Assembly (NCBI GenBank): GCA_043803685.1
Contig: JAZDJU010000080.1
Coordinates: 1 to 39,257 of the forward strand
Origin: Candidatus Omnitrophota bacterium
GTDB taxonomy: Bacteria; Omnitrophota; Omnitrophia; Omnitrophales; Aquincolibacteriaceae
DNA length: 39,257 nucleotides
Direction of reading: 5' to 3'
Part shown: piece after piece, positions 1 to 39,257 of the stretch
Layout: each line of letters starts with the position of its first letter
How positions within the stretch are numbered: the first letter of the stretch is position 1
Translations under genes and position numbers: made by a program
Notes under the pieces: model-generated
The model's input: the letters and a program-made list of their open reading frames with translations, nothing else
Told to the model about the DNA's origin: nothing
Databases searched by the model: none

Positions 1-1961
1 GCTTCACCTGTAAGGAGTTGGGGATCTCTGATTACATTTCCCTCTCCGTCGACGCCGAACATTATTTTCTTTCCATCAGGTTGATTCATGTCATAGATCC
101 TGACAAGTGTCATTTCTGTGCCAGCTGGCACTATTTGGTCATAATTGAGAAGCCCGAGATCCTCAGGAAGCAAATCGAACGCCTTCGTTACCACGCCTCC
201 GGGATTTTTGGATAGAGCCTCAAAAGCTTTGGCGACCCGCTCCTGAGCTTCAATCTGTTCGGGAGATTCATTCCCTAAAGCTTTCATAACCTCAAGAGTC
301 ACTCTATAAGTAATGGCTTCCTGGATCAGGACCGGCACATTTTCCCCCAAGAGGATATGCATGATCTCATGCGCAATCTTGATCGCGAGCCACTTAGCCC
401 TCTCGCCCGACGGGATCTCCTGGTAGGCACCTTGATCGACGATCACCGTGTTCAGTCCGATAAACGCCATCGCAAAAGATTTTGGCCCGGATCTCATAGC
501 TTTGTACTTTTCAGGATCAATCCCGGAAAGGAAAACAACCTTCACCCGATACGCTTCTTCGGGAAGGATCTGCTTTTCCACAAGGAGATCGATCGCGCCC
601 TTCACCACCGCCGTCTCTTTTTCAGAGAAGCTGATGGAATCCCTGAGATCTTTTTCAGTCACTCCTTTGAGTAGCCCCTGACTTTGCACGGCCTCCCACA
701 ATTGAGGAAAGTCGAATTGCACCTGCTGCGAGCGGGCGCTTGAAGAAGCGCTGAAAACTTTCAGAGCCGCATCCTGAAACTTCGCTCGGGGACTCGCGCT
801 CGAACGATCCTTTTTCACCGTATCCGCGATCTTCCGAACCGCATCCTGCATTGCGTTGCGAGCTTCGCTCTCAGAAAGACCGTTCAACGTAGTTTCCATG
901 GCCCTAGCAAGATCCATCGCTCTTGTATCCGCAGGATCTTTGAGCCCAGCCTCATAAAAACCCAACCCAACCAGAAAAAGTTCGGCATACGTTTGCTGTA
1001 GGGACTTTGGCGCCGAGGGATCCATGGATGCGACATAACGTTCCCATAACATTCCCTTGGGCTCATAAATGCCCCGAGGCATTGTCCCGTCAGCGATGAT
1101 TTCCCTGTTTCCAGAATGATCCATTCCTCGCAGGTGAATGACCGGGCGGGACGGATCTTCAGCTGTCAGGCTCCGGATCTGTCCGGCTAGCGCCTCGTCA
1201 CGGATCTTCATCCTCTCATCGCCCCATCGAGTGAACTGCTCGAAGGCACTCATGGCCTTATCAAGACTCCCCTCGCCCAACGCCTCAAAGAACTGTCCGT
1301 AGAAGAGATGGCTGAGCCAGTAGCACAAGGAAGATTCAAAGTCAGGGGCTTCAAATACAACGCCGGGCACATTCGCCGCCGCAAGCGCTTTCAATTCGGC
1401 CCCTCGGAATGTAGCCGCAGGACCGCGCCCCTGGGTTTCGCGAATCAGCTTTTTGGGATCATTAACACCATAGGTCTGAAATCCCTTCCGGGAGGCATAG
1501 AACTTATGCGCCTCTTCGTCGATCCTGGCGCGGATCTCCGGATCCCCTCGATAAAGATCCAGCAACCGGCCCACTCTTGCAAGATCGTCTTTCTCCGGGA
1601 CCTTCCCGGAAAGAAAGGACACCCGACCGCCCTGGAGATCGCCCAAAAGCTTGTTCAGATAATCCGCCCAACCGGTTTCCAGGATGGCCAGGGCATTCGG
1701 CTTGCCGTTCGCTAAACGAGGCGCTTTCATCACGGCCTCGTTGATCAGTGATATCACTTCACGATTCAGGTTTTCAACACCATCGTGCATGACAAATCCC
1801 AGATAGAGAGGTATCGTTCCTGCGCTTGCCGCAACCGGCGCCACAACTGGCGTGGAAACCTGCTGCACCATACCCGCACGCAGATCTCCCGTGAATAGAA
1901 CCGATAACGATAAAAAGAGTGTCAACATCCCAGTCGCAACGATCCGCGAAATAGACATTCC
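1..1961 (-). other. Giant protein module: internal Sec-type signal, TraB/Tiki-like domain, HExxH zincin
   Basis: GMSISRIVATGMLTLFLSLSVLFTGDLRA; VMHD, ILETG, VFEAP, IRDEAL, LRGMDH (about 1090-1810); KIAHEIMH...IQEAIT (HEIMH at 357-371). Confidence 0.6.
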
Positions 1962-4900
1962 CCGCACCTCGGAGCGTTTTTCAGGGACTTCCGATCGAGG
2001 CGCTTGTTCGGATGGGGTTTCAGAGAGTTTATCCTTGAGTTCAGCAACCTTCGCTTTAGCATATTCAACGTACTTATCTAACAAATAATTTGTTTCGGCC
2101 GCCTCTATAAACTTTTCGAACTGGGCGAGAGCCTCCCTGATTTCTCCCGCGGAATTCAAGAGATTACCCAGCCTAAAATAGGGCATAGGGGCCCAGGGCT
2201 TCAATTGACTTGCTTTTTCATAACTCGCCCTGGATTTCGCATAACTCACGTGGGCCGTCGGATAACTCCCCAGGGTTTTGCCATATTTGCCCTTCAATAA
2301 GTAAGCATCACCAAGACCCATATAATCCGTAAAAACGGCAGGTGACATCTCATCCTCGGCATATCCAGGATTCAAACGAATCGCGGCTTCATATAGTTTA
2401 ATGGCATCATCCAAACGAGAGGGGACCGTCATTAACTTATCTCCCAGATTGATGTAAGCATCATGATTCTTGGGATTCAGAGCGATTTGCTGTCTATAGA
2501 GCATTTCCATACGCGCCAAATCTTTGGGAAACACTATCCCCGTGACCACCGCATAATTCCAAAGAAAGAGTTGTATCGCCTCCTGAAACGGTATCACTCT
2601 GATAGCCTTACGAGTGTCCAGCACGACCCCCTCAGGCGGGATCTCACCCCTCTCTAGCTTCGGCCGCCGCTCGTCACTGGAAACAATGCTCGCGTCACGA
2701 TTCTCTGAGGAGGGATCAATCCAACGATATGTTCCGTCTGATAACTCCACCACATTAAAAGCATGTCCTATAAACAACCTATCGCCGGGATAACTCGCGA
2801 CCCAATTTTGAATTCCAAGGTCTTCGAGGTACTTCCCGGCAAAAATGCTTCGGAATACGCAACTCATTTCGCCGCCAGAACGCCAGACCGGCCCAGGAGC
2901 AGCTTCCAAAGCGCCTCTCTCCGGCTTACTCGTATCCACCCACCCGGGAAGCGCTAGAATGGGATCCAGAATTTTCCTGATCGCATCAAGCTCCGCCTGC
3001 ACAACTTGGGGTGAATCGTCACCGTACTTCTGCTTGGCTTCAGCGATCGATTTTTTCAAGCCCGGCACGTTGATCTTCCATCCAAGATAATCTGCAAGGA
3101 GCTTCTGAGTGTCCTTCACGCCTTTAAAATAGGTCGCATACTCAAGCTCGACGAGAATCGTCTGGATCACCAGATCGGTCAGCTTACGCGGGAGATCCAG
3201 CGCCCTGATACTTTTTTCGGCATCCCCTTTCCGGCCAAAGATCTCTTCGAACAATTGGCGTTCCTCTCCACTCAGTCCAAGACGGCTGTAGAACTCCTCG
3301 TTCATTCCCTGCCGCAACGTTTGCTCCACTCCGTTCCCTAACGCGTCGACCGCAGATCCCGCGAGCATGGCCCCCACCCCGGAAAAGGCACTGATCAGGG
3401 ATTGCTGTTCGGGACTGATCTCTCCTCCCCGAGACTTCGCCAGTTGAGTCATGTGATCCGCCATCCCAATGAGCTGCTTCGCTACCTTGGGGAGAAGCAC
3501 ACCCTCACGAACACCGTTGGGAAGCCCTTGAATGACTTTAAGAAGATTGAGAGCCTCTTGGAGCGATAAATTTTCGGGAAGCTGGAAATGATAAACAGCA
3601 CCCTCGCCTTTGCCGGTCACGCTCGGTTTCAAATAGTTTTGGGGCGGGTTCTTCACAAATTTCAGCTCAACACCCCCGGTAAGATTAAACCACGACAAAA
3701 TATCCTTCGTATCGCTATCGAAGCTGATCCCAAACCGGGACAGCACATCTTTCAACGGTAATGTCATCACATCCTGGACAATGGCGTTCTCCAACACGCC
3801 TCCTTGCTGAACCAGCGTCGTTGCAAAACGCGTTGGAACTTCCAGCGTCGCTGCCCACGAAGCCGGCCCATCCAACACCGCAACCCCCGCAGCAGCACCT
3901 AACAATTTCAGAAATGACCTGCGAGACAAGACTGGATTTGTTTTAGCCACATCCGCCGCAGCTGAAATCACCCCATCTCCCCGCATCTCGGAGCGATTTT
4001 GCGATTCACCTTGAGTCGTTTCGATTGAGCTCTCGGGTTTCTGAAGATTGGGCCATAAACTAGGATCTTCAGCGATTTTCAATTCCTCTTGAATCTCTTT
4101 GATGGAGATCCAGGCCGCCCGAACTTCACCCGACAATCCAGGATAATCATGGGCGAGTGACAAAACCTTTTGAAACTGTGCGAGCGCACCTTCAAGATTC
4201 CCGCTATTTTTTAAAATGCCTCCAAGCACTCGAAATTGTCGCAAGCCACCAGGATCCAAGGCGATCAACTTATCAATTTCCGGGATTGCGTCCTCATACT
4301 TTTCAGTTGCAATTAAAGCATCCACAAGGCGAGACCGTGCAATTAAAAGTTTTGGATCCAATGCGATCGCTTGTCTATACGCATCAATAGCCTCTCCAAA
4401 CTTATCCACCCTAGCATATCGTCCACCCTGATCGAAATAGAACTTCGCAGATACAGGATCAGGAGGTTTCTCGCTTCGCATCTCTTCGATGATTTTTGTC
4501 CCCTTAAGAACCGCATCAAAATTGTGACGAAAACTCTCCTTGATCGTGGGCTTAAAAGGAAGAATCCGAGCCGAATCCACGCCAGAGGAATCTCTGAGAT
4601 TTATCAAACGGATCCCAATTTCCGGGATTTCTTTAATACCTAAGTGAGCGTTGAGAATGCTGTAAGCTTTAGGACGCGATGGCTCCACCCATATAAACCT
4701 TCCGTCTGACAATTGGACTAAAAGCAGTATGTGGTTTGCCTTTTCGATAGAACCCGCATAAAACTCGGGTAAGACGCTCCACAGTTTGATCCCAATTTGT
4801 TCCATCTCCTCCCCGCCAATAGCAACTCGCCCTAAACAATTCAGTCTATTGGTAAGTGCCATCCAAGAGGGAGAGGCTTCCACAACTATCGTGGCTTCTT

Positions 4901-7900
4901 CCGTATCCTTGTAGACCCAACCGGGAAGCTTAACGAGCACCTCCACAATTTTTTTGATCGCGTTAAGTTCTACTTCTGACGCCTTTTCTGCTCCCTTCTT
5001 TCTGGCATCCTCGATCGCTTTTTTCAAGGCAGGAATATCGACACCCTTCAAATGTTCTCCGTCGAAATATTCTTTATAGCGCATCAGACCCTGAAAATAC
5101 GCCACCGCTTCAAACTCACTCCGGACTTGATTCACAGCTAGGCGAAGGGCCCTATCCCAAAGCCCGAGCTCGGATATTGCCACGCTCGAAGCACTTTCAC
5201 CAAAATACTGCTTGAATTTGTACCGCTCTTGATTGTAAAGGCCCAAGGCCTTGAATACTTGTCTATCCATCTCCTCCTGCAAGGGCATGGCCCGGATCTC
5301 TTCCAGCGTTGGAAGCACATCTGTCTGGACCGTGGTCAGTAAACTTGTCCCGATCCCGTAAAATCCGTTGATCATCGCAGCTTGTTCAGCCGTAAGTGCC
5401 TGTGTCATCGCCAACTGAGCCATCAGGACCGCCGTAGATTTGAACGTCTCAGCAACCTGCGAAAGGAACACATTGGGGTTGCTACTATGAGGCAGCTTTT
5501 GCAACACCCCAATGAGTTTCAAAGCTTCGCTGACCGTTAAGTCTTCCGGCAACGCGTAATGGTAAACAGCATCACGGCCTTCTCCCTCCATGCTCGCCGG
5601 CTTGTAAAAATCTTTCGCCGGTTCGAGTTTCTCGCGTGGAACGAACTCCACCGTAAAATCCCCACCCGCTAACTTGAGCCACGCCAGATCCACCGGTTCG
5701 CCCAACTTGACGGCCTTACCATCGCCTGCGAAACTTTGCCGCTCCGCTGCTGTCCCGAAAAGAGGCGTACTCATGACCTTAGCCGACAGGGAATTCGCCT
5801 GCACTTGCGCTAAACTCTCCGGCGAGAGCGTTGCGAGCGGCTCCGTCGCGTTCACCTGCCCCCCTCCGCCAGACAATGCCAACATAACCGTGATCAACAA
5901 AACCGTTAGAGACTTTTTAAGATCCTTCCATCCCCGCATCTCCGAGCGCTTGGCCGCTTTTGCTTTTTCGGCCGCGGCGACAGTATCTGCCTTGGCAGCT
6001 GCGGCAATATCCTTTTCGTTTCGCGTATTGAGCCCCTCAAAATGATTTCCGAGGTGCGGCATGAGCTCTTCCATTTTCAGGATTGGAAGCTTAAGAATAA
6101 GGGTGTCAAAAGAACTTTCGCCAGAGAACTTCTCTGTGAAAATGCTCAGCGCATTCCAGATTTTAAAAGTAACCGGATCTGTGACAAAGACCGAGTTCCT
6201 TTCTTTGACGACCAAATACGCCACGGAAGGCTTGCCCGATTTCAACGTGGGATCCATCTTTTCCCCTTGCGGAGGGAATGGTTTCCCGGAAGCAAGCACC
6301 GTCAATTGAAACAATTCTGTCAGACCCGCATCTTCAAGTTCTCGAAATTCCTTTTCGGAGCGTAAGGATAATAACTTTTGATAAACCCTCCGTTGCATAT
6401 GGTCTGAAAAAGCGGCGCTTTTCTCCTTCCCCATCAGACCCGCCATGAGGGCATAGCCTGCACGAACTTTTGTATCACGGAATAACAGCCCGTATTTAGC
6501 AACGCCGGGTTCATTCAAAATAACCTCGCCCTTCTGCCGGTAGATCTCTACCGCAGCCTCGTAATCCCCCCCCGCTGCTTCGACCTCCCTCCGGATATCC
6601 TGAGCGTGTTCCAAAACCTTCCCCATAAAATCAATATCCTCAGGGCTCAGATCCCGCTCCTGCTCCACCAATGCAAGAGGATCGAGACCGTGAGAAGCCA
6701 ACACGGTGATCACCCCCTCAATATCAATGGGCCCGGGCGTCGAAACGGGTGAATGCAAGTCCGCGCTAAATCCCACATAATCCTCTATGGGACCAAGGTT
6801 TTCATTGAGATGGAGTTCCCGTAGATACCCGATCACCGTCTCTCGATGCTCTGGATATTTCCGAGCGAGAGCTTTCACCCTTTGAGCGATCGTGTCCGCC
6901 GAGACCACGGGATCTTCCCCGCTCAGGTTGTAGTGCGCCACATCCAGCACGATCCCGAGATTTTTGAGCGCTCCCGGATCCTGCTCCTTCACGAGCTCGA
7001 AAATATCTTCGAACGCATCCATGAACCCAGCCGATTTCGTGTAATTCTTCTTCCCCGGCGTCTTGTCATGGTAATTTTCAAGATTGATCTTGAGGTCCGG
7101 AGCTGCCTGGCTGGCGTAGAGCACCAACTCGGCATAAGCCTTTTTCGCCTCCGGGCTGAGCGTCATCAAATGAACAACGATGCCGGCCGCTCCGATCTCC
7201 CCCGCGAACCGGATCTGTTCTTTCATGAACTCCGGATTATCCGCCGCGTCCTCAAATAAAAACTGCGCGCCGACCGCCGGCCCCACAATGGAACTATGAA
7301 CTGTCAATTTGATCCCCGTCTTTTCAAGGAGATCCTTAATAGCGTCTTTATATTCAGGCGAGTATTCGCCTGGAAGTCGCCGGGCACTAACCGAACCAGG
7401 TGCAAACCCAGCAGCATACGGTAAATTGTCGAAGGACACTTCAACGTGGGTCAAGCCGCGGTTGTAAGCCTCACGAATCGCTGAAAGGATGTCTCCCTCG
7501 AGATTAAAAAACGCAGAGGCGCCCGCCTCAATGGTCTTAGTGCCTTCCTTACGATCTAGTCGCTGAGCTCCCGGCACATTTCCTGCAACATATTCTGTAA
7601 CGCGCGATTGGAATTTTCCGGCTAATTCCTCCGGCTTCGACGCGGCCTTTAAAGATTCGTAGGTCGTGGCAAGCTTGAAAAGACAGTACGGTTTCCCAAG
7701 CGTCTCGGCCCCCGCTTCTCCGAGGCGATCAAGCGCCCCAACCACCGCCTTCATGGTCCCCTCTTGCAGCTTGTAGGTTCGTGGAGTCCCGTCAGGGCCC
7801 CTGACCCGCAATCCTGCGATCATCGCCTCCGCATCGCGAACCGCCTGATCCCCCCTCACTTCCGAGCGTTTGGGATCAGCATTGAACTTAGGCTCCGCAG

Positions 7901-10900
7901 TCACTGCGTCGGGCAGGGTCACTAGCAGAATCGCATCCGGGACCTCGTTTACCTCAAAATAGACTTCCGGTCCGTCCTTTCCGGGTCTTGTTTTCTGGAC
8001 GGGAACATAAACGCGGCCTGCTAATTGCGTACGACTCAATGGACTCCATATGACCTCGGGAATCGGACGGCCGAAAGCCTTGGAGGAACTTTCGATCGCG
8101 GCTATGTCCCCTGGATTGATGCCTCCCTCGTCCTCAGGATGAGAATGATAGCTGAAGAGATAATTACCGTAACGAGCGAACACCTTTGGAAGCCGCTGCG
8201 CGAGAACGGCTGACTCCAAAAATTCGCCTTGCTGATTTATCACCAACTGAACATCTTCACGCCTGTTGCGAAGCATGAGGGTTTCACCCGTCTTCCCCAG
8301 CGTCACAGCATGAGAAGATGTTTCCAACGATTCAAGGGCTTCCTCGAACGATCCTCTCAGCCGGACCCCCGTCTTTTCAAGGATCAGCTCTTCAATGTTC
8401 CGCTCAACCGTCCGCCCGCCTTGATCCACAAGCGCCTTGACGGACGAATGGTCTCCATTCCGAAGCACCACGGGAAAGGACTCTTCGCTTTGGCCTTTGA
8501 TCGCAATAACAATATGGGAATGATCAAACAGGATCTCTGCCGTGGCACTCGCCAGGGCCGTTTCACGAGAATCCTCCAACGCAAATTCCATCTGATCGGG
8601 AATAATTGTCAATAGGACGGAAACCCCTTTCGGAAGTGTTCCATTCCGGTGGCGCGTGCCCACATCGATAACCATCGCGTCATAGGCGGCCCGAAGATCT
8701 TTCGCTCCCGGGACCAAAGACTCTAATGTTCTAATATTTTGCTCACTTTTAGGATGAGAAATTCTGTCGTTCGCATCTAAATAATCCAGAGGGTATTTTT
8801 GCGAACGGAAAGCACTCCATAAAAGCCCTGCGAGGCCGCTTATGGCTCCAACGAATAGAGACACACCCCAGAGGACCACATTCTCCCAGTTCGAAAATAG
8901 ATCCGTCCTCGCTAAAAACTCCGCAATTAAAAATGAAGCAACCGCCCCTCCCGAAATGGCGCATGCAGCCACCACTCCCCCCCAATACCGATTGATCCAT
9001 TTCTCAACAGCCTCCTGACGATCAAAAAACTTCCGCGCCGCAGGGGACACCCCTGCTAGCACCGGCAAAGAAATACTCGCATCGACAGGTTCAAATTTCT
9101 CCAGCAACTCCTTATCCCTCACCTCCGAGCGCCCATCCGCCGGCGTCGTGGCGGGGACTGCGCTGGGTTGTGTAGTAACTTCACTTGGCGTGGCAGGTGA
9201 AACCTGAGCGGCGGGTTCTCCCCTCTTTTCGGAGCGGACTTTCTTTTGCACCGGAAAACCCGACTCGTCCACAATCCCCTTCGCTACAGCAAAAGATTCG
9301 GCAAAATCTTCTTCGGGCGCCATTTCTGGCGAGTACCATCCATCCCCGGTCTCTTTCCCTGACGCTATATTCTGGCCGTGGGCGGTCACTCTTTCACGAG
9401 CCGACCATGTTTCTCTTTGTTCTTCCGATAATTTTTTCTGCCACACATGGTGACCCGCTTCGTGCAATACGATATGTTCGAATGCGCCGGGATCAAACGC
9501 AAAATCATCCACGCTTGCCAGAGCCATAGTATCGTTGTCTAAATACGGTCCACCGTCACCCAAACGCATCCCGGATACAAGTCCGGCCGCGCGTTGATCA
9601 CGCACAAACCGAATATCCTTGACTCCGAGGGACCTCAAAACGTTTTTGACGGTTTCCGAAAGACCACGGATCCTCGAATAAGGCATCAACGGATCGACCC
9701 AAAACCCGTCGATCAGTTCGTATCCGGCATTTCGATACGCCTCTGCTCGTTTTGCCCGTTGCCTGTCCGCAGTCAACTCGTGGCTTGCGTTCAACAATTC
9801 CCTAGCCAACTGCTGGTTCCGCGCTGCTTCCGAAGAAACCTTTTGCCCGTTTCGAAACCTTAACGCCTCTTCTTCACTACGAACCCATGTTTTTTTGTCT
9901 TCGGACAGCCGGTACAAATGATCTTCGAATTCGTCCTGAGTTATAATTTTAAAGGCTTCCGCGCGTCCCAAAGAATCTCCGGCCTCGAACCTTCTCCGAA
10001 TGTCAGCCTCCTTTTCACTGGCAATATCCAGTGCGGTCCGCGCCTCCGAGCGCTTGAGCGCCGGCGTTGCGGCGGGGTCCATCCCTGTTCCCGGAGTACT
10101 AGGGACCGACCTTGCCTGTTGGGCCTGACTTATCATCTCGCTCAAAGCTTTCTCGTATAGCACACGGTAAGCAAGAAAGGACATGGCCTGGGCAGCCCCG
10201 AGCCCTATCTCAGGTTTAGCGATGCGCTTTCCCTCGGCCTGGATTTCCTTCAGTTCCTCATCGCTAAGAGTAATTTCACGCTTGGCTTGATCAGGAACCT
10301 TTTGCGGATTCTCGACACCTTCCCAGGGAAAATACGGGTAGCGCCTTACACGTTTTAGGTTGGGATCGACTACGTAGGGATCTAATACATCGAACGTATT
10401 CGTTGATGATTTCTCATTCGTACCGAAAAGTCGAAATCCGTCAGTGTCGGTTAAAAGATGGATGACAGGCTTCACACCTTTCGACAGATCAAAGCTACTG
10501 TAGTTGGATGTAGAAATAACAGTCCCCTGCAACCTCTTAAGAAATTCTTCCACCGGCATTGCCAGATCTGAATCGAGGCCGGAAGCTTTTTTTCCTCGAA
10601 AAACAAAGTAGAAGTAACTTTTGACAGGCCAAGGCGGTTGGCCATGAAAGCCCATCACGGGAAGCTCATTGACTCCGATCCGCCGGACCTCATTTTCAAG
10701 CTCCGCAATGTCGCTCTCCAGCGTCGCCAAACGCGACTCGGATCGCTTACCCACCGTCCTAGCTGGAGTTTCAGTGCTCGGGACGCCAAGCGTTGTGGTA
10801 ATTCGCCCGCCCGCGGACGAATTGGGTGCGGCAGATGTTGGAAGATTATTGGTTTGGGATACTGGGCCTGTGATGGGCGTTTTGGCCGCAAGCTTGTTCA

Positions 10901-13172
10901 TGTCAGCCAGCATCGCCGCAGCAACGGCTGAGGGTTCTTGGCCCAGATTCGTGGCAACTTGATTCACGATCGGAGCGATCTGATCCCTAGCGGCATCAGC
11001 GCCGATAGGTTTTATCTCTCCCTTGTCAGTCTTCTGCTTGATGAGTTCTCCCTGCACAGCCAACCCTTGCGCCAATATGGGACTTACCTGCCCGGCCGGT
11101 GCCGGACTACCCGCCAAGTCTGTTAAAACATCTGTGATCTGATCGGTCGTAGCACCCACTTTCCCAATAGCCTCGAGCGCTTCGGCTTCCTGGAGACGGA
11201 TGACGCGATAAATCTTCCGGCTGTTCTTTTCCCCGATCGGTGTCAGAGCGATCTGGATCCCCGCATTTTTGGCATAATCAGACTGGTTAAAGATCCCGAT
11301 AGCCCCATCCACCGTCCCATAATCACCGGCACGTCCGATCGCCCGCAGGACCGGCATCAGATTTCTAAGAACGTCTTGTCCTCCCAACTGTTCGCCTTGC
11401 GCCCTAAATGATTCGAGACGCGACACGGCTTCCAGGTAAGAAAGCTCGAAGGTGCTAGCTTTGTTCTGGAGCATCACACTACGATAAAGATTCTCGTCGG
11501 ATTTTTCGCTGAGGCGCGGGGTGAGAACACCGTAGCTGATCTCATGTTCCCTGAGAAGCTCCGTAATGCCGTCGGTGTGGAAACCTCCCGTGATCACGAC
11601 CGCTTTACTGAGAGATTCCCGGCGCATGACGGTGTCGATCTTTTCGTAAAAGACGTCCTCTCTTTTCCTCGCCGCTTCGTAGAACCGGTACGCCGCTTCC
11701 TGCACCTCAGTCACGGCCTTCTTGAAATTGGGATTGACCGGCTTTGTCTCGAAATTGGAAAGCGGCAGGTTAAGCTGCTGACTCACTAAGATTCCGATCT
11801 TCTTGAGCTCCCCGACCATGGCCTCCATCGAAAGGACTTCTTCCCGGCCAAGCACCTCCTGCCAATCCTTGCGGGTCAATTCGAGATTCAGAAGCTTTCG
11901 AACCAGCTCTTCGTCCCTGTAGAGCGCGAGAAGAGCTTTCTGCTGCTCTGTCGCGGCCAGTTTGTCGAGGATCCGCGTGAACAGGCTCCGGATCTCCGTA
12001 AAAAGACTCTTCGGATCCAGCTCGCTTTTCAGGATGAGATAGCCCGCATAAAGACTGAAGTGAGGATAATCGGAAAATCGAAATCCCTTCGGCCCCGCCT
12101 CCATAACGAGCTGTTCCATGAGATCTCGCGGCTCGATCGGACCCGCCTGGCCCGCCACACCCGTGCGCATCACGCTCAGCCGCTGATCCTTGAAATTCTC
12201 GATCGCGGTCACGAGCTTCGGGGAAACTTTTTTCTCCTTCAGGAACTTGATCAGGGTATCCCGTTCCGAAAGCCCCTTGGCCGTATCGAGTTCTTTTTCC
12301 ATGGCCTGGAGGACCAAAAGCCTCGTGGTCTGCGGCCATTCGACCTGCGCGAGCAAACTTTCAAGATCGATTCCTAGCACTCGTTTCGCTTCCGCGGTGA
12401 GATTGCGAATATAGGGCATGAACTCCCGGTGACCTTTTTCGAATTTCTTCCATTCCCCGAGTAGTTTGATCAGATCGCCCGGGAACACTTTGGAGGCAAG
12501 ACCGGAGAGCCGCCCTTCGAAACCGTCGAGGTACTTTTTTACCGTTGCCTCCGAACCAAACACTTTCTTGAGCGCTTCGTAGTTCTCGCGATAGAGCTCC
12601 GCGTTCTCGATGCCGTGAGCCCTGACGGCGGAGCCGTCAGACTGAAGACTGGAGACTGGAGACTGGAGACTAAAATCCTTCTTGCTGCTGTCTGTGGTCT
12701 GCGGTCTATAGTCTTTATCTGCTTCTAGAAGATAAAGTTCCGCTCCCGTGAGCTCTCCCTGTTCTGCGAGGAATTGCGCGAGCTTCAGGTTCCGCTCCTT
12801 GTCCGGGAACATCTTGAGATAATCAGGATTGAGGTCCTCAGAAGCGCCTTCCACGAAGAGCGTCTTGATGCCATAGGATTTGTCGAGATACTGCAAAAGC
12901 TGTTTGATCTTCTGCTGAGCTCCGTAGTTGGCGTGCGCGTTCTGGATATGCAGGATGAATTTCGGATCGGCGTGCGGCGGCGCCTCGTATAAGCCATCCA
13001 GCGTCGCCAGTTCGTCGGGGATATCGATCTGGAGAAAACCGGGGGTTTCGCGGACCGCCATCATCGCGATCCCGGCTCCGGGATCCGCGAAGGTGACCTG
13101 GCTGGACAGAAAGCAGGCCAACGTCAAGAGACTCGTCGCGCGAATGAGTTTTTGTTTTACTTTCGAAAACAC
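1..13172 (-). CDS. Giant secreted multidomain protein (>=4390 aa, 3' end outside the window)
   Basis: GTG at 13172 with SD AAAGGGGGA at 13181-13189. N-terminus MFSKVKQKLIRATSLLTLACFLSSQVTFA is a Sec signal. Hand translation found no in-frame stop down to position 1, and the ORF track lists no closed minus ORF in this frame. Catalytic motifs occur throughout. Confidence 0.95.
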   Translation of the reverse strand, partial: MFSKVKQKLIRATSLLTLACFLSSQVTFADPGAGIAMMAVRETPGFLQIDIPDELATLDGLYEAPPHADPKFILHIQNAHANYGAQQKIKQLLQYLDKSYGIKTLFVEGASEDLNPDYLKMFPDKERNLKLAQFLAEQGELTGAELYLLEADKDYRPQTTDSSKKDFSLQSPVSSLQSDGSAVRAHGIENAELYRENYEALKKVFGSEATVKKYLDGFEGRLSGLASKVFPGDLIKLLGEWKKFEKGHREFMPYIRNLTAEAKRVLGIDLESLLAQVEWPQTTRLLVLQAMEKELDTAKGLSERDTLIKFLKEKKVSPKLVTAIENFKDQRLSVMRTGVAGQAGPIEPRDLMEQLVMEAGPKGFRFSDYPHFSLYAGYLILKSELDPKSLFTEIRSLFTRILDKLAATEQQKALLALYRDEELVRKLLNLELTRKDWQEVLGREEVLSMEAMVGELKKIGILVSQQLNLPLSNFETKPVNPNFKKAVTEVQEAAYRFYEAARKREDVFYEKIDTVMRRESLSKAVVITGGFHTDGITELLREHEISYGVLTPRLSEKSDENLYRSVMLQNKASTFELSYLEAVSRLESFRAQGEQLGGQDVLRNLMPVLRAIGRAGDYGTVDGAIGIFNQSDYAKNAGIQIALTPIGEKNSRKIYRVIRLQEAEALEAIGKVGATTDQITDVLTDLAGSPAPAGQVSPILAQGLAVQGELIKQKTDKGEIKPIGADAARDQIAPIVNQVATNLGQEPSAVAAAMLADMNKLAAKTPITGPVSQTNNLPTSAAPNSSAGGRITTTLGVPSTETPARTVGKRSESRLATLESDIAELENEVRRIGVNELPVMGFHGQPPWPVKSYFYFVFRGKKASGLDSDLAMPVEEFLKRLQGTVISTSNYSSFDLSKGVKPVIHLLTDTDGFRLFGTNEKSSTNTFDVLDPYVVDPNLKRVRRYPYFPWEGVENPQKVPDQAKREITLSDEELKEIQAEGKRIAKPEIGLGAAQAMSFLAYRVLYEKALSEMISQAQQARSVPSTPGTGMDPAATPALKRSEARTALDIASEKEADIRRRFEAGDSLGRAEAFKIITQDEFEDHLYRLSEDKKTWVRSEEEALRFRNGQKVSSEAARNQQLARELLNASHELTADRQRAKRAEAYRNAGYELIDGFWVDPLMPYSRIRGLSETVKNVLRSLGVKDIRFVRDQRAAGLVSGMRLGDGGPYLDNDTMALASVDDFAFDPGAFEHIVLHEAGHHVWQKKLSEEQRETWSARERVTAHGQNIASGKETGDGWYSPEMAPEEDFAESFAVAKGIVDESGFPVQKKVRSEKRGEPAAQVSPATPSEVTTQPSAVPATTPADGRSEVRDKELLEKFEPVDASISLPVLAGVSPAARKFFDRQEAVEKWINRYWGGVVAACAISGGAVASFLIAEFLARTDLFSNWENVVLWGVSLFVGAISGLAGLLWSAFRSQKYPLDYLDANDRISHPKSEQNIRTLESLVPGAKDLRAAYDAMVIDVGTRHRNGTLPKGVSVLLTIIPDQMEFALEDSRETALASATAEILFDHSHIVIAIKGQSEESFPVVLRNGDHSSVKALVDQGGRTVERNIEELILEKTGVRLRGSFEEALESLETSSHAVTLGKTGETLMLRNRREDVQLVINQQGEFLESAVLAQRLPKVFARYGNYLFSYHSHPEDEGGINPGDIAAIESSSKAFGRPIPEVIWSPLSRTQLAGRVYVPVQKTRPGKDGPEVYFEVNEVPDAILLVTLPDAVTAEPKFNADPKRSEVRGDQAVRDAEAMIAGLRVRGPDGTPRTYKLQEGTMKAVVGALDRLGEAGAETLGKPYCLFKLATTYESLKAASKPEELAGKFQSRVTEYVAGNVPGAQRLDRKEGTKTIEAGASAFFNLEGDILSAIREAYNRGLTHVEVSFDNLPYAAGFAPGSVSARRLPGEYSPEYKDAIKDLLEKTGIKLTVHSSIVGPAVGAQFLFEDAADNPEFMKEQIRFAGEIGAAGIVVHLMTLSPEAKKAYAELVLYASQAAPDLKINLENYHDKTPGKKNYTKSAGFMDAFEDIFELVKEQDPGALKNLGIVLDVAHYNLSGEDPVVSADTIAQRVKALARKYPEHRETVIGYLRELHLNENLGPIEDYVGFSADLHSPVSTPGPIDIEGVITVLASHGLDPLALVEQERDLSPEDIDFMGKVLEHAQDIRREVEAAGGDYEAAVEIYRQKGEVILNEPGVAKYGLLFRDTKVRAGYALMAGLMGKEKSAAFSDHMQRRVYQKLLSLRSEKEFRELEDAGLTELFQLTVLASGKPFPPQGEKMDPTLKSGKPSVAYLVVKERNSVFVTDPVTFKIWNALSIFTEKFSGESSFDTLILKLPILKMEELMPHLGNHFEGLNTRNEKDIAAAAKADTVAAAEKAKAAKRSEMRGWKDLKKSLTVLLITVMLALSGGGGQVNATEPLATLSPESLAQVQANSLSAKVMSTPLFGTAAERQSFAGDGKAVKLGEPVDLAWLKLAGGDFTVEFVPREKLEPAKDFYKPASMEGEGRDAVYHYALPEDLTVSEALKLIGVLQKLPHSSNPNVFLSQVAETFKSTAVLMAQLAMTQALTAEQAAMINGFYGIGTSLLTTVQTDVLPTLEEIRAMPLQEEMDRQVFKALGLYNQERYKFKQYFGESASSVAISELGLWDRALRLAVNQVRSEFEAVAYFQGLMRYKEYFDGEHLKGVDIPALKKAIEDARKKGAEKASEVELNAIKKIVEVLVKLPGWVYKDTEEATIVVEASPSWMALTNRLNCLGRVAIGGEEMEQIGIKLWSVLPEFYAGSIEKANHILLLVQLSDGRFIWVEPSRPKAYSILNAHLGIKEIPEIGIRLINLRDSSGVDSARILPFKPTIKESFRHNFDAVLKGTKIIEEMRSEKPPDPVSAKFYFDQGGRYARVDKFGEAIDAYRQAIALDPKLLIARSRLVDALIATEKYEDAIPEIDKLIALDPGGLRQFRVLGGILKNSGNLEGALAQFQKVLSLAHDYPGLSGEVRAAWISIKEIQEELKIAEDPSLWPNLQKPESSIETTQGESQNRSEMRGDGVISAAADVAKTNPVLSRRSFLKLLGAAAGVAVLDGPASWAATLEVPTRFATTLVQQGGVLENAIVQDVMTLPLKDVLSRFGISFDSDTKDILSWFNLTGGVELKFVKNPPQNYLKPSVTGKGEGAVYHFQLPENLSLQEALNLLKVIQGLPNGVREGVLLPKVAKQLIGMADHMTQLAKSRGGEISPEQQSLISAFSGVGAMLAGSAVDALGNGVEQTLRQGMNEEFYSRLGLSGEERQLFEEIFGRKGDAEKSIRALDLPRKLTDLVIQTILVELEYATYFKGVKDTQKLLADYLGWKINVPGLKKSIAEAKQKYGDDSPQVVQAELDAIRKILDPILALPGWVDTSKPERGALEAAPGPVWRSGGEMSCVFRSIFAGKYLEDLGIQNWVASYPGDRLFIGHAFNVVELSDGTYRWIDPSSENRDASIVSSDERRPKLERGEIPPEGVVLDTRKAIRVIPFQEAIQLFLWNYAVVTGIVFPKDLARMEMLYRQQIALNPKNHDAYINLGDKLMTVPSRLDDAIKLYEAAIRLNPGYAEDEMSPAVFTDYMGLGDAYLLKGKYGKTLGSYPTAHVSYAKSRASYEKASQLKPWAPMPYFRLGNLLNSAGEIREALAQFEKFIEAAETNYLLDKYVEYAKAKVAELKDKLSETPSEQAPRSEVPEKRSEVRGMSISRIVATGMLTLFLSLSVLFTGDLRAGMVQQVSTPVVAPVAASAGTIPLYLGFVMHDGVENLNREVISLINEAVMKAPRLANGKPNALAILETGWADYLNKLLGDLQGGRVSFLSGKVPEKDDLARVGRLLDLYRGDPEIRARIDEEAHKFYASRKGFQTYGVNDPKKLIRETQGRGPAATFRGAELKALAAANVPGVVFEAPDFESSLCYWLSHLFYGQFFEALGEGSLDKAMSAFEQFTRWGDERMKIRDEALAGQIRSLTAEDPSRPVIHLRGMDHSGNREIIADGTMPRGIYEPKGMLWERYVASMDPSAPKSLQQTYAELFLVGLGFYEAGLKDPADTRAMDLARAMETTLNGLSESEARNAMQDAVRKIADTVKKDRSSASPRAKFQDAALKVFSASSSARSQQVQFDFPQLWEAVQSQGLLKGVTEKDLRDSISFSEKETAVVKGAIDLLVEKQILPEEAYRVKVVFLSGIDPEKYKAMRSGPKSFAMAFIGLNTVIVDQGAYQEIPSGERAKWLAIKIAHEIMHILLGENVPVLIQEAITYRVTLEVMKALGNESPEQIEAQERVAKAFEALSKNPGGVVTKAFDLLPEDLGLLNYDQIVPAGTEMTLVRIYDMNQPDGKKIMFGVDGEGNVIRDPQLLTGE
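1977..3980 (-). other. Giant protein module: internal Tat-type signal, transglutaminase-like Cys-His-Asp domain, TPRs
   Basis: SRRSFLK (3906-3926) followed by LLGAAAGVAVLDGPASWA; MSCVFR (Cys 2859-2861); GHAFNVVELSDGTYRWIDPS (His 2763-2765, Asp 2715-2717); TPRs at about 2100-2500. Confidence 0.8.
3996..5933 (-). other. Giant protein module: internal Sec-type signal, transglutaminase-like Cys-His-Glu domain, TPRs
   Basis: GWKDLKKSLTVLLITVMLALSGGGGQVNA; NCLGR (Cys 4836-4838); NHILLLVQLSDGRFIWVEPS (His 4731-4733, Glu 4683-4685); TPRs such as AIDAYRQAIALDP at about 4150-4440. Confidence 0.75.
6660..7530 (-). other. Giant protein module: AP endonuclease 2 / xylose isomerase-like TIM barrel (endonuclease IV-like)
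   Basis: LTVH, IVVH, INLEN, LDVAH, ELHLNEN, ADLH, GPID and LVE appear in the order of the endonuclease IV metal ligands. Confidence 0.85.
7869..9116 (-). other. Giant protein module: two TM helices plus JAB/MPN domain
   Basis: Hydrophobic hairpin at 8808-8987. FSYHSHPEDEGGINPGD (HSH...D at 8106-8147) is HxHx7(N)x2D, with an upstream candidate Glu in RREDVQLVI. Confidence 0.65.
9237..10037 (-). other. Giant protein module: zincin metallopeptidase
   Basis: IVLHEAGHHVW (HEAGH at 9450-9464) with downstream EDFAESF (9291-9311), the third-ligand pattern of anthrax lethal factor-like zincins. Confidence 0.8.
11460..12960 (-). other. Giant protein: N-terminal TraB/Tiki (EreA/ChaN-like fold) domain
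   Basis: Ordered motifs HIQNAH (12933-12950), LFVEG (VEG at 12846-12854), GIEN (12603-12614), FY..A..RE, and AVVITGGFHTDGITELLREHEISY (GGFH at 11577-11588). This matches the H...E...E...R...GxxH pattern of the TraB/Tiki family; no HMM was run. Confidence 0.55.
12639..12714. repeat. Heptamer tandem/inverted repeat inside the giant CDS
   Basis: Five AGACTGG-like units, a spacer, then four inverted GTCTnnn units; the reading frame is kept. Confidence 0.85.
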
Positions 13173-13244
13173 TATATTTATCCCCCTTTATCACTCTTTT
13201 TTTAAAGTGATAAAACCGCTACATGTTGCTATACCTCTAATTAA

Positions 13245-13273
13245 AATGTAGCTTGGAGATTAGACATTGTCAA
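13245..13273 (-). promoter_or_regulatory. Sigma70-type promoter of the giant gene
   Basis: Minus strand TTGACA (13273-13268), 17 nt, TACATT (13250-13245), in an AT-rich intergenic region about 70 nt upstream of the start. Confidence 0.6.
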
Positions 13274-13404
13274 TGCAGTAACTAATTTTACTAAATATAA
13301 CTTAACTCATTGCATTTGAATGATTTACGTCATTAATTTATACCGGATAAGCTAGACGCCATGAAACTATGCTCTCATTCTCATTTTTGACTCGTCCAAC
13401 CCCC

Positions 13405-13462
13405 TTTACACACCCGGGGTGTTAAAAGATACGTAACCCTCTTTACACCCCGGGTGTGTAAA
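13405..13462. repeat. REP-like inverted pair
   Basis: Perfect 18-bp inverted repeat TTTACACACCCGGGGTGT (13405-13422) / ACACCCCGGGTGTGTAAA (13445-13462); each arm is itself nearly palindromic. Confidence 0.75.
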
Positions 13463-13528
13463 TGGGTTGAAGGGTGAAAACGGAGCGGCTCTTGAAGTTG
13501 AAATTGTAATTTCGGATACTGCTCGTTG

Positions 13529-13537
13529 TGATATAAT
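13529..13537 (+). promoter_or_regulatory. Extended -10 promoter of lpxA (probably leaderless)
   Basis: TGaTATAAT ends 8 nt before the ATG at 13546; no SD is present. Confidence 0.6.
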
Positions 13538-13545
13538 TCCGATCT

Positions 13546-14400
13546 ATGTCTGAAATCCATTCCAGTGCCATCATCGGAAAGCAGGTCGAGATCGGGGTCA
13601 ATAACATCATTGGCCCGAACGTCATTCTTGAGGACGGTGTCAAGATCGGCTCCCACAACAAGATCATGGCCGGTGCTTATCTCGCTCGAGGGACCGAGAT
13701 CGGAAATTACAACGTCCTTCACATGAATGCCGTGATCGGTCATGAGCCCCAGGACCTCGCTTATCAGGGCGAGGCCACCTTCACCAGGATCGGCTCCAAG
13801 AACGTCATCCGGGAATTCGTCACGATCCACCGCGGCACCAAGGAAGGCACCGCGACCGTGATCGGCGACGGAAATTTCCTCATGGCTTATTGCCACATCG
13901 CGCACAATTGCCATCTCGGCAGCAACATCATCATGGTGAACCAGGCTTCGCTCACCGGCCACTGCGTGGTCGAGGACAAGGCGTTCCTTTCGGGCATGAC
14001 CGGTTTTCACCAATTCACGAGGATCGGCACACTCGCCATGGTGAGCGCTCTCACCGCGATCAATAAGGACATTCCCCCCTATGTGGTGTGCGGCGGACGT
14101 CCGGGTGTCGCTCAAGGGATCAATGTGGTGGGCATGAGACGCGCGGGGATCGGACCGCAGGTGCGCGCCGAGATCAAGGAAGCTTACAAATTGCTTTATC
14201 GTTCAGGATTGAATGTGAGCCAGGCCGTGGAAAAGATCCGGAATTCCCTCAAAAGCCCCGAAGTGATCCACATGGTCGAGTTCATCGAGGCCTCCAAACG
14301 CGGAATTTTGGATGGCTCCAGCGCGGCGGCTGACACGATCGGACACCGCAAAAACCGCGCGATTACTGCTGCAGAAGAACCTGAAGAAGAACTCGCCTAG
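13546..14400 (+). CDS. lpxA: Acyl-ACP--UDP-N-acetylglucosamine O-acyltransferase
   Basis: Hexapeptide repeats; IGHEPQDL, IREFVTIHRGT, HIAHNC, HQFTRIG and GINVVGMRR motifs. Confidence 0.93.
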   Translation: MSEIHSSAIIGKQVEIGVNNIIGPNVILEDGVKIGSHNKIMAGAYLARGTEIGNYNVLHMNAVIGHEPQDLAYQGEATFTRIGSKNVIREFVTIHRGTKEGTATVIGDGNFLMAYCHIAHNCHLGSNIIMVNQASLTGHCVVEDKAFLSGMTGFHQFTRIGTLAMVSALTAINKDIPPYVVCGGRPGVAQGINVVGMRRAGIGPQVRAEIKEAYKLLYRSGLNVSQAVEKIRNSLKSPEVIHMVEFIEASKRGILDGSSAAADTIGHRKNRAITAAEEPEEELA

Positions 14401-14403
14401 CTG

Positions 14404-14478
14404 GTATCAGAGTTTCAGTGTGTCAGAGTATCAAAAAGCCTTAAATTTGACACGTTGATACCTTGACACTTTGATACT
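14404..14478. repeat. Octamer inverted repeat array between convergent lpxA and fabF (possible bidirectional terminator)
   Basis: Four GT(A/G/T)TCAnn units, a spacer, then four TTGA(C/T)ACn units. Confidence 0.8.
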
Positions 14479-14489
14479 TTAAAACGGTC

Positions 14490-15740
14490 TTAGACCCGTT
14501 TTAAAATGAGGATGGAATTTTTACCGCCGAAACCGAAGGAATTCTTCATTGCGATCCGGATGTCGGCCTTGCGGGCGACATTGGGAACATAGTCCAGATC
14601 GCAGTCGGGGTCTTTGGAGCTGTAGTTGATGGTCGGAGGGATCAGCTGATGTTCCATGGCGAGGAGCGTCGCGATGAGCTCCACACTTCCGGCCGCGCCG
14701 ATCAAGTGACCGATCATGGATTTGATGGAACTGATAGGGATCTCGTAGGCCCGGGGACCAAAAACCTTCTTGATGACCAGTGTCTCGGTCTTGTCGTTCA
14801 AGGACGTTGAAGTCCCATGAGCGTTGATGTAGTCGATCTCGCTCGGGTCCACTCCCGCGCTCTCCATCGCGAGTTTCATGGCACGGGCCGCCTCAGTCCC
14901 TTCCGGGTCCGGCTCCGTCATGTGATACGCGTCGCAGGTCATTCCGTGACCGAGGATCTCCGCGTAAATATGCGCTCCCCGTTTTTTCGCGTGTTCGTAC
15001 TCTTCCAGAACCAGCATCCCCGCCCCTTCTCCCAAAACAAATCCGTCGCGATCCATGCTGAACGGGCGCGAAGCCTTTTCGGACTGATCGTTCCGCGTCG
15101 AAAGCGCGCGCGCCACGCAAAAGGACGCCACAATACCGGGAAAGATCGTCGCTTCAGCGCCACCCATGATCAGGAAATCAAGGTCTCCGTTCTGGATCGC
15201 ATCAAGCGCATACCCGCAAGCGTCTGACGCGGAGGAACAAGCCGTCGCGATGGAAAAACTCGGACCTTTCACGCCCAACTCGATCGAAACGTTGCCGGCG
15301 CAGGCATCCGGAAAGGAAGCAAGCGCTGTGAACGGATTGATCCGCATAGGCCCCTTTTTCAGCATCCCCTCGTGCTGTTCCAGGATAAACCCCACACCCG
15401 CGAGAGCCGCACCTATGATCACCCCCGTCCGTTCACGGACGCCGAGTTCGTCAAGATCCAGCTTCGCGTCCTCAACCGCCATCTTGGAAGCCACGACCGC
15501 AAACTGTGTGGTGCGGTCCATGCGTTTGAGTTTTTTGGGGAGGATATAAGCAGACGGATCGAAATTTTTGATCTCGCCGGCGAAATGCGTAGTGAACTGT
15601 GTGGTGTCAAAAGCGGATATATTGGAGACGCCACTGCGGCCTTTGGAAATAGAATCCCAAAAAGCTTCTTTTCCGAAACCGACCGACGAGACGACCCCCA
15701 GGCCCGTAATAACGACTCTGCGGTTCCTGGGGCTCGTCAT
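14490..15740 (-). CDS. fabF: 3-oxoacyl-ACP synthase II
   Basis: RRVVITGLG, TACSS (catalytic Cys), YINAHGTST, KSMIGHL, NSFGFGG. Confidence 0.95.
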   Translation of the reverse strand: MTSPRNRRVVITGLGVVSSVGFGKEAFWDSISKGRSGVSNISAFDTTQFTTHFAGEIKNFDPSAYILPKKLKRMDRTTQFAVVASKMAVEDAKLDLDELGVRERTGVIIGAALAGVGFILEQHEGMLKKGPMRINPFTALASFPDACAGNVSIELGVKGPSFSIATACSSASDACGYALDAIQNGDLDFLIMGGAEATIFPGIVASFCVARALSTRNDQSEKASRPFSMDRDGFVLGEGAGMLVLEEYEHAKKRGAHIYAEILGHGMTCDAYHMTEPDPEGTEAARAMKLAMESAGVDPSEIDYINAHGTSTSLNDKTETLVIKKVFGPRAYEIPISSIKSMIGHLIGAAGSVELIATLLAMEHQLIPPTINYSSKDPDCDLDYVPNVARKADIRIAMKNSFGFGGKNSILILKRV

Positions 15741-15753
15741 CGATCGATCTTAT

Positions 15754-17316
15754 TTAGGCCGAGATCGGCTCATTCTTGCAGCTCAGCGCGATCTTGCGTC
15801 CTTCGTGATCCACGTTGAGAATGCTGCAACGGATGGAATCCCCGATGTTAAAACGCTTCGGAAGGTCCGCGGCGGTGCAATCCGGGATCTCGGAAACATG
15901 GATCAACCCCTCGAGGCCGTTGTCCAGTTCCACAAAAACCCCGAAATTCACGACCCTGGTGACTTTCCCCTGGAGCTCGAGCCCCGTGAGGAAATTCTTG
16001 GTGAGGTCGAGCCACGGATCATCCGACAGCTGTTTCATGCCGAGCGAAATTTTCTTCGCGTCCGCATCCACCGAAAGGACCATCACTTCCGCCGTGTCGC
16101 CTTTCTTAAGAACATCCGAGGGCTTCGCGACCTTGTGGGTCCAGGAAATATCGGACACATGGAGCAATCCTTCGATCCCGGGTTCGAGCTCGATAAACGC
16201 GCCGTAATCGGTGAGATTCCGGATGGTCCCGGTCACGCGACTTCCAACCTGAAACTTGTTGGAAACCGTGGTCCAGGGATTCTCCTGCGCCTGCTTCGCG
16301 CCAAGCGAGATCTTTTTCGCGGCGGTGTCCAGACTCAGAATCACAACATCCAGTTCCATTCCGATCGTCAGGATCTCACTCGGATGGTTCACGCGTTTGG
16401 TCCAGGACAGCTCGCTGATGTGGACCAAGCCTTCGATACCAGGCTCGAGTTCCACGAACGCGCCGTAGGGCAGGATATTGACGACCTTGCCGTGGACCTG
16501 ATTGCCGATCGCGTAACGCTTATCGACCGTGCCCCAGGGATCCGTCCCCTTCTGCTTAAGACCGAGGGAGATCTTCTGTTTGACCTGATCGATCGAGATG
16601 ACGACCACTTCGATGTCGTCGCCGATCTTCACGAGGTCGGAGGGATGCGAGATGCGTCCCCAGCTCATATCGGTGATATGGAGAAGACCATCGAGATTCC
16701 CGATGTCAATAAAGACACCGAAGTCCGTGATATTCTTCACTTTGCCCTTCACGACCTGACCCACCTTGAGGGTGCCCAGTTTTTCCGTGCGGGCTTCGTT
16801 GCGGCTCTTTTCAAGGAGATCCTTGCGGGAGACCACAACGTTCTTGCGCTTATGATTGATCTTTACGACGAGGAACTTGCTCTGCAGACCGATGAACATG
16901 TCCTGATTGCGGACCGGCTTGATGTCCACGAGCGACGCCGGCAGGAACGCTTCCATACCGATATCGACCATGAAACCGCCGCGCACTTTGCGGCAGATAC
17001 GCCCGTCCACAATGGCACCCTCGGTGGCATTGGAAAGAATGTCGTTCCAGGTCTTCTGGCGGTCGGCTTTCCGTTTGGAAAGGATCGCCGTACCTTCGAC
17101 ATCATTAAAACCTTCAAATAATACTTCGACTTCCGCGCCGACCACTAAAAGCTCGGGCTGAGGAAATTCATCTTTCGCCAAAATACCTTCGGCCTTGTAG
17201 GCAATGTCAATGACGACATCGCGCTCATGGACCGCGATCACGGTACCTTTGACGACCTCACCGATCTTGATGTCCTGAAAAGACTTCTCGTACAGCTCTG
17301 CGAACGTGGATTGCAT
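15754..17316 (-). CDS. rpsA: 30S ribosomal protein S1
   Basis: Six S1 repeats (GLLHITDMSW, GLVHISELSW and others). Start moved to MQSTFAELY at 17316, behind SD AAGGAGG. Confidence 0.96.
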   Translation of the reverse strand: MQSTFAELYEKSFQDIKIGEVVKGTVIAVHERDVVIDIAYKAEGILAKDEFPQPELLVVGAEVEVLFEGFNDVEGTAILSKRKADRQKTWNDILSNATEGAIVDGRICRKVRGGFMVDIGMEAFLPASLVDIKPVRNQDMFIGLQSKFLVVKINHKRKNVVVSRKDLLEKSRNEARTEKLGTLKVGQVVKGKVKNITDFGVFIDIGNLDGLLHITDMSWGRISHPSDLVKIGDDIEVVVISIDQVKQKISLGLKQKGTDPWGTVDKRYAIGNQVHGKVVNILPYGAFVELEPGIEGLVHISELSWTKRVNHPSEILTIGMELDVVILSLDTAAKKISLGAKQAQENPWTTVSNKFQVGSRVTGTIRNLTDYGAFIELEPGIEGLLHVSDISWTHKVAKPSDVLKKGDTAEVMVLSVDADAKKISLGMKQLSDDPWLDLTKNFLTGLELQGKVTRVVNFGVFVELDNGLEGLIHVSEIPDCTAADLPKRFNIGDSIRCSILNVDHEGRKIALSCKNEPISA

Positions 17317-17441
17317 AATAGGGAAAACCTCCTTAGAGAGTCCCCTTCTCATTGGGATTGCATGAAAATGGGGGTCCGCACCGTTTTTCCCTCTCAATTC
17401 CTAGCTTTTGGGCCGGAACTGAAATCGATGCGAACGCGCGA

Positions 17442-17450
17442 AGTATAGCA
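17442..17450 (-). promoter_or_regulatory. Extended -10 promoter upstream of rpsA
   Basis: Minus strand TGcTATACT in the tyrA-rpsA gap. Confidence 0.45.
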
Positions 17451-17490
17451 TATCTTCTGAATATGGGAAGGAAATTTTAAAAAATCCCTG

Positions 17491-17558
17491 AAACGGTGAA
17501 CGAGTAACGCCAAACGAAAGAGCTTTTACGCTCCCTGTTTCCCGTTTCCCATTCCCCG
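17491..17558. repeat. Heptamer inverted repeat array overlapping the tyrA stop
   Basis: Four AACGnnn units opposed to CGTTTCC-like units. Confidence 0.6.
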
Positions 17559-18389
17559 CAATGAATTGCGTTTCTGCGCCGCCTGGTCTAGAAATCGCGC
17601 CAGCTTCTTGGTATCCTTTGAACGAAGAAGCGTTTTGAAGGTCCGGAGTTCCCTCTCAAAACGACCCAGGACATTCAACATGACCTTTTGGTTCATGGAA
17701 AAGATCGGCTGCCAGATGGACGATGCCGCGGACGCAATACGCGTGGTATCACGGAAACCGGACGAAGCAACTTGGAGCGCGGGCGACGAAACAGTGTGCG
17801 TGAGACAAGCCGCAATGGCGTGCGGCAAATGACTGACCTCCCCCACAAACTGATCATGGACCTCGGGGGTCAACTCTATGATCCTGGAAGTAAAGCACCA
17901 CCAGAATTTTTTAGCCATTGTGTAAGCGCGAGGACAGGTCTTCACATCGCGCGTCAGGATCACAAGTCCTTCCTTATAGAGGTCGGGATTGACGGCCTGG
18001 ATCCCACGCTTATGAGAACCGACCATGGGATGGCACCCGACGAACGAAAGATTCTTCCATTGGCGGGAGTTCACTTCCTTCAGGACAGCCTCTTTGACGC
18101 TTCCAACGTCGATCACAAGAGCTCCCGGCGAGCAAACTTTGTCGATCGCTTCAAGATAAGGAAGGAAAGTATCGACCGGCGTGCAAAGAACGATAAGATC
18201 CGCGCCATGCGCGCCAAAGAGCACTTCCCGTGTGACTTCATGAGCCCATTTCTTTTTCTTGGCAAGCGTAAGAGCGTCGTGACTGCGGCTCACGCCGACG
18301 ATCCGCGCTTTGGGGAATTTCTTGCGGCATGCCGCCGCCAGTGAGCCGCCCATCAAGCCTAAGCCAATGATCGTAATTTTTTTAAACAT
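17526..18389 (-). CDS. tyrA: Prephenate/arogenate dehydrogenase
   Basis: IIGLGLMGGSL Rossmann motif, DVGSVK, HPMVG, SHLPH, SGFRDTTRIA. Start moved to MFKKITII, behind GGGAGAGG. Confidence 0.93.
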   Translation of the reverse strand: MFKKITIIGLGLMGGSLAAACRKKFPKARIVGVSRSHDALTLAKKKKWAHEVTREVLFGAHGADLIVLCTPVDTFLPYLEAIDKVCSPGALVIDVGSVKEAVLKEVNSRQWKNLSFVGCHPMVGSHKRGIQAVNPDLYKEGLVILTRDVKTCPRAYTMAKKFWWCFTSRIIELTPEVHDQFVGEVSHLPHAIAACLTHTVSSPALQVASSGFRDTTRIASAASSIWQPIFSMNQKVMLNVLGRFERELRTFKTLLRSKDTKKLARFLDQAAQKRNSLRGMGNGKQGA

Positions 18390-18423
18390 AAAATTCAATT
18401 TCCTCTCCCAGTAAATCACATTT

Positions 18424-18480
18424 CGAGCCACGAGCCACGCACCACGTGGCTCTTGGCACATGGAACGTGGCACGCGGCCG
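18424..18480. repeat. Heptamer inverted repeat array (aroF-tyrA junction)
   Basis: Three CGAGCCA-like units, then four to five TGGnnCG-like units. Confidence 0.8.
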
Positions 18481-18483
18481 CGA

Positions 18484-19500
18484 TCAAATGTCGCGGCCGA
18501 CGGCATGCGCGATCAGACGAACCTTCTTCATCATCTCGTCGAACTGCACCGGAAGCACCGACTGCTCCCCATCGCTTTTCGCCTCTTCGGGATTCTGGTG
18601 AACTTCGATCATCAAAGCATCGCAACCCGCCGCCACCCCGGCCATGGCCATCGGCGGCACATAATCCCGATAGCCCGTTCCGTGCGAAGGATCGACGAGC
18701 ACGGGTAAATGAGTCTCTTTTTTGAGCACAGGAATCGCGTTCAAGTCGAGCGTGTTACGCGTGGCGGTCTCGAACGTCCGGATCCCGCGCTCGCCGAGAA
18801 TAACCTTGAAATTCCCTTTCGATAGCAGGTACTCAGCGGACATTAAGAGGTCCTTCACGGTCGCGCTGAGTCCACGTTTGAGGAGCACCGGCTTCTTCGT
18901 CATGCCGCACTCTTTGAGCAGATCGAAATTCTGCATGTTCCGCGCACCGATCTGGAGCATGTCCGCGTATTGCGACACAAGTTCCACCTGACGCGTATCC
19001 ATCACCTCGGTCACGACCTGGAGATCCGTCTCATCCGCCGCCTGGCGCAGATATTTCAGGCCCTCTTCGCCCAATCCCTGAAAGGAATAAGGCGACGTGC
19101 GCGGCTTGAACGCTCCGCCACGGAGAAATGTCGCGCCGGACCTTTTAACGGCCTTGGCAACTTCCAACAACTTGTCATAACTTTCCACCGAACAAGGCCC
19201 GGCCATCACCACGATCTTTTTGCCGCCAACCTTGACACCGTTCCCCATCTCGAACTCGGTGTTCTCTTGTCTGTAATCATGACTCGCGAGTTTGTAAGGC
19301 TTAAGGATCGCCATCACGGTCTCAACGCCCGGAAAGACCTCCAGCGGTTGGACCTGCAGTTTCTCCTCGTCCCCGATCACACCGATCACGGTGCGCTCAA
19401 CACCCCGGGAAACTTGCGGCGTGAGCCCGAGTTCACGGACCTTTTCACAGATATGTTCCAGTTCCTGCGGCGTTGCCGTCTTCTTAAGAACAATGATCAT
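18484..19500 (-). CDS. aroF: DAHP synthase (class I-beta, N-terminal regulatory domain)
   Basis: [37 protein letters not shown]. Confidence 0.95.
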
Positions 19501-19540
19501 TTCACACTCCCTTTCAAACGAACGTTATATAAAGATAATC

Positions 19541-19598
19541 CGCTCCACGACCCACGCGCCACGGCTTTCGTGGCCCTTGGCTCGTGGATCGTGGCTCT
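19541..19598. repeat. Heptamer inverted repeat array (hisC-aroF junction)
   Basis: Three CGnnCCA units and four TGGnnCG-like units; same family as 18424 and 20722. Confidence 0.8.
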
Positions 19599-19600
19599 AA

Positions 19601-20701
19601 TTATTCCGTTTTCTTTTCTAAAAACGCCTTGAGCAATTTGATCAACTGCACATTCTGCCCGCGACGGCCGATCGTAATACGGATCCAGTCCGCAAGCTTA
19701 TAGGCGTTCATCGGCCGGACGATCATCCCCTGCCGCAATAAATATTGGTAAACCTCTTGTCCGTCCGTCTTCATATGAACAAGGATAAAATTCGCCTGGC
19801 TCGGCAAAAACTCCAGCCCCAATTTCTTGAGCTTACGATAGAAGAATTTCCTCCCCCGGAGCACGAGCCACTTTGTACGCCAAAGGAAAAAGGTATCATC
19901 CAGCGCCGCTACGACTGCGGCCTGCGCCACGGCATTCACATTGAACGGCTGACGGACCTTGTGGAGATACTCCACCATTTCTTTGGACGCTGCGCCGTAA
20001 CCGATGCGAAGCCCCGCGAGTCCGTACGCCTTGGAAAATGTGCGAAGCACCACGACGTTCGCGCGGCCGCCTTTCACGTACGTAAGCATCTTCGGAAAAT
20101 CCGCCGCGTCCACGAAATCCACGTACGCCTCGTCGAAACACACGACCACGTTCTCAGGGACTTTCGCTAGAAAATCCTCGATCTCCTTCGCGGTCACGTA
20201 GGTTCCGGTCGGATTGTTGGGGTTCGCAATAAAAATAAGTTTGGTCTTCGGCGTGATCGCCCGGAGCATCCCCTCGAGATCATACCGGTGATCCTTCATG
20301 GGCACGGCCGTAAAGCTCGCACCGCAAACTTGCGAAAGGATCGGATAGACCAGAAAAGTCATTTCCGAGGAGATCACCTCATCCCCTTCGGACAGAAAGC
20401 CGCGCGCCAAAAGTTCGATGATCTCGTTGGACCCATTCCCGAAAATGAGATGCGCCGGATCGATATCCAGTTCCTTGGCCAGCCGCGTCAGAAGATAGTA
20501 GCAACTGCCTTCCGGATAGAGATGCACCTCCCGGATCGCCTTACGCATCGCGCGGATCGCCTTCCCCGAAGGCCCGAGAGGGTTCTCGTTCGAAGCGAGC
20601 TTGATGACGTTCCGGATCCCGTACTCCCGCTGTAGCTCTTTGATCGGCTTCCCGGGTTCGTAGGGTTTGATATCTTGAATGTGTTTTTTAAATGGGATCA
20701 T
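19601..20701 (-). CDS. hisC: Histidinol-phosphate / aromatic aminotransferase
   Basis: KLASNENPLG, NPNNPTG, DEAY, RTFSKAYGLAGLRIGY. The start is 20701 or 20722. Confidence 0.93.
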   Translation of the reverse strand: MIPFKKHIQDIKPYEPGKPIKELQREYGIRNVIKLASNENPLGPSGKAIRAMRKAIREVHLYPEGSCYYLLTRLAKELDIDPAHLIFGNGSNEIIELLARGFLSEGDEVISSEMTFLVYPILSQVCGASFTAVPMKDHRYDLEGMLRAITPKTKLIFIANPNNPTGTYVTAKEIEDFLAKVPENVVVCFDEAYVDFVDAADFPKMLTYVKGGRANVVVLRTFSKAYGLAGLRIGYGAASKEMVEYLHKVRQPFNVNAVAQAAVVAALDDTFFLWRTKWLVLRGRKFFYRKLKKLGLEFLPSQANFILVHMKTDGQEVYQYLLRQGMIVRPMNAYKLADWIRITIGRRGQNVQLIKLLKAFLEKKTE

Positions 20702-20721
20702 ACATTCTTTAAATGGGGCCA

Positions 20722-20778
20722 TGTTCCACGAGCCAAGGGCCACGAAATCGTGGTGCGTGGACCGTGTCCCGTGGTTCC
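20722..20778. repeat. Heptamer inverted repeat array (pheA-hisC junction)
   Basis: TGTTCCA CGAGCCA AGGGCCA CG ... CG TGGTGCG TGGACCG TGTCCCG TGGTTCC. Confidence 0.8.
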
Positions 20779-20782
20779 CTTT

Positions 20783-21862
20783 TTAGTCTTTTGTCTTTCC
20801 CACCGTGGGATAAGAACCCAGCACCTTGAGGAACTTGACCTTCTTCTCCATGTCGCCGATCATCTTCCGGACCTTCGGGTCCGCCACATGGCCTTCAAGA
20901 TCGATATAGAAATAATAGTCCCACGCCTTTTTCTTCGACGGGCGCGACTCGATCTTAGTCATGTTCACGCGGTATTTCTTGATCGGCAGAAGCATCTCAT
21001 AAAGAGCGCCTACCTTGTCACGGATCGAAACAAGGATCGACGTCTTATCCTTGCCGGTCCGGCCCGGGATCTGTTTGGCGATCACGAGAAAGCGGGTCAC
21101 GTTATTCGAAAAATCCTGGATCCCTTCCGCGAGAATCGGCAGATTATAGAGCGTTGCCGCGAGCTTGGAGCCGATCGCCGCCGCGCCTTCCTCGTCCCCC
21201 GCGCGCTTCGCCGCCGCCGCCGTGCTCGAAGCTTCCATGAGCTCCGCGTGATGAAGATGCGACTCAAGCCACATCCGGCACTGCCCGAACACCTCCGCCT
21301 TGGAGTACACGCGCTTGATCTGCTTCATGTTCGGAACATTGGACATCAGATTGTGCGCAATCTCAAAATAGATCTCGGAACAGATCTTCAAGTCCGAATC
21401 TATGAACATGTCCAACGTGTGACTCACGGCCCCGTCGATGGAATTCTCGATCGGGATCACGCCGTAATCAGCGCGGCCCTGCTCGACTTCCCGGAAAACC
21501 TCACCGATGCTCGCGCAGGAACGATATTCCACGCTCGAACCGAATTTGGAAAGCGACGCAAGATGCGTGAAGGTCGCCTCAGGCCCTAGGTAAGCGATCG
21601 CAAGCGGCTTTTCCAACGCAAGCGCCGCCGACATGATCTCCCGGTAAATGGATTTCAAGGCGTCCTTCGGCAGAACCCCTTTTCCCGCCAGGGCGTCGAT
21701 CTTCCGGTAGATCTCGCTTTCCCGCTCCGGAGCGTAGATCTCCTTACCGGCTTCGGTCTTTTTTTTGCCGACTTCGCGCGCGAACTCCGTCCGCGCGTTC
21801 AGAAGTCCGATGATCTTGTGATCCAATTCGTCGATCTTCTTGCGTAGATGGCTCAGGTCCAT
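20783..21862 (-). CDS. pheA: Chorismate mutase / prephenate dehydratase
   Basis: LRKKIDELD mutase domain, YLGPEATFT, PIENS, NVTRF, and an ACT domain with IESRP. Start moved to MDLSHLR. Confidence 0.95.
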   Translation of the reverse strand: MDLSHLRKKIDELDHKIIGLLNARTEFAREVGKKKTEAGKEIYAPERESEIYRKIDALAGKGVLPKDALKSIYREIMSAALALEKPLAIAYLGPEATFTHLASLSKFGSSVEYRSCASIGEVFREVEQGRADYGVIPIENSIDGAVSHTLDMFIDSDLKICSEIYFEIAHNLMSNVPNMKQIKRVYSKAEVFGQCRMWLESHLHHAELMEASSTAAAAKRAGDEEGAAAIGSKLAATLYNLPILAEGIQDFSNNVTRFLVIAKQIPGRTGKDKTSILVSIRDKVGALYEMLLPIKKYRVNMTKIESRPSKKKAWDYYFYIDLEGHVADPKVRKMIGDMEKKVKFLKVLGSYPTVGKTKD

Positions 21863-21863
21863 A

Positions 21864-22751
21864 TCAAATCTCTCCCTCGCTCTGACTCGGTGTGTTCTCT
21901 TCCGCCACTTGCGACACGTCCGCCGAAACTTCGGGAGCGGGGGTAGCCGCATCCTGCGTTGCTACGTCTAGAGTCACAACATCCTGCGCACCGTCCGGAT
22001 CCTGGGGCATGTCGACGATCTTCTTCGTTCCGATCAGCTCTTCCTTCTTTACCGAACTATCCACCATCTGACGGATCTCGTCTATGCTCGGAAGGTCCCG
22101 CAATTCCTTGAGACCGAAATGTTCCAGGAACTTTTCCGTCGTCCCGTACATGAATGGTCTTCCAGGGACTTCTTTCTTCCCCACGATCTTGATGAAATTC
22201 TTTTCCATGAGCGTATTCAACACACCGCTCGTGTCCACCCCGCGAAGCGCCTCGATCTCGGCTCGTGTGAGCGGCTGTTTGTAAGCCAGGATCGCCAGCG
22301 TCTCAAGAGCCGACTGCGTCGCCTGCCGTGCCTTTCGCTGCAATTCAATCCTCAGGATCCACGGCGCGAATTCCCTCTTCGTTGAAAGCTCATAGCCTCC
22401 GGCGATCTCCAAAAGTTCGAAACAGCGCTCTGTCTTTTGATAGTCTTCCTTAAGTTCGGCCACGATCTTCTCGATCTGGCTCACGGTCAGGACTTTCGTG
22501 ACCTTGCGGATCTCGGCCGGCGTCAAAGGCTTCGAAGATGCAAAGATCAGCGCCTCGACCACGAGCTTGGCCTTTTTCGGATCCTGAAGGTCCTCTTCAC
22601 GAAGTGATTCGATCTGGAATTTTTCGGCACCCGTCAGCCCTTCAAGGGCGTTCTTCTCCTCGAGCTGTTCCTGGATCTCCTGGTCGAGTTCCTTGCGCAG
22701 ACTCTTGAGCTTGGCTTGCTTTTCCCGTTCCTGTGCCGCTGTAGGTCTCAT
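21864..22751 (-). CDS. scpB: SMC-Scp complex subunit ScpB
   Basis: VEALIFAS, ALETLAILAYKQPLTRAEIEALRGV, PGRPFMYGTT..FLEHFGL. Confidence 0.95.
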   Translation of the reverse strand: MRPTAAQEREKQAKLKSLRKELDQEIQEQLEEKNALEGLTGAEKFQIESLREEDLQDPKKAKLVVEALIFASSKPLTPAEIRKVTKVLTVSQIEKIVAELKEDYQKTERCFELLEIAGGYELSTKREFAPWILRIELQRKARQATQSALETLAILAYKQPLTRAEIEALRGVDTSGVLNTLMEKNFIKIVGKKEVPGRPFMYGTTEKFLEHFGLKELRDLPSIDEIRQMVDSSVKKEELIGTKKIVDMPQDPDGAQDVVTLDVATQDAATPAPEVSADVSQVAEENTPSQSEGEI

Positions 22752-22800
22752 GATCTATGAAAGCTCCTGTTATGAAAACAAAATGTTGCGACCATTCATC

Positions 22801-22870
22801 TGTGTCAAAGTATCAACGTATCAAAGTGTCAAAAGACTCTGACACTTTGACGCCTCAGAAACCATGACAC
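22801..22870. repeat. Octamer inverted repeat array (scpA-scpB junction)
   Basis: Four nGT(A/G)TCAA units and about four degenerate TGACAC-type units; same family as 14404. Confidence 0.75.
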
Positions 22871-22883
22871 GGCGTTCGTTATA

Positions 22884-23873
22884 CTAATTCTCTTCCCGTT
22901 TTTCAATGACGATCTCGCCAAATTGCTTTTCCTGACGCACCCAAGCGAACCGGGTCCTGACAAGCTCGAGGACCGCGAGGAACGTCGCGATCAGTTCGTT
23001 CCGCGTCCAACGCTCAGAAAAAAGATCGTTAAACGAGAGCTTCTTCTTTTCAACGAGGTAGGACTGGATCTGGATCATCTTCTCCTCGATCGAGACAACC
23101 TCTTCGAAAACCTCGTGCTCGTTCTTGGGCGTCTTTTTGGCGAGCACATTCTGGAACGCGACGATAAGATCGAAAAAATTCGCGCTAAACGTATCAACCC
23201 CTGCGTCCTCGGGGTCCAGGTCTCCCAGATAATAGTCCGTGATCTGGCGCGTGAACATCTTGCCACGCTCAGTCTGAAGAAGTCCGAGCTCCTTCGCCGC
23301 TTCTTTAAATGCCTGATACTCGAGAAGCTTGCGCACGAGCTCCGCGCGCGGGTCCTCGCCTTCGCCTTCCTCCTCATCCTTATCCGTCGGAAGCAGCATC
23401 TTGGACTTAATATAGATGAGCGTCGCGGCCATCACGATAAATTCGCCCGCGACCTCGAGGTCCAGCTGCTTCATTACTTTCAGATAATCCAGATACTGCT
23501 GCGTGATCTCTGCCACCGGGATGTCATAGACGTTCATCTCATTCTTTCGAATGAGATCCAGAAGAAGATCCAGCGGACCGTCATAAGCAGCGATCTTGAC
23601 GTGGAGCGGGTCGTGTTCTTTCACGGCCTCGGCGACAAGCGGAAGTGCGGAGACATCTAAAGAAGCAGGCCCGGCTTCAGGGGCACAGGCGTCACCACTC
23701 TGGCTTTCGCCAGGAAGTGCTGGAGCGTCCGTCCCCGCGTCTTGTTGCGAAGGCGCTACGACGCCAGCCCCATCGCCTGCAGGGTTTCCTTGAGGGTTTG
23801 GCTCGCTACTTCCCGTGCCCTCTTGGCCCCCCGGTCGAGGATCTGCCGTATTTCCGTTTTTTTCATCATCCAT
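22884..23873 (-). CDS. scpA: Segregation and condensation protein A
   Basis: YDGPLDLLLDLI, AGEFIVMAATLIYIKSKMLLP, DPRAELV, FLAVLEL. The start is uncertain: ATG 23873 overlapping trpS, or GTG 23624. Confidence 0.9.
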   Translation of the reverse strand: MDDEKNGNTADPRPGGQEGTGSSEPNPQGNPAGDGAGVVAPSQQDAGTDAPALPGESQSGDACAPEAGPASLDVSALPLVAEAVKEHDPLHVKIAAYDGPLDLLLDLIRKNEMNVYDIPVAEITQQYLDYLKVMKQLDLEVAGEFIVMAATLIYIKSKMLLPTDKDEEEGEGEDPRAELVRKLLEYQAFKEAAKELGLLQTERGKMFTRQITDYYLGDLDPEDAGVDTFSANFFDLIVAFQNVLAKKTPKNEHEVFEEVVSIEEKMIQIQSYLVEKKKLSFNDLFSERWTRNELIATFLAVLELVRTRFAWVRQEKQFGEIVIEKREEN

Positions 23874-24739
23874 GATTCACGTTTTTCCCGTATAGGATCC
23901 ATAAATGCGTTCAGTTTCGCGGCCATTTCCATTTTACAATCCACACAGCCGCGCGCCGCGTCCCGGCATTCCCGCGCGACCGTTTCCGTCTGTTCTTTAT
24001 TAAAAAGATTATGATAGAAAAAAACCGGACAAACTTCCGGATGTCCTTTGTCCGACCGCAATTTCCGCGCCGGGTCCGTCACCATGGCCTTGACCTTCTT
24101 CGTCACTTCTTCCTTGGGATCCGCGAGATAGATGCAATTACCATAGCTTTTGCTCATCTTCCGGCCGTCGAGTCCAGGAACTTTCGGCACGCGCGTCATT
24201 ACGGCCTCCGGCTCAGGAAAAACCTGTTTCTTATAGAGATGAAAGAACCGGCGAATGATCTCACGGGTCAGCTCCAGATGCGGCAACTGATCCTCCCCCA
24301 CCGGAACTTTCTCGGCCTTATAAAGCGCGATATCCGCGGCCTGGAGGACCGGATATCCCAAAAAACCGTGCGTGTGAAGATCTTTCCCTTTGAGTTCGGC
24401 GAGCTGATCCTTATAAGTCGGATTCCGTTCGAGCCAGCCCAGCGGCGTGATCATCGAAAAAAGCAGGGCTAGATTGGCATGCTCCAGGACTTCGCTCTGG
24501 ACGAACATCGTGCACTGCTCCGGATCAAGACCGCTCGACAGATAATCGATCACGACTTCCGTCACGTTCTCGGCGATCTTGGTTTTGTCCTCGTACTCCG
24601 TGGTCAGGGCATGCAGGTCCGCGATCATGAAAAAAGCGTCCTGTCCCTGCAATTTTTTGTAGTTCTCGAGAGCTCCCAGGAGGTTCCCCAGATGCAGTTT
24701 TCCCGTGGGCCGTGTACCGCTTAGAACGCGTGTTGACAT
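23756..24739 (-). CDS. trpS: Tryptophan--tRNA ligase
   Basis: SGTRPTGKLHLGN (HIGH), YPVLQAADI, PVGEDQ, KMSKS. Start moved to MSTRVLSG. Confidence 0.96.
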   Translation of the reverse strand: MSTRVLSGTRPTGKLHLGNLLGALENYKKLQGQDAFFMIADLHALTTEYEDKTKIAENVTEVVIDYLSSGLDPEQCTMFVQSEVLEHANLALLFSMITPLGWLERNPTYKDQLAELKGKDLHTHGFLGYPVLQAADIALYKAEKVPVGEDQLPHLELTREIIRRFFHLYKKQVFPEPEAVMTRVPKVPGLDGRKMSKSYGNCIYLADPKEEVTKKVKAMVTDPARKLRSDKGHPEVCPVFFYHNLFNKEQTETVARECRDAARGCVDCKMEMAAKLNAFMDPIREKRESWMMKKTEIRQILDRGAKRAREVASQTLKETLQAMGLAS

Positions 24740-24776
24740 AATGAGGGCAAATCTCCGCAACCTGTGAATTTCGAGG

Positions 24777-24806
24777 ATTTTACAGCAGATCGTTCAAAAG
24801 TGTCAA
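24777..24806 (-). promoter_or_regulatory. Sigma70 promoter of the trpS-scpAB-pheA-hisC-aroF-tyrA run
   Basis: Minus strand TTGACA (24806-24801), 18 nt, TAAAAT (24782-24777). Confidence 0.65.
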
Positions 24807-24863
24807 TCAAACACATCAGCAGAAGAAGTGTAGATCGTCAAACCCCCGATCGAGGGATTGTCT

Positions 24864-25964
24864 TTACTGCGGTGTGAGGTGGGACATCTCGCCCTGGGGC
24901 CTAGGTAGCGTAAAAATGAACCTGCTGCCTTTGCCGAGTTCACTCTCGACCCAAAGCCTTCCTTGGTGAAGTTCGACGATGTCCTTGGCAATAGGAAGCC
25001 CTAGACCGGTGCCTTCCTGTTTCTCCGCCAGGATCCGTTCGAATTTATCAAATATCTTGTCCAAAGACTCTTCGGGGATCCCGGGACCGGTATCGGCGAT
25101 CTCAAAGCGGACCTCCCTTGCGTCCCCGGTCAGCTTCACCGTGATGCTCCCATGGGACGTATACTTAATAGCATTGTTCAGAAGATTGATGATCACTTCC
25201 ATCAGCTTGTCGCGATCCCCAATAAGAAACTCCGGTTTTGGCTGGATCTCCTTCCGAAGCGTAAGTTGTTTTTTTGAGATCTCCATCTGATAGGTCTTCA
25301 TTACCTCTTTCACCAAAGCATGGAGATCGATCTTTTCCTTCTTCAATTTCAATTTACCAGATTCTATTTGCGAGAGATCCAGAAGATCGGTCACCAGGCG
25401 CAACAGCCGATCCGTGCTACTGCCCGCGATTTCCAGAATTTCTTTTTGTTTGACGCTCACTTCGCCGACGATCTTATCAAGGATCAGACTGATGGATTCC
25501 CGGATCACGGCGAGCGGATTTTTCAATTCATGGGAAACATTCGCGACGAATGCAGATTTTCGCGCATCCATCTTTTTAAGTTCTTCATTGTGCGACTTCA
25601 CCCGTTTCACCAGCTCTTGCTCATGCTCCATCGTAGCTTTCAACTTCGCCAGAAGATACGCCATCAAAAACACGAAGCAGGCTCGCGCCGCCATATTCAC
25701 ATAAAAAAAAGCGGGGCTGTAATAAAGCTCTACAATATGGTGGCCATATTTCAAAAACCAACTGGCGGCACTGCAAAAGGCTATGAAGTAACCTGACTTG
25801 GATCCCGAAAACCAGGTCGCTAAAAAAACGGGCGCGAGGTAAAAAACAATAAGGGAGGGATGCCGGCTTACATGCGAATCAAGGAAGGTAAGTCCGACGA
25901 CAAGAGCAACGGCTCCAGCAACCGCCAAAAATCCCGAGATTCTATTCGCTCGTGAGGAAGTCAT
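24864..25964 (-). CDS. Membrane sensor histidine kinase
   Basis: About four N-terminal TM helices, H-box SHELKNPL, N-box NLLNNAIKY, G-boxes DTGPGI and GTGLGL. Confidence 0.92.
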   Translation of the reverse strand: MTSSRANRISGFLAVAGAVALVVGLTFLDSHVSRHPSLIVFYLAPVFLATWFSGSKSGYFIAFCSAASWFLKYGHHIVELYYSPAFFYVNMAARACFVFLMAYLLAKLKATMEHEQELVKRVKSHNEELKKMDARKSAFVANVSHELKNPLAVIRESISLILDKIVGEVSVKQKEILEIAGSSTDRLLRLVTDLLDLSQIESGKLKLKKEKIDLHALVKEVMKTYQMEISKKQLTLRKEIQPKPEFLIGDRDKLMEVIINLLNNAIKYTSHGSITVKLTGDAREVRFEIADTGPGIPEESLDKIFDKFERILAEKQEGTGLGLPIAKDIVELHQGRLWVESELGKGSRFIFTLPRPQGEMSHLTPQ

Positions 25965-25992
25965 TTTTCAACCTCAGCCATTCCAAGTAAAG

Positions 25993-26385
25993 TTATAAAG
26001 GTTTACCCTTCTGCTGGTCCTTCTTGTTAATACTTTTCAGCTGATCATTCTCGAAAACAAGATAAGCTTTCGGATAGATCCAGATCGCGAAAGGCGGTTC
26101 GCCAGGATCCTCACCGCCCAGAGCTTCGATGGATTTCCCCATGCTTGAAAGCACTTGAACCTTACTCATGCCAAGATCGATCTGCCCGCCTAAAACTTTT
26201 TCCTTAACAGCTTCGGGCCATTCTGGATGCCTACGCACAAGCTCTTGCCGATGAAGCGTTTTTGTTTCCGGTAATGCATACCTTCCGAAATAAAGTTTAT
26301 TCTCAGGAAGATCTTTTATTTTTTGAGCGCTCGCACATCCACTCATAACGGTCAAAATTAACAAACCCAAACCCATCCACCTCAT
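25993..26385 (-). CDS. Hypothetical lipoprotein
   Basis: SD AAGGAG, then MRWMGLGLLILTVMSGC (lipobox); the GMSKVQVLSSMG motif resembles SmpA/OmlA-like folds. Confidence 0.75.
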   Translation of the reverse strand: MRWMGLGLLILTVMSGCASAQKIKDLPENKLYFGRYALPETKTLHRQELVRRHPEWPEAVKEKVLGGQIDLGMSKVQVLSSMGKSIEALGGEDPGEPPFAIWIYPKAYLVFENDQLKSINKKDQQKGKPL

Positions 26386-26472
26386 ACCATCTCCTTTTTC
26401 AGCACTAACAGTCAAAAGAAGTTCTTTGATAGGCCGCGATTGTATCACAAAGCAAAAAGGCGCCGGCGCAAA

Positions 26473-27309
26473 TCATGTCGGGACTTCAGCTTTAATGAAC
26501 GCGAGAAGGTCCGTGTTAAGTTTGTCCTTGTGCGTATCGGTCAAGCCGTGCGGTGCGCCCGGATAAACGATCAATTTTGAGTTCTTGATGATCTTGGCTG
26601 AAGCCCGGCCTGCGGCATCTATCGGCACCACCTGATCGTCGTCTCCGTGGATCACCAGCGTCGGCACGTCGAATTTCTTTAGGTCTTCGGTAAAATCGGT
26701 TTCCGAGAAGGCCTTGATGCATTCGCAGGTGTTCTTGTGGCCGCCCATCATTCCCTGCATCCACCACGAATCAATCATACCCTGCGAAATTTTTGCGTCT
26801 GGCTGGTTGAAACCAAAAAACGGGCCGCTGGCAACATTTTTAAAGAACTGCGAGCGATCGGCCAGAAAGGCAGCACGAAAACCGTCGAACACCTCCATCG
26901 GCAATCCCCCCGGATTCGCCTGCGTCTTGAGCATCAACGGAGTCACCGCCGAGATCAAAACCGCTTTAGCCACTCGTTGGGTGCCATAGCGGCCGATGTA
27001 TCGGGCCACTTCTCCGCCTCCGGTGGAAAAACCGATCAAAATAATGTTTTTCAGATCAAGCTTTTCGATCAAAACCGCAAGATCATCCGCGTAGGTATTC
27101 ATCTCGTTACCTTCCGATGGCTGACTGGAACGACCGTGCCCGCGCCGATCATGAGCGATACAGCGATAACCCTTGGATGCCAAGAAGAACATCTGTGATT
27201 CCCAGCTATCGGCTGTTAATGGCCATCCGTGGCAAAAAACAACGGGTTGACCTTTCCCCCAATCTTTGTAATAGAGCTGCGTTCCATCTTTTACGACAAT
27301 GGTTCCCAT
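26473..27309 (-). CDS. Non-heme haloperoxidase-like alpha/beta hydrolase
   Basis: [25 protein letters not shown] nucleophile elbow, [14 protein letters not shown]. Start moved to MGTIVVKDG, behind GAAGGAG. Confidence 0.92.
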
Positions 27310-27489
27310 GGCTTGCTCTCCTTCTTCATCGTGCTTTTCAAAAAGGCGGCTCCATCCTGATGAATGGCTGCCACTTATTTGAGTCCGTTCAAGTATTTTT
27401 CTTTCTGCTAAGAACTTTACTGTAGGCAAAGATCATCAAACTGATGATTGCGCTCCAGCTACAAATCATAAAAATCCAGCCCGATAATT

Positions 27490-30195
27490 TCATGACCCCG
27501 CCTTTTTCCTCTGCACCCACCAAAGACAAACTTTCTTTTCGAGTCCAACGATCATGGCGATCAGGATGCTAGCGCCAAGAATGCGCAGCCAAGCGTCTAT
27601 CGGCATGGGGGCCGAGTGAAAAAGCTTGTTCATGAACGGCGCATGAACAAAGAGTCCCTGGACCAAGACCATGAGTCCGATCCCCCACAAGACCCAAAGA
27701 TTCGAGAAGAAACCGATGGCGAAAGCGGACTTCGTAAGCGAGCGACAGTTAAAAAGATAGAAGAGTTCTCCCATCACAAGCATCGTGGTCGCGACACTTC
27801 GGGCCTGTTCTAAGGAGGCCCCCCGGCTTAACTCCAGCTCGAAAAGTCCGAACACACCGGCGACAAGAAGCAGACCGACGTAGAAAGTGCGAATCACAAC
27901 ATCCCGCGTCATGATCGGAAGCTTCGGATCTTGGGGCGGACGAGTCATGATATCCTTCTCCTTCGGCTCGAAAGCCAGCATCATCCCGAGAAAGATCGCC
28001 GTTGTCATATTCACCCAAAGGATCTGCACCGGAAGGATCGGAAGCGCCGCGCCCATAAAGATCGCCAAAAGGATCGAAAGTCCTTCGCCGAGATTCGTCG
28101 GAAGAGACCAAACGATGAATTTCTTGAGATTTTCAAAAACGCAACGCCCCTCTTCCACCGCCGCTTCAATGGACGCAAAATTATCGTCGGTCAGGACCAT
28201 ATCCGCCGCTTCTTTGGCCACTTCGGTCCCGGTGATCCCCATCGCGATCCCGATATTCGCTTGCTTCAGGGCGGGGGCATCGTTGACGCCATCCCCGGTC
28301 ATGGCGACAATATTTCCTAGAGATTGTAAAGCTTTCACAAGACGCAGTTTCTGTTCAGGAGTGACCCGCGCAAAGACTGAGGCTTTGTCCGCGGCTTCCA
28401 CAAAAGCTACGTCATTCATGCCTTCGATCTGCTTCCCTGAATACGAGATCAACTCCTCAGCCTCAGAGGATCGCTTCAGCCCCAGCTGCTTCGCGATCGC
28501 CGTCGCCGTAAGCACATGGTCGCCGGTGATCATCTTAACCCTCATGCCGGCGGCATAACAGCTCTGCACCGCAACGATCGCCTCTTTCCTCGGAGGATCG
28601 ATCATCGCCTGTAGCCCAAGAAAAGTCATCCCCTTCAGATCCGCGTGGGCCAACGAAGAGGCCCCGGAGGAAGTTTCTTTTTTCGAGAAAGCAAGAACGC
28701 GCAATCCCTTCGCCGCCATCGCTTCAACGCTCGCTAAAATATCTTTTCTATTCTGAGCATCCCCGCAACGCTCCAAGATCTTTTCGACGGATCCTTTGGC
28801 GTAAATCACCCGCGGTTTTCCTGCCCCAGAGTCATGAAGCGTTGCCATGTACTGATGCTCTGACTCGAAGGGGATCATGTCCTGCCGTTTCATCGAGGCA
28901 TTCAGGGTGGATTCTTCAAGACCTACTTTCCGGGCTGAAACGATCAGAGCCCCTTCGGTAGGGTCCCCTTCGATCTCGTAACGCCCATTCTTTTCAACCA
29001 GGCGCGCGCTATTGCAAAGCAGTCCCGCCAACAGACATTCCTTGAGTGAAGCGAACGACAAAACATCGACGACCCGATCCCCTTGCCGTATTTCTCCTTG
29101 AGGAAGATATCCCGCGCCCGTCACTGCATAAAGTTTCCCGTCCGCGAGGATCTCCTGAACCGTCATCTGATTCTCGGTGAGCGTCCCTGTTTTGTCGGAG
29201 CAAATGATCATCGCGCTCCCCAAGGTTTCAACGGCCGGAAGTTTGCGGATGATCGCACGGCGCTTTGCCATACGCGATACCCCGATCGCGAGGGTGATCG
29301 TCACCACCGCCGGCAATCCTTCCGGAATGGCGCCCACGGCCAGCGCCACCGCCGCCATGAACATTTCGACCGGCGACTGACCGCGCAGGACTCCGACAAG
29401 AAATGTCAATGCCGCCATCCCGAGGATCACATAAAGAAGAAAATGGCTGAAATGCGCGATCTTTTTGGTGAGCGGCGTGGCCAGATTATCCGCTGAGGAG
29501 ATCAATTCCGAGATCCTTCCGACTTCCGTATAGTCGCCCGTGGCGACCACCACCGCCCGGCCCTGACCGTAAGTGACAAGAGCGGAGGTATAAACCATAT
29601 TGACGCGGTCCGCGAGCCCCGTCCCCTCGGCCACAGGCTCCGTCTTCTTTTCAACTGGCAGGGATTCCCCCGTGAGCGCGGATTCATTGACCTGAAGTTC
29701 TCGGATCTTCAGAAGTCGCATGTCAGCCGGAACCTTGTCCCCCGAAACGACCATCACGATATCCCCGGGCACAAGCTCGGTGGACGGGATATTTTTCTCA
29801 ACCCCGTCACGCAAAACCGTGGTCTGGGTGGTCATGGAGCGGGCTAGTGCCGCAAGCGCGTTCAGGGCCTTGGATTCCTGAAGAAAACCCACGATGGAGT
29901 TGATCAGCACCACTCCAAAGATCACGGAACTATCGATCCACTCCTTCAGGATGAAAGTGATAAGTGCGGCAGCCACAAGGATATAGACAAGAGGCTGATT
30001 GAATTGCATGAGAAAACGCAGCCAGGCCGGCGTCCCCTTTTTCGGGGTCAACACATTCCATCCGAACTGTTTCTGCCGCTGAGCGACATCGCTATCTCTC
30101 AACCCATGATCCGCGGAAGTCTCTAATCTCGCCAATGTTGCTTCGCTTGTGAAACTATGCCACTTTTTCTCCTCCAAGACGTCTTGAGCTTCCAT
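27490..30195 (-). CDS. Cation-transporting P-type ATPase (type II)
   Basis: LTGES, AIPEGLP, DKTGTLT, MITGD, TGDGVND motifs and multiple TM helices. Confidence 0.95.
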
Positions 30196-30224
30196 AAATC
30201 TCCTACAGAATTTTTTGTGGCGCC

Positions 30225-31553
30225 TTATGAAGCGATTTTCTTCGTTAAGCCGACAGTGCCTTCGTAGATCTTTTTGCGTCTTAACTTTCTTGCCATAACC
30301 GTCAGACCTTCCAACTGCACGACCTCCCCCGGATCAGGTGCCCGGCCCAGCTTTTCATTGATCCATCCCGCGAGCGTCAGGGGGCCGCCCGTTGTGGTTT
30401 GTGGTTTAAACTCGTAGCCTAAAGTGGAAGACACAAGACTCATAGGAACACCGCCCCCCATGATCCAGGAAGAACCAAAAGGGTGAACATGCCCCGGAAG
30501 GCGATCGTATTCATCTTCGATATTTCCCACCAGCTCCTCGATCAGATCCTCCAAAGCGATGAGCCCGGCTACCCGATCATGCTCGTCGCGGACCAAAGCA
30601 ATATGGGTTTTATCATGGATCAATTGACTCAACACCTCCGAAAGCCGTGAATTTCTGTTTACAGACGGAATAGGCCGTGTAATCCCACGAATGTTAGGGC
30701 TCGAGGGATTGACCTTCAGGGCATTAATAATGTCTTTGAAATTCACATAGCCCATGATCGTCTGGGGGTCTTTTTCCAGTTCACAGACGGGATAACGCGT
30801 GTGCATATCGAGATGCGCCTTGATGAAGGCATCCGAAAGGTTGTCAGTGACCGGGATCATAACGATATCGGAAGCGGGCAACATGATGCCGGACACAGTC
30901 CTCCGGGAAAACTCAGCCGCAGATAGAACGATCTTTTCTTCCGCGGCGCCGATCAGCCGCGAGGTTCTGGCCAGCGTCGCGGCCGCTTTTAATTCGTGAA
31001 GTCCCTGCTGTTCTTCGCCGCCCGCGTTCCGCCCGACCCGGCCCGCGCTCAACGTCATCACTCTTTTAACGGTCTTTTCGAAAACCGATACCGCGGGATG
31101 CGCGATCCATGCGATCCCTTTCATGGCGGGTGAGAGCGAAAGTAAGACCCACTCCCGGTTCTGGAGGGCAAACATCTTTGGGACCAACTCGGCAAAAAGG
31201 ATCGTAAAAACGCTGAGGGGAATGACGAGACAAATGACCGCGACCACTTCCGCGATCCCATCGGGGATCCGGAGAACGTCTGTCAAATAGGGGGTAAAGG
31301 ATTCCTGGATCCCAGCACCGCCCGTTGCTGCCGCTAGCGCTCCGGCAAAAGTGATCCCCAGTTGAACGACAGCCAAGCTCGCCTCCATCCGGTCTTTCAT
31401 GAAAGCCGCCTCCTCGGCTCCCTTTTTCTTCTGCTGACAAAGCGCTGCCAGCCTGGCCCGCGAGATCGAGGCAAGCGCCATTTCATAGGATGCAAAGATC
31501 GCATTCACCATCAGCATCAAAGCGATCAGGATCAGCTCAAAACCAAAAGTCAT
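30225..31553 (-). CDS. CNNM/DUF21-CBS-CorC (hemolysin family) protein
   Basis: N-terminal TMs with F..YEMAL, QLGIT, AELVPK; CBS pair with HTRYPV and LEDLIEELVGNIEDEYD; CorC-like C-terminus. Confidence 0.9.
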   Translation of the reverse strand: MTFGFELILIALMLMVNAIFASYEMALASISRARLAALCQQKKKGAEEAAFMKDRMEASLAVVQLGITFAGALAAATGGAGIQESFTPYLTDVLRIPDGIAEVVAVICLVIPLSVFTILFAELVPKMFALQNREWVLLSLSPAMKGIAWIAHPAVSVFEKTVKRVMTLSAGRVGRNAGGEEQQGLHELKAAATLARTSRLIGAAEEKIVLSAAEFSRRTVSGIMLPASDIVMIPVTDNLSDAFIKAHLDMHTRYPVCELEKDPQTIMGYVNFKDIINALKVNPSSPNIRGITRPIPSVNRNSRLSEVLSQLIHDKTHIALVRDEHDRVAGLIALEDLIEELVGNIEDEYDRLPGHVHPFGSSWIMGGGVPMSLVSSTLGYEFKPQTTTGGPLTLAGWINEKLGRAPDPGEVVQLEGLTVMARKLRRKKIYEGTVGLTKKIAS

Positions 31554-31632
31554 CCAAATCTGACCTTTCTCTATTTACGCGTTACGCCACAAAACATTAA
31601 CGGCACGCTGAGCGCCCGAAAAATTCGAGGAA

Positions 31633-32511
31633 CTATCCGCTTTTCTGACCATAGTTCTTTTTCATATGTTTCAGAACATCGGAATCTGGTGAAAGCAACA
31701 ATGTTGTTTTATCCTGAAAACCCTTTTCATAGGCCTCCAGACTCCGCACGAAGGTGTAAAATGCCGGATCCTGTCCGTAGGCCTCGGCATAAACTTTCGT
31801 GGCCGTAGCATCGCCTTCGCCGCGCAGCTTCTGGCTCTCCTCATAGGCCTTCGCCATCAGGATCGTTTTGCTTTTATCGGTCTCGCCGCGGATCTTGAAG
31901 GCTTCTTCCTCCCCCTCTGAACGGTACCGTTTCGCGATCCTTTGGCGTTCCGCCTTCATTCTCGAGAAAACACTTTCCTGAACCTCCTGCGGAAGGTCAG
32001 CCCGCTTGATCCTCACGTCCACAAGCTCAATGCCGAACTTCGCGGCCTGCTTCCGTGCGTTGCCCGCGATGGTTTCCATGATGTTCTCACGCTCGCTTGC
32101 GATGATCTTACTGAAATCATGACTTGCAAGTTCCCGGCGCATTTCTGAGAACACGATGTCATCGAGACGCGCCTTGGCGCCCGCGAGATCGTTGACGGTC
32201 TTGTAGAAGAGGAGCGGGTCCACGATCTTCCAGCGGGTCACATGGTCCGCGACAAGCCTCTTCTTATCGAGCGTCAGATACTCCGCCGGCAACGCACCGC
32301 TTGTAAGGATCCTCTTCTCGAAAAAATTGGCCTGCTCCAAAAGCGGGATCTTGAGTTTTAATCCGGGGTCCTGAAGGGTCCGCCGGTATTCCCCGAGCCG
32401 GGTGATCACCACCTGATTCGTTTCATCCACAGTAAATACCGTGGAGGGAATAAGGAATGCCGCCGAGAGGATCACAATAGGCCAAAACCGCAAGAGCATC
32501 GCCGCGTTCAT
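31633..32511 (-). CDS. hflC: FtsH protease modulator HflC
   Basis: N-terminal TM, SPFH domain, DVRIKRADLP, RMKAER, AFYTFVRSLEAY. Confidence 0.92.
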   Translation of the reverse strand: MNAAMLLRFWPIVILSAAFLIPSTVFTVDETNQVVITRLGEYRRTLQDPGLKLKIPLLEQANFFEKRILTSGALPAEYLTLDKKRLVADHVTRWKIVDPLLFYKTVNDLAGAKARLDDIVFSEMRRELASHDFSKIIASERENIMETIAGNARKQAAKFGIELVDVRIKRADLPQEVQESVFSRMKAERQRIAKRYRSEGEEEAFKIRGETDKSKTILMAKAYEESQKLRGEGDATATKVYAEAYGQDPAFYTFVRSLEAYEKGFQDKTTLLLSPDSDVLKHMKKNYGQKSG

Positions 32512-33557
32512 GACACCACCTCTTTCTTTCTGGAAAGTGCCCCAGCACCCGACGGATCCTGAAGCGCATTAAGGAGTGACGGATTCTGCAAAGGAAGGAG
32601 CGGAAGGACATTCGCGCCCGCCTGGGGATCGATCACCACTTTGTTCGCGGCCGGATAGATCCGCTCCAGGGTTTCGATCTGCAGACGATTCCATGTCACT
32701 TCTTTGGATTTCTGGTACTCCCCAAGAAGCGCTGTGAATCGAACCGCATCCCCTTGGGCCCTGAGCACACGTTCCTCCTTGAAACCTTCCGCGCCCCGGA
32801 GCATCTTTTGCGCCTCACCGCGCGCGCGAGGTATCAGATCTTCCTGATATCCTTTCGCTTCATTGATCAGTCGTTCACGGTCTTCCCGCGCGCGCACCAC
32901 TTCGTGGAACGCGTCCTTGACCTGGTCCGGAGGATCCACCACCTGGAGCCGGACCTCCGTGATCATGAGACCGGATTCATAAGCATCCATAAGACGCTGA
33001 AGGAATTCCCGCGTTTCTTCCTGGATCTTTTGCCGCCCCACGGTAAGAGCATCATCAATGGTAGCTCGGCCCACGGCACTACGGAGCGCTACCTCGGTCG
33101 CTGTGAAAAGAGTCCCATCGGGATCATACAGCCGGAAAAGATACTTCACAGGATCGCTCACCTTGTATTGAACAATGATCTGAGCTTCGACCATGTTCTC
33201 ATCCCCGGTAAGCATCATCGCGTCCGAGCGGCCTCCCGTACGTCGGCTGAACTCTGAATTTTCACGGCCCTGCATGCCGAAACCCACCTCGATCCTGCGG
33301 ACCTGCTCGACGTTCACGATATCCACTTTATCAACCGGCCACGGCATGCGCCAGTTGAGCCCGGCACTCGCGACCCGGATCTTTTTTCCGAACTGCCGGA
33401 TGATCCCCTGCTCACCGGGCTTGACGATGTAAAAACCGCTCGCAAGCCATCCCACGATCAATAAAACAGCAAGCATGGGCACCATGCCGGGTTTTTTTAT
33501 GAAATTGTTCAACCAATCCAGAATCTGTTCGTCCGGGCTTGAGTATTCAGCTGTCAT
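32508..33557 (-). CDS. hflK: FtsH protease modulator HflK
   Basis: SGFYIV, MLTGDEN, PPDQVKDAF, IPRARGEA; 4-bp overlap with hflC. Confidence 0.92.
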   Translation of the reverse strand: MTAEYSSPDEQILDWLNNFIKKPGMVPMLAVLLIVGWLASGFYIVKPGEQGIIRQFGKKIRVASAGLNWRMPWPVDKVDIVNVEQVRRIEVGFGMQGRENSEFSRRTGGRSDAMMLTGDENMVEAQIIVQYKVSDPVKYLFRLYDPDGTLFTATEVALRSAVGRATIDDALTVGRQKIQEETREFLQRLMDAYESGLMITEVRLQVVDPPDQVKDAFHEVVRAREDRERLINEAKGYQEDLIPRARGEAQKMLRGAEGFKEERVLRAQGDAVRFTALLGEYQKSKEVTWNRLQIETLERIYPAANKVVIDPQAGANVLPLLPLQNPSLLNALQDPSGAGALSRKKEVVS

Positions 33558-33649
33558 TTTCCACCTCTCGGTTATAGTGACGGGATTCTTTTATTCGTAG
33601 AAAAACGCTCAATGAGTTCGCTGCAAATCAGCAGATTGATCACACACAG

Positions 33650-34003
33650 TTACACGGGCATCTTCGAAACACTTGCCTGAGCTCGTGATGCGGCGGCACT
33701 CGGGACTGCCACTCCGACGCCTTTCAAAAGGTTTCCGTGAATATCCTTTTTGCCTTGCTCATAGAGGATACAATCCATACCCTCTTTCTCCAAACGCGAT
33801 TGGATCGAACGAGCTTCGTCCATAGAAGCCGTCTCATAAACCTGTTTCCAGATCTCCCGCGAACCTTCTTGAGGGCTGGGCTCTTTGATTTGTGACTCGT
33901 TGGGCAAAGCCCTGTTGGCTCCAGAAGAAAATGGCCTTCCCCTCCTGGATATAAAATAGAGGATCATTCCGACAATCAAAAGATAAGCGATAAATGTAAC
34001 CAC
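33650..34003 (-). CDS. Small membrane-anchored hypothetical protein (DUF2007-like C-terminus)
   Basis: GTG start behind AAAAAGGAG, an N-terminal TM, and WKQVYETASMDEARSIQSRLEKEGM. Confidence 0.7.
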   Translation of the reverse strand: MVTFIAYLLIVGMILYFISRRGRPFSSGANRALPNESQIKEPSPQEGSREIWKQVYETASMDEARSIQSRLEKEGMDCILYEQGKKDIHGNLLKGVGVAVPSAAASRAQASVSKMPV

Positions 34004-34068
34004 AAAAAACTCCTTTTTGAAAAATGGGGGATTACTTACAAGACGACCGAATGGATCTTCCCGTAAAT

Positions 34069-34106
34069 AAAAAAAACCGCTATCTGACGTTATCGTCAGA
34101 TGGCGG
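34069..34106 (-). terminator. Intrinsic terminator / attenuator
   Basis: Minus strand CCGCCATCTGACG-ATAA-CGTCAGATAGCGG (13-bp stem, one mismatch) followed by T8. Confidence 0.9.
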
Positions 34107-34156
34107 CCCGACCATCAAAATGACTCCTCTTGGAAAATCTCCAAGACCCCTGTCCC
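34101..34156 (-). ncRNA. Candidate nhaA-I-like (Li+/Na+) riboswitch aptamer
   Basis: Minus strand GGGACAGGGG-TCTTGGA/TCCAAGA hairpin-...-GGTCGGGCCGCC. The 3' end overlaps the left arm of the terminator, and cation transport genes lie downstream. The family call rests on my recall of the consensus. Confidence 0.5.
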
Positions 34157-34248
34157 TAATTCTTTGTGTTGATTTTCCTACGTTGCCAGGGTAAGGTCAA
34201 GGCCTATCGAACCGTTAAAAGATTCCGCGACAGAAACGCGGCCCACGA

Positions 34249-37200
34249 TCATCCGATCTTCACCTCGGCCACATGTTCGATCCGGTCGTCCACAAGCCGC
34301 AGGGTCTTTTCCTCCTGTACCACGCCATCCAAAGTCACGGAAGTCACGTGATCCGAAGGTCCTGAACGGATAAAAGTAATATGATGGAAGGTCTCCCGGT
34401 ACCGGTAATGAAGCTTCCAGGAAGACCATTCCGCGGGAAGACACGGCTCGAAATAGATCCGGTCCACTTTCAAGCGGATCCCGAGCAAATATTTCACGAT
34501 AAGCTGATACATCCAGGACGCGGACCCGGTGTACCAGGTCCATCCCCCGCGCCCGGCAAGACCCGGCGAGACGTAAACATCTCCGGCCATCACGAAAGGC
34601 TCCACTTTGTAAACGGCACATTTTTCCGCCGTATCGCCGTGATGAACAGGGTTGATCATAGAGAGCAACTCCCAAGCCCGCTTTTGATCCCCGATGACCG
34701 CAAAGGCGATCGCCGCCCAGACCGCTGCGTGCGTGTACTGTCCACCGTTCTCCCTGACGCCCGGGACATAGCCTTTGATGTATCCCGGATTCGGGAAAGC
34801 CTTGTTGAAAGGAGGATCAAATAATTTCACGAGCGAGTGCTTCCTGTCGACCAACTGCCGGTCGACCTGATCCATGGCCTTCCGAGCCCTTTCTTTTTGG
34901 ACCGCGCCTGAAATGACCGCCCAGGATTGCGGGATCGAATCGATACGGCATTCGGTATTCTGGGAAGACCCCAGCGGATCCCCGTTGTCGAAATAAGCCC
35001 GGCGATACCACTCGCCGTCCCAGCCGTGTTCTTCAATATTCTGGGCAAGCTTTCCGGCCTCCACGGTACAAAACTCCGAAAAGTCGGGATCCCCACGCTG
35101 AGCGGCCAAAACCGCCATCGCCTTCAGGACATCGTAAAGAAAAAAAGCAAGCCACACACTTTCGCCTTTTCCTTCGAACCCGACCAAATTCATCCCGTCG
35201 TTCCAGTCCCCGCTGCCCATGAGCGGAAGGCCGTGAGCGCCGAACTTCAACCCTCTTTTGACGCTCAAAACACAATGCTCGTAAAGCGTCCCAGCGCGAG
35301 CCGCGGCCCTAGGCTGATCATAATAAGATTCTTCGGTCGGCTTGACAAGCGGACCTTCCAGAAACCCGATTGTTTCATCCAGGATCCCCGTGTCGCCGAT
35401 CTTTTCGACATAAAGACATGTCACGAACGGAAGCCATAGATAATCATCGGAACACTGGCTCCGGACCCCGCGGCCAGAGGGCGGATGCCACCAGTGCTGA
35501 ACATCTCCCTCGACAAATTGATGCCCCGCGAAGGTCAGCAACTGTTCCCGGACCATTTCCGGTTTTGAATGGATCAGCGCCATCACGTCTTGAAGCTGAT
35601 CCCGGAAACCGAACGCCCCACCGGATTGATAAAAACCGCTTCGCCCCAAAAGGCGGCAGCTGATGATCTGATACTGTAGCCATCCGTTCACGAGAAAATC
35701 GATCGAGGTGTCGGGCGTTTCCACATACACCACACCCAGGGTCTGCTTCCAGTATTCCCACACCCTTTCAAGTTCCTGACGCGCCGCGTCGGTCCCGTTA
35801 AAACGCCGGACCAGATTCCGCGCGTCCTCCACCGTTTGCCCGGAACCGAAAGTAAAGAGGACTTCTTTTTCCTCATGGTCCGCCAGCTCAAATTTCACCT
35901 GAGTCGCCACGCAGGGATCGATCCCCGCGCCCACTTTGCCGGAAAGCCTGTCCCGGCGCATCACCGAAGGCGAGGCCATGGTTCCGTTCCTGCCAATAAA
36001 TTCGATCCGGTCCCCGGTGACGAAACGCGTCGGCTCGCTAACATCCAAAAAGACGGTCCTATCCGGGAATTCTTTGTTGTAAGGGTTGCGGGCAAGCAAA
36101 GCGCCACTTTTGGGATCGATCTCGGTCACGATATGCGTGTGATATTTATCCCGGAAGGTCCCCATGACCAGTTCAAAATAAGCCGTCGCGGAGAGACACC
36201 TCCTCCGTCCGGAAATATTCCGGATCTTCAGCTTTGAGAATTTGACGCGGTCTTCCAGCGAAACGAATACCGTTAATTCGGACACGATTCCGTTCTCGGC
36301 GTGTTCGAAGATACTGTACCCGAACCCGTGGCGCGCGGTGTAACGCGTCTTCCCCGTCGCGGGAAGCGGGGTCGGAGACCAGAATCTCCCGCTCTCGTCA
36401 TCACGGATGTAAAGGGCCTCGCCCGAAGCGTCCGTGACGGCATCGTTCTTCCAAGGCGTGAGACGGAATTCGTGCGCGTTCTCACTCCAAGTATAGGCGC
36501 CGCCGCTTTCGGAGATCACCGTACCGAAGTGACGATTCGCCAACACATTGACCCACGGCGCGGGAGTGGTCTTCACGCTTGAGGTCGTTATCACGTATTC
36601 CCGTCCGTCCCCGGTAAAACCTCCCACACCGTTGTAATAAACAAGGTCGGAACGCTCCCCGGGTCCTTGATCTTCATCCCCCGGATCATCTTTCCGGGTC
36701 GGAACGAACGGCAAAAAGTTCACCTTGGGCTGGGTCACATCCTCGAGTTGCTCGGCCAACGTTCCTCCACGGTCGGAGATGATGATCCGTGCGACCGTCT
36801 GCATAAGGATCTTGTCTTCGTCGGACATCTGATCGGCGCGTCTTAAAAAGATCCCACCTTTCTGGCCCGCCCTTTCCTCGGCGTCGGCAATAATCAACCC
36901 GCTGATCCGCTCCCCCAGGCTGTCGCGGTAAATAGAACTGTCTTCATTCCAGATGACCAGATCGACCGCCAATCCTTTCATGCGCCAGTAGGCATGGGCC
37001 TGCATCATCTGCACGACCAGCTCGATATTGTCCTGGTTCTCGATACGGACGAGCACGATCGGGAGATCGCCGGAAATACTGTACCCCCAAAGATCCGGCT
37101 GGCCCCGGTTATTCCGCCGCAAAACACTCGCGCTCGCTCTCCACGACGGATTCGCGTACAAAATGGCACTGGCCAAACGACCGTAGAGCTGGGCGGAGGC

Positions 37201-39257
37201 CTCCGTCGCATTGATCTGCTGCAAAGCCACCTGACCGTGGGTCCACGCCAGGTTAAAAACACGGTCGGCCAGATTCCGGTCCCTGTATTTTTCCATGAGC
37301 GCCTGAGCGGCCTCCCGGTTCTCGCACATCCCGGTCACATAATCGATCACGGCCGATTCGTCGGGCGCCAGTTCGATACGGCACCTTATCGAAACAATCG
37401 GGTCAAGCACAGAGCCTTCACTGTCCGAAAGTTGACTTCCCACTTCCATCGCTACCGGATCCACCACCGTATGGCCCCGTCCAATAAATTTGTTACGATC
37501 CGTTTCATAAGAAGCCCCCACGACCGCATCGCCGTGGACGGCCATCAGATGAAGCATCCAGGGAAACACTTCTTTGTCGGAACGCGGCCGCCGCTGGCAA
37601 AGAATCGCCTGGTGGGATCTGATGATCTCGGTCTGGACGAAAAGATTACTGAACGCCCGGTGGGCCTGGTCGCTCGCGGGATCGTTCAGGACCACTTCCG
37701 CGTAGCTGGTCACTTCGATGATGCGCCGGTTACGGGACCGGTTGGTGAGAGTCACGCGGCGCAGTTCGATGTCATCTTCCGGAGAGACCGCGATCTCGGT
37801 ATGCGTTTCGATCTGGTGGTCCCGCCGTTTGAATTCCACCCAGGCTTGGGAAAAAAGAGCTTCATAGTGCTTGGATTTTTTTTGCGACGGCTGATAGGCC
37901 GAGGACCAGAACTGGCCGGACTCCACGTCCCGGAGATAAATAAAGGTACCGTCGTTATCGAGCGCCGCGTCCTCGTTCCATCGCGTCACCGCGAAATTTC
38001 GCCATCGGCTGTACCCGCCGCCGGCGTTGGTGACCATCACATGGTACCGGCCGTTGGAAAGCGGATGGACTTCCGGCACCGGAGTTTGAGGGGTCGTAAA
38101 GACACGCAGGAGCGTTTCCCTTTCTCCGAATTTCCGGAGCATGCCGGTCACTTCGAAATCATAGAGGAACGGCTCGGCGGTCGGGATCTTTTCCTGAAGA
38201 AGCAGTTCCGTCGATTTGAACATCGGCTCCGCGAGAAAGCGTCTCTGCATCGGACGACCCAGAAGCACATACGCGAGAGACAGCAAACTCATGCCTTGAT
38301 GATGCGCCATGTAGGATTTCACGACTGCGCGAGTCTCATCCGGAGCGAGACGCGCGGGTGTGTAATCGATCGCTTCATAGAGGCCGTAAAGCCCGCCAGA
38401 GCCTTCGGTGGAGAGGCGCTCGAGATTCTCGCAGGCCTTCTCAGGCTCCACCATCAACGCCAGCATCGTGGCATAAGGGGCCACGACAAGGTCCTCCGCG
38501 AGGCCCCGTTTGAAACCCATATCCGGAACCCCGAACGAGTGGTACTGATAGACCATGTTCGCGTCGATCTTGTTGTAGCCGGATTCCGAAATCCCCCAGG
38601 GAATATTATTCTTGGCGGCATACCGGATCTGACCGCTGACCGCGGCTTTGTAAGTCTGGTCCAGCAGGCTCCCTTCATAGGTCGGCATCACGAGGAGAGG
38701 CATGAGATATTCAAACATTGAGCCGCCCCAGGAAACCAGGACAGGATCCCCCTCCGATTTTGAGATCATCCTGCCAAGCTTGAACCAATGATCCTGCGGC
38801 ATTCTCCCTTGAGCGATCGCGACAAAACTGCAGAGCCGAGCCTCGGACGCCAGAAGGTCATAACACCCGCGATCCACCTTGTGCTCGGTGACATTATATC
38901 CGATGGAAAGGAGGCGCGATCCCTTGTCGTACAGGAATTCGTATTCAATGCCGGAGACTTCGTTACACCGCAAGACAATATAATCGATCGCCTTGATCCT
39001 CTCTGCGGACCGCGTCCCGGCATCCTTGACCGCATCACGTAATTTCAAAAACCAATCGTGGCCTCTTCGAGATTGATCATCCGTGACGATCATCTCTCCA
39101 ATGATCTCCTCTATCAGAGGGACCATCTTCAGCTCGAGACGCGCCACTTCCCCGAGCGCGGGGATCTTATCCAAAGACTGTAAAGCCTCCCGGAGCAGAG
39201 CCAACCGTTTTAGCTGCCTTTCATCCCCCACATCCCACATCCCCGGCATTTCCGGCG
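34249..39257 (-). CDS. ndvB: Cyclic beta-1,2-glucan synthase / GH94 phosphorylase (NdvB/ChvB-like), 5' end outside the window
   Basis: YDLLASEARL, SWGGSMFEYLMP, WGISES, two GH94 beta-sandwich repeats (LSNGRY, PWVNVLAN), QSGGAFGFRDQLQD, GDWNDGMN, ENGGQYTH, GWTWYTGSA. The frame is open to the window edge. Confidence 0.92.
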   Translation of the reverse strand, partial: PEMPGMWDVGDERQLKRLALLREALQSLDKIPALGEVARLELKMVPLIEEIIGEMIVTDDQSRRGHDWFLKLRDAVKDAGTRSAERIKAIDYIVLRCNEVSGIEYEFLYDKGSRLLSIGYNVTEHKVDRGCYDLLASEARLCSFVAIAQGRMPQDHWFKLGRMISKSEGDPVLVSWGGSMFEYLMPLLVMPTYEGSLLDQTYKAAVSGQIRYAAKNNIPWGISESGYNKIDANMVYQYHSFGVPDMGFKRGLAEDLVVAPYATMLALMVEPEKACENLERLSTEGSGGLYGLYEAIDYTPARLAPDETRAVVKSYMAHHQGMSLLSLAYVLLGRPMQRRFLAEPMFKSTELLLQEKIPTAEPFLYDFEVTGMLRKFGERETLLRVFTTPQTPVPEVHPLSNGRYHVMVTNAGGGYSRWRNFAVTRWNEDAALDNDGTFIYLRDVESGQFWSSAYQPSQKKSKHYEALFSQAWVEFKRRDHQIETHTEIAVSPEDDIELRRVTLTNRSRNRRIIEVTSYAEVVLNDPASDQAHRAFSNLFVQTEIIRSHQAILCQRRPRSDKEVFPWMLHLMAVHGDAVVGASYETDRNKFIGRGHTVVDPVAMEVGSQLSDSEGSVLDPIVSIRCRIELAPDESAVIDYVTGMCENREAAQALMEKYRDRNLADRVFNLAWTHGQVALQQINATEASAQLYGRLASAILYANPSWRASASVLRRNNRGQPDLWGYSISGDLPIVLVRIENQDNIELVVQMMQAHAYWRMKGLAVDLVIWNEDSSIYRDSLGERISGLIIADAEERAGQKGGIFLRRADQMSDEDKILMQTVARIIISDRGGTLAEQLEDVTQPKVNFLPFVPTRKDDPGDEDQGPGERSDLVYYNGVGGFTGDGREYVITTSSVKTTPAPWVNVLANRHFGTVISESGGAYTWSENAHEFRLTPWKNDAVTDASGEALYIRDDESGRFWSPTPLPATGKTRYTARHGFGYSIFEHAENGIVSELTVFVSLEDRVKFSKLKIRNISGRRRCLSATAYFELVMGTFRDKYHTHIVTEIDPKSGALLARNPYNKEFPDRTVFLDVSEPTRFVTGDRIEFIGRNGTMASPSVMRRDRLSGKVGAGIDPCVATQVKFELADHEEKEVLFTFGSGQTVEDARNLVRRFNGTDAARQELERVWEYWKQTLGVVYVETPDTSIDFLVNGWLQYQIISCRLLGRSGFYQSGGAFGFRDQLQDVMALIHSKPEMVREQLLTFAGHQFVEGDVQHWWHPPSGRGVRSQCSDDYLWLPFVTCLYVEKIGDTGILDETIGFLEGPLVKPTEESYYDQPRAAARAGTLYEHCVLSVKRGLKFGAHGLPLMGSGDWNDGMNLVGFEGKGESVWLAFFLYDVLKAMAVLAAQRGDPDFSEFCTVEAGKLAQNIEEHGWDGEWYRRAYFDNGDPLGSSQNTECRIDSIPQSWAVISGAVQKERARKAMDQVDRQLVDRKHSLVKLFDPPFNKAFPNPGYIKGYVPGVRENGGQYTHAAVWAAIAFAVIGDQKRAWELLSMINPVHHGDTAEKCAVYKVEPFVMAGDVYVSPGLAGRGGWTWYTGSASWMYQLIVKYLLGIRLKVDRIYFEPCLPAEWSSWKLHYRYRETFHHITFIRSGPSDHVTSVTLDGVVQEEKTLRLVDDRIEHVAEVKIG

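Follow-up and report, generated by a model that had tools for sequence, protein, structure and literature searches.

A large Omnitrophota-specific family of giant genes: conserved head and tail, variable cassettes, and a junction pentapeptide as a candidate site of cleavage and cassette exchange

Giant gene and its genomic setting

The window, i.e., the whole stretch of DNA analyzed (39,257 nucleotides, contig JAZDJU010000080.1 of a Candidatus Omnitrophota bacterium), contains a giant open reading frame (ORF) on the minus strand (positions 3..13172). It has 4390 codons and a GTG start, its 3′ end lies beyond the window, and its translation in the ORF listing is free of stops, which bears out the original prediction, made from the DNA letters, of a single minus frame of at least 4390 codons. 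The database copy of the protein has 4391 amino acids (aa), and further cassettes and the C-terminal tail typical of the family are expected to lie off the contig. Pfam domains occur in frame along the whole ORF, and AAGGGGGA is located 8 nt 5′ of the GTG. The 18 neighboring ORFs in the window are housekeeping, transport, or GH94 genes; the downstream side of the giant gene is beyond the window. The features of the gene, 5′ to 3′ (minus strand), are as follows.

13245..13273, minus strand: promoter-like site TTGACA-17-TACATT, ~75 nt 5′ of the start codon (consensus match only)
13083..13172, minus strand: signal-peptide-like segment, aa 1-30, K/R-rich, hydrophobic, then ..TFA|DPG (read from the sequence)
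11418..13055, minus strand: conserved head core, aa 40-585 (head alignments A2 and A3)
10746..11417, minus strand: variable head extension and linker, aa 586-809, running to the first junction
10731..10745, minus strand: junction motif 1, RSESR, aa 810-814
10053..10730, minus strand: cassette M2, aa 815-1040, no known family
10038..10052, minus strand: junction motif 2, RSEAR, aa 1041-1045
9237..10037, minus strand: cassette M3, aa 1046-1312, with HExxH at aa 1237-1241 (window 9450-9464)
9222..9236, minus strand: junction motif 3, RSEKR, aa 1313-1317, with a 30-aa spacer rich in P/T/S/A after it
9117..9131, minus strand: junction motif 4, RSEVR, aa 1348-1352
7869..9116, minus strand: cassette M4, aa 1353-1768, with two hydrophobic helices at aa 1399-1455 (window 8808-8978)
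7854..7868, minus strand: junction motif 5, RSEVR, aa 1769-1773
5949..7853, minus strand: cassette M5, aa 1774-2408, with a xylose-isomerase-like TIM barrel at aa 1933-2182 (window 6627-7376)
5934..5948, minus strand: junction motif 6, RSEMR, aa 2409-2413
3996..5933, minus strand: cassette M6, aa 2414-3059, with TPR at aa 2909-3008 (window 4149-4448)
3981..3995, minus strand: junction motif 7, RSEMR, aa 3060-3064
1977..3980, minus strand: cassette M7, aa 3065-3732, with TPR at aa 3560-3693 (window 2094-2495)
1962..1976, minus strand: junction motif 8, RSEVR, aa 3733-3737
3..1961, minus strand: cassette M8, aa 3738-4390, truncated at the window end

Conserved head and tail

By its sequence, the giant gene belongs to a large Omnitrophota-specific scaffold family with a conserved head, variable cassettes, and a conserved C-terminal tail. 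Head homologues number 7057 representatives at an E value of ≤1e-3 (786 at ≤1e-30), and 67 giant proteins, the window's own included, have the head in common. The window head is 40 to 72% identical to that of many family proteins, with E values down to 1e-290, and retains the invariant residues (H80, E108, E189, R284, R349, E353, E384, R504, H532, and Y563; H75 is nearly invariant); local motifs are HIQNAHxN, FVEGA, and TGGFHTDG. The N-terminal signal-peptide-like pattern recurs in relatives, and the first junction motif lies a median of 164 aa past GGFH family-wide. Two or more RSExR pentapeptides occur in 53 of the 66 other head-bearing giants, against 0.03 to 0.3 expected, and four more use RAExR. 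A conserved head with modules exchangeable at one recurring site had been predicted for this gene, and the idea is upheld across the family, as the head occurs in thousands of proteins and the same motif delimits their modules.

Complete members finish with a tail of ~290 aa ending in [S/A]-A. The tail HMM matches 66 of 211 family proteins, at the exact C-end in 64, and the C terminus is AA or SA in 155 of the 211. Cassette-free ("empty") proteins, consisting of head plus tail, measure ~1000 aa, and 19 of the 28 proteins of 900 to 1150 aa have no motif. The head-cassette architecture recurs across hundreds of independent assemblies, some of them with contigs of 0.2 to 1.8 Mb, and there are 12 genome loci.

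The head has no Pfam, NCBIfam, or PDB match and no detectable relation to any peptidase family, and a tblastn search with it matched none of 50,697 phage and 72,556 plasmid records. In the ESM Atlas, head homologue P0093 matches only unnamed Omnitrophota clusters. A TraB/Tiki label, proposed earlier for the head, was not sustained by sequence tests, with no Pfam match (PF01963 and PF04187 included) in the window or 23 relatives and an hhalign probability (A2) of 0.1 against the TraB-family protein YbaP of Escherichia coli. We take H80, E108, and GGFH532 to resemble TraB/Tiki/ChaN motifs (GxxH and a Glu metal site) at the motif level only. Comparison of the head with cassette M8 by hhalign gave a probability of 0.07, and the top alignment, although not significant, pairs the G-x-x-H strings of both.

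Junction motif

The giant protein of the window contains eight exact RSExR pentapeptides, against 0.075 expected from composition, and their order (RSESR, RSEAR, RSEKR, RSEVR, RSEVR, RSEMR, RSEMR, RSEVR) is as first described. R-[S/A]-[E/D]-x-R stands at all module borders of the protein (eight motifs), as in the family, and is absent from the window's 18 other long ORFs (~8,100 codons). At the DNA level, the pattern CGCTCSGARNNGMGG has seven matches in the 39-kb window, all of them minus-strand, in-frame matches inside the giant gene, whereas 0.01 matches are expected (100 shuffles); the eighth motif, coded CGA...CGT, is outside this pattern. Motifs 2 and 4 are 78% identical over the 40 nt at and upstream of the motif. 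The 30 aa upstream of each window motif consist of 67 to 90% P/S/T/A/G/E/K/Q/N/D, compared to 61% protein-wide, and all eight motifs sit in what is, by composition, linker-like sequence.

Across the family, motif number rises with protein length (65 complete proteins; Spearman 0.87; slope, 3.8 per 1000 aa), with a median spacing of 250 aa (n = 587). The original prediction had staked itself on RSExR lying outside the folded domains of homologues; when this was examined, one motif fell inside 30 Pfam envelopes of homologues, versus 13.5 expected, so that the motif avoids folded domains there and the refuting condition did not arise. Receiver, HD, and HATPase domains end 6 to 17 aa upstream of a motif.

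Peptide-level counts cover 808 RSExR in 211 family proteins. Position 2 is Ser in 808 instances and Ala in 269, position 3 is Glu in 808 and Asp in 23, and position 5 is never replaced above chance. The x residue of the 808 RSExR is V (203), A (153), L (118), M (116), S (66), T (66), or I (40), among others, and P, W, Y, and C do not occur. The motif is constrained as a peptide, R-[S/A]-[E/D]-x-R, in which x is aliphatic or small and never Pro. Autoproteolysis via the motif Ser was rejected on account of the 269 instances with Ala in its place. On the head tree, S and A at position 2 change 23 times, compared to 25.1 times in shuffles; they do not track head phylogeny, and there is therefore no sign of coevolution between head and motif.

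Codon usage within the motif is uneven. Arg 5 uses all six Arg codons at near-background frequencies and the third base of Glu is free (31 GAA versus 30 GAG), whereas Arg 1 is CGC in 42 of 64 DNA instances, compared to a background of 17 to 22% (p 8.5e-18). The motif Ser is TCN in 53 of 54 instances and x Val is GTG in 14 of 18, giving a 15-nt motif-coding consensus of CGC TCS GAR NTG MGG. Ordinary neighbor ORFs of the loci have no motifs; the only 9 matches in 18,533 aa all lie in pieces of a second family gene at locus L012. RNA structure at the motif gave no clear signal (−27.9 versus −26.1 kcal/mol, with higher G+C).

Cassettes of the window gene

Head, tail, M2, M3, M4, and M8 have nothing significant in Pfam, NCBIfam, PADLOC, or PHROGs, the sole PHROG match of the window protein is the TPR region, and PDB sequence and profile searches (whole protein; alignments A1 and A4; cassettes M3, M4, M5, and M8) returned TPR or noise only. 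A homologue of M2 stands at ordinal position 10 in relative P0007, where it begins 7 aa past a motif and reaches the next one. M3 has no family match (Pfam, NCBIfam, or PDB) and no homologue among 209 other family proteins. M4 carries an HSH-x10-D string (HSH-x7-N-xx-D) at aa 1676-1689 (window 8106-8147), whose spacing we take to be that of JAMM/JAB, with the JAMM consensus HxH-x7-S-xx-D plus a Glu; no Pfam, NCBIfam, or PDB sequence match, JAB included, was found.

M5 matches AP_endonuc_2 (PF01261) with an E value of 1.8e-12 and 48.0 bits (cutoff, 31.1) over profile positions 21 to 245 of 249, and a homologous cassette in P0034 begins 7 aa past a motif. An assignment to endonuclease IV specifically was not supported, as NCBIfam deoxyribonuclease IV gave an E value of only 0.0038 and 16.9 bits against a cutoff of 244.

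M6 and M7 are paralogs whose N-terminal parts are 33% identical. M6 has a signal-like hydrophobic stretch at aa 2421-2440 (window 5853-5912), 12 aa after the motif at 2409, and a conserved Cys...His...acid region at ~aa 2779-2831 (window 4680-4838). In cassettes of this type, the Cys and His are invariant in four of four homologous cassettes, and an acidic residue follows 16 to 18 aa past the His; the transglutaminase-like (or papain-like cysteine peptidase) label has no Pfam (Transglut_core) or PDB match. M7 bears a twin-arginine signal at aa 3082-3100 (window 3873-3929), with RRSFLK 24 aa after the motif at 3060; TIGR01409 (NCBIfam) scores 19.5 bits, above its cutoff of 16.7, and Pfam TAT_signal scores 19.3, under its cutoff of 22.7. 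No stand-alone homologues of M7 were found in the range of 367 to 1169 aa, and the candidate list was probably swamped by TPR words.

M8 begins with a signal-like stretch at aa 3743-3761 (window 1890-1946), 10 aa after the motif at 3733. Its N-half gave an E value of 0.12 and 12.8 bits, under the cutoff of 27.7, against PF04187 (ChaN/Tiki superfamily). Its C-half, with HExxH at aa 4268-4272 (window 357-371), forms in both P0007 and P0020 a separate cassette that has a motif and a signal to itself. A decayed motif within M8 was considered and dropped, as the stretch aligns (by eye) inside the homologous P0007 cassette. The zincin label given to M3 and M8 has no library or PDB match, and the two cassettes, both with HExxH, have no similarity to each other.

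The predicted layout stands in part. The TIM barrel, the TPR of M6 and M7, and the Tat signal are recognized by the libraries, while the two hydrophobic helices, the signal-like stretches, HExxH, and HxH-x10-D are read from the sequence. The labels TraB/Tiki-like (head and M8), zincin, JAB, and transglutaminase correspond to short motifs only, with no significant match in Pfam, NCBIfam, PADLOC, PHROGs, or PDB. Likewise, "a set of hydrolases" describes this window but not the relatives, whose cassettes include kinases, methyltransferases, response-regulator receivers, CMP kinase, and HD, NUDIX, Fic, and macro domains.

Cassette turnover and breakpoints

The cassette pool is large: 917 inter-motif segments fell into 730 clusters, of which 635 are singletons. 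Cassette sharing is 0.76 between proteins with heads at least 95% identical, 0.26 at 85 to 95%, and 0.08 at 70 to 85%, and downstream content is almost completely different between relatives. Cassettes turn over much faster than the head diverges. All family sequences, the window included, are from metagenome assemblies, and the cassette differences of near-identical genes were taken from assemblies rather than reads.

At both the protein and DNA levels, the points at which homology between close relatives breaks off fall within the motif. First, in a trio with 99% identical heads (P0013, P0014, and P0015), shared blocks begin and finish at the motif. Second, among 11 close pairs, 27 of 85 internal block boundaries lie within 3 aa of a motif center, compared to 2.2% for random positions, and 40 of 85 lie >10 aa from any motif. 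Third, at 16 one-sided junctions, the unshared flank has 0 to 3 identities in 12 right up to the motif. Fourth, two syntenic loci (L001 and L002) have DNA in common through CGC TCC GAA and then diverge. Junctions within one gene have longer DNA identity in common (e.g., family D2).

Targeting signals downstream of the motif

Sec- and Tat-type signals are concentrated 5 to 35 aa past the motif. Hydrophobic segments start 10 to 39 aa past a motif in 90 of 392 cases, compared to 9.2% of positions (p 5e-16), and Tat-like RRxF lies 5 to 34 aa past a motif in 11 of 20 cases, compared to 9.3% (p 3.5e-7). A strongly hydrophobic start is found in only 72 of 917 cassettes; in the window, cassettes 6, 7, and 8 each carry a signal shortly after the motif. 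Tat signal peptides act at N termini, and the placement of these signals makes new N termini at the motif plausible.

Candidate mechanism and alternatives

The reading that we favor, with moderate confidence, is that the gene encodes a polyprotein cut at R-[S/A]-[E/D]-x-R, the 15-nt coding site of which doubles as the crossover point for cassette exchange. The scaffold starts with a signal or anchor at its N terminus and continues with the head, in which a His/Glu/His set and several Arg and Glu residues are invariant; complete members add the tail. Between head and tail, gene-sized cassettes have accumulated in frame, each junction being a pentapeptide in a disordered linker. We suggest the following. 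(i) The array would be translated as a polyprotein from the single start of the scaffold. (ii) An endopeptidase would recognize the junction pentapeptide and free the cassettes as separate proteins, some of which may then use their own Sec/Tat signals or membrane anchors. (iii) The 15 nt may serve as shared short homology, or as a specific site, for the gain, loss, and exchange of cassettes, which would explain array turnover far faster than head divergence. Cleavage itself, the position of the cut within the motif, the protease, the recombination mechanism, and action in the organism's own cell versus on prey or host are the parts of this reading that we infer.

The candidate protease would be the head, the sole constant enzyme-like part. 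A conserved protease gene next to the giant gene was found neither in the window nor at eight loci, whose neighborhoods differ, and this, together with the lack of relation between the head and peptidase families, weakens the cleavage reading. The head begins with a signal-peptide-like segment and may therefore be exported, which argues against it as the protease, since a periplasmic head could not free the cytoplasm-type cassette enzymes of relatives before export. Further, because most cassette-free scaffolds are without the motif, head and tail must do something that has no connection with cutting. Codon bias and breakpoints show a role at the nucleic acid level, which could be the primary one, and the hydrophobic signals after the motif could be relics of captured genes.

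A more far-reaching form of the favored reading, which we advance tentatively and regard as less probable, is an "in-frame integron," in which a platform gene would capture stop-less cassettes at a 15-nt site that also encodes the protease signal. Up to dozens of unrelated genes would in that case have one promoter, one ribosome-binding site, and one start codon in common, and part of the "missing" or accessory proteome of these small cells, or a prey-directed effector arsenal, would be hidden in giant ORFs.

Alternatively, the chain may never be cleaved and may form an intact, membrane-anchored multienzyme scaffold, the motif being mainly a DNA-level recombination site or capture scar tolerated as a linker peptide. 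This is rather unlikely, in our estimation, despite agreeing with the breakpoints within the motif, the codon bias (CGC, TCN, and GTG), and the longer DNA identity between junctions of one gene; a recent preprint, in its accessible text, also reads Omnitrophota giants as single, intact, membrane-anchored polypeptides with signal peptide plus transmembrane segments (bioRxiv 10.64898/2026.06.07.730766). A DNA-only site, however, would not keep Arg 5 through all six codons, nor would it bar Pro (CCN) at x yet use every other NYN amino acid; conservative S/A and E/D swaps are not expected of it either, and Tat/Sec signals just past the motif make little sense within an unbroken chain.

The sharp five-residue motif, the disordered linkers with variable flanks, and the failure to find a protease would also suit a short linear site for docking or modification (chaperone, secretion ATPase, kinase, or cross-linking enzyme), with cassettes handled one by one and uncut. 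We judge this improbable: Ser is freely replaced by Ala (269 versus 808), against phosphorylation or an acyl shift at Ser, the constant parts match no known binding module, and the targeting signals after the motif would be left unexplained.

Lower still in probability is a stop-less operon in which ribosomes restart at the x codon, so that separate cassettes begin with Met-Arg and a protease is unnecessary. In 39 of 64 instances, x is a table 11 start codon (ATG, GTG, CTG, ATT, or ATC), with Val as GTG in 14 of 18 and Leu as CTG in 4 of 4, but the remaining 25 x codons are not start codons, and 285 of the 808 instances across the family have A, S, or T at x. Neither a Shine-Dalgarno-like element nor any other conserved sequence precedes the motif, RNA folding shows no change, the upstream R-S-E is conserved as amino acids, and ribosomes arriving from upstream would still read through. 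A Shine-Dalgarno sequence or an internal start was rejected as a general mechanism on the x codons and the absent upstream signal. Finally, an artifact (assembly chimera or chance open frame over several genes) is scarcely credible for this metagenome-assembled gene cut by a contig end, given the in-frame Pfam domains, the recurrence of the architecture in hundreds of independent assemblies, and the 12 genome loci.

Novelty and implications

No description of the junction motif was found in the literature, and the remark in the original prediction that no description of the architecture was known agrees with our literature search. Beyond that prediction, the C-terminal tail, the cassette-free head-plus-tail proteins, the breakpoints inside the motif, and the codon-level bias are new. 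Whether bacterial giant proteins remain whole or are cut is a stated open question in the literature, and the motifs that proteases might recognize in giant proteins are unknown (PMC11573180). The present finding provides a concrete phylum-wide candidate site, a rule for splitting giant ORFs for annotation and structure prediction, and evidence that units exchange at the same candidate site. If the junction pentapeptide does prove to be cleaved, the family would represent a polyprotein system of cellular origin with one uniform site, at a scale for which viruses have so far been the main example, and a new way to organize and mobilize genes. Should the chain remain uncut, three features of this large family (7057 representative clusters at an E value of ≤1e-3) are still new descriptive facts: the head-cassette-tail architecture, the junction motif, and the very rapid turnover of cassettes.

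Comparison with known systems

MARTX toxins, in the accessible text of the reports, have modular, exchangeable effector domains that are freed by processing, and variants arise via gene exchange (PMC5218395, PMC6731672, and PMC5555677). As in MARTX, the protein studied here is a very long polypeptide with conserved N- and C-terminal regions around a string of exchangeable enzyme domains. MARTX processing sites are Leu-containing linker sites. The window protein has no RTX-type repeats (Pfam and NCBIfam) and no Peptidase C80 (Pfam, E ≤10 per module), and no type I secretion genes are among the 18 neighboring window ORFs, the downstream side lying beyond the window. In contrast to MARTX, the head and tail here are unrelated and unnamed, the junction is a uniform pentapeptide with codon-level conservation, and up to ~24 cassettes are drawn from a far larger pool in an environmental Omnitrophota host.

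Giant "multi-enzyme" proteins have been described from the same phylum (bioRxiv 10.64898/2026.06.07.730766, class 1; West-Roberts et al. 2023, bioRxiv 10.1101/2023.11.21.568195). As far as the accessible text of these preprints goes, they are alike in combining unrelated Pfam families (methyltransferase, HATPase, response regulator, HD, and sugar enzymes) with many hydrophobic helices. That text treats proteins of at least 10,000 aa and discusses possible cleavage, the cleavage points being unknown according to the accessible part of West-Roberts et al. 2023, and it contains no mention of a junction motif, a common head or tail, a polyprotein, or cleavage sites.

Viral polyproteins (picornavirus and flavivirus) likewise combine one translation product, gene-sized units, and flexible linkers with a short recurring protease site. 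A P1 Arg followed by a small residue characterizes the NS3 site type of flaviviruses, and the cut proposed here would resemble it. Unlike viral polyproteins, the giant gene is a cellular gene among housekeeping genes, with a highly variable module set and no phage or plasmid match.

Polyvalent proteins of phages and conjugative elements also join many unrelated enzyme domains, with processing predicted by zincin-like peptidase domains (Iyer et al. 2017, PMC5512222). They have 2 to 15 domains and are on mobile elements, and neither a constant head and tail nor a uniform motif at their junctions is known from them. Relative P0009 carries an ART-PolyVal domain. The family studied here differs in its chromosomal housekeeping context and in the lack of a phage or plasmid match to the head, an empty PADLOC result, and PHROGs matches to the TPR region only.

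The closing comparison is with integrons. No integrase gene was found among the neighbors in the window or the loci examined. The resemblance lies in a fixed platform with one expression signal, promoter-less cassettes at a recurring short site, a huge pool, and fast turnover. In contrast to integrons, the cassettes here are fused in frame and cotranslated, and the site is 15 nt of coding sequence rather than an attC hairpin.

The giant gene and its modules

The window gene was predicted to hold one unbroken minus-strand frame of at least 4390 codons, and it does: a single frame of 4390 codons runs from position 13172 to position 3, starting at GTG and meeting no stop codon within the window. 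In the public database, the protein has 4391 amino acids and lies on a contig as long as the window, so the end of the contig truncates the gene. All sequences analyzed are assemblies; an artefact as the source of the long frame is excluded by its recurrence in many independent ones.

The protein carries eight copies of the pentapeptide RSExR (amino acids 810, 1041, 1313, 1348, 1769, 2409, 3060, and 3733), where composition predicts 0.075, and RSExR is absent from the window's other 18 long ORFs (about 8,100 codons). The DNA form, CGCTCSGARNNGMGG, occurs seven times in the 39-kb window versus 0.01 expected, every time inside the giant gene and in frame, and an unbiased repeat finder returned the motif as the largest direct-repeat family. 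The 30 residues upstream of each motif are linker-like (67 to 90% P/S/T/A/G/E/K/Q/N/D). The gene corresponds to a conserved N-terminal part (head) and the first eight units of an array, whose modules (cassettes) are numbered 2 to 8. Window features are as follows.

3 to 1961, minus strand: cassette 8, apparently two units joined without a motif between them.
9117 to 9156 and 10038 to 10077, minus strand: two junctions that are 78% identical over 40 nt, into the linker upstream of the motif, so that the junction regions are related to each other as DNA.
13381 to 14115, minus strand, and 13546 to 14400, plus strand: overlapping ORFs with no family match, the only ORFs in the 1.3 kb that separate the giant gene from fabF, a stretch that is probably noncoding or an unknown small gene.
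33650 to 34003: a 117-amino-acid ORF with an N-terminal hydrophobic helix, followed downstream on the same strand by two SPFH/Band-7 genes, a CNNM/CorC gene, and a P-type cation ATPase gene.
34098 to 34149, minus strand: an nhaA-I RNA (Rfam RF03057; 44.7 bits, gathering score 37) that precedes the 117-amino-acid ORF by about 95 nt.
34249 to 39255, minus strand: a 5′-truncated GH94-family gene (1668 amino acids; supersandwich and catalytic domains) of the cyclic-glucan-synthase or phosphorylase type.

The RNA and the genes that follow it look like a sodium-responsive ion homeostasis operon. Locus L002 likewise has a GH94 gene upstream of its family gene.

The module labels of the original prediction stood in part. 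Library matches confirm that cassette 5 holds a xylose-isomerase-like TIM barrel and that cassettes 6 and 7 have TPR repeats; they also confirm the twin-arginine signal of cassette 7, where RRSFLK sits 24 amino acids past the opening motif. Sequence tests lend no support to the TraB/Tiki label of the head. Cassette 4 has two hydrophobic helices and an HxH-x10-D string, and HExxH is present in cassettes 3 and 8 (all read from the sequence). Signal-like stretches begin 10 to 12 amino acids past the motifs opening cassettes 6 and 8. Cassettes 6 and 7, like their two homologs, keep a Cys and a His that never vary and, 16 to 18 amino acids beyond, an acidic residue, a pattern that would fit a transglutaminase/papain-like core; library and PDB searches gave no support for such a core. 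A ChaN match in cassette 8 is subthreshold (E = 0.12), and the C-terminal half of this cassette, with the HExxH domain, is a separate signal-bearing, motif-bounded cassette in two relatives (P0007 and P0020).

A head-cassette-tail family

Head residues 1 to 809 match 67 proteins of 2414 to 7683 amino acids, the window's own included; those that bear a name are almost all labeled “Candidatus Omnitrophota.” Their heads are 40 to 66% identical, and the Pfam content downstream is wholly different. Among 1.84 billion representatives, the head has 7057 matches at E ≤ 1e-3 and 786 at E ≤ 1e-30. Eleven of 12 genome loci are titled Omnitrophota or Omnitrophica MAGs and one “uncultured bacterium.” At least two RSExR occur in 53 of the 66 other giants (0.03 to 0.3 expected), four further giants use RAExR instead, and the nine that lack any enriched RxxxR word match the head most weakly.

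Complete members have a C-terminal tail in common as well. A tail HMM built from the last ∼300 columns of the family alignment matches 66 of 211 proteins, at the exact C-terminal end in 64. Of the 211 family proteins, 155 have AA or SA as their C-terminal dipeptide; of 65 tails, 64 end in Ala, and the penultimate residue is S in 36 and A in 28. Some factor therefore seems to recognize the free C terminus, possibly a PDZ-type or tail-specific protease. “Empty” scaffolds of head and tail alone (about 1000 to 1060 amino acids) lie on contigs of up to 218 kb, and 19 of 28 proteins of 900 to 1150 amino acids are motif free. Motif number is linear with length in 65 complete proteins (Spearman 0.87; 3.8 per 1000 amino acids). 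Given the shared head and tail, the empty scaffolds, and the rise of motif number with length, the architecture is head-(cassette)n-tail, with one motif per junction.

At locus L012, two family genes stand in tandem (1249 to 9844 and 9992 onward). The upstream gene has SLOG/LOG-like cassettes, is interrupted in the assembly by frame changes and runs of N, and has a tail (...SSAA) ending about 150 nt before the next head begins.

Cassette content and turnover

Motifs are spaced at a median of 250 amino acids and avoid folded domains: in a check set beforehand on homologs, 1 fell inside 30 Pfam envelopes versus 13.5 expected. Receiver, HD, HATPase, and carrier-protein domains terminate 6 to 17 amino acids ahead of the next motif. 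The 917 intermotif segments of 113 proteins form 730 clusters, 635 of them singletons, and the largest clusters are tails. Cassettes 2, 5, 6/7, and the C-terminal half of 8 have homologs in P0007, P0034, P0012, P0020, and P0009, at other ordinal positions than in the window gene and beginning 7 to 58 amino acids past a motif, except for one P0009 match (344 amino acids past). For cassettes 3 and 4, a comparison with 209 other family proteins gave no homolog. The predicted “set of hydrolases” describes the window gene but not its relatives, whose cassettes include kinases, methyltransferases, receivers, CMP kinase, HD, NUDIX, Fic, macro, ADP-ribosyltransferase, trypsin-like, and sugar enzymes.

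The proposal of a conserved head with exchangeable modules was borne out. Among proteins of >1500 amino acids with ≥3 cassettes, last segments left out, the shared proportion of cassettes falls from 0.76 at ≥95% head identity to 0.26 at 85 to 95% and 0.08 at 70 to 85%, where 50 of 70 pairs have no common cassette. Cassette turnover is far faster than head divergence.

P0017 (2964 amino acids) carries a nearly identical ∼75-amino-acid cassette (...WGDVE...) at least six times, each bounded by KRSEAR, which shows that a cassette and its junction were amplified in tandem. The giant gene at locus L004 (P0011-like) contains an internal 549-nt direct duplication (14598 to 15143 versus 15192 to 15731; 89% identity).

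The motif as a probable site of cassette exchange

Homology blocks in the trio P0013/P0014/P0015 (heads 99% identical) begin and end at the motif; P0013 and P0014 are 97% identical over 3317 amino acids through the last Arg of an RSEVR and unrelated beyond. In the 11 closest pairs (blocks of ≥60% identity and ≥80 amino acids; boundaries within 15 amino acids of protein ends dropped), 27 of 85 internal block boundaries lie within 3 amino acids of a motif center (random positions, 2.2%) and 40 within 6 (random, 4.7%); the median distance is 8 versus 89 amino acids, and 40 of the 85 lie >10 amino acids away. At 16 junctions shared on one side, the opposite flank has 0 to 3 identities in 12 right up to the motif. 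The syntenic loci L001 and L002 have a cassette in common (83% DNA identity), and the identity stops inside the motif: the two loci diverge after CGC TCC GAA. Cassettes are thus gained, lost, and swapped, and the breakpoints of these events lie at the motif. In L001, a longer junction is reused twice.

Codon usage in 64 DNA instances is biased beyond what amino acid selection needs. The first Arg is CGC in 42 of 64 (P = 8.5e-18), where the background is 17 to 22% even for Arg codons followed by T or TC; 53 of 54 Ser codons are TCN, and elsewhere AGY makes up 38% of Ser before Glu; at x, Val is GTG in 14 of 18 (versus 22%) and Leu is CTG in 4 of 4. The bias is present in most loci and restricted to the 15 nt, the sole sequence common to all junctions. 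We infer that these 15 nt act as a short homology or specific site for exchange. No integrase-like gene was found near the giant gene, among window neighbors or at examined loci.

The motif as a peptide and the proposed release of cassettes

The motif is also under selection at the amino acid level. The 211 proteins (580,694 amino acids) contain 808 RSExR and 269 RAExR, defined by regular expressions applied equally to controls and partly nonindependent, as homologous cassettes recur at different loci. Arg occupies positions 1 and 5, with replacements at chance level apart from a slight Lys excess at position 1; position 3 is Glu, or Asp in 23 cases. Position x is V (203), A (153), L (118), M (116), S (66), T (66), or I (40), is charged in 8 cases, and is never P, W, Y, or C. 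Flanks are nearly uninformative except for A/S at −1. In the 64 DNA instances, the last Arg uses all six codons near background, and the third base of Glu is free (31 GAA, 30 GAG). Self-cleavage through the motif Ser, or its phosphorylation, is unlikely because Ala freely substitutes for Ser. The pattern has the look of a protease site or another short linear motif.

Targeting signals are enriched past the motif. In 113 proteins with ≥3 motifs, strongly hydrophobic 15-mers start 10 to 39 amino acids past the motif in 90 of 392 cases versus 9.2% of positions (P = 5e-16), and 11 of 20 Tat-like RRxF with an upstream motif lie 5 to 34 amino acids past it (P = 3.5e-7). Twin-arginine and cleavable Sec signals function at N termini, and their placement therefore fits cassettes that would be freed, ahead of export, at the motif or close to it. 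The evidence is indirect. A strongly hydrophobic start is present in only 72 of 917 cassettes, and the signals could be relics of captured genes.

An intact multienzyme membrane protein whose junctions matter purely as DNA is the less probable account, although it keeps a modest chance. This account comes nearest to that of the 2026 preprint, and it leaves both the amino-acid-level constraints and the targeting signals unexplained. That the short linear motif is instead a docking or modification site is improbable. Internal translation initiation at x has in its favor that x is a start codon in 39 of 64 instances, but it is more doubtful still: the other 25 are not start codons, x is A, S, or T in 285 of 808 across the family, and neither an upstream signal nor an RNA structure change is seen at the motif.

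If cassettes are released by cleavage, the head is a candidate for the protease. Head and tail are the only constant parts of the family; the tail is nearly without invariant polar residues (R900, numbered as in the head-plus-tail protein P0097), and the head, with invariant H80, E108, E189, R284, R349, E353, E384, R504, H532, and Y563, looks enzyme-like. Nevertheless, the head follows a signal-peptide-like segment, matches no peptidase family, does not covary with the S/A variant of the motif, and is also present in motif-free scaffolds. Neighboring genes vary between loci, and no conserved neighbor protease was found in the window or at examined loci.

Comparison with known systems

Omnitrophota giant multienzyme proteins are already described in the consulted parts of three texts (bioRxiv 10.64898/2026.06.07.730766, the 2026 preprint; West-Roberts 2023, bioRxiv 10.1101/2023.11.21.568195; Seymour 2023), which mention neither the junction motif, nor a shared head or tail, nor a polyprotein. 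Literature pairing Omnitrophota with polyprotein comprised one unrelated paper, and the portion of PMC11573180 consulted gives the relevant protease motifs as unknown.

As far as the sections consulted describe them (PMC5218395, PMC6731672, and PMC5555677), MARTX toxins come nearest in logic: their ends are conserved, the enzyme domains between can be exchanged, and the protein is processed. Neither the window protein (Pfam) nor the window's neighboring genes contain any of the parts that define these toxins. The family has a uniform site in common with viral polyproteins, a platform-plus-cassette logic with integrons, and many enzymes in one chain with polyvalent proteins, as these appear in the part of PMC5512222 consulted. 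We place this family as a new form of an already known kind, the modular processed giant protein; there is a genuine possibility that it lies further off and is an in-frame cassette system.

Follow-up and report, generated by a model that had tools for sequence, protein, structure and literature searches.

The long reading frame at one end of this Omnitrophota contig raises the question of whether it encodes a single very large protein, or a series of proteins that are made as one chain and divided at a short recurring peptide. The window that we analyzed, 39,257 nucleotides in length, is the entire contig C80 of the source assembly. From a GTG start at 13172 to position 3, the minus-strand frame runs for 4,390 codons with no stop and is open at the contig end, as the earlier note had described from the sequence; the GTG is preceded by a purine-rich, Shine-Dalgarno-like stretch. 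The terminal 21–55 bases are common to no other contig of the assembly, and with no overlap found, 4,390 aa is a lower bound on the length of the ORF. The order of the eight RSExR variants was likewise recovered as first described, at aa 810–3733. The features of the ORF are as follows.

3..13172, minus: giant ORF of 4,390 aa or more, truncated at its 3' side by the contig end
13086..13172, minus: signal-peptide-like N-terminus, aa 1–29, ending in TFA, read from the sequence
11448..13052, minus: conserved head, aa 41–575, predicted alpha/beta core of the TIKI superfamily, split by a large helical insert
12627..12719, minus: in-frame hairpin element of 7-base units (AGACYR-type), in a low-confidence loop of the head
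10746..11447, minus: variable linker from the head to delimiter 1, partly Pro/Ala/Ser/Thr-rich
10731..10745, minus: delimiter 1, RSESR, aa 810
10053..10745, minus: module 2, 231 aa, no family match in Pfam
10038..10052, minus: delimiter 2, RSEAR, aa 1041
9237..10052, minus: module 3, 272 aa, zincin-like, sharing HEAGH and EDFAE with its single homolog
9117..9236, minus: delimiters 3 and 4, RSEKR (aa 1313) and RSEVR (aa 1348), around a 35-aa Pro/Thr-rich spacer
7869..9131, minus: module 4, 421 aa, two hydrophobic helices and a JAB-like YHSHP...D motif
7854..7868, minus: delimiter 5, RSEVR, aa 1769
5949..7868, minus: module 5, 640 aa, AP-endonuclease-2 / xylose-isomerase-like TIM barrel
5934..5948, minus: delimiter 6, RSEMR, aa 2409
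3996..5948, minus: module 6, 651 aa, hydrophobic signal, transglutaminase-like C-H-E core, TPRs
3981..3995, minus: delimiter 7, RSEMR, aa 3060
1977..3995, minus: module 7, 673 aa, twin-arginine-like signal (SRRSFL, aa 3083), transglutaminase-like C-H-D core, TPRs
1962..1976, minus: delimiter 8, RSEVR, aa 3733
900..1976, minus: module 8a, hydrophobic signal and a second, distant TIKI-like domain
3..899, minus: module 8b, zincin-like (HEIMH ... QEA), cut by the contig end

The genes upstream of the giant ORF, identified with Pfam as lpxA-like, fabF-like, rpsA and genes of aromatic amino acid synthesis, are housekeeping genes. The lpxA/fabF arrangement was not seen in the fetched flanks of relatives, and no conserved neighbor was apparent by eye around 19 giant or head-bearing ORFs. 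Small ORFs of mobile or toxin-antitoxin-like type, also judged by eye, are found close to several giants. A long inverted repeat lies at about 13400–13470, in the AT-rich gap that separates the giant gene from the divergent lpxA-like gene, and a gene with a GH94/glucoamylase domain, at least 1,668 aa long, occupies positions 34252–39255 of the same contig.

RSExR occurs eight times in the 4,390 aa, against 0.075 expected by composition, and all eight R.E.R words of the protein are RSExR. The source genome contains 17 ORFs with at least two copies, which together hold 162 copies in 76,296 aa and take up 228,837 bases (7.9% of the assembly); in these ORFs RSE[VMAILT]R is found 157 times, compared with 8–16 times for each one-residue variant. 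Related genomes have preferred forms of the word, with RSESR dominant in G001 and G013, RSETR in G011 and RSE[VM]R in the source genome, G000. The head is present in 15 ORFs of the source genome, the heads of full-length paralogs being 23–59% identical (BLAST), and the complete head-bearing punctuated paralogs measure 2,023–7,108 aa. Fourteen of the 17 RSExR ORFs have a complete 3' end, and all 14 finish in a helix ending in SA or AA. A model of this tail (pLDDT 74.6) gave only generic Rossmann-like fold matches, with Z of 7.7 or lower, and none in Foldseek at E <= 0.001. The same Rossmann-like domain and helix ending in SA or AA are expected beyond the end of our contig. Three giants stand in tandem on G000:C98:2-32360 and two on C59.

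Beyond the source genome, the head was detected in 41/41 genomes of the same order, in 118 of the 151 genomes sampled across the phylum and in 9,724 protein clusters. Among the best 150 of these 9,724 clusters, R[SA]ExR was found in 117 and an SA/AA ending in 112. Named records bearing the head are Omnitrophota or Omnitrophica in 38/52 cases and 'uncultured bacterium' in the remaining 14/52, in agreement with the Atlas. In three genomes, giants appear to be split into two overlapping ORFs in different frames (L045 in G007:C28, L167 in G012:C15 and L160 in G049:C67), by assembly error or by a real frameshift.

This breadth bears on the simplest alternative, that the frame is an assembly artefact or a set of separate genes translated from internal starts. 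No RNA data set was among the sequencing runs listed. One public DNA run (share 0.06) gave 10 scattered pieces without an indel, but these pieces do not span the ORF, so that the evidence for its continuity comes from the assembly and from the family. Moreover, GAGG or GGAG lies inside 83 of the 162 motifs. Against an artefact, the same architecture recurs in the 17 ORFs, in the 41 related genomes and in the thousands of head clusters. Internal translation is opposed by the rarity of an in-frame start 5–7 codons downstream, seen in only 16 of these 83 motifs, and by the absence of Met enrichment after the motif; internal Shine-Dalgarno/start translation was rejected on these two grounds. We regard this alternative, in either form, as highly improbable.

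The codons of the motif allowed the peptide and the DNA to be compared as the object of selection. The last Arg uses all six codons, and in the xxSLG form of the delimiter that other lineages use (see below), Ser is encoded by AGY in 58/97 cases and by TCN in the rest, with all six Leu codons in use. The six Arg codons and the two Ser codon classes indicate that selection acts on the peptide. It could still be proposed that the motif is mainly a scar of recombination or insertion at the DNA level, read through as peptide. The codon bias does exceed its context: the first motif Arg is CGY in 137/162 copies, compared with 108/240 in non-motif R-S(TCN) pairs, and the motif Ser is TCN in 158/162 copies, compared with 240/343 outside the motif. 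Near-identical motif-coding 14-mers also recur within genomes, and modules exchange at the motif. However, besides the free choice of codons and the variable third positions, the YTCNGAR palindrome showed no base pairing (complementary in 76/137, with about 69 expected), the dialects have no DNA word in common, and copying of existing motif DNA would explain the bias. We therefore consider a DNA scar quite improbable as the main role of the motif; the motif-coding 15-mer probably also helps in-frame exchange of modules.

The module calls made from the letters alone fared unevenly. The barrel and the TPRs scored over the Pfam cut-off, and the head was placed by its fold and residues, as described below; the transglutaminase, JAB, zincin and second TIKI-like calls are motif readings in small alignments, to which an Atlas lead (0.78) can be added for the transglutaminase. 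Module 5 matched AP_endonuc_2 (PF01261) with E 1.8e-12 and 47.9 bits against a curated cut-off of 31.1, and fell far below the cut-off of the endonuclease IV equivalog. Between their bounding motifs, modules 6 and 7 share 28% identity, and both carry TPRs above the cut-off; in an alignment of 11 transglutaminase-like cores, which have no Pfam match, Cys is kept in 10/11, and His and Asp/Glu are less regular. Module 4 is 46% identical to a motif-bounded module in the paralog on C57 and ends on the motif in both proteins. With respect to the JAB/MPN pattern HxH-x7-S-x2-D, it retains HSHP and Asp in 3/3 sequences, with the Ser replaced by Asn in this ORF, and it matched no profile and no PDB sequence. 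The zincin motifs of modules 3 and 8b are conserved in one and two homologs, respectively, without a profile match.

The six homologs of module 2 all belong to ORFs of 3,577–9,339 aa, and every one begins immediately behind a motif; the GFHG / TxNYS pattern of module 2 is, as we presume from the letters, reminiscent of ADP-ribosyltransferases. In module 8a, H, E, R and GxxH are invariant in 4/4 sequences; compared with the head by profile, it reached a probability of 2.7% with only the R...GxxH half aligned, and no PDB sequence matched it. Modules 8a and 8b are joined without a delimiter. Homologs of modules 2, 3, 4, 5 and 8a occur in 2 to 7 of 96 genomes, nearly all in long ORFs, and among proteins of similar length no stand-alone homolog of module 7 or of the module 3 core was found at E <= 0.001. 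The words effector and hydrolase, which the earlier note applied to this cargo, would be predictions from sequence motifs.

Comparison among giants showed that the cargo turns over rapidly behind the head. In the 20 regions fetched for the giants with the nearest heads (59–65% identical), nothing is common after aa ~590–770 except one zincin segment in L046. The ends of 41 internal alignments between 37 giants fall within 25 aa of a motif in 78/164 cases, against a null of 26.2 (SD 4.6, maximum 40 in 500 slides), and 14 motifs lie inside alignments against a null of 62.5; these alignments are non-independent, one of them reflects an overlap within a single gene, and alignment ends are drawn to the motif itself. 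In a genome that uses GFGA as its delimiter, the TGase-TPR module starts at GFGA. A recurrent motif at domain boundaries, as a polyprotein would have, is therefore present with exceptions, namely the 8a/8b junction and the segment lengths, of which 33/839 exceed 1,000 aa and 105/839 are under 60 aa. Turnover, boundary alignments and module homologs together support the claim of a conserved head followed by an exchangeable string of modules bounded by one peptide.

The head was modeled with a pLDDT of 86.4. Foldseek returned no match at E <= 0.001, no Pfam family scored over its cut-off, and the head profile found nothing significant among PDB sequences; the sole Pfam exception was ChaN, in 2/33 head members with a best E of 0.00024. 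A wide fold search of 50 rows included seven TIKI-family chains at Z 6.0–8.8: HopBA1 (8.8), EreC (8.2), ChaN (7.8), Bcr135 (7.5, with two chains of this type), RRSP (6.1) and PMT (6.0), with 155–196 residues aligned at rmsd 4.0–5.8. These scores are middling, with a non-TIKI methyltransferase at rank 2 and shorter unrelated alpha/beta matches mixed in. The key residues of this head are N78, H80, E108, R504 and H532, the core being split by a helical insert of ~290 aa. H80, E108, R504 and H532 are invariant in 111/111 heads, and position 78 is D in 78, N in 25, S in 5, T in 2 and E in 1, i.e., an acid in 79/111. RRSP needs E3900, H3902, E3930, R4001 and H4030, the need for Glu3900 having been shown in vitro (PMC6254334). 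Residue spacings are 2, 28 and 28 in the head and 2, 28 and 29 in RRSP, as matched by order and spacing and without residue-level superposition.

By its predicted fold together with these residues, the head is a TIKI-superfamily domain, and it may be a protease. With N78, this copy lacks the complete 2His/2Glu set of the RRSP type, and its activity may be weakened. The hairpin element in the head has 51 loose pattern matches genome-wide, some of them in other coding frames. A further relative, L020:202-2418 (G000:C114), is a 739-aa protein consisting of head and tail, without motif or cargo; it has Gln at the usually-Glu position 393 and is divergent from a giant paralog.

If the chain were cut at the motif, signals located after the cut could act as new N-termini, and the distribution of such signals is uneven. 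A hydrophobic segment lies 5–45 aa after 113 of the 930 motifs in 109 proteins, compared with 21 upstream and with a null of 40 (SD 6), and twin-Arg words follow 12 motifs against a null of 2.6. Directly behind the motif, some homologs of modules 7 and 8a have such a signal and others do not. The Tat call for module 7 held in part, as the signal after the motif at aa 3060 passes the TIGR01409 cut-off and lies under the Pfam cut-off. TatC was not found in the 91%-complete source genome, despite twin-arginine signals after motifs in this ORF (~3910–3930) and in paralogs on C123; it is present in 3/19 other genomes of the genus and in 59/96 of the order. Helices that follow the motif show no enrichment of signal-peptidase-like AxA sites behind them (23/79 versus 18/83).

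These observations also bear on a second alternative, in which the protein remains a single, membrane-tethered chain of several enzymes and RSExR serves as a docking, sorting or modification site for a genome-level factor. We infer cleavage rather than observe it; with TatC not found and AxA sites not enriched, the post-motif helices may be plain anchors, and long motif-free stretches exist. A preprint on a multi-enzyme class of such proteins treats them as single chains with signal peptide and transmembrane segments, suppresses internal signal calls as artefacts and, in its main text, is silent on cleavage, motif and polyprotein (bioRxiv 10.64898/2026.06.07.730766). An intact chain does not readily account for signals that lie on one side of the motif only, for homologous modules that gain or lose a signal right after it, or for a hydrolase site kept in every head. 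In 31 of 57 proteins, Lys/Arg are more numerous before than after the first isolated helix past the head, and in 14 they are more numerous after it; this is the opposite of single-chain threading, a weak indication that is not motif-specific. On balance, we judge an intact chain to be rather unlikely.

If the chain is cut, the question becomes which protein reads the delimiter. Across the phylum the delimiter is lineage-specific: besides R[SA]ExR we found [GA]xSLG, GFGA, GARM, RxSTS and possibly PRAPP, and no delimiter was detected after 35/111 heads. In same-genome pairs of heads less than 35% identical, the dialect is shared in 95/96, compared with 642/2,393 pairs across genomes; the PRAPP label of G034_L069, the source of all 5 same-genome mismatches, is probably a mislabel and was kept in the counts. 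Outside the genus, the best relative in the sample has a different word for 8 of the 12 heads of the source genome. Dialects differ between well-supported sister heads, and on the head tree (FastTree) RSExR needs at least 11 changes. Among 34 dereplicated heads no column co-varied with dialect (best family-wise p 0.97, at low power).

Genomes with a single head provide a second line of evidence. In 9/10 of those examined, the head is a stand-alone protein of 520–670 aa. In G128, G119 and G136, headless giants that have a signal peptide, and in most cases an Ala-ending tail, lie downstream of this protein, and in these giants AG.EE or GLEE occurs in 8, 9 and 8 copies against 0.3–0.4 expected, giving the delimiter [AS]G[LAM]EE; no enriched word was found downstream of the stand-alone head in G141, G145 and G050. 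In G141, the stand-alone head L149 (G141:C3) is followed by four signal-peptide genes of 1,279–2,268 aa, one with a head-like motif. In four genomes that belong to a single family (L144, L145, L170, L171), what we take to be a GH94-like gene lies directly upstream of the stand-alone head.

Given that the delimiter follows the genome and not the head clade, and that stand-alone heads lie upstream of headless giants, these data point to a reader acting in trans. The comparison with MARTX toxins in the earlier note implied a third alternative, namely cis autoprocessing, with each head cutting its own chain at RSExR. Such a role would agree with the retention of H, E, R and H in every head, with a fold that includes the site-specific endopeptidase RRSP, and with the position of the first motif at a median of 128 aa past the head among 111 heads. 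It fits poorly with sister heads that differ in dialect while distant heads of one genome agree, with heads in which no specificity column was detected, with headless punctuated giants downstream of a single head gene, and with the N78 of this copy. Cis autoprocessing is thus improbable, and a trans reader that is genetically tied to the head fits better. Searches of the source genome, which is 91% complete, gave no C39 or S8 peptidase (controls positive in 7/14 and 8/14 cases); gingipain C25 gave no match either, in a search whose control was likewise negative throughout.

In the reading that we prefer, to which we give about an even chance, one protease serves all of these polyproteins and cuts them at the motif, a role that probably falls to the heads acting in trans. 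Within this reading, the head family as reader in trans, either as a pool of heads or as one privileged paralog, is a tentative proposal, and a separate protease is an unlikely one. The gene would be translated into a polyprotein comprising a signal peptide, a TIKI-fold head, variable modules each the size of a whole protein, and a conserved tail, in which RSExR would be a protein-level punctuation signal. A reader common to all such genes in the cell would cut at or next to RSExR, and the cut would free modules whose own N-terminal membrane or export signals could then act. A further point against this model is the compartment: the signal peptide should take the head out of the cytoplasm, whereas signals after the motif would require cutting on the cytoplasmic side. 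The processed effector array of the earlier note thus stands in its conserved head, exchangeable modules and recurring boundary peptide, and its processing remains a prediction. From the lifestyle of the phylum (PMC10066038) and from the hydrolase-like cargo, the modules may be used against host or prey cells.

A wider proposal, which we hold tentatively at well below even chances, is that of a phylum-wide polyprotein system with a private five-residue code per lineage (RSExR, xxSLG, GFGA, GARM, RxSTS, AGLEE). The code would be read in trans by a TIKI-fold protease, fused to the giant or encoded alone upstream, and cutting would free fast-evolving enzymes whose Sec-/Tat-like signals may act in the producer or in the host; action in the host is proposed because TatC was not found in most of the genus.

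The architecture is a real feature. A literature search drawing mostly on sources outside subscription journals, and on papers without their supplements, found no paper describing this head or delimiter, and the architecture is undescribed in the literature searched. The delimiter provides a directly testable cleavage rule: for each genome it gives exact sites to seek in proteomics and a candidate enzyme, and it could split thousands of unannotated giants into foldable units. If the cut is real, cells would have an equivalent of viral polyprotein processing whose code is specific to the lineage, and the giants would bring with them a new site-specific protease family and many new enzymes from host-dependent bacteria.

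Among known systems, the giant proteins of Omnitrophota (Archaeovorin and Dockerin types) are the closest in origin, sharing the phylum, very long multi-enzyme ORFs, a signal peptide and membrane helices (bioRxiv 10.1101/2023.11.21.568195; also PMC10066038). Cleavage of these giants into pieces has been proposed, with C39 or S8 domains as candidates, and the cleavage points were stated to be lacking, which blocked analysis (bioRxiv 10.1101/2023.11.21.568195). The main-text passages of the published accounts mention no TIKI head, delimiter or SA/AA tail. Unlike the Archaeovorin type, the sequenced part of our ORF has no C39/S8 or SecA DEAD domains, and no type II secretion-like locus lies upstream of it. 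Archaeovorin-type giants have 30,000 aa or more; our truncated ORF has at least 4,390 aa, and its complete head-bearing punctuated paralogs have 2,023–7,108 aa.

The head shares with the TIKI superfamily (Tiki/TraB, EreA-C, Bcr135/136, ChaN, HopBA1, RRSP and PMT C2; PMC6254334) a parallel beta-sheet core and the order and spacing of His, Glu, Arg and His. It differs in the helical insert that splits the core and in its first acid, which is usually Asp and is replaced by Asn here. In MARTX toxins, conserved ends flank exchangeable effector domains with processing sites (PMC4453568), and conserved ends around an exchangeable series of modules are common to both systems. In contrast to MARTX, the sequenced part has no glycine-rich or RTX repeats, complete paralogs end in an alpha/beta tail, the giant has an N-terminal signal peptide and cargo with its own membrane signals, and the reader apparently acts in trans on a genome-specific word. 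The sequenced 4,390 aa, which stop short of the 3' end of the gene, gave no match to a cysteine protease domain (CPD).

Viral polyproteins and cyanobactin precursors also yield many products from one ORF, with a short word between them and one protease. The giants described here differ from both in being a cellular multigene family, with enzyme-sized cargo that turns over fast and a delimiter word that is specific to the lineage.

Follow-up and report, generated by a model that had tools for sequence, protein, structure and literature searches.

RESULTS

A giant open reading frame of eight modules

The stretch of DNA analyzed here (the window; 39,257 nucleotides) is the whole of a contig from an Omnitrophota bacterium, and one end of it is occupied by a giant open reading frame (ORF) that is open at the 3′ end because the contig ends there (Table 1). 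The database entry P0002 is identical to this ORF. Its neighbors in the window are fabF, rpsA, aromatic amino acid genes, scpAB and trpS; we found no mobile-element or toxin-secretion context around it, and Pfam searches revealed neither RTX repeats nor a CPD domain.

The encoded protein is made up of eight modules separated by the sequence RSExR. It starts with a Sec-type signal peptide, in which aa 4 to 28 form a lone helix in the AF2 model, followed by a conserved head (AF2 pLDDT, 78) that gave no PDB fold match with an E value below 0.4, no profile match and zero Pfam or NCBIfam matches. A hydropathy scan of the whole protein found few strongly hydrophobic stretches, namely, a hairpin at the start of module 4 and three stretches behind RSExR copies; there were also a weaker stretch (aa 3776 to 3794) and three short peaks of 11 residues within globular parts. 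Modules 2, 3 and 5, which served as internal negative controls, have no hydrophobic stretch in the region after the motif.

Table 1. Features of the giant ORF in the order of the protein. Slashes within sequences mark candidate cleavage sites; for the motifs, the first residue is given.
Feature	Position (nt)	Strand	Residue(s)	Basis or remark
Giant ORF, 4390 codons	3..13172	minus		GTG start at 13172; frame open at 3′ end
N-terminal Sec-type signal peptide, entire protein	13086..13172	minus	1-29	...QVTFA/DPGAG; sequence
Conserved head, family hallmark	11193..13085	minus	to ~660	BLAST, alignment A1
RSESR junction, head/module 2	10731..10745	minus	810
RSEAR junction, module 2/module 3	10038..10052	minus	1041
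HEAGH zinc-peptidase-like motif, module 3	9450..9464	minus		Motif; no Pfam match
RSEKR and RSEVR around 30-residue P/T/S-rich linker	9117..9236	minus	1313 and 1348
Two-helix membrane hairpin, module 4 start	8808..8984	minus	1397-1455	Hydropathy
RSEVR junction, module 4/module 5	7854..7868	minus	1769
Xylose-isomerase-like TIM barrel (AP_endonuc_2), module 5, signal-less	6627..7376	minus		PF01261, E 1.8e-12
RSEMR junction, module 5/module 6	5934..5948	minus	2409
Sec-type signal, module 6	5847..5933	minus	2414-2442	Sequence
Module 6 body: helical domain, alpha/beta domain, TPR repeats	3996..5846	minus		Pfam TPR, alignment
TPR repeats, module 6	4149..4448	minus		Pfam
RSEMR junction, module 6/module 7	3981..3995	minus	3060
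Tat-type signal, module 7	3852..3980	minus	3065-3107	TIGR01409, sequence
Module 7 body	1977..3851	minus		Module 6 paralogue; same Cys/His domain plus TPR repeats
RSEVR junction, module 7/module 8	1962..1976	minus	3733
Signal or N-terminal anchor, module 8	1875..1961	minus	3738-3766	Sequence, hydropathy
Module 8 body: unassigned domain plus C-terminal HExxH domain	3..1874	minus		Ends at contig edge
HEIMH of module 8 HExxH domain	357..371	minus		Motif

The junction motif in the window protein and its relatives

RSExR occurs eight times in the giant ORF, compared with 0.075 occurrences expected from the amino acid composition; 2,000 shuffles of the protein gave a mean of 0.076 and a maximum of 2. 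The copies differ in their codons (CGA/CGC, TCC/TCG, GAG/GAA and CGT/CGG/AGG) and the motif is therefore conserved as protein and not as DNA. A near-copy, RSEVP, lies 9 residues upstream of the RSEVR at aa 3733.

Searches of species genomes returned 228 relatives, of which 79 loci were retained; where the titles of these loci name an organism, it is Omnitrophota or Omnitrophica, with one "Candidatus Taenariivivens baikalensis," and a genome carries several paralogues. The members share a plan in which a conserved, signal-bearing head (about 600 aa) is followed by cargo modules that vary and then by a conserved tail; R-[S>A>P]-E-x-R is found where modules meet. The head of the window protein is 21 to 66% identical to the heads of 27 giant proteins in BLAST alignments that cover the head only, and 16 of these 27, whose sole common part is the head, contain between 5 and 24 copies of RSExR. 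Nearly all relatives have an N-terminal Sec-like hydrophobic segment. The tail ends in [AS]-A in 39 of the 43 complete locus ORFs and has no signal of its own, and members of about 1,000 aa that consist of head plus tail have no consistent motif between the two.

Family statistics were calculated on 71 nonredundant members (252,435 aa). These contain 480 R[SAP]ExR motifs, or 1.9 per 1,000 aa, compared with 0.25 in the other ORFs of the same loci; at least three motifs are present in 53 of the 71 members and none in 8. Serine (393 observed versus 5.6 expected), alanine (75 versus 8.3) and proline (15 versus 4.0) are the only residues enriched at position 2, and the flanks are unconserved except for small residues at −1 and +1. 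The x is alanine in 15%, threonine in 9% and methionine in 9% of the motifs, and the choice follows lineage. Receiver domains start 3 to 14 residues past a motif and occupy the whole module. As judged by sequence comparison, the motif thus marks the places where modules meet in dozens of giant proteins of this family.

The cargo is highly variable, and most modules have no Pfam family match. The 18 of 129 modules that matched Pfam include receiver, PfkB, PRTase, methyltransferase, ABC1 kinase, CMP kinase and transaldolase domains, and one relative has an ADP-ribosyltransferase of the "polyvalent protein" type (ART-PolyVal in Pfam). Annotated cargo without a signal is of cytoplasmic type, and none of the 28 signal-bearing modules matched Pfam. 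The conserved neighbors of the family loci are housekeeping genes, with synteny kept in 28 and 18 loci.

Three internal segments with the make-up of export signals

The first-pass annotation of the window had described three internal signal peptides, each directly behind RSExR and more than 2,400 residues into the protein. All three segments are present where it placed them (aa 2414 to 2442, 3065 to 3107 and 3738 to 3766), and the translation of the ORF bears out their distance from the N terminus. Its description of a basic n-region, an h-region and an AxA-like site holds in full for module 6, but the long h-region of module 8 places that segment on the border between signal and anchor.

The module 6 segment has the n-region GWKDLKK, the h-region SLTVLLITVMLAL (13 aa; hydropathy peak, 2.76) and the c-region SGGGGQVNA/TE, with 6 K/R in the N-flank and 0 in the C-flank. 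In module 7, a 19-residue n-region precedes SRRSFLK, the h-region LLGAAAGVAVL (11 aa) and the c-region DGPASWA/A, with 4 K/R in the N-flank and 1 in the C-flank; this arrangement fits the Tat consensus S/T-R-R-x-F-L-K followed by a mildly hydrophobic h-region and an AxA-type site. The segment scored above the cutoff of TIGR01409 (19.5 versus 16.7 bits) and 0.1 bit under the gathering score of PF10518, the Pfam TAT_signal model (22.6 versus 22.7 bits). A Tat signal stands at the N terminus of a polypeptide, and as encoded, that of module 7 starts 3,064 residues into the ORF; it would become N-terminal only by a cut of the chain at RSEMR. The module 8 segment consists of the n-region GMSISR, the h-region IVATGMLTLFLSLSVLF (17 aa) and the c-region TGDLRA/G. 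It has 4 K/R in the N-flank and 1 in the C-flank and is neutral without the arginines of the motif; because of this and of the long h-region, signal peptide and signal anchor are indistinguishable here. Pfam, which has no model for Sec signals, returned nothing for the segments of modules 6 and 8, and none of the 5 multi-helix candidate ORFs in the locus flanks is TatC.

The positive charge lies on the N side of all three segments, so that they are all N-in and cannot alternate as successive membrane passes of one chain. In addition, modules 6 and 7 have h-regions that fall short of the length needed to cross a membrane.

Placement of hydrophobic and twin-arginine segments across the family

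The 71 members contain 212 strongly hydrophobic segments, 43 of which start within 45 aa after a motif (17.6 expected; P = 4e−8). Counted in bins of 15 aa, there are 4, 2 and 1 segments before the motif and 19, 15, 13 and 15 after it, with 6.2 expected per bin; hence, such segments are depleted immediately before the motif and about 3-fold enriched immediately behind it. With 480 motifs, this amounts to about 1 module in 10. Patterns of two arginines plus a hydrophobic stretch are concentrated there as well: 10 of 16 fall within the 40 aa that follow a motif (1.2 expected; P = 2.7e−8). Several of these look textbook, and one has a lipobox. The Pfam TAT_signal model scored 2 of the 7 cases tested, module 7 and L020, and NCBIfam found no Tat signal at an E value of ≤0.01 in 150 post-motif 60-mers that included 3 pattern-positive ones. 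The Tat pathway exports folded proteins posttranslationally, which suits a released module and not a chain of 4,000 residues.

Other family-wide comparisons were neutral and fell short of the picture seen in the window protein. The charge bias of post-motif segments was 28 versus 9 when the motif arginines were counted and 17 versus 16 without them, and post-motif segments did not differ in length from other hydrophobic segments (median, 16 versus 16). Moreover, positional enrichment after the motif would by itself also be expected if modules were captured genes. The first-pass proposal that cleavage at RSExR unmasks a signal for each module is upheld in part: the family lends it real but indirect support, through the junction position of the motif and the clustering of hydrophobic and twin-arginine segments behind it, and no protease was found.

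The loss of the charge bias without the motif arginines would fit a single, uncleaved giant membrane protein whose Sec translocation is started by the N-terminal signal; the hydrophobic helices further along would then halt or restart transfer and so weave the chain through the membrane, and RSExR would be a linker motif or a juxtamembrane motif that serves some other purpose. Such a chain would also fit the Sec signal at the start of nearly all members, the failure to find a protease by fold and profile searches of the head or among the neighbors, and the h-region of module 8, which with 17 residues could span the membrane; Omnitrophota giants are predicted to have SP+TM or TM topology in the accessible parts of two reports (10.64898/2026.06.07.730766; 10.1101/2023.11.21.568195). 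We nevertheless regard it as unlikely, because three N-in segments cannot alternate, 13 and 11 residues do not suffice for an h-region to cross the membrane, and a Tat consensus would have no role in a chain threaded through Sec, yet such patterns cluster behind the motif. In addition, receiver, kinase and methyltransferase modules would come to lie outside the cell and out of reach of ATP and SAM, and the upstream depletion and downstream enrichment of hydrophobic segments would be left unexplained.

The modules could also arise as separate proteins from internal translation starts rather than by proteolysis. The x is methionine before modules 6 and 7 (GAG ATG CGG in both), module 8 has GAG GTG CGG GGA ATG, with an ATG two codons past the motif and behind GAGGTG, and x is methionine in 4 of the 10 Tat-like cases compared with 9% overall. 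This last count is confounded by the lineage-linked choice of x, however, and x is also alanine (15%), threonine (9%) or, less often, another residue with non-start codons. In two of the three window cases the spacing from the GGAG-like bases to the ATG would be zero, and as the codons for S and E vary, a Shine-Dalgarno sequence is not conserved. We therefore consider internal starts very improbable.

Module bodies and persistence of the signals

Past its hairpin, module 4 contains HSHP...D at aa 1676, which we take to resemble JAMM. The alpha/beta domain of module 6 has a cysteine (Cys2779; 4836-4838) and a histidine (His2814; 4731-4733) that are invariant in 15 of 15 aligned homologues; the AF2 model of the module body (pLDDT, 78) matched the PDB in the TPR part only. 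Modules 6 and 7 are 28% identical over about 630 aa. The first 400 aa of module 8 have no homologue among proteins of 361 to 1,152 aa, and its body gave no atlas match and no PDB sequence match. The HExxH, JAMM-like and Cys/His modules are present in the window protein but are not family-wide.

Conservation of the segments in homologous modules, on which the first-pass annotation had made its claim depend, gave a divided result. The paralogues 6 and 7 both keep complete signals, of different kinds (Sec-type and Tat-type). The HExxH domain of module 8 is preceded by RSEAR and a Sec-like signal in P0003 (48% identity) and by a signal-like segment in L038, and the signals of these two other holders are intact and unrelated. 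Against this, P0003 and P0037 have a homologue of the module 6/7 domain after the motif without a signal; in P0031 and P0032, the homologue has an internal signal-like segment without the motif.

These data bear on the possibility that the signals are unused leftovers, brought in when genes of secreted proteins became joined in frame to the polyprotein gene. If the signals had no use, divergence of this extent should have eroded the charge, the h-region and the AxA pattern, whereas two paralogues at 28% identity both retain complete signals, one with an exact SRRSFLK, and the HExxH domain has intact, unrelated signals in two further proteins. The two homologues without a signal behind the motif would be at home in this explanation, as would the low proportion of modules with such a segment (about 1 in 10), and gene capture alone would produce enrichment after junctions. 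On balance, this vestigial-signal alternative, already raised in the first-pass annotation, is weakened, and we judge it distinctly unlikely.

DISCUSSION

Our preferred reading is that the giant protein is a polyprotein that is processed at the motif, that its modules are sorted individually and that the internal segments are working export signals; we put the probability of this reading at roughly 0.47. The protein would comprise a head that brings its own Sec signal at the N terminus, followed by a series of autonomous modules; the disordered linkers between them would each end in R-S-E-x-R, which is most likely the recognition site of a putative endopeptidase. A cut at or beside the motif would give each module a free N terminus, and only then would the three window segments become N-terminal. 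Most modules have no signal and would remain cytoplasmic, module 4 would insert into the membrane as a hairpin, and module 6 would be exported by Sec. Module 7 would fold first and leave by Tat, while module 8 may be exported by Sec or be held by its first helix as an anchor. What we observe is the motif, its placement at junctions and its conservation in the family, three segments built like signals, and an accumulation of hydrophobic and twin-arginine segments behind the motif; from these observations we infer proteolysis, the position of the cut, the compartment in which it would occur and the export of the modules. Neither fold and profile searches of the head nor inspection of the conserved housekeeping neighbors identified a processing protease. 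The N-terminal Sec signal is as compatible with secretion of the entire chain as with secretion of the head only, and in the head-plus-tail members of about 1,000 aa the conserved tail would travel out with the head.

The whole polyprotein might instead be exported into a host or prey cell and be cut at RSExR there, with the internal signals using the Sec and Tat systems of the victim. Omnitrophota have been proposed to be predators or parasites, as stated in the accessible part of PMC10066038, a lifestyle in keeping with this idea. The cargo is highly variable, mostly without a Pfam family and present in several paralogues per genome, it includes the polyvalent-type ADP-ribosyltransferase, and enzymes of cytoplasmic type are located behind a Sec signal. 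Yet the 212 strongly hydrophobic segments in 71 proteins should stall in the membrane of the producer during Sec export, and no delivery apparatus is linked to the gene, whose neighbors are housekeeping genes with conserved synteny. To our knowledge, no interbacterial effector has been described that depends on the Sec or Tat system of its victim. The "prey cell Sec/Tat" variant of the first-pass annotation is thus less likely, and we consider delivery to another cell improbable. More doubtful still is an extension of this idea to a cocktail of effectors from one gene for several compartments, in which cytoplasm-type enzymes would act in the cytoplasm of the victim and signal-bearing modules would reach its membrane or periplasm.

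Why would it matter whether these proteins are cut? In the accessible parts of their descriptions, the authors who reported giant Omnitrophota proteins ask whether these are one chain or are cut, and find the predicted locations of enzyme domains implausible. Posttranslational cleavage has been proposed for them, and one report states, as far as its accessible text goes, that the cleavage points are unknown (10.1101/2023.11.21.568195). In a 2026 preprint, internal signal peptide calls were removed as artifacts, and the words cleavage, polyprotein, motif and linker are absent from the part that is accessible (10.64898/2026.06.07.730766). With hundreds of copies in the family and with Sec and Tat signals placed directly behind it, the five-residue junction motif provides a concrete, testable cleavage map. 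This map offers a reason for the odd topology predictions of Omnitrophota giants and would allow their computational splitting into units that can be folded and annotated singly. Were processing confirmed, a site-specific peptidase would still have to be found.

As far as the available descriptions go, the window protein resembles the "Archaeovorins" and other very long proteins of the same phylum in its N-terminal signal and scattered hydrophobic segments, and also in its TPR/HEAT repeats, sugar metabolism and signaling enzymes and peptidase-like domains. It is smaller than these (4,390+ aa), and the head-plus-tail family is absent from their descriptions as far as these are accessible. The searchable literature yielded no account of the RSExR motif or of genuine signals inside a protein chain; the RSExR junction and real internal Sec/Tat signals are additions to what has been described for giant proteins.

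Among other systems that express several products as one chain, the polyvalent proteins encoded by phages and conjugative elements, like the MARTX toxins, are very large chains of enzymatic modules that have no relation to one another, and their cutting into separate effectors is presumed or established. In contrast to these, the window protein has no mobile-element context and, in Pfam searches, no RTX repeats or cysteine protease domain, and we know of no uniform five-residue junction motif and no internal export signals in polyvalent or MARTX proteins. The plastid polyproteins of Euglena and dinoflagellates and the gingipain polyproteins have a short conserved linker between repeated units and a dedicated peptidase, the gingipains being cut after arginine or lysine. 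There, one N-terminal targeting signal serves all units, whereas units of the window protein carry their own, differing signals. In the Flaviviridae and in the glycoprotein precursors of bunyaviruses, the products of one ORF are freed by proteolytic cuts, some of them at short basic motifs, and internal signal sequences route single products across the membrane, cotranslationally and with the signal peptidase of the ER in eukaryotic hosts. The window gene differs from these in being chromosomal and bacterial and in having a Tat-type signal among others. If processing is confirmed, it would be an equivalent of viral polyprotein expression on a bacterial chromosome, with sorting signals for individual products.

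A recurring motif divides the giant protein into modules

The giant protein contains eight copies of R-S-E-x-R, at residues 810, 1041, 1313, 1348, 1769, 2409, 3060 and 3733, against 0.075 expected from its composition and a mean of 0.076 (maximum 2) in 2000 shuffles. The motif codons vary from copy to copy; hence, conservation resides in the peptide and not in the DNA, and a DNA-level repeat or recombination scar is ruled out as the origin of the motif. The copies stand at the ends of low-complexity linkers with a high content of Pro, Thr, Ser, Ala and Glu, and they split the protein into eight modules. Tandem motifs within a linker, as in the table, are also seen in relatives, for example in the database proteins P0003 (residues 2562 and 2573) and P0005 (residues 1332 and 1345).

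Features of the contig and of the giant protein (forward-strand coordinates)
Feature	Position	Strand	Description
Giant ORF, 4390 codons	3..13172	-	GTG start; runs off the contig
Module 1			Head with normal N-terminal signal peptide
Module 2			No signal
Module 3			No signal
HEAGH, module 3	9450-9464
Tandem RSEKR and RSEVR	9117-9236		30 residues apart, inside a linker
Module 4			Two-helix membrane hairpin at start
HSHPx9D, module 4	8103-8147		Behind the membrane hairpin; presumably JAMM-like
Module 5			Xylose-isomerase-like TIM barrel (PF01261)
Modules 6 and 7			Paralogues with TPR repeats
RSEMR before module 6 segment	5934-5948
Module 6 segment	5847-5933		n-region GWKDLKK, 13-residue core SLTVLLITVMLAL, then SGGGGQVNA|TE
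Invariant Cys/His, module 6	within 4731-4838
RSEMR before module 7 segment	3981-3995
Module 7 segment	3852-3980		19-residue n-region, SRRSFLK, 11-residue mild core, ASWA|A
RSEVP near-copy	1977-2003		9 residues before RSEVR
GAGGTG, motif and Gly-Met, module 8	1956-1976
Module 8 segment	1875-1961		GMSISR, 17-residue core, DLRA|G
HEIMH, module 8	357-371		In C-terminal HExxH domain
ORF, 244 aa	13381-14115	-	Directly upstream of giant gene; no Pfam match, no relative in 79 loci
ORF, 284 aa	13546-14400	+	Directly upstream of giant gene; overlaps the 244-aa ORF on the opposite strand
Second large ORF, 1668 aa	34249-39255	-	Open at contig end; two GH94 supersandwich, GH94 catalytic and glucoamylase-like domains

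Three modules open with signal-like segments

The first-pass annotation had placed a signal-like segment directly behind the motif in modules 6, 7 and 8; all three positions proved exact, and the segments are real and far beyond chance. In a hydropathy scan of the whole protein the only strongly hydrophobic stretches were these segments and the module 4 hairpin, apart from a weaker one that closely follows the module 8 signal and three short peaks within globular parts. Nothing hydrophobic followed the motif in modules 2, 3 and 5, which act as internal negative controls. By its layout, the module 6 segment is predicted to be a classical Sec signal. The module 7 segment scores 19.5 bits with the NCBIfam Tat model (cut-off 16.7) and 22.6 bits with the Pfam Tat model, 0.1 bit short of the gathering score of 22.7. 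For the module 8 segment, a signal peptide and a signal-anchor are both plausible.

Lysine and arginine number 6, 4 and 4 in the 15 residues before the segments of modules 6, 7 and 8, and 0, 1 and 1 after them. If the giant protein remained uncleaved and crossed the membrane several times, successive passes would have to alternate in orientation; however, all three segments have their positive charge on the N-terminal side, and we consider such an arrangement unlikely. The modules could also be made from internal translation starts instead of by proteolysis. RSEMR precedes both the Sec and the Tat signal, the third motif is followed by Gly-Met behind GAGGTG, and the ATGs concerned would yield ordinary signal-peptide N-termini (MRGWKDLKK..., MRGDGV... 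and MSISR...). These features are suggestive, but at x the motif often has a residue that no start codon encodes, which makes internal initiation highly improbable.

The motif belongs to a family of head-bearing proteins in the Omnitrophota

The whole protein, used as query, brought up 27 others of 2856 to 7591 aa, the match being confined to the first 2 to 17% of the query; BLAST aligned 26 of them on the head, the conserved N-terminal part that extends to about residue 660. Where their source is named it is Omnitrophota or Omnitrophica, with one exception ('candidate division FCPU426'). Their precomputed Pfam domains are mostly of cytoplasmic type (phosphoglucomutase, phosphofructokinase, glucose-6-phosphate isomerase, glutamate dehydrogenase, CMP kinase and epimerases), and RSExR occurs 5 to 24 times in 16 of the 27 and is absent from seven. 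A profile of the head, searched against contigs of one genome per species, recovered 228 relatives with several paralogues per genome. Seventy-nine loci were kept, again from Omnitrophota or Omnitrophica where the organism is named, including one 'Candidatus Taenariivivens baikalensis'.

Among the 66 locus ORFs of at least 900 aa, R[SAP]ExR occurs in 57, and in 27 no other gapped pentamer is as common as RSE.R. Once three near-duplicates, ORFs below 1200 aa and ORFs with runs of X had been left out, 71 non-redundant members (252,435 aa) remained; they contain 480 motifs, or 1.9 per 1000 aa, versus 0.25 per 1000 aa in the other ORFs of the same loci, a background that comes in part from further giant ORFs. 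The second position is S in 393 cases (5.6 expected), A in 75 (8.3) and P in 15 (4.0), with other residues at background; most residues at x are V, L, A, M or T, and the sole visible preference in the flanks is for small residues at -1 and +1. Headless ORFs of 1400 to 3200 aa with 4 to 10 RSExR motifs lie in the same loci (L024, L066, L016, L076 and others). Some are probably frameshifted continuations, and others may form a second family that uses the motif.

A conserved tail module of about 300 aa ends in [AS]-A in 39 of the 43 complete locus ORFs (for example ...ATSVAA and ...LAASA; also considered were the database proteins P0049-P0070), and its C-terminal Ala-Ala would, by analogy, be reminiscent of degradation tags. 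Members of about 1000 aa have a head joined to a tail and nothing else, and no motif recurs consistently between the two. Given the motif-flanked modules, the conserved tail and these short proteins, the family appears to be built on a frame of head and tail that receives cargo modules bordered by the motif. Every member starts with a Sec signal. If the head alone were exported after an early cut, the tail would stay inside in the giant members and be outside, together with the head, in the head-tail proteins.

The motif may mark new N-termini

Known domains begin where a free-standing protein would begin: receiver domains, which take up entire modules of about 140 aa, start 3 to 14 residues past the motif. 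Hydrophobic segments follow the same boundary. Counts per 15-residue bin in the 71 members (6.2 expected) are 4, 2 and 1 over the 45 residues that precede the motif and 19, 15, 13 and 15 over the 60 that follow it, and 43 of 212 segments start within 45 residues after a motif, where 17.6 are expected (p = 4e-8). Outside the first 60 residues, the family contains 16 cases of a twin-arginine plus hydrophobic pattern, 10 of them within 40 residues after a motif (1.2 expected, p = 2.7e-8). Several are textbook-like, among them RPEIR-SDLSRRQFLTTVAAAAGALMLPGGALGA and RSEMR-AIARRSFLAELAAGTLGLLG, and a lipobox closes one of the 10. Tat exports proteins that have already folded; such a signal would suit a module set free from the chain, but not a stretch in the interior of 4000 residues.

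Other family-wide comparisons are neutral or negative. The charge bias of the after-motif segments is 28 versus 9 with the arginines of the motif and 17 versus 16 without them, and these segments do not differ in length from other hydrophobic segments. The NCBIfam Tat signal was found at E <= 0.01 in none of 150 post-motif 60-mers, three pattern-positive cases included, and of seven segments tested with the Pfam Tat model only module 7 and one from locus L020 scored. Pfam domains were matched in none of 28 signal-bearing modules and in 18 of 129 sampled signal-less modules, all of cytoplasmic type, a contrast that agrees, weakly, with sorting.

We hypothesize that the giant protein is a polyprotein that is processed at the motif and whose modules are sorted individually. 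It is our best reading, and we put its probability at slightly under one half. The first-pass annotation had likewise proposed that cleavage at RSExR unmasks an export signal for each module; the position of the motif and the clustering of signals lend this proposal partial support, but no peptidase acting on RSExR was identified in the head or among the conserved neighbours. It had also raised delivery into a prey cell, whose translocases would then use the signals, which we regard as very unlikely. One cargo module of a relative (locus L038, residues 894-1544) contains an ADP-ribosyltransferase of the 'polyvalent protein' type of phages and plasmids (PF18760, E 6.8e-12), and hints that part of the cargo is perhaps aimed at other cells.

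Signals are kept or replaced in some homologues and absent from others

Past their signals, modules 6 and 7 are 28% identical; the signal itself is of Sec type in module 6 and of Tat type in module 7. The Cys and His of their common domain are invariant in 15 of 15 sequences. In P0003 and P0037 this domain stands right after the motif without a signal; in P0031 and P0032, which lack the motif, it is preceded by an internal Sec-like segment and an internal Tat-like segment, FSRRAFLFGSLSLLL, respectively. Several other proteins have no such segment. P0003 has a domain 48% identical to the HExxH domain of module 8, immediately after RSEAR and a Sec-like signal, GVARTFALAALLLGTPSVSA|GG; L038 has the domain too, behind a signal-like segment without a strict motif. 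The RLESR before the L038 signal is not claimed as a degenerate motif, as R-L-E-x-R occurs at background frequency.

Conservation in homologous modules, the check proposed at first pass, thus gave a mixed answer: some lineages have retained or exchanged the signals, and others lack them. As far as sequences can tell, this pattern would fit use under selection better than decay. It falls short of proof, and we consider it distinctly unlikely that the signals are vestigial remnants of captured secreted proteins. An exhaustive search with module 7 for a free-standing homologue with a true N-terminal signal gave 16 matches, in which the domain is internal or which are fragments. The first 400 residues of module 8 had no homologue among proteins of 361 to 1152 aa, an atlas search returned no usable match, and the sequence search against the PDB was empty. 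The Cys/His-TPR domain also occurs inside a different protein family (P0030-P0045, P0031 and P0032 among them), which is characterised by a separate N-terminal signal and by a conserved LPxPGxMVxLSP...KGIKV...IPRKYFSGG region.

Peptidase-like signatures and gene neighbourhood

The cargo contains four peptidase-like signatures: HEAGH, the JAMM-like HSHPx9D, the Cys/His of modules 6 and 7, and HEIMH. Pfam recognises none of them, and each is missing from part of the family. The two invariant residues suggest that the Cys/His domain is a putative cysteine peptidase; a PDB fold search with the module 6 body matched the TPR part alone. The model of the head is good, with a pLDDT of 78 and a pTM of 0.73. 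The HIQNAH...VEG...GGFHT pattern of the head would be reminiscent of a TraB/Tiki/ChaN-like metallopeptidase, a candidate that we rejected as unsupported: the head has no Pfam or NCBIfam match, no PDB fold match (best E 0.41) and no profile match.

The window, a complete contig of 39,257 bases, is bacterial chromosome. The companions of the giant gene, all on the minus strand, are fabF, rpsA, tyrA, pheA, scpB, scpA and genes for DAHP synthase and an aminotransferase; trpS and genes for a histidine kinase, a P-type ATPase, a CNNM transporter, two SPFH proteins and a large GH94 protein lie on the same strand. The 1668-aa GH94 ORF resembles cyclic glucan or cellobiose-type phosphorylases. This context (rpsA, fabF and the 244-aa ORF) is shared by none of the 79 loci, whose flanks contain two synteny groups. 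In one, about 170 bases separate the giant gene from the end of an upstream UvrD helicase gene (28 loci), with lipoate ligase (25 loci) and glycine-cleavage genes (23 loci) farther upstream. In the other, a STAS-PilZ protein is encoded about 165 bases upstream in 18 loci, with MgsA and PheT behind it; upstream genes for PheT, MgsA and STAS-PilZ are each found in 18 to 20 loci. The conserved upstream genes, searched for a processing protease, include no peptidase and are housekeeping genes. In four loci an LPG_synthase_TM gene lies shortly downstream of the giant gene.

Comparison with known systems

In its accessible part, a 2023 preprint on giant genes (10.1101/2023.11.21.568195) proposes cleavage by C39 or S8 domains, states that lack of information on cleavage points prevented the splitting of the proteins, and doubts the predicted localisations of glycolytic domains. 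The accessible text of a 2026 preprint on complete genomes (10.64898/2026.06.07.730766) classes 916 long proteins by DeepTMHMM, treats signal-peptide calls from any chunk but the first as artefacts of chunking and downgrades them, and does not contain the words cleavage, polyprotein, motif, linker or proteolysis. As far as their accessible parts go, a 2023 Nature Microbiology paper (PMC10066038) calls the giant ORFs poorly understood and a 2025 eLife paper describes gigantic Omnitrophota proteins with TM segments and peptidases. The searchable literature, outside which lie preprint supplements and subscription journals, contained no relevant occurrence of RSELR, RSEVR, RSEMR or RSExR, and no relevant account of an Omnitrophica polyprotein or of a bacterial polyprotein with an internal signal peptide; titles and abstracts gave no account of twin-arginine signals in such Omnitrophota proteins. 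Giant Omnitrophota proteins and bacterial polyproteins are already known kinds. In contrast, because no relevant match was found and internal calls had been discarded as artefacts, the RSExR junction motif and the reading of the internal signals as real are new within the searchable literature.

Follow-up and report, generated by a model that had tools for sequence, protein, structure and literature searches.

How can a single chain carry export signals far from its N terminus? In flavivirus polyproteins, a cytosolic NS2B-NS3 site comes shortly before an internal signal sequence, which signal peptidase then cuts, as at the C-prM junction. The locus described here is similar in that one open reading frame (ORF) appears to hold many proteins with different destinations, and in that a short conserved basic motif (here 8–55 residues away) stands upstream of an internal signal with a signal-peptidase site. 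It differs in lying in a cellular genome, in having no paired returning helices between modules, in a junction (R-S-E-x-R) that is not dibasic, and in a cleavage that is so far putative.

Dual Sec-Tat membrane proteins of the Sco2149 type offer a second parallel: a twin-arginine motif in a chain whose earlier parts go via Sec. In these proteins (PMC5449189), it is the final helix that depends on Tat; this helix is of low hydrophobicity, has C-terminal positive charges, and precedes a cofactor domain. An earlier, sequence-only reading of this DNA had taken an N-terminal position to be obligatory for Tat motifs; the internal motifs of these proteins make that premise too strong. In the present protein, however, a further leader (that of module S9) follows the twin-arginine one, whose hydropathy (2.38) is at or above that of Sec leaders; the flank DGPASWAATLEV lacks positive charge (the C-flank is acidic to neutral); and there is neither an evident cofactor domain nor an encoded Tat system. 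Tat signal peptides in general (TIGR01409, PF10518; features as in PMC7317946) combine S-R-R-x-F-L-K, a Gly/Ala-rich h-region with few Leu, and an AxA-type cleavage site. The leader of module S8 shares all of these, as well as the helix breakers D-G-P 16–18 residues past RR and, counting from the junction, an n-region some 20 residues long. Unlike Tat signals, it lies 3,082 residues into its ORF, has no basic c-region residue, scores under the PF10518 gathering score, and belongs to a genome in which we found no tatA or tatC.

The third comparison is with the giant genes of uncultured Omnitrophota, which, like the ORFs studied here, are very long and combine many unrelated domains, membrane segments, and suspected cleavage. 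In West-Roberts et al. (2023, bioRxiv 10.1101/2023.11.21.568195), information on cleavage points is described as lacking, and C39 or S8 peptidase domains are proposed. Compared with those, the present proteins are shorter (2–10 kaa), have a different shared head, and show export leaders behind an explicit junction motif. A 2026 preprint (10.64898/2026.06.07.730766) drops internal signal-peptide calls as artefacts. We found no published account of internal Tat-type leaders in such giant ORFs; their presence bears on whether Omnitrophota giant proteins act as single chains or are cut.

The giant ORF and its twin-arginine leader

The DNA analyzed (the window) is a 39,257-nucleotide stretch of contig JAZDJU010000080.1 from Candidatus Omnitrophota bacterium (assembly GCA_043803685.1, 91% complete with 6.6% contamination, in 133 contigs). 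All features below lie on its minus strand. The giant ORF (3..13172) begins with GTG, encodes at least 4,390 residues, and runs off the contig start at its 3′ end; eight copies of RSExR, at module boundaries, split it into S1–S9. It belongs to a large Omnitrophota family, undescribed and defined in this analysis, whose members have a secretory leader and head, cargo modules introduced by RSExR, and a conserved tail. At its N terminus we read by eye a Sec-type leader, VFSKVKQKLIRATSLLTLACFLSSQVTFA (aa 1–29, ending QVTFA↓D; 13086..13172), and such a leader opens 12/12 N-complete giant ORFs of the genome. The conserved head (S1, aa 1–809; 10746..13172) has invariant IQxAH, EG, GGFH, R, and Y in an alignment of 12 heads (A2), and its profile matches 41/41 related genomes (E 4e-231 on this ORF). 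The head may be a hydrolase; PF04187 (Tiki/ChaN) matches 1/12 heads, weakly (E 0.007). This ORF leaves the contig before the tail, which is seen in other, C-complete ORFs and ends in [S/A]-A in 14/14 of those in the genome.

Positions 3852..3995 translate to RSEMRGDGVISAAADVAKTNPVLSRRSFLKLLGAAAGVAVLDGPASWA. Within this segment, SRRSFLK (3906..3926, aa 3083–3089) matches the consensus S/T-R-R-x-F-L-K at 7/7 positions, exactly 18 residues past RSEMR (3981..3995, aa 3060–3064), so placed that the leader is not at the N terminus of the ORF. Read from the Met of RSEMR, the Tat-type leader (3852..3986) is MRGDGVISAAADVAKTNPVL-SRRSFLK-LLGAAAGVAVL-DGPASWA. The 11-residue h-region LLGAAAGVAVL (3873..3905) includes 4 Ala and 2 Gly and has a mean Kyte-Doolittle hydropathy of 2.38; the hydrophobic run of 11–14 residues is too short for a membrane-spanning helix. 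Signal peptidase I sites follow a −3/−1 rule, by which an AxA-type site, SWA↓A, is predicted after the c-region DGPASWA (3852..3872). Leaders and cleavage site were called from hydropathy and by eye rather than by a predictor; judged by rule, the h-region is Gly/Ala-rich and moderately hydrophobic and leads to an AxA-type site, as in Tat signals. What the sequence-only reading had reported is borne out by the translation: an exact motif, 18 residues past RSEMR, with a Gly/Ala-rich h-region, in a protein with a Sec-type N-terminal signal.

TIGR01409 (NCBIfam) accepts the excised segment at 19.4 bits (cut-off 16.7) and, when the entire genome is scanned in six frames, scores this leader at 23.3 bits as its sole match; PF10518 (Pfam) gives 19.3 bits, under its gathering score of 22.7, so the leader passes the first profile and falls below the second. 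In its sequence features, the segment around SRRSFLK is a true signal peptide of the Tat type. The strict motif [ST]RR.F[LI]K occurs twice in the 162 stretches of 60 aa behind junctions, here and once on contig C123, against 0.0018 expected, which rules out a chance origin. The looser RR.F[LI] is seen three times within 60 aa of a junction in this genome (0.25 expected), and the density of RRxF[LI] is 7–12 times higher within that distance than elsewhere.

Junctions, modules, and cutting

Does RSExR mark where modules begin? Besides the copy that opens S8, the ORF has seven others (10731–10745, 10038–10052, 9222–9236, 9117–9131, 7854–7868, 5934–5948, and 1962–1976), and 162 copies are found in 17 giant ORFs genome-wide, against 1.6 expected. 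All six codons serve for the last Arg, near background frequencies, and both codons for Glu; this turnover shows selection at the level of the peptide. Because codons vary at every RSExR position, an alternative genetic code or a constant codon at the junction is out. As a DNA pattern, RSExR has 74 matches in this genome against 1 in the control and is enriched in 18/19 congeners and several other genera. Hydrophobic 15-mers gather behind junctions (17 within 0–20 aa against 3.0 expected; 31 within 0–60 aa against 8.5 expected), and two lipobox leaders lie directly behind them. Three kinds of leader (Sec, lipoprotein, and Tat-type) adjoin the junction peptide. In relatives, Tat-type leaders again stand 8–55 aa behind R[SA]ExR: in the Tat-encoding genomes G023 and G027, 5/5 TIGR01409 matches fall inside open frames of 3,201–9,042 aa, and 4/5 lie 15–55 aa past RSE[VA]R. 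The prediction that RRxF[LI] would recur behind RSExR in other giant proteins, rather than be absent or randomly placed in them, has thus held both in this genome and in its relatives.

Leaders directly behind a conserved junction peptide provide concrete candidate module starts in Omnitrophota giant proteins. Might such a start be one of translation, with S8 made separately from the ATG within RSEMR and no proteolysis at all? ATG or GTG encodes x at 80/162 junctions, GTG makes up 42/71 Val codons at x against a 36% background, and S7 and S8 read from Met look like textbook pre-proteins. We nevertheless regard an internal start as highly improbable. At half of the junctions, x is encoded by a triplet other than a start codon (GTT, GTC, GCG, ACG, and others), and the conservation of the flanking Arg, Ser, Glu, and Arg is at the amino-acid level, something that translation initiation would not require. 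A Shine-Dalgarno (SD)-like core at −16..−5 precedes 5/81 junction start codons (6%), compared with 42% of ordinary first ATGs and 14.7% of internal ATGs, a frequency that leaves an SD-led internal start unsupported.

What do the modules themselves contain? S8 (1977..3995, 673 aa) comprises the leader, a Cys/His/Asp domain, and TPR repeats recognized by Pfam. In alignment A1, Cys379 and His411 are invariant and Asp420 nearly so; together they would form a candidate catalytic core (2736..2861; C 2859–2861, H 2763–2765, D 2736–2738). Atlas leads, which are leads only, point to transglutaminase-like proteins at low scores (0.76–0.80); no A1 member matches a transglutaminase family among the 25 Pfam families shown, and PDB sequence and profile searches with S8 and the head returned only TPR proteins or nothing significant. 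The preceding module S7 (3996..5948, aa 2409–3059) is a paralogue of S8 (33% identity, E 4.9e-44). It begins RSEMRGWKDLKKSLTVLLITVMLALSGGGGQVNA, with a Sec-type leader at 5847–5939 (MRGWKDLKKSLTVLLITVMLALSGGGGQVNA), in agreement with the earlier claim that the paralogous neighbor uses a Sec-type signal. S9 (3..1976) has its own Sec-type leader (1875–1967) and a zincin-like HEIMH motif (357–371) and ends at the contig edge.

Homologues of S8 are sparse. Its GC content is 0.512, that of the genome 0.521, and its closest homologue among the matches listed is 30% identical; a recent foreign origin is unsupported. About 10 of the 150 matches listed (of 6,106) are true S8 homologues, the domain being internal in all of them, and the rest are TPR noise; none of the matches listed is a free-standing homologue with an N-terminal Tat leader. 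In P0028, the RR segment before an S8-type domain stays under the TIGR01409 cut-off. S8 homologues are present in only 2/40 related genomes, one ending at a contig edge and the other without a leader. The two Tat-like modules on contig C123 match 0/40 related genomes.

Is the chain cut at these junctions? The leaders of S7, S8, and S9 each have their positive flank on the N side, with no returning helix between them; an uncut chain would therefore leave S7 on one side of the membrane and its paralogue S8 on the other, and at least one of the three consecutive leaders would break the positive-inside rule. A crude hydropathy predictor assigns like orientations to 35/63 adjacent hydrophobic segments across the 17 giant ORFs. 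Cytoplasm-type cargo also lies behind secretory heads with no helix in between: five Response_reg stretches (E 1.5e-83) in the ORF on contig C49, and on C57 a DnaJ J-domain that begins 5 aa past RSEMR. The three consecutive leaders and this cargo are stronger hints of processing than SRRSFLK, which had been put forward as the strongest single one. Modules are thus probably sorted singly and the chain cut at the junction. Cutting outside the cytoplasm is also conceivable, given the secretory leader of the head and its possible hydrolase nature.

The same evidence weighs on an uncut chain, in which the leader would be left over from a once-separate gene and act as an internal signal-anchor, a membrane segment, or an inert linker, with RR as its positive-inside flank. 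Several points speak for it. Cutting is so far a proposal, published topology work (10.64898/2026.06.07.730766) takes each of these proteins to be one polytopic chain, and no Tat system was found here. The leader also seems dispensable for the cargo domain, which in homologues follows a Sec-like segment, a Tat-like one, or neither. We consider it unlikely, given the membrane sides and orientations above and the receiver and DnaJ domains; in addition, the 11–14-residue run, D-G-P, and S-W-A↓A resemble a signal peptide and fall short of membrane-spanning length, and an exact 7/7 consensus is not expected of an inert relic. If the module starts hold, topology predictions that take each of these ORFs as a single polytopic protein are wrong.

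Tat machinery and the fate of the leader

Could the leader be read by a Tat translocase in this organism? The sequence-only reading had proposed Tat-dependent export and a search of the genome for the Tat genes. In the 91%-complete assembly, we found no HMM match to tatC (PF00902) or tatA (PF02416), and tblastn with TatC of relatives returned nothing in this genome; nor were tatC and tatA found in 16/19 congeners, eight of which are 93–97% complete. The proposal of Tat dependence in this organism finds no support in that result. The two genes occur together in the same 3/19 genomes of the genus; outside it, tatC is found in 15/21 genomes and tatA in 19/21, and Tat is common elsewhere in the order. 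SecY, signal peptidase I, and LspA are all present here.

A working Tat signal, with tatAC hidden in the 9% that the assembly lacks, would account for the perfect consensus and the TIGR01409 score. Tat, an ancestral trait of the order, is kept by 3/19 congeners, the assembly is fragmented (133 contigs), and the C123 leaders have basic residues of the Sec-avoidance type. We nevertheless judge this very improbable: both genes are missing, as in the 16 congeners, and in the G005 genome the tatA-tatC pair adjoins Rieske, cytochrome b, and multihaem genes that also have no match here (one ORF of that tatC neighborhood does). Moreover, the six-frame scan found no ordinary gene of this genome with a TIGR01409-grade Tat signal, and the 96%-complete genome G011, likewise without Tat, still has a giant ORF with a perfect SRRNFLK within it. 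Because no Tat machinery was found in this genome, the SRRSFLK leader more likely opens a module that is sorted on its own than functions in Tat export.

Could Sec take the leader instead? Its h-region hydropathy (2.38) compares with 1.56–2.22 for the Sec-type leaders elsewhere in this protein, and its c-region, DGPASWA, has no basic Sec-avoidance residue; Sec use is therefore plausible. The two Tat-like leaders on C123 have basic residues past the h-region, which argues against Sec use for those two.

The reading we favor, with about even confidence, is that of a Tat-type leader of the S8 cargo module, the module being freed at the junction and the leader serving Sec export or persisting as a relic. 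Cutting, at RSEMR or beside it, would take place with the chain still on the cytoplasmic side; it would make the leader N-terminal, with an n-region of about 20 residues, and modules would then be sorted separately. Tat-encoding relatives would probably export such leaders via Tat, which would have been lost in most of the genus, including this genome, where the S8 leader most likely either feeds the module to Sec and signal peptidase I or is a relic that has not yet decayed. Of the earlier suggestion that the module has to be freed before export, one-by-one sorting and probable cutting gain support from the leaders, lipoboxes, and Response_reg and DnaJ cargo, whereas Tat dependence in this organism is unsupported.

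More tentatively, the giant ORFs of the order may be true polyproteins, cut cytoplasmically at RSExR, with modules going to the cytoplasm, Sec, the lipoprotein pathway, and Tat where it is kept; polyprotein modules would then be the only recognizable Tat clients of G023 and G027. If so, perfect SRRxFLK motifs in Tat-less genomes would point to a very recent loss of Tat or a Tat-independent reader.

It is unusual for a consensus Tat leader to stand so deep, by thousands of residues, in an ORF. Its recurrence at a single defined position, whether or not a genome encodes Tat, offers a natural experiment in the decay or re-use of Tat signals after Tat loss. Behind junctions, RRxF[LI] occurs in 3/244 cases in TatC-positive samples and 4/312 in TatC-negative ones (small counts), and giant frames hold five TIGR01409 matches in seven TatC-positive genomes against two in eight TatC-negative ones (also small). 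The two tests of a link to TatC disagree, and both are small. An exact SRRxFLK is kept in two Tat-less genomes, twice in the present one and once in G011, and these three survivals are odd for relics.

Tat-type leader at the start of an internal module

The window (contig C80) carries a giant open reading frame (ORF) on the minus strand, running from position 13172 down to 3 (4,390 codons) and extending past the contig start; it begins with a Sec-type leader and is split by the motif RSExR into segments S1 to S9. We examined the start of S8, a 673-aa cargo module (window 1977–3995, minus strand) opened by RSEMR at aa 3060–3064 (window 3981–3995). The minus-strand translation of window 3852–3995, RSEMRGDGVISAAADVAKTNPVLSRRSFLKLLGAAAGVAVLDGPASWA, bears out to the residue what had been read from the sequence alone: SRRSFLK (aa 3083–3089, window 3906–3926, minus strand) stands 18 residues past RSEMR, followed by a Gly/Ala-rich h-region, LLGAAAGVAVL (11 residues, 4 Ala and 2 Gly). 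D-G-P and S-W-A|A come next. The preceding segment, S7 (aa 2409–3059), is a paralogue of S8 (33% identity, E = 4.9e-44) and has a Sec-type leader directly behind its own RSEMR; that reading, too, gave the paralogous neighbour a Sec-type signal. Leaders were judged by hydropathy, charge, and the -3/-1 rule for signal peptidase sites.

Is this leader a Tat signal? The NCBIfam model TIGR01409 scores the excised S8 segment at 19.4 bits (cut-off 16.7), and a six-frame scan of the full genome returns the S8 leader as its sole match, at 23.3 bits; Pfam PF10518 gives it 19.3 bits, under the gathering score of 22.7. Its motif and one of the two curated models class the S8 leader as a Tat signal peptide. 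Among the Tat signal features set out in the available part of Palmer and Stansfeld (PMC7317946), which include a basic “Sec-avoidance” residue in the c-region, it has all except that residue. The mean hydropathy of its h-region (2.38) is not below that of the same protein's three Sec-type leaders (1.56–2.22). It also departs from Tat signal peptides in lying away from the N terminus and in an assembly where no translocase was found.

The placement of the motif is not random. Strict [ST]RR.F[LI]K motifs occur twice within 60 aa behind RSExR junctions—at the S8 site and, as SRRIFLK, on contig C123—against 0.0018 expected given the giant ORFs' amino-acid composition, and the looser RR.F[LI] occurs three times against 0.25 expected. 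The third strict match among all six-frame ORFs of at least 100 aa falls in a short ORF that lacks an h-region.

Tat machinery and Tat-type leaders among relatives

How does this leader relate to the export machinery encoded by the organism and its relatives? No Tat genes are present in the assembly (2.89 Mb, 133 contigs, 91.3% completeness, 6.6% contamination): neither PF00902 (TatC) nor PF02416 (TatA/B/E) matched, and tblastn with the TatC proteins of four relatives returned nothing. SecY, signal peptidase I, and LspA are encoded. Tat dependence of the S8 leader in this genome, as earlier proposed, is not supported by either the profile or the tblastn searches. Across 40 relatives, TatC was found in 18 and TatA in 22; both occur together in only 3 of 19 genomes of the genus (G005, G015, and G017), whereas outside it TatC is found in 15/21 and TatA in 19/21. 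Completeness is 93–97% for 8 of the 16 Tat-less congeners. In G005, tatA-tatC adjoin Rieske, cytochrome b, and multihaem cytochrome genes (locus L010, C44:92000–106500), and none of these three has a counterpart in the window's genome. The shared absence is consistent with loss, and a single unassembled region could also explain it; Tat may have been lost together with the respiratory cluster. That this organism possesses Tat is very improbable. The G005 Rieske protein itself carries an SRRDFI leader.

Six-frame scans of 15 genomes with TIGR01409 yielded 10 matches. Seven lie in open frames of at least 3,201 aa (one in the window's genome, one in G011, three in G023, and two in G027), and the other three, all from G017, in ordinary frames of 177–405 aa. 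G023 and G027 both encode Tat, and all of their matches are within giant frames (loci L067, L068, L070, and L071); genome-wide, no ordinary gene of either reached the threshold. Four of these five leaders stand 15–55 aa behind RSE[VA]R, while the fifth is ~150 aa behind a junction, beside masked bases. Both G027 leaders have basic c-regions. The Tat-less G011 (96% complete) has SRRNFLK 8 aa behind a RAETR variant of the junction. The arrangement seen at S8, a Tat-type leader at a module start, is therefore found elsewhere in the clade. Two ways of gauging a link with TatC give conflicting answers, and both samples are small: giant-frame TIGR01409 matches number five in seven TatC-positive genomes and two in eight TatC-negative ones, whereas RRxF[LI] behind junctions, counted in stretches sampled around pattern matches rather than in whole genomes, occurs at 3/244 and 4/312, respectively.

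Junctions, module leaders, and proposed processing

RSExR occurs eight times in the giant ORF and 162 times in 17 ORFs of this genome (1.6 expected), with 2–25 copies in each of these ORFs, which are 1,003–10,126 aa long. The variable residue is V (71), M (38), A (20), L (10), or I (10), and more rarely T (8), S (3), G (1), or K (1). Because the final Arg is encoded by all six codons at near-background frequencies and Glu by both of its codons, what is conserved is the peptide. Some bias exists at the nucleotide level: the first Arg is CGY in 137/162, Ser is TCN in 158/162, and G is the third base of the x codon in 104/162. A DNA pattern for RSE[VM]R matches this genome 74 times, against once for a reversed control. 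The pattern is also enriched across most of the genus (18 of 19 genomes), in four of five other genera of the same family, and in some of the order's other families. Four further RSExR strings in plus-strand frame 1 of the window (~10564–10578, 21796–21810, 23011–23025, and 38341–38355), antisense to minus-strand genes or to the giant ORF, are possibly chance; the other four noncoding frames of the window have none.

Leaders cluster behind junctions. Hydrophobic 15-mers number 17 at 0–20 aa (3.0 expected from 200 random placements) and 31 at 0–60 aa (8.5 expected); 28 of the 162 junctions have a hydrophobic segment within 50 aa, two of these being lipobox leaders. Within 60 aa of junctions, RRxF[LI] is 7–12 times denser than in the rest of the giant ORFs (this genome, G005, and G017).

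One way to read these internal leaders is as vestigial anchors in a chain that is never cut. This main rival is weakened by the S8 leader itself, with its short h-region and signal peptidase-type site, by cytoplasm-type cargo in the modules, and by topology. The leaders of S7, S8, and the next module, S9, each have a positive N-terminal flank with no returning helix between them, so in an uncut chain S7 and its paralogue S8 would face opposite sides of the membrane. Adjacent segments shared a predicted orientation in 35 of 63 pairs, a figure only suggestive, since the crude hydropathy and charge predictor also called some buried helices. Elsewhere, modules open with cytoplasm-type domains: a DnaJ J-domain begins five residues past an RSEMR, and a 2,472-aa ORF with a secretory head carries receiver domains in five stretches (E = 1.5e-83), no helix being predicted between these and the head. 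Starts of translation at the junctions, led by a Shine-Dalgarno sequence, are unlikely: an SD-like core precedes 5 of 81 junction start codons, a lower share than at ordinary first ATGs (42%) or internal ATGs (14.7%), and half the junctions lack any start codon. The giant ORF is also not a dual Sec-Tat protein of the Sco2149 type; such proteins, according to the available part of PMC5449189, need a final, weakly hydrophobic helix with C-terminal positive charges.

We favor processing, in which the chain would be cut at or beside RSExR before export, exposing each module's own N-terminal leader. Modules with Tat-type leaders would use Tat in Tat-encoding relatives; in this genome, either Sec would take the S8 leader, with a cut at SWA|A, or the leader would be a relic. 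The S8 leader's mode of action would then come closest to that of internal signal sequences in flavivirus-type polyproteins. The sequence-only reading had argued from SRRSFLK inside a Sec-signal protein that the module is freed in the cytoplasm; processing is plausible, and the evidence for it comes mainly from features other than that motif. Against the favored processing, two leaders on C123 bear Sec-avoidance-type charges, and exact consensus motifs persist in two Tat-less genomes. Cutting could also happen outside the cytoplasm, as the secreted head is possibly a hydrolase. In the accessible portions of earlier reports, West-Roberts et al. 2023 (10.1101/2023.11.21.568195) suspect cleavage and describe cleavage-point information as lacking, and a 2026 preprint (10.64898/2026.06.07.730766) suppresses internal signal-peptide calls; neither Tat nor signal peptides come up in Seymour et al. 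2023. Literature searches on Omnitrophota polyproteins or twin-arginine signals, and on internal signal peptides in bacterial polyproteins, yielded no relevant report.

Heads, tails, and cargo of the family

A secretory leader and a conserved ~600-aa head, with invariant IQxAH, EG, GGFH, R, and Y, open all 12 of the 5'-complete giant ORFs in this genome (S1 in the window, 10746–13172, minus strand; the others at loci L054–L064). A head profile finds 6–40 copies per genome in 41/41 related genomes, those without the RSE[VM]R pattern included, in open frames of 455–23,964 aa. The head may be a hydrolase or protease; a weak match of 1 of the 12 heads to PF04187 (Tiki/ChaN superfamily, E = 0.007) makes a Tiki-like reading a lead. 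The Atlas clusters nearest to the head, like the source name of homologue P0002, place the organism in Omnitrophota. At the other end, 14 of 14 3'-complete giant ORFs (contigs C10, C12, C34, C47, C49, C59, C67, C84, C98, C101, C114, and C123) terminate in [S/A]-A, which resembles tags recognized by tail-specific or ClpX-type proteases.

The S8 cargo domain has few true homologues, all of them internal to such modular proteins. One, in another family of the order, lies in a 3,467-aa ORF (locus L008, G025:C13:38500–58000) that has GFGA 10 times, no RSExR, and no leader before the homologous module, as though lineages differed in their junction peptide. In the alignment, Cys and His are invariant and Asp nearly so (Cys-His-Asp core at window 2736–2861, minus strand; S7 has one too), and low-scoring Atlas leads to transglutaminase-like proteins offer a candidate reading of S8. 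Peptidase-like motifs also occur on the minus strand in S3 (HEAGHH, window 9447–9464), S5 (JAMM-like HSHPxxxxxxxNxxD, 8091–8150), and S9 (HEIMH, 357–371); none of the giant protein's peptidase-like motifs reached a Pfam or NCBIfam family threshold. Five distant homologues (P0010, P0035, P0057, P0059, and P0029) have a different head (LIKYFLASLTIPEKDLWVNLSPYEK), a GGIDLT tail, and, by eye, D-x-A-M at module boundaries.

Follow-up and report, generated by a model that had tools for sequence, protein, structure and literature searches.

A giant open reading frame (ORF) of a Candidatus Omnitrophota bacterium may encode a cassette polyprotein, in which the pentapeptide Arg-Ser-Glu-x-Arg (RSExR) would delimit the individual units. 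In our reading, which we hold with slightly more confidence than doubt, the delimiter is recognized as a peptide by a factor shared within the genome, most likely an endopeptidase that would cut the precursor. The initial annotation of the analysed DNA (39,257 nucleotides, GCA_043803685.1 JAZDJU010000080.1:1-39257, hereafter the window) had proposed a protease recognition site. Recognition at the peptide level is well supported, because the motif is enriched throughout the protein family, lies at unit borders, encloses a whole enzyme, precedes export signals and occurs in variants that are kept through synonymous changes. Cleavage, together with the cut position, the compartment and the enzyme, is what we infer.

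The giant ORF (3..13172, 4390 aa, GTG start at 13172) is encoded on the minus strand, as are all features given below, and runs without a stop to the low end of the window, whose edge cuts its 3' end. Its relatives in Omnitrophota comprise 3,000-7,600 aa. Upstream of the ORF start lies a promoter-like TTGACA-17-TACATT (13245..13273), a consensus match only. Unit 1 (11103..13172, aa 1-690) consists of a signal peptide and the conserved N-terminal domain that is the hallmark of the family. After a linker behind this domain follow the first delimiter, RSESR (aa 810, 10731..10745), and unit 2 (226 aa, 10053..10730), which is homologous to a differently placed unit of a related protein (P0003, residues 3164-3398). 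RSEAR (aa 1041, 10038..10052) precedes unit 3 (267 aa, 9237..10037), which matches no family and contains a HEAGHH string. Next comes a doubled delimiter, RSEKR (aa 1313, 9222..9236) and, behind a 30-aa P/T/S-rich spacer, RSEVR (aa 1348, 9117..9131), followed by unit 4 (416 aa, 7869..9116) with two hydrophobic segments near its start. Between RSEVR (aa 1769, 7854..7868) and RSEMR (aa 2409, 5934..5948) lies unit 5 (635 aa, 5949..7853), which includes a predicted xylose-isomerase-like TIM barrel (PF01261, E = 1.8e-12).

Unit 6 (646 aa, 3996..5933) starts with a signal-peptide-like segment (GWKDLKKSLTVLLITVMLALSGGGGQVNA, 5847..5933, hydrophobicity maximum 2.57) and continues with a domain with aligned Cys/His/Asp and with TPR repeats. 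After RSEMR (aa 3060, 3981..3995), unit 7 (668 aa, 1977..3980) comprises a predicted twin-arginine (Tat) signal, located 18-36 residues past the delimiter (3873..3929), a domain as in unit 6 and again TPR repeats. Both units are paralogs that align from the motif onward over their full length (28% identity, E = 3e-54). A degenerate RSEVP (1983..1997) stands two residues (EK) ahead of the last delimiter, RSEVR (aa 3733, 1962..1976). The incomplete unit 8 (653+ aa, 3..1961) has a signal- or anchor-like start (GMSISRIVATGMLTLFLSLSVLF..., 1869..1961, hydrophobicity maximum 2.15) and a HEIMH string, and its C-terminal part is homologous to residues 732-971 of P0003. The HExxH strings and the aligned Cys/His/Asp were read by eye only. 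Pfam and NCBIfam revealed no peptidase family in the window's ORF.

The eight RSExR copies noted by the initial annotation, all of them in this one ORF, compare with 0.075 expected from composition (largest count in 20,000 shuffles: 2; Poisson P(≥8) = 2.4e-14). Four further RSExR strings in the six frames of the window are all located in plus-strand frames antisense to genes. We likewise confirmed the Gly residue after five of the eight copies and the two doubled boundaries. The claim that the motif stands at all module boundaries is partly circular, the modules being defined by the motif, and several units hold more than one domain without a motif in between. P/A/T/S- or A/K-rich linkers, said to precede the motif, were found at about half of the sites and not at the rest: the P/A/T/S/G/K content of the 25 upstream residues reached at least the 99th percentile at four of the eight sites and at least the 91st at five. 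Across the family, the flanks of RSExR carry little information.

The family to which the ORF belongs is defined by its layout of a signal peptide with an N-terminal domain of ~650 aa, a variable train of units and a C-terminal domain. The latter, beyond the edge of the window, comprises about 300 aa and ends in Ser-Ala or Ala-Ala. A search with the N-domain, which is present in every family member, returned 7058 representative clusters at E ≤ 1e-3. In the 147 best representatives (349,452 aa) we counted 462 RSExR copies versus 8.5 expected, with at least one copy in 96 and at least three in 56 of them. The enrichment relative to other proteins was borne out as well: 245 copies were found in 169,785 aa of family ORFs (the longest plus-strand ORFs of 79 loci and the window's ORF) versus 18 in 185,407 aa of neighbouring ORFs, and nearly all of these 18 (3.8 expected) belong to further ORFs of the same family. 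In a blind motif discovery, RSE.R ranked first in enrichment among gapped pentamers for 15 of 27 long homologs and for 47 of the 147 representatives. RSExR is absent from seven of these long homologs and from many representatives, and in most such proteins we detected no replacement motif. Only 37 of 116 aligned sites keep the motif at the same alignment column.

We then compared the motif positions with homology and domain borders. The median interval between motifs is 255 aa. Among 87 homology blocks of the variable region, 58% started within 30 aa after a motif and 53% ended within 30 aa before one (14% each at random), and 27 blocks spanned a motif versus 56.5 expected. Just one of 15 Pfam domain envelopes contained a motif, and HD, DUF218 and TrmB-type domains were bracketed by motifs within 15-48 aa. 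One motif-to-motif unit of a related protein (P0010) is a complete glucose-6-phosphate isomerase (PGI), which aligns to residues 3-547 of the solved enzyme (3nbu_A, 549 aa). That a unit corresponds to a whole gene is seen for PGI and a few Pfam-bracketed units, but not for the window's own units: stand-alone homologs of its units 5 and 7 did not turn up in near-length searches.

In comparable places, other clades carry RAEVR, A[AS]SLG, GAR[ML]A or RxEMR. The variant tracks the genome, not the N-domain lineage, and is common to paralogs of different N-domain groups. RAE[KR]R, for example, is used by two proteins, L006 and L029, although L006 is 60-68% identical to its group-A orthologs and 46% to L029. 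When genome labels were shuffled, the within-genome similarity was reached in 10 of 5000 shuffles for residue x and in 20 of 5000 for position 2. Since the variant follows the genome, the reader should be shared within each genome, which points to a factor acting in trans.

Instead of being cut, the giant protein might stay intact and use the pentapeptide as a short linear docking motif, its junctions binding a common partner that arranges how the train of units folds or threads through the membrane. Candidates for this partner would be a chaperone, a factor for secretion or insertion, and the conserved N- or C-terminal domain. Docking, too, would call for a peptide that is compact and exposed and evolves in step with a genome-shared reader. 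Cys is scarce along the entire chain (6 of 4390 residues versus 0.93% in neighbours), as if the chain had one fate. Moreover, published work, in the part available, views Omnitrophota giant proteins as single membrane-anchored chains and gives transmembrane helices or signal peptides for 93.6% of 916 long Omnitrophota proteins (bioRxiv 10.64898/2026.06.07.730766). We nevertheless consider docking unlikely, as whole soluble enzymes such as PGI lie between motifs and as export signals follow them. Three window units begin with predicted Sec- or Tat-type signals directly past a motif. The Tat signal of unit 7, behind the motif at aa 3060, scored 19.5 bits with TIGR01409 (curated cut-off 16.7) and E = 0.0011 with PF10518; Tat signals function only at a free N-terminus, which an uncut chain would not provide here. 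In addition, the export signals at the starts of both unit 6 and unit 7 would place these two paralogous units of an uncut chain on opposite sides of the membrane. This pattern extends to the family, where a hydrophobic segment occurs within 40 aa after 11.3% of 671 sites (versus 2.1% upstream and 5.9% at random positions) and Tat-like strings follow 9 of 671 sites versus 8 of 3340 random positions.

If the motif marks cutting sites, the N-domain itself might be the protease, possibly a distant TIKI/TraB-type hydrolase that cleaves its own and paralogous chains. It is the sole domain found in every member, its residues H75, H80, E108 and H532 are invariant or nearly so, and the first motif lies directly behind it (median position 668). 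With regard to the 2His/2Glu catalytic set of the TIKI/TraB/erythromycin-esterase superfamily, the H80-E108 spacing of 28 equals that given for Bcr135 and RRSP, a likeness in spacing only. The structure model of the domain (pLDDT 82.1, pTM 0.80) has a long helical insert that may mask a small core in Foldseek comparison. The domain has no relative in Pfam, NCBIfam, PDB or BFVD: a profile search of PDB gave no match, nor did Foldseek with the model at E ≤ 0.001 in PDB or BFVD. No TIKI, TraB or erythromycin-esterase chain was among the Foldseek matches listed, none at a useful score, and alignment of the N-domain profile (A1) with E. coli YbaP by hhalign gave a probability of 0.1%. Nor does the domain co-vary with the delimiter, as we found no convergent substitutions in the N-domains of paralogs that share a variant (one column each; control pairs 0-4). 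It bears a Sec signal, whereas the units with Tat signals favour cutting in the cytoplasm, and about 21 'minimal' members of roughly 1000 aa combine it with 0-2 RSExR copies and no cargo. We therefore regard a proteolytic N-domain as quite unlikely. Among the neighbours of the window's gene and of three related loci, mostly housekeeping genes and a few without Pfam family, there was no peptidase gene.

The motif might also act as DNA, its core of about 15 nt being a recombination site (microhomology or the target of a site-specific recombinase) at which units are inserted, deleted and shuffled in frame, with the peptide as its mere translation. The initial annotation had raised microhomology for module shuffling itself, and the breakpoints fit: where close relatives differ in content, the breaks lie 0-12 residues from a motif. 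In two proteins that are 98% identical (P0005 and P0006), the block ends lie within this distance, and the block shared by L032 and L045 stops at the last motif residue in both. Homologous units occupy different positions in different proteins, and the doubled delimiters resemble scars. The proposed DNA consensus CGCTCSGARnnGMGG fits seven of the eight sites and occurs nowhere else in the window; a blind repeat search ranked the motif DNA first among the direct-repeat families of the ORF, and between two junctions the similarity extends over 40 nt (78% identity). Junctions look copy-like, but the DNA they share generally amounts to only about 15-24 nt at 75-100% identity.

Codon choice bears on the same question. 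The synonymous variation reported by the initial annotation exists, but there is far less of it than by chance. In the window, seven of eight copies have CGC for the first Arg (background 14%, P = 9e-6), all eight have TCC or TCG for Ser (background 37.5%) and seven have CGG or AGG for the last Arg; both here and in the 79 related loci the codons are strongly biased towards CGY TCC. As conserved Arg and Ser residues of the N-domain are locked into one codon family in a similar way, the common descent of the junctions can largely explain this bias. The bias is also compatible with a signal in the nucleotide sequence. Hence codon variation argues for selection on the peptide less strongly than had been claimed. 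On the other hand, the related loci encode the motif with all six Arg codons and with Ser codons of both families, and even within one gene the sites show synonymous differences and draw on both Ser families. In the genome CAZDVO01, 17 of the 18 sites of three paralogs read RSESR, with TCG, TCT, TCC or AGC for the Ser at x, so that a genome-specific residue is kept through differing codons. The alternative delimiters, too, are defined as peptides, and the genes next to the window's gene and to three annotated related loci include no recombinase. Finally, selection for intact units would give identical breakpoints. On this account, a motif that works primarily at the DNA level is very unlikely, and a role of microhomology in module shuffling is possible, at most a secondary one. 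An integron- or shufflon-type cassette was rejected, as the core varies synonymously and no recombinase family is found among the neighbours checked.

That the motif acts during translation, as a programmed pause in which each unit could fold, a peptide-bond skip of the viral 2A type (none is known from bacteria) or an internal start at the x codon, we regard as highly improbable. In its favour, 72 of 237 sites have GTG or ATG as the x codon, AGG encodes the last Arg in 32% of sites (background 13%) and anti-Shine-Dalgarno pairing of ≤ -8 kcal/mol is somewhat commoner than in synonymous recodings (18% versus 10.6%). Against it, the mean pairing energy does not differ from that of the recodings (-4.81 versus -4.58, P = 0.23), Ala, Ser or Thr at x in about 35% of 669 sites does not allow for a general start codon, and promoter- and terminator-like sites are no more frequent in 1-13600 than expected by chance (8 versus 8.8 and 14 versus 16.0 expected, respectively).

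According to the cassette polyprotein model, each precursor would consist of a signal peptide, the N-terminal domain, a variable train of units and the C-terminal domain, with RSExR as the delimiter between units. A single factor, most likely an endopeptidase, would read the delimiters of all paralogous polyproteins in a genome and cut the precursors in the cytoplasm into separate proteins. Freed units with an N-terminal Sec or Tat signal would then be exported, while the remaining ones would stay as cytoplasmic or membrane proteins. Units would enter, leave and move along with their delimiter, which would make the junctions copies of one another.

Viral polyproteins (potyvirus NIa-Pro and picornavirus 3C sites) are comparable in that one ORF holds several complete proteins, here represented by PGI, the bracketed domains and the signals of the window units, in that a short conserved peptide marks the junctions, and in that the site consensus varies by lineage together with its reader. 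Unlike these, the Omnitrophota gene is chromosomal and lies amid housekeeping genes, its cargo varies strongly and is reshuffled from strain to strain, and within the chain of this candidate polyprotein no protease was found. MARTX toxins also have conserved N- and C-terminal regions around a strain-variable array of independent modules, which are set free by cuts in linkers (PMC6254334). However, RTX repeats were not detected by Pfam, which matched nothing in unit 1, and the 4390 aa contain no cysteine protease domain by Pfam and NCBIfam, the C-terminal part lying outside the window. The Omnitrophota delimiter is a defined Arg-Ser-Glu-x-Arg, the cargo comprises ordinary metabolic enzymes as well as units that bring Sec or Tat signals of their own, and we found no evidence for delivery into another cell. 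Furin/kexin sites likewise have two Arg around a short stretch that separates functional parts of a precursor, but with R-x-x-R spacing (Arg at P4 and P1) rather than R-x-x-x-R with invariant Ser and Glu; a subtilisin-type domain was not detected in the chain by Pfam.

Giant proteins have also been described from the same phylum (Archaeovorins, Dockerin type and 'multi-enzyme metabolic clusters'), very long ORFs that tile unrelated domains and, as far as these descriptions were available, have signal peptides and transmembrane helices. Their cleavage into products has already been suggested (bioRxiv 10.1101/2023.11.21.568195; bioRxiv 10.64898/2026.06.07.730766), whereas the available parts of these papers name no cleavage points; in the available text of the latter, the terms polyprotein, motif, cleav- and proteoly- do not occur. 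The present analysis adds a specific delimiter together with an N-terminal domain that defines the family, and we found no description of the RSExR motif in print.

Our findings suggest that giant proteins of Omnitrophota are cut into many separate proteins, like viral polyproteins. As a more tentative proposal, for which we see somewhat less than even chances, Omnitrophota might produce a considerable share of their proteome as 'protein operons', that is, as trains of complete proteins punctuated by a pentapeptide with genome-specific spelling and processed by one dedicated protease. Such operons would include central metabolic enzymes as well as exported and membrane proteins, and their units would be acquired, lost and shuffled as in-frame cassettes together with the delimiter. 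If this is true, the giant ORFs of the phylum are precursors rather than giant machines, and the delimiter is the missing cut-site code for dissecting them.

The giant open reading frame (minus strand, 3..13172; 4390 codons from a GTG start at 13172, still open at the window end) carries eight copies of the pentapeptide RSExR (Arg-Ser-Glu, a variable residue x, Arg), all on the minus strand and at the coordinates of the initial annotation. As also described there, Gly follows the motif in five of the eight copies and two boundaries are doubled. From composition, 0.075 copies are expected, and none of 20,000 shuffles contained more than two. The proposed DNA consensus CGCTCSGARnnGMGG proved specific: it fits seven of the eight sites and has no other match in the window. 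A blind repeat search ranked the motif DNA first among the direct-repeat families in the ORF. The RSExR observation is confirmed and lies far beyond chance. Two near-copies end in Pro, not Arg: RSEKP (4464-4478, minus strand), inside unit 6 (units being the stretches between delimiters) and immediately ahead of its TPR part, and RSEVP (1983-1997, minus strand), two residues (EK) ahead of a true copy. Both may be decayed delimiters. Doubled delimiters are frequent in relatives, for example at positions 2011/2015 and 2562/2573 of the related protein P0003. No known RNA family was detected inside the giant ORF.

The contig holding the database copy of the giant protein coincides in full with the window. 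Using a length-matched search, we retrieved 27 other proteins of 2,856-7,591 aa; where a source is named, it belongs to Omnitrophota or to a related candidate division. In most of them, similarity to the query is limited to its first 13-17%; the remainder is unrelated and includes glucose-6-phosphate isomerase, phosphofructokinase, glutamate dehydrogenase and CMP kinase. RSExR is present in 5-24 copies in 16 of the 27 (versus ~0.1 expected) and absent from seven, and a scan for enriched gapped pentamers, to which the motif was not supplied, ranked RSE.R first in 15. With the N-terminal 690 residues as query (the signal peptide and a conserved domain of ~650 aa, hereafter N-domain), an exhaustive search at E<=1e-3 yielded 7058 representative clusters. 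In the 147 top-scoring representatives, 462 RSExR were counted versus 8.5 expected, with at least one copy in 96 and RSE.R as top-ranked gapped pentamer in 47. A genome scan gave 79 loci; every record naming an organism is an Omnitrophota MAG, and several genomes carry multiple paralogous loci. Enrichment over other ORFs, a test of the kind proposed in the initial annotation, was found: across the window and these loci, 245 RSExR fall in 169,785 aa of longest plus-strand ORFs and 18 in 185,407 aa of all other ORFs, nearly all of the 18 lying in further ORFs of the N-domain family. The RSExR delimiter generalises to a very large family. In almost all complete members, a C-terminal domain (C-domain) of ~300 aa with weak conservation leads up to a final Ser-Ala or Ala-Ala, and the terminal Ala does not vary among 27 aligned short members. 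The window ends before the C-terminus of its own protein, and the C-terminal observations come from relatives P0003-P0176. About 21 'minimal' members of ~1000 aa consist of signal peptide, N-domain and C-domain, with 0-2 motifs. In the Protein Atlas, the N-domain query matched unnamed Omnitrophota clusters only, and the C-domain of one relative (P0063) returned nothing usable.

We then compared the motif positions with the borders of homology. Among 87 homology blocks in the variable region, 58% start within 30 aa after a motif and 53% end within 30 aa before one (14% each at random placement), and 27 span a motif versus 56.5 expected. Module-swap breakpoints in relatives, where the initial annotation had suggested looking for the motif, were found next to it: in two related proteins that are 98% identical where aligned and differ in content (P0005 and P0006), the edges of the shared blocks lie 0-12 residues from a motif, and between loci L032 and L045 the shared block stops at the motif's last residue in both. 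Window unit 2 (10053..10730) and the end of unit 8 (3..1961) have counterparts elsewhere along P0003. Of 15 Pfam domain envelopes, one includes a motif. The inter-motif spacing is protein-sized (median 255 aa, interquartile range 137-426); the first motif comes after the N-domain, at a median position of 668, and the last stands a median of 303 aa ahead of the C-terminus. Taken from motif to motif, the PGI unit of the relative P0010 aligned to residues 3-547 of the 549-residue solved enzyme. Two points speak against a reading of the motif as unit border: motif columns are only moderately conserved (the same column is kept in 37 of 116 aligned sites), and near-length searches returned no stand-alone homologues of window units 5 (5949..7853) and 7 (1977..3980), possibly being swamped by TPR and common words.

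Three window units open with export signals right after the motif, two of them hydrophobic and Sec-type, the third a twin-arginine signal above the curated cut-off. Around 671 sites, hydrophobic segments occur at 11.3% just after the motif, 2.1% just before it and 5.9% at random positions, and Tat-like strings after the motif are enriched about six-fold. A Tat signal requires a free N-terminus. Units 6 (3996..5933) and 7 are full-length paralogues, aligned from the motif to their ends (28% identity, E = 3e-54), and in an uncut chain the successive hydrophobic segments would, as we infer, put them on opposite sides of the membrane. The reading of RSExR as a protease site, put forward in the initial annotation, is the best supported explanation, and we lean slightly towards cleavage having a place at these sites. 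The giant protein is strongly Cys-poor (6/4390 residues, 0.14%, versus 75/8083, 0.93%, in 18 neighbouring genes; P ~1e-11), with Cys at ~0.1% across the whole family, which fits an extracytoplasmic or unfolded-transport fate.

Synonymous codon variation at the motif had been taken as a sign of selection on the peptide. This holds in that every Arg codon and both families of Ser codons are used, but the codons are biased and the argument has to be corrected. Of the eight window copies, seven have CGC as the first Arg codon and all eight have TCS for Ser; over 237 sites of related loci, CGY accounts for 83% of first Arg codons (background 41%), TCN for 91% of Ser codons (65%) and AGG for 32% of last Arg codons (13%). 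Conserved Arg and Ser residues of the N-domain show a similar restriction to a single codon family, and much of the motif bias therefore fits descent of the junctions from one another, with the peptide being selected. In line with such descent, two window junctions share 40 nt at 78% identity. DNA recombination through microhomology, the second role proposed for the consensus, is plausible as a secondary effect, and an additional nucleotide-level role of the motif is conceivable. A Shine-Dalgarno-like or ribosome-pausing function was rejected (mean pairing energy same as in synonymous recodings, P = 0.23), as were the palindrome CTCSGAG as a DNA site (8 in the window versus 8.7 expected), internal translation initiation at the x codon (~35% of sites have Ala, Ser or Thr there) and internal promoters or terminators (both at chance).

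Information content is confined to the five core positions of the motif, with a small residue before it and x mostly Val, Ala, Leu or Met. In the genome CAZDVO01, three paralogues use RSESR at 17 of 18 sites, the x Ser being encoded by four different codons, and in DAOPYQ01 two paralogues carry RAE[KR]R. These same-spelling paralogues fall into different N-domain orthogroups; locus L006, for example, is 60-68% identical to its own orthologues, which use RSE[VM]R, but only 46% to L029. Across 49 ORFs from 33 genomes, spelling was more alike within a genome than with shuffled genome labels (observed value reached in 10 of 5000 shuffles for x and 20 of 5000 for position 2). More distant clades have RAEVR (14-16 copies per protein), A[AS]SLG, GAR[ML]A or RxEMR in the same kind of place. 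A spelling that varies by lineage yet is uniform within a genome looks like a recognition site with a co-evolving reader. No convergent substitutions beyond controls were detected in the N-domains of variant-delimiter paralogues, and the reader is therefore more likely a factor separate from the N-domain. A conserved neighbouring gene was rejected as reader: tblastn gave no counterpart of the upstream ORFs beside related loci, and at three such loci most of the neighbours are housekeeping genes.

The N-domain model, built from 42 sequences, is confident (pLDDT 82.1, pTM 0.80) and displays a small alpha/beta core that a ~330-residue helical insert divides. No relatives were found in family libraries, PDB sequence and profile searches, or Foldseek searches against PDB and BFVD. 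A resemblance to TIKI/TraB hydrolases was considered as a lead. Assignment as a TIKI/TraB-type protease gained no support from Foldseek (PDB, BFVD), PDB sequence/profile searches or hhalign against E. coli YbaP. What is left of the resemblance are conserved His and Glu residues of the N-domain and one residue spacing equal to values in PMC6254334; the spacing match is probably a coincidence, and we would not file the N-domain under TIKI/TraB.

Within the window units, all on the minus strand, further residues drew attention by eye. Units 6 and 7 have aligned Cys (NCLGR/SCVFR; Cys being rare in both), His (ANHIL/IGHAF) and Asp (LSDG) residues, which suggests a putative Cys-His-Asp peptidase or transglutaminase-like core before the TPR repeats; this core has no family match. 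Unit 3 (9237-10037) contains HEAGHH...EEDFAESFA and unit 8 HEIMH, both zinc-peptidase-like strings, and in unit 4 (7869-9116) two hydrophobic segments precede HSHPEDEGGINPGD, which has a JAMM-like look. The strings of units 3, 4 and 8 lack Pfam or NCBIfam support, and units 3 and 4 have no PDB sequence match either.

The giant ORF has housekeeping neighbours, among others ketoacyl synthase, an S1-domain protein, aromatic amino-acid enzymes, ScpA/ScpB and a class-I (Trp/Tyr-type) tRNA synthetase. Upstream and divergent lies a hexapeptide-repeat ORF (13546-14400, plus strand; LpxA-like by eye), overlapped by a probably spurious ORF with no family match (13381-14115, minus strand). A GH94-family ORF of 1666 aa with glycosyl hydrolase 94 supersandwich and catalytic domains (34249-39249, minus strand) reaches the window's high end. 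Just downstream of its stop, in the gap before a Band 7 gene pair, is a match to the nhaA-I RNA (RF03057; 34098-34149, minus strand; 44.7 bits versus a gathering score of 37). At locus L004 a GH94 ORF (3-3371) is likewise upstream of the orthologous polyprotein gene, and this may be a loose conserved linkage. Some genomes have two family genes in same-strand tandem (L010, L056, L073, L016). Paralogue groups B and C occupy conserved housekeeping neighbourhoods (thrS-infC-rplT-pheST upstream in L024, pheT in L029); the family genes are therefore stable chromosomal residents and not island cargo.

In the accessible text of West-Roberts et al. (bioRxiv 10.1101/2023.11.21.568195), giant-protein cleavage is suggested and the cleavage points are stated as unknown, while the available sections of Seymour et al. 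(PMC10066038) describe giant ORFs and do not mention cleavage. A 2026 preprint (bioRxiv 10.64898/2026.06.07.730766), in its available part, describes 'multi-enzyme metabolic clusters' and suppresses internal signal-peptide calls as chunking artefacts; a term search of that part found no cleav-, proteoly-, motif or polyprotein. Full-text literature searches, run on the motif strings and on Omnitrophota combined with terms for polyproteins or cleavage sites, returned nothing relevant.

Giant ORFs are an Omnitrophota signature, and a defined delimiter bears on the question of their function. It allows giant proteins to be split directly into units for structure prediction and annotation, provides a site that proteomics and reporter assays can test and, since its spelling co-varies with the genome, offers a handle for a protease search. 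The delimiter would also make a natural system for swapping cassettes in frame. If cleavage is confirmed, this would be a cellular, chromosomal polyprotein strategy at large scale, given the 7058 representative clusters of the N-domain family.
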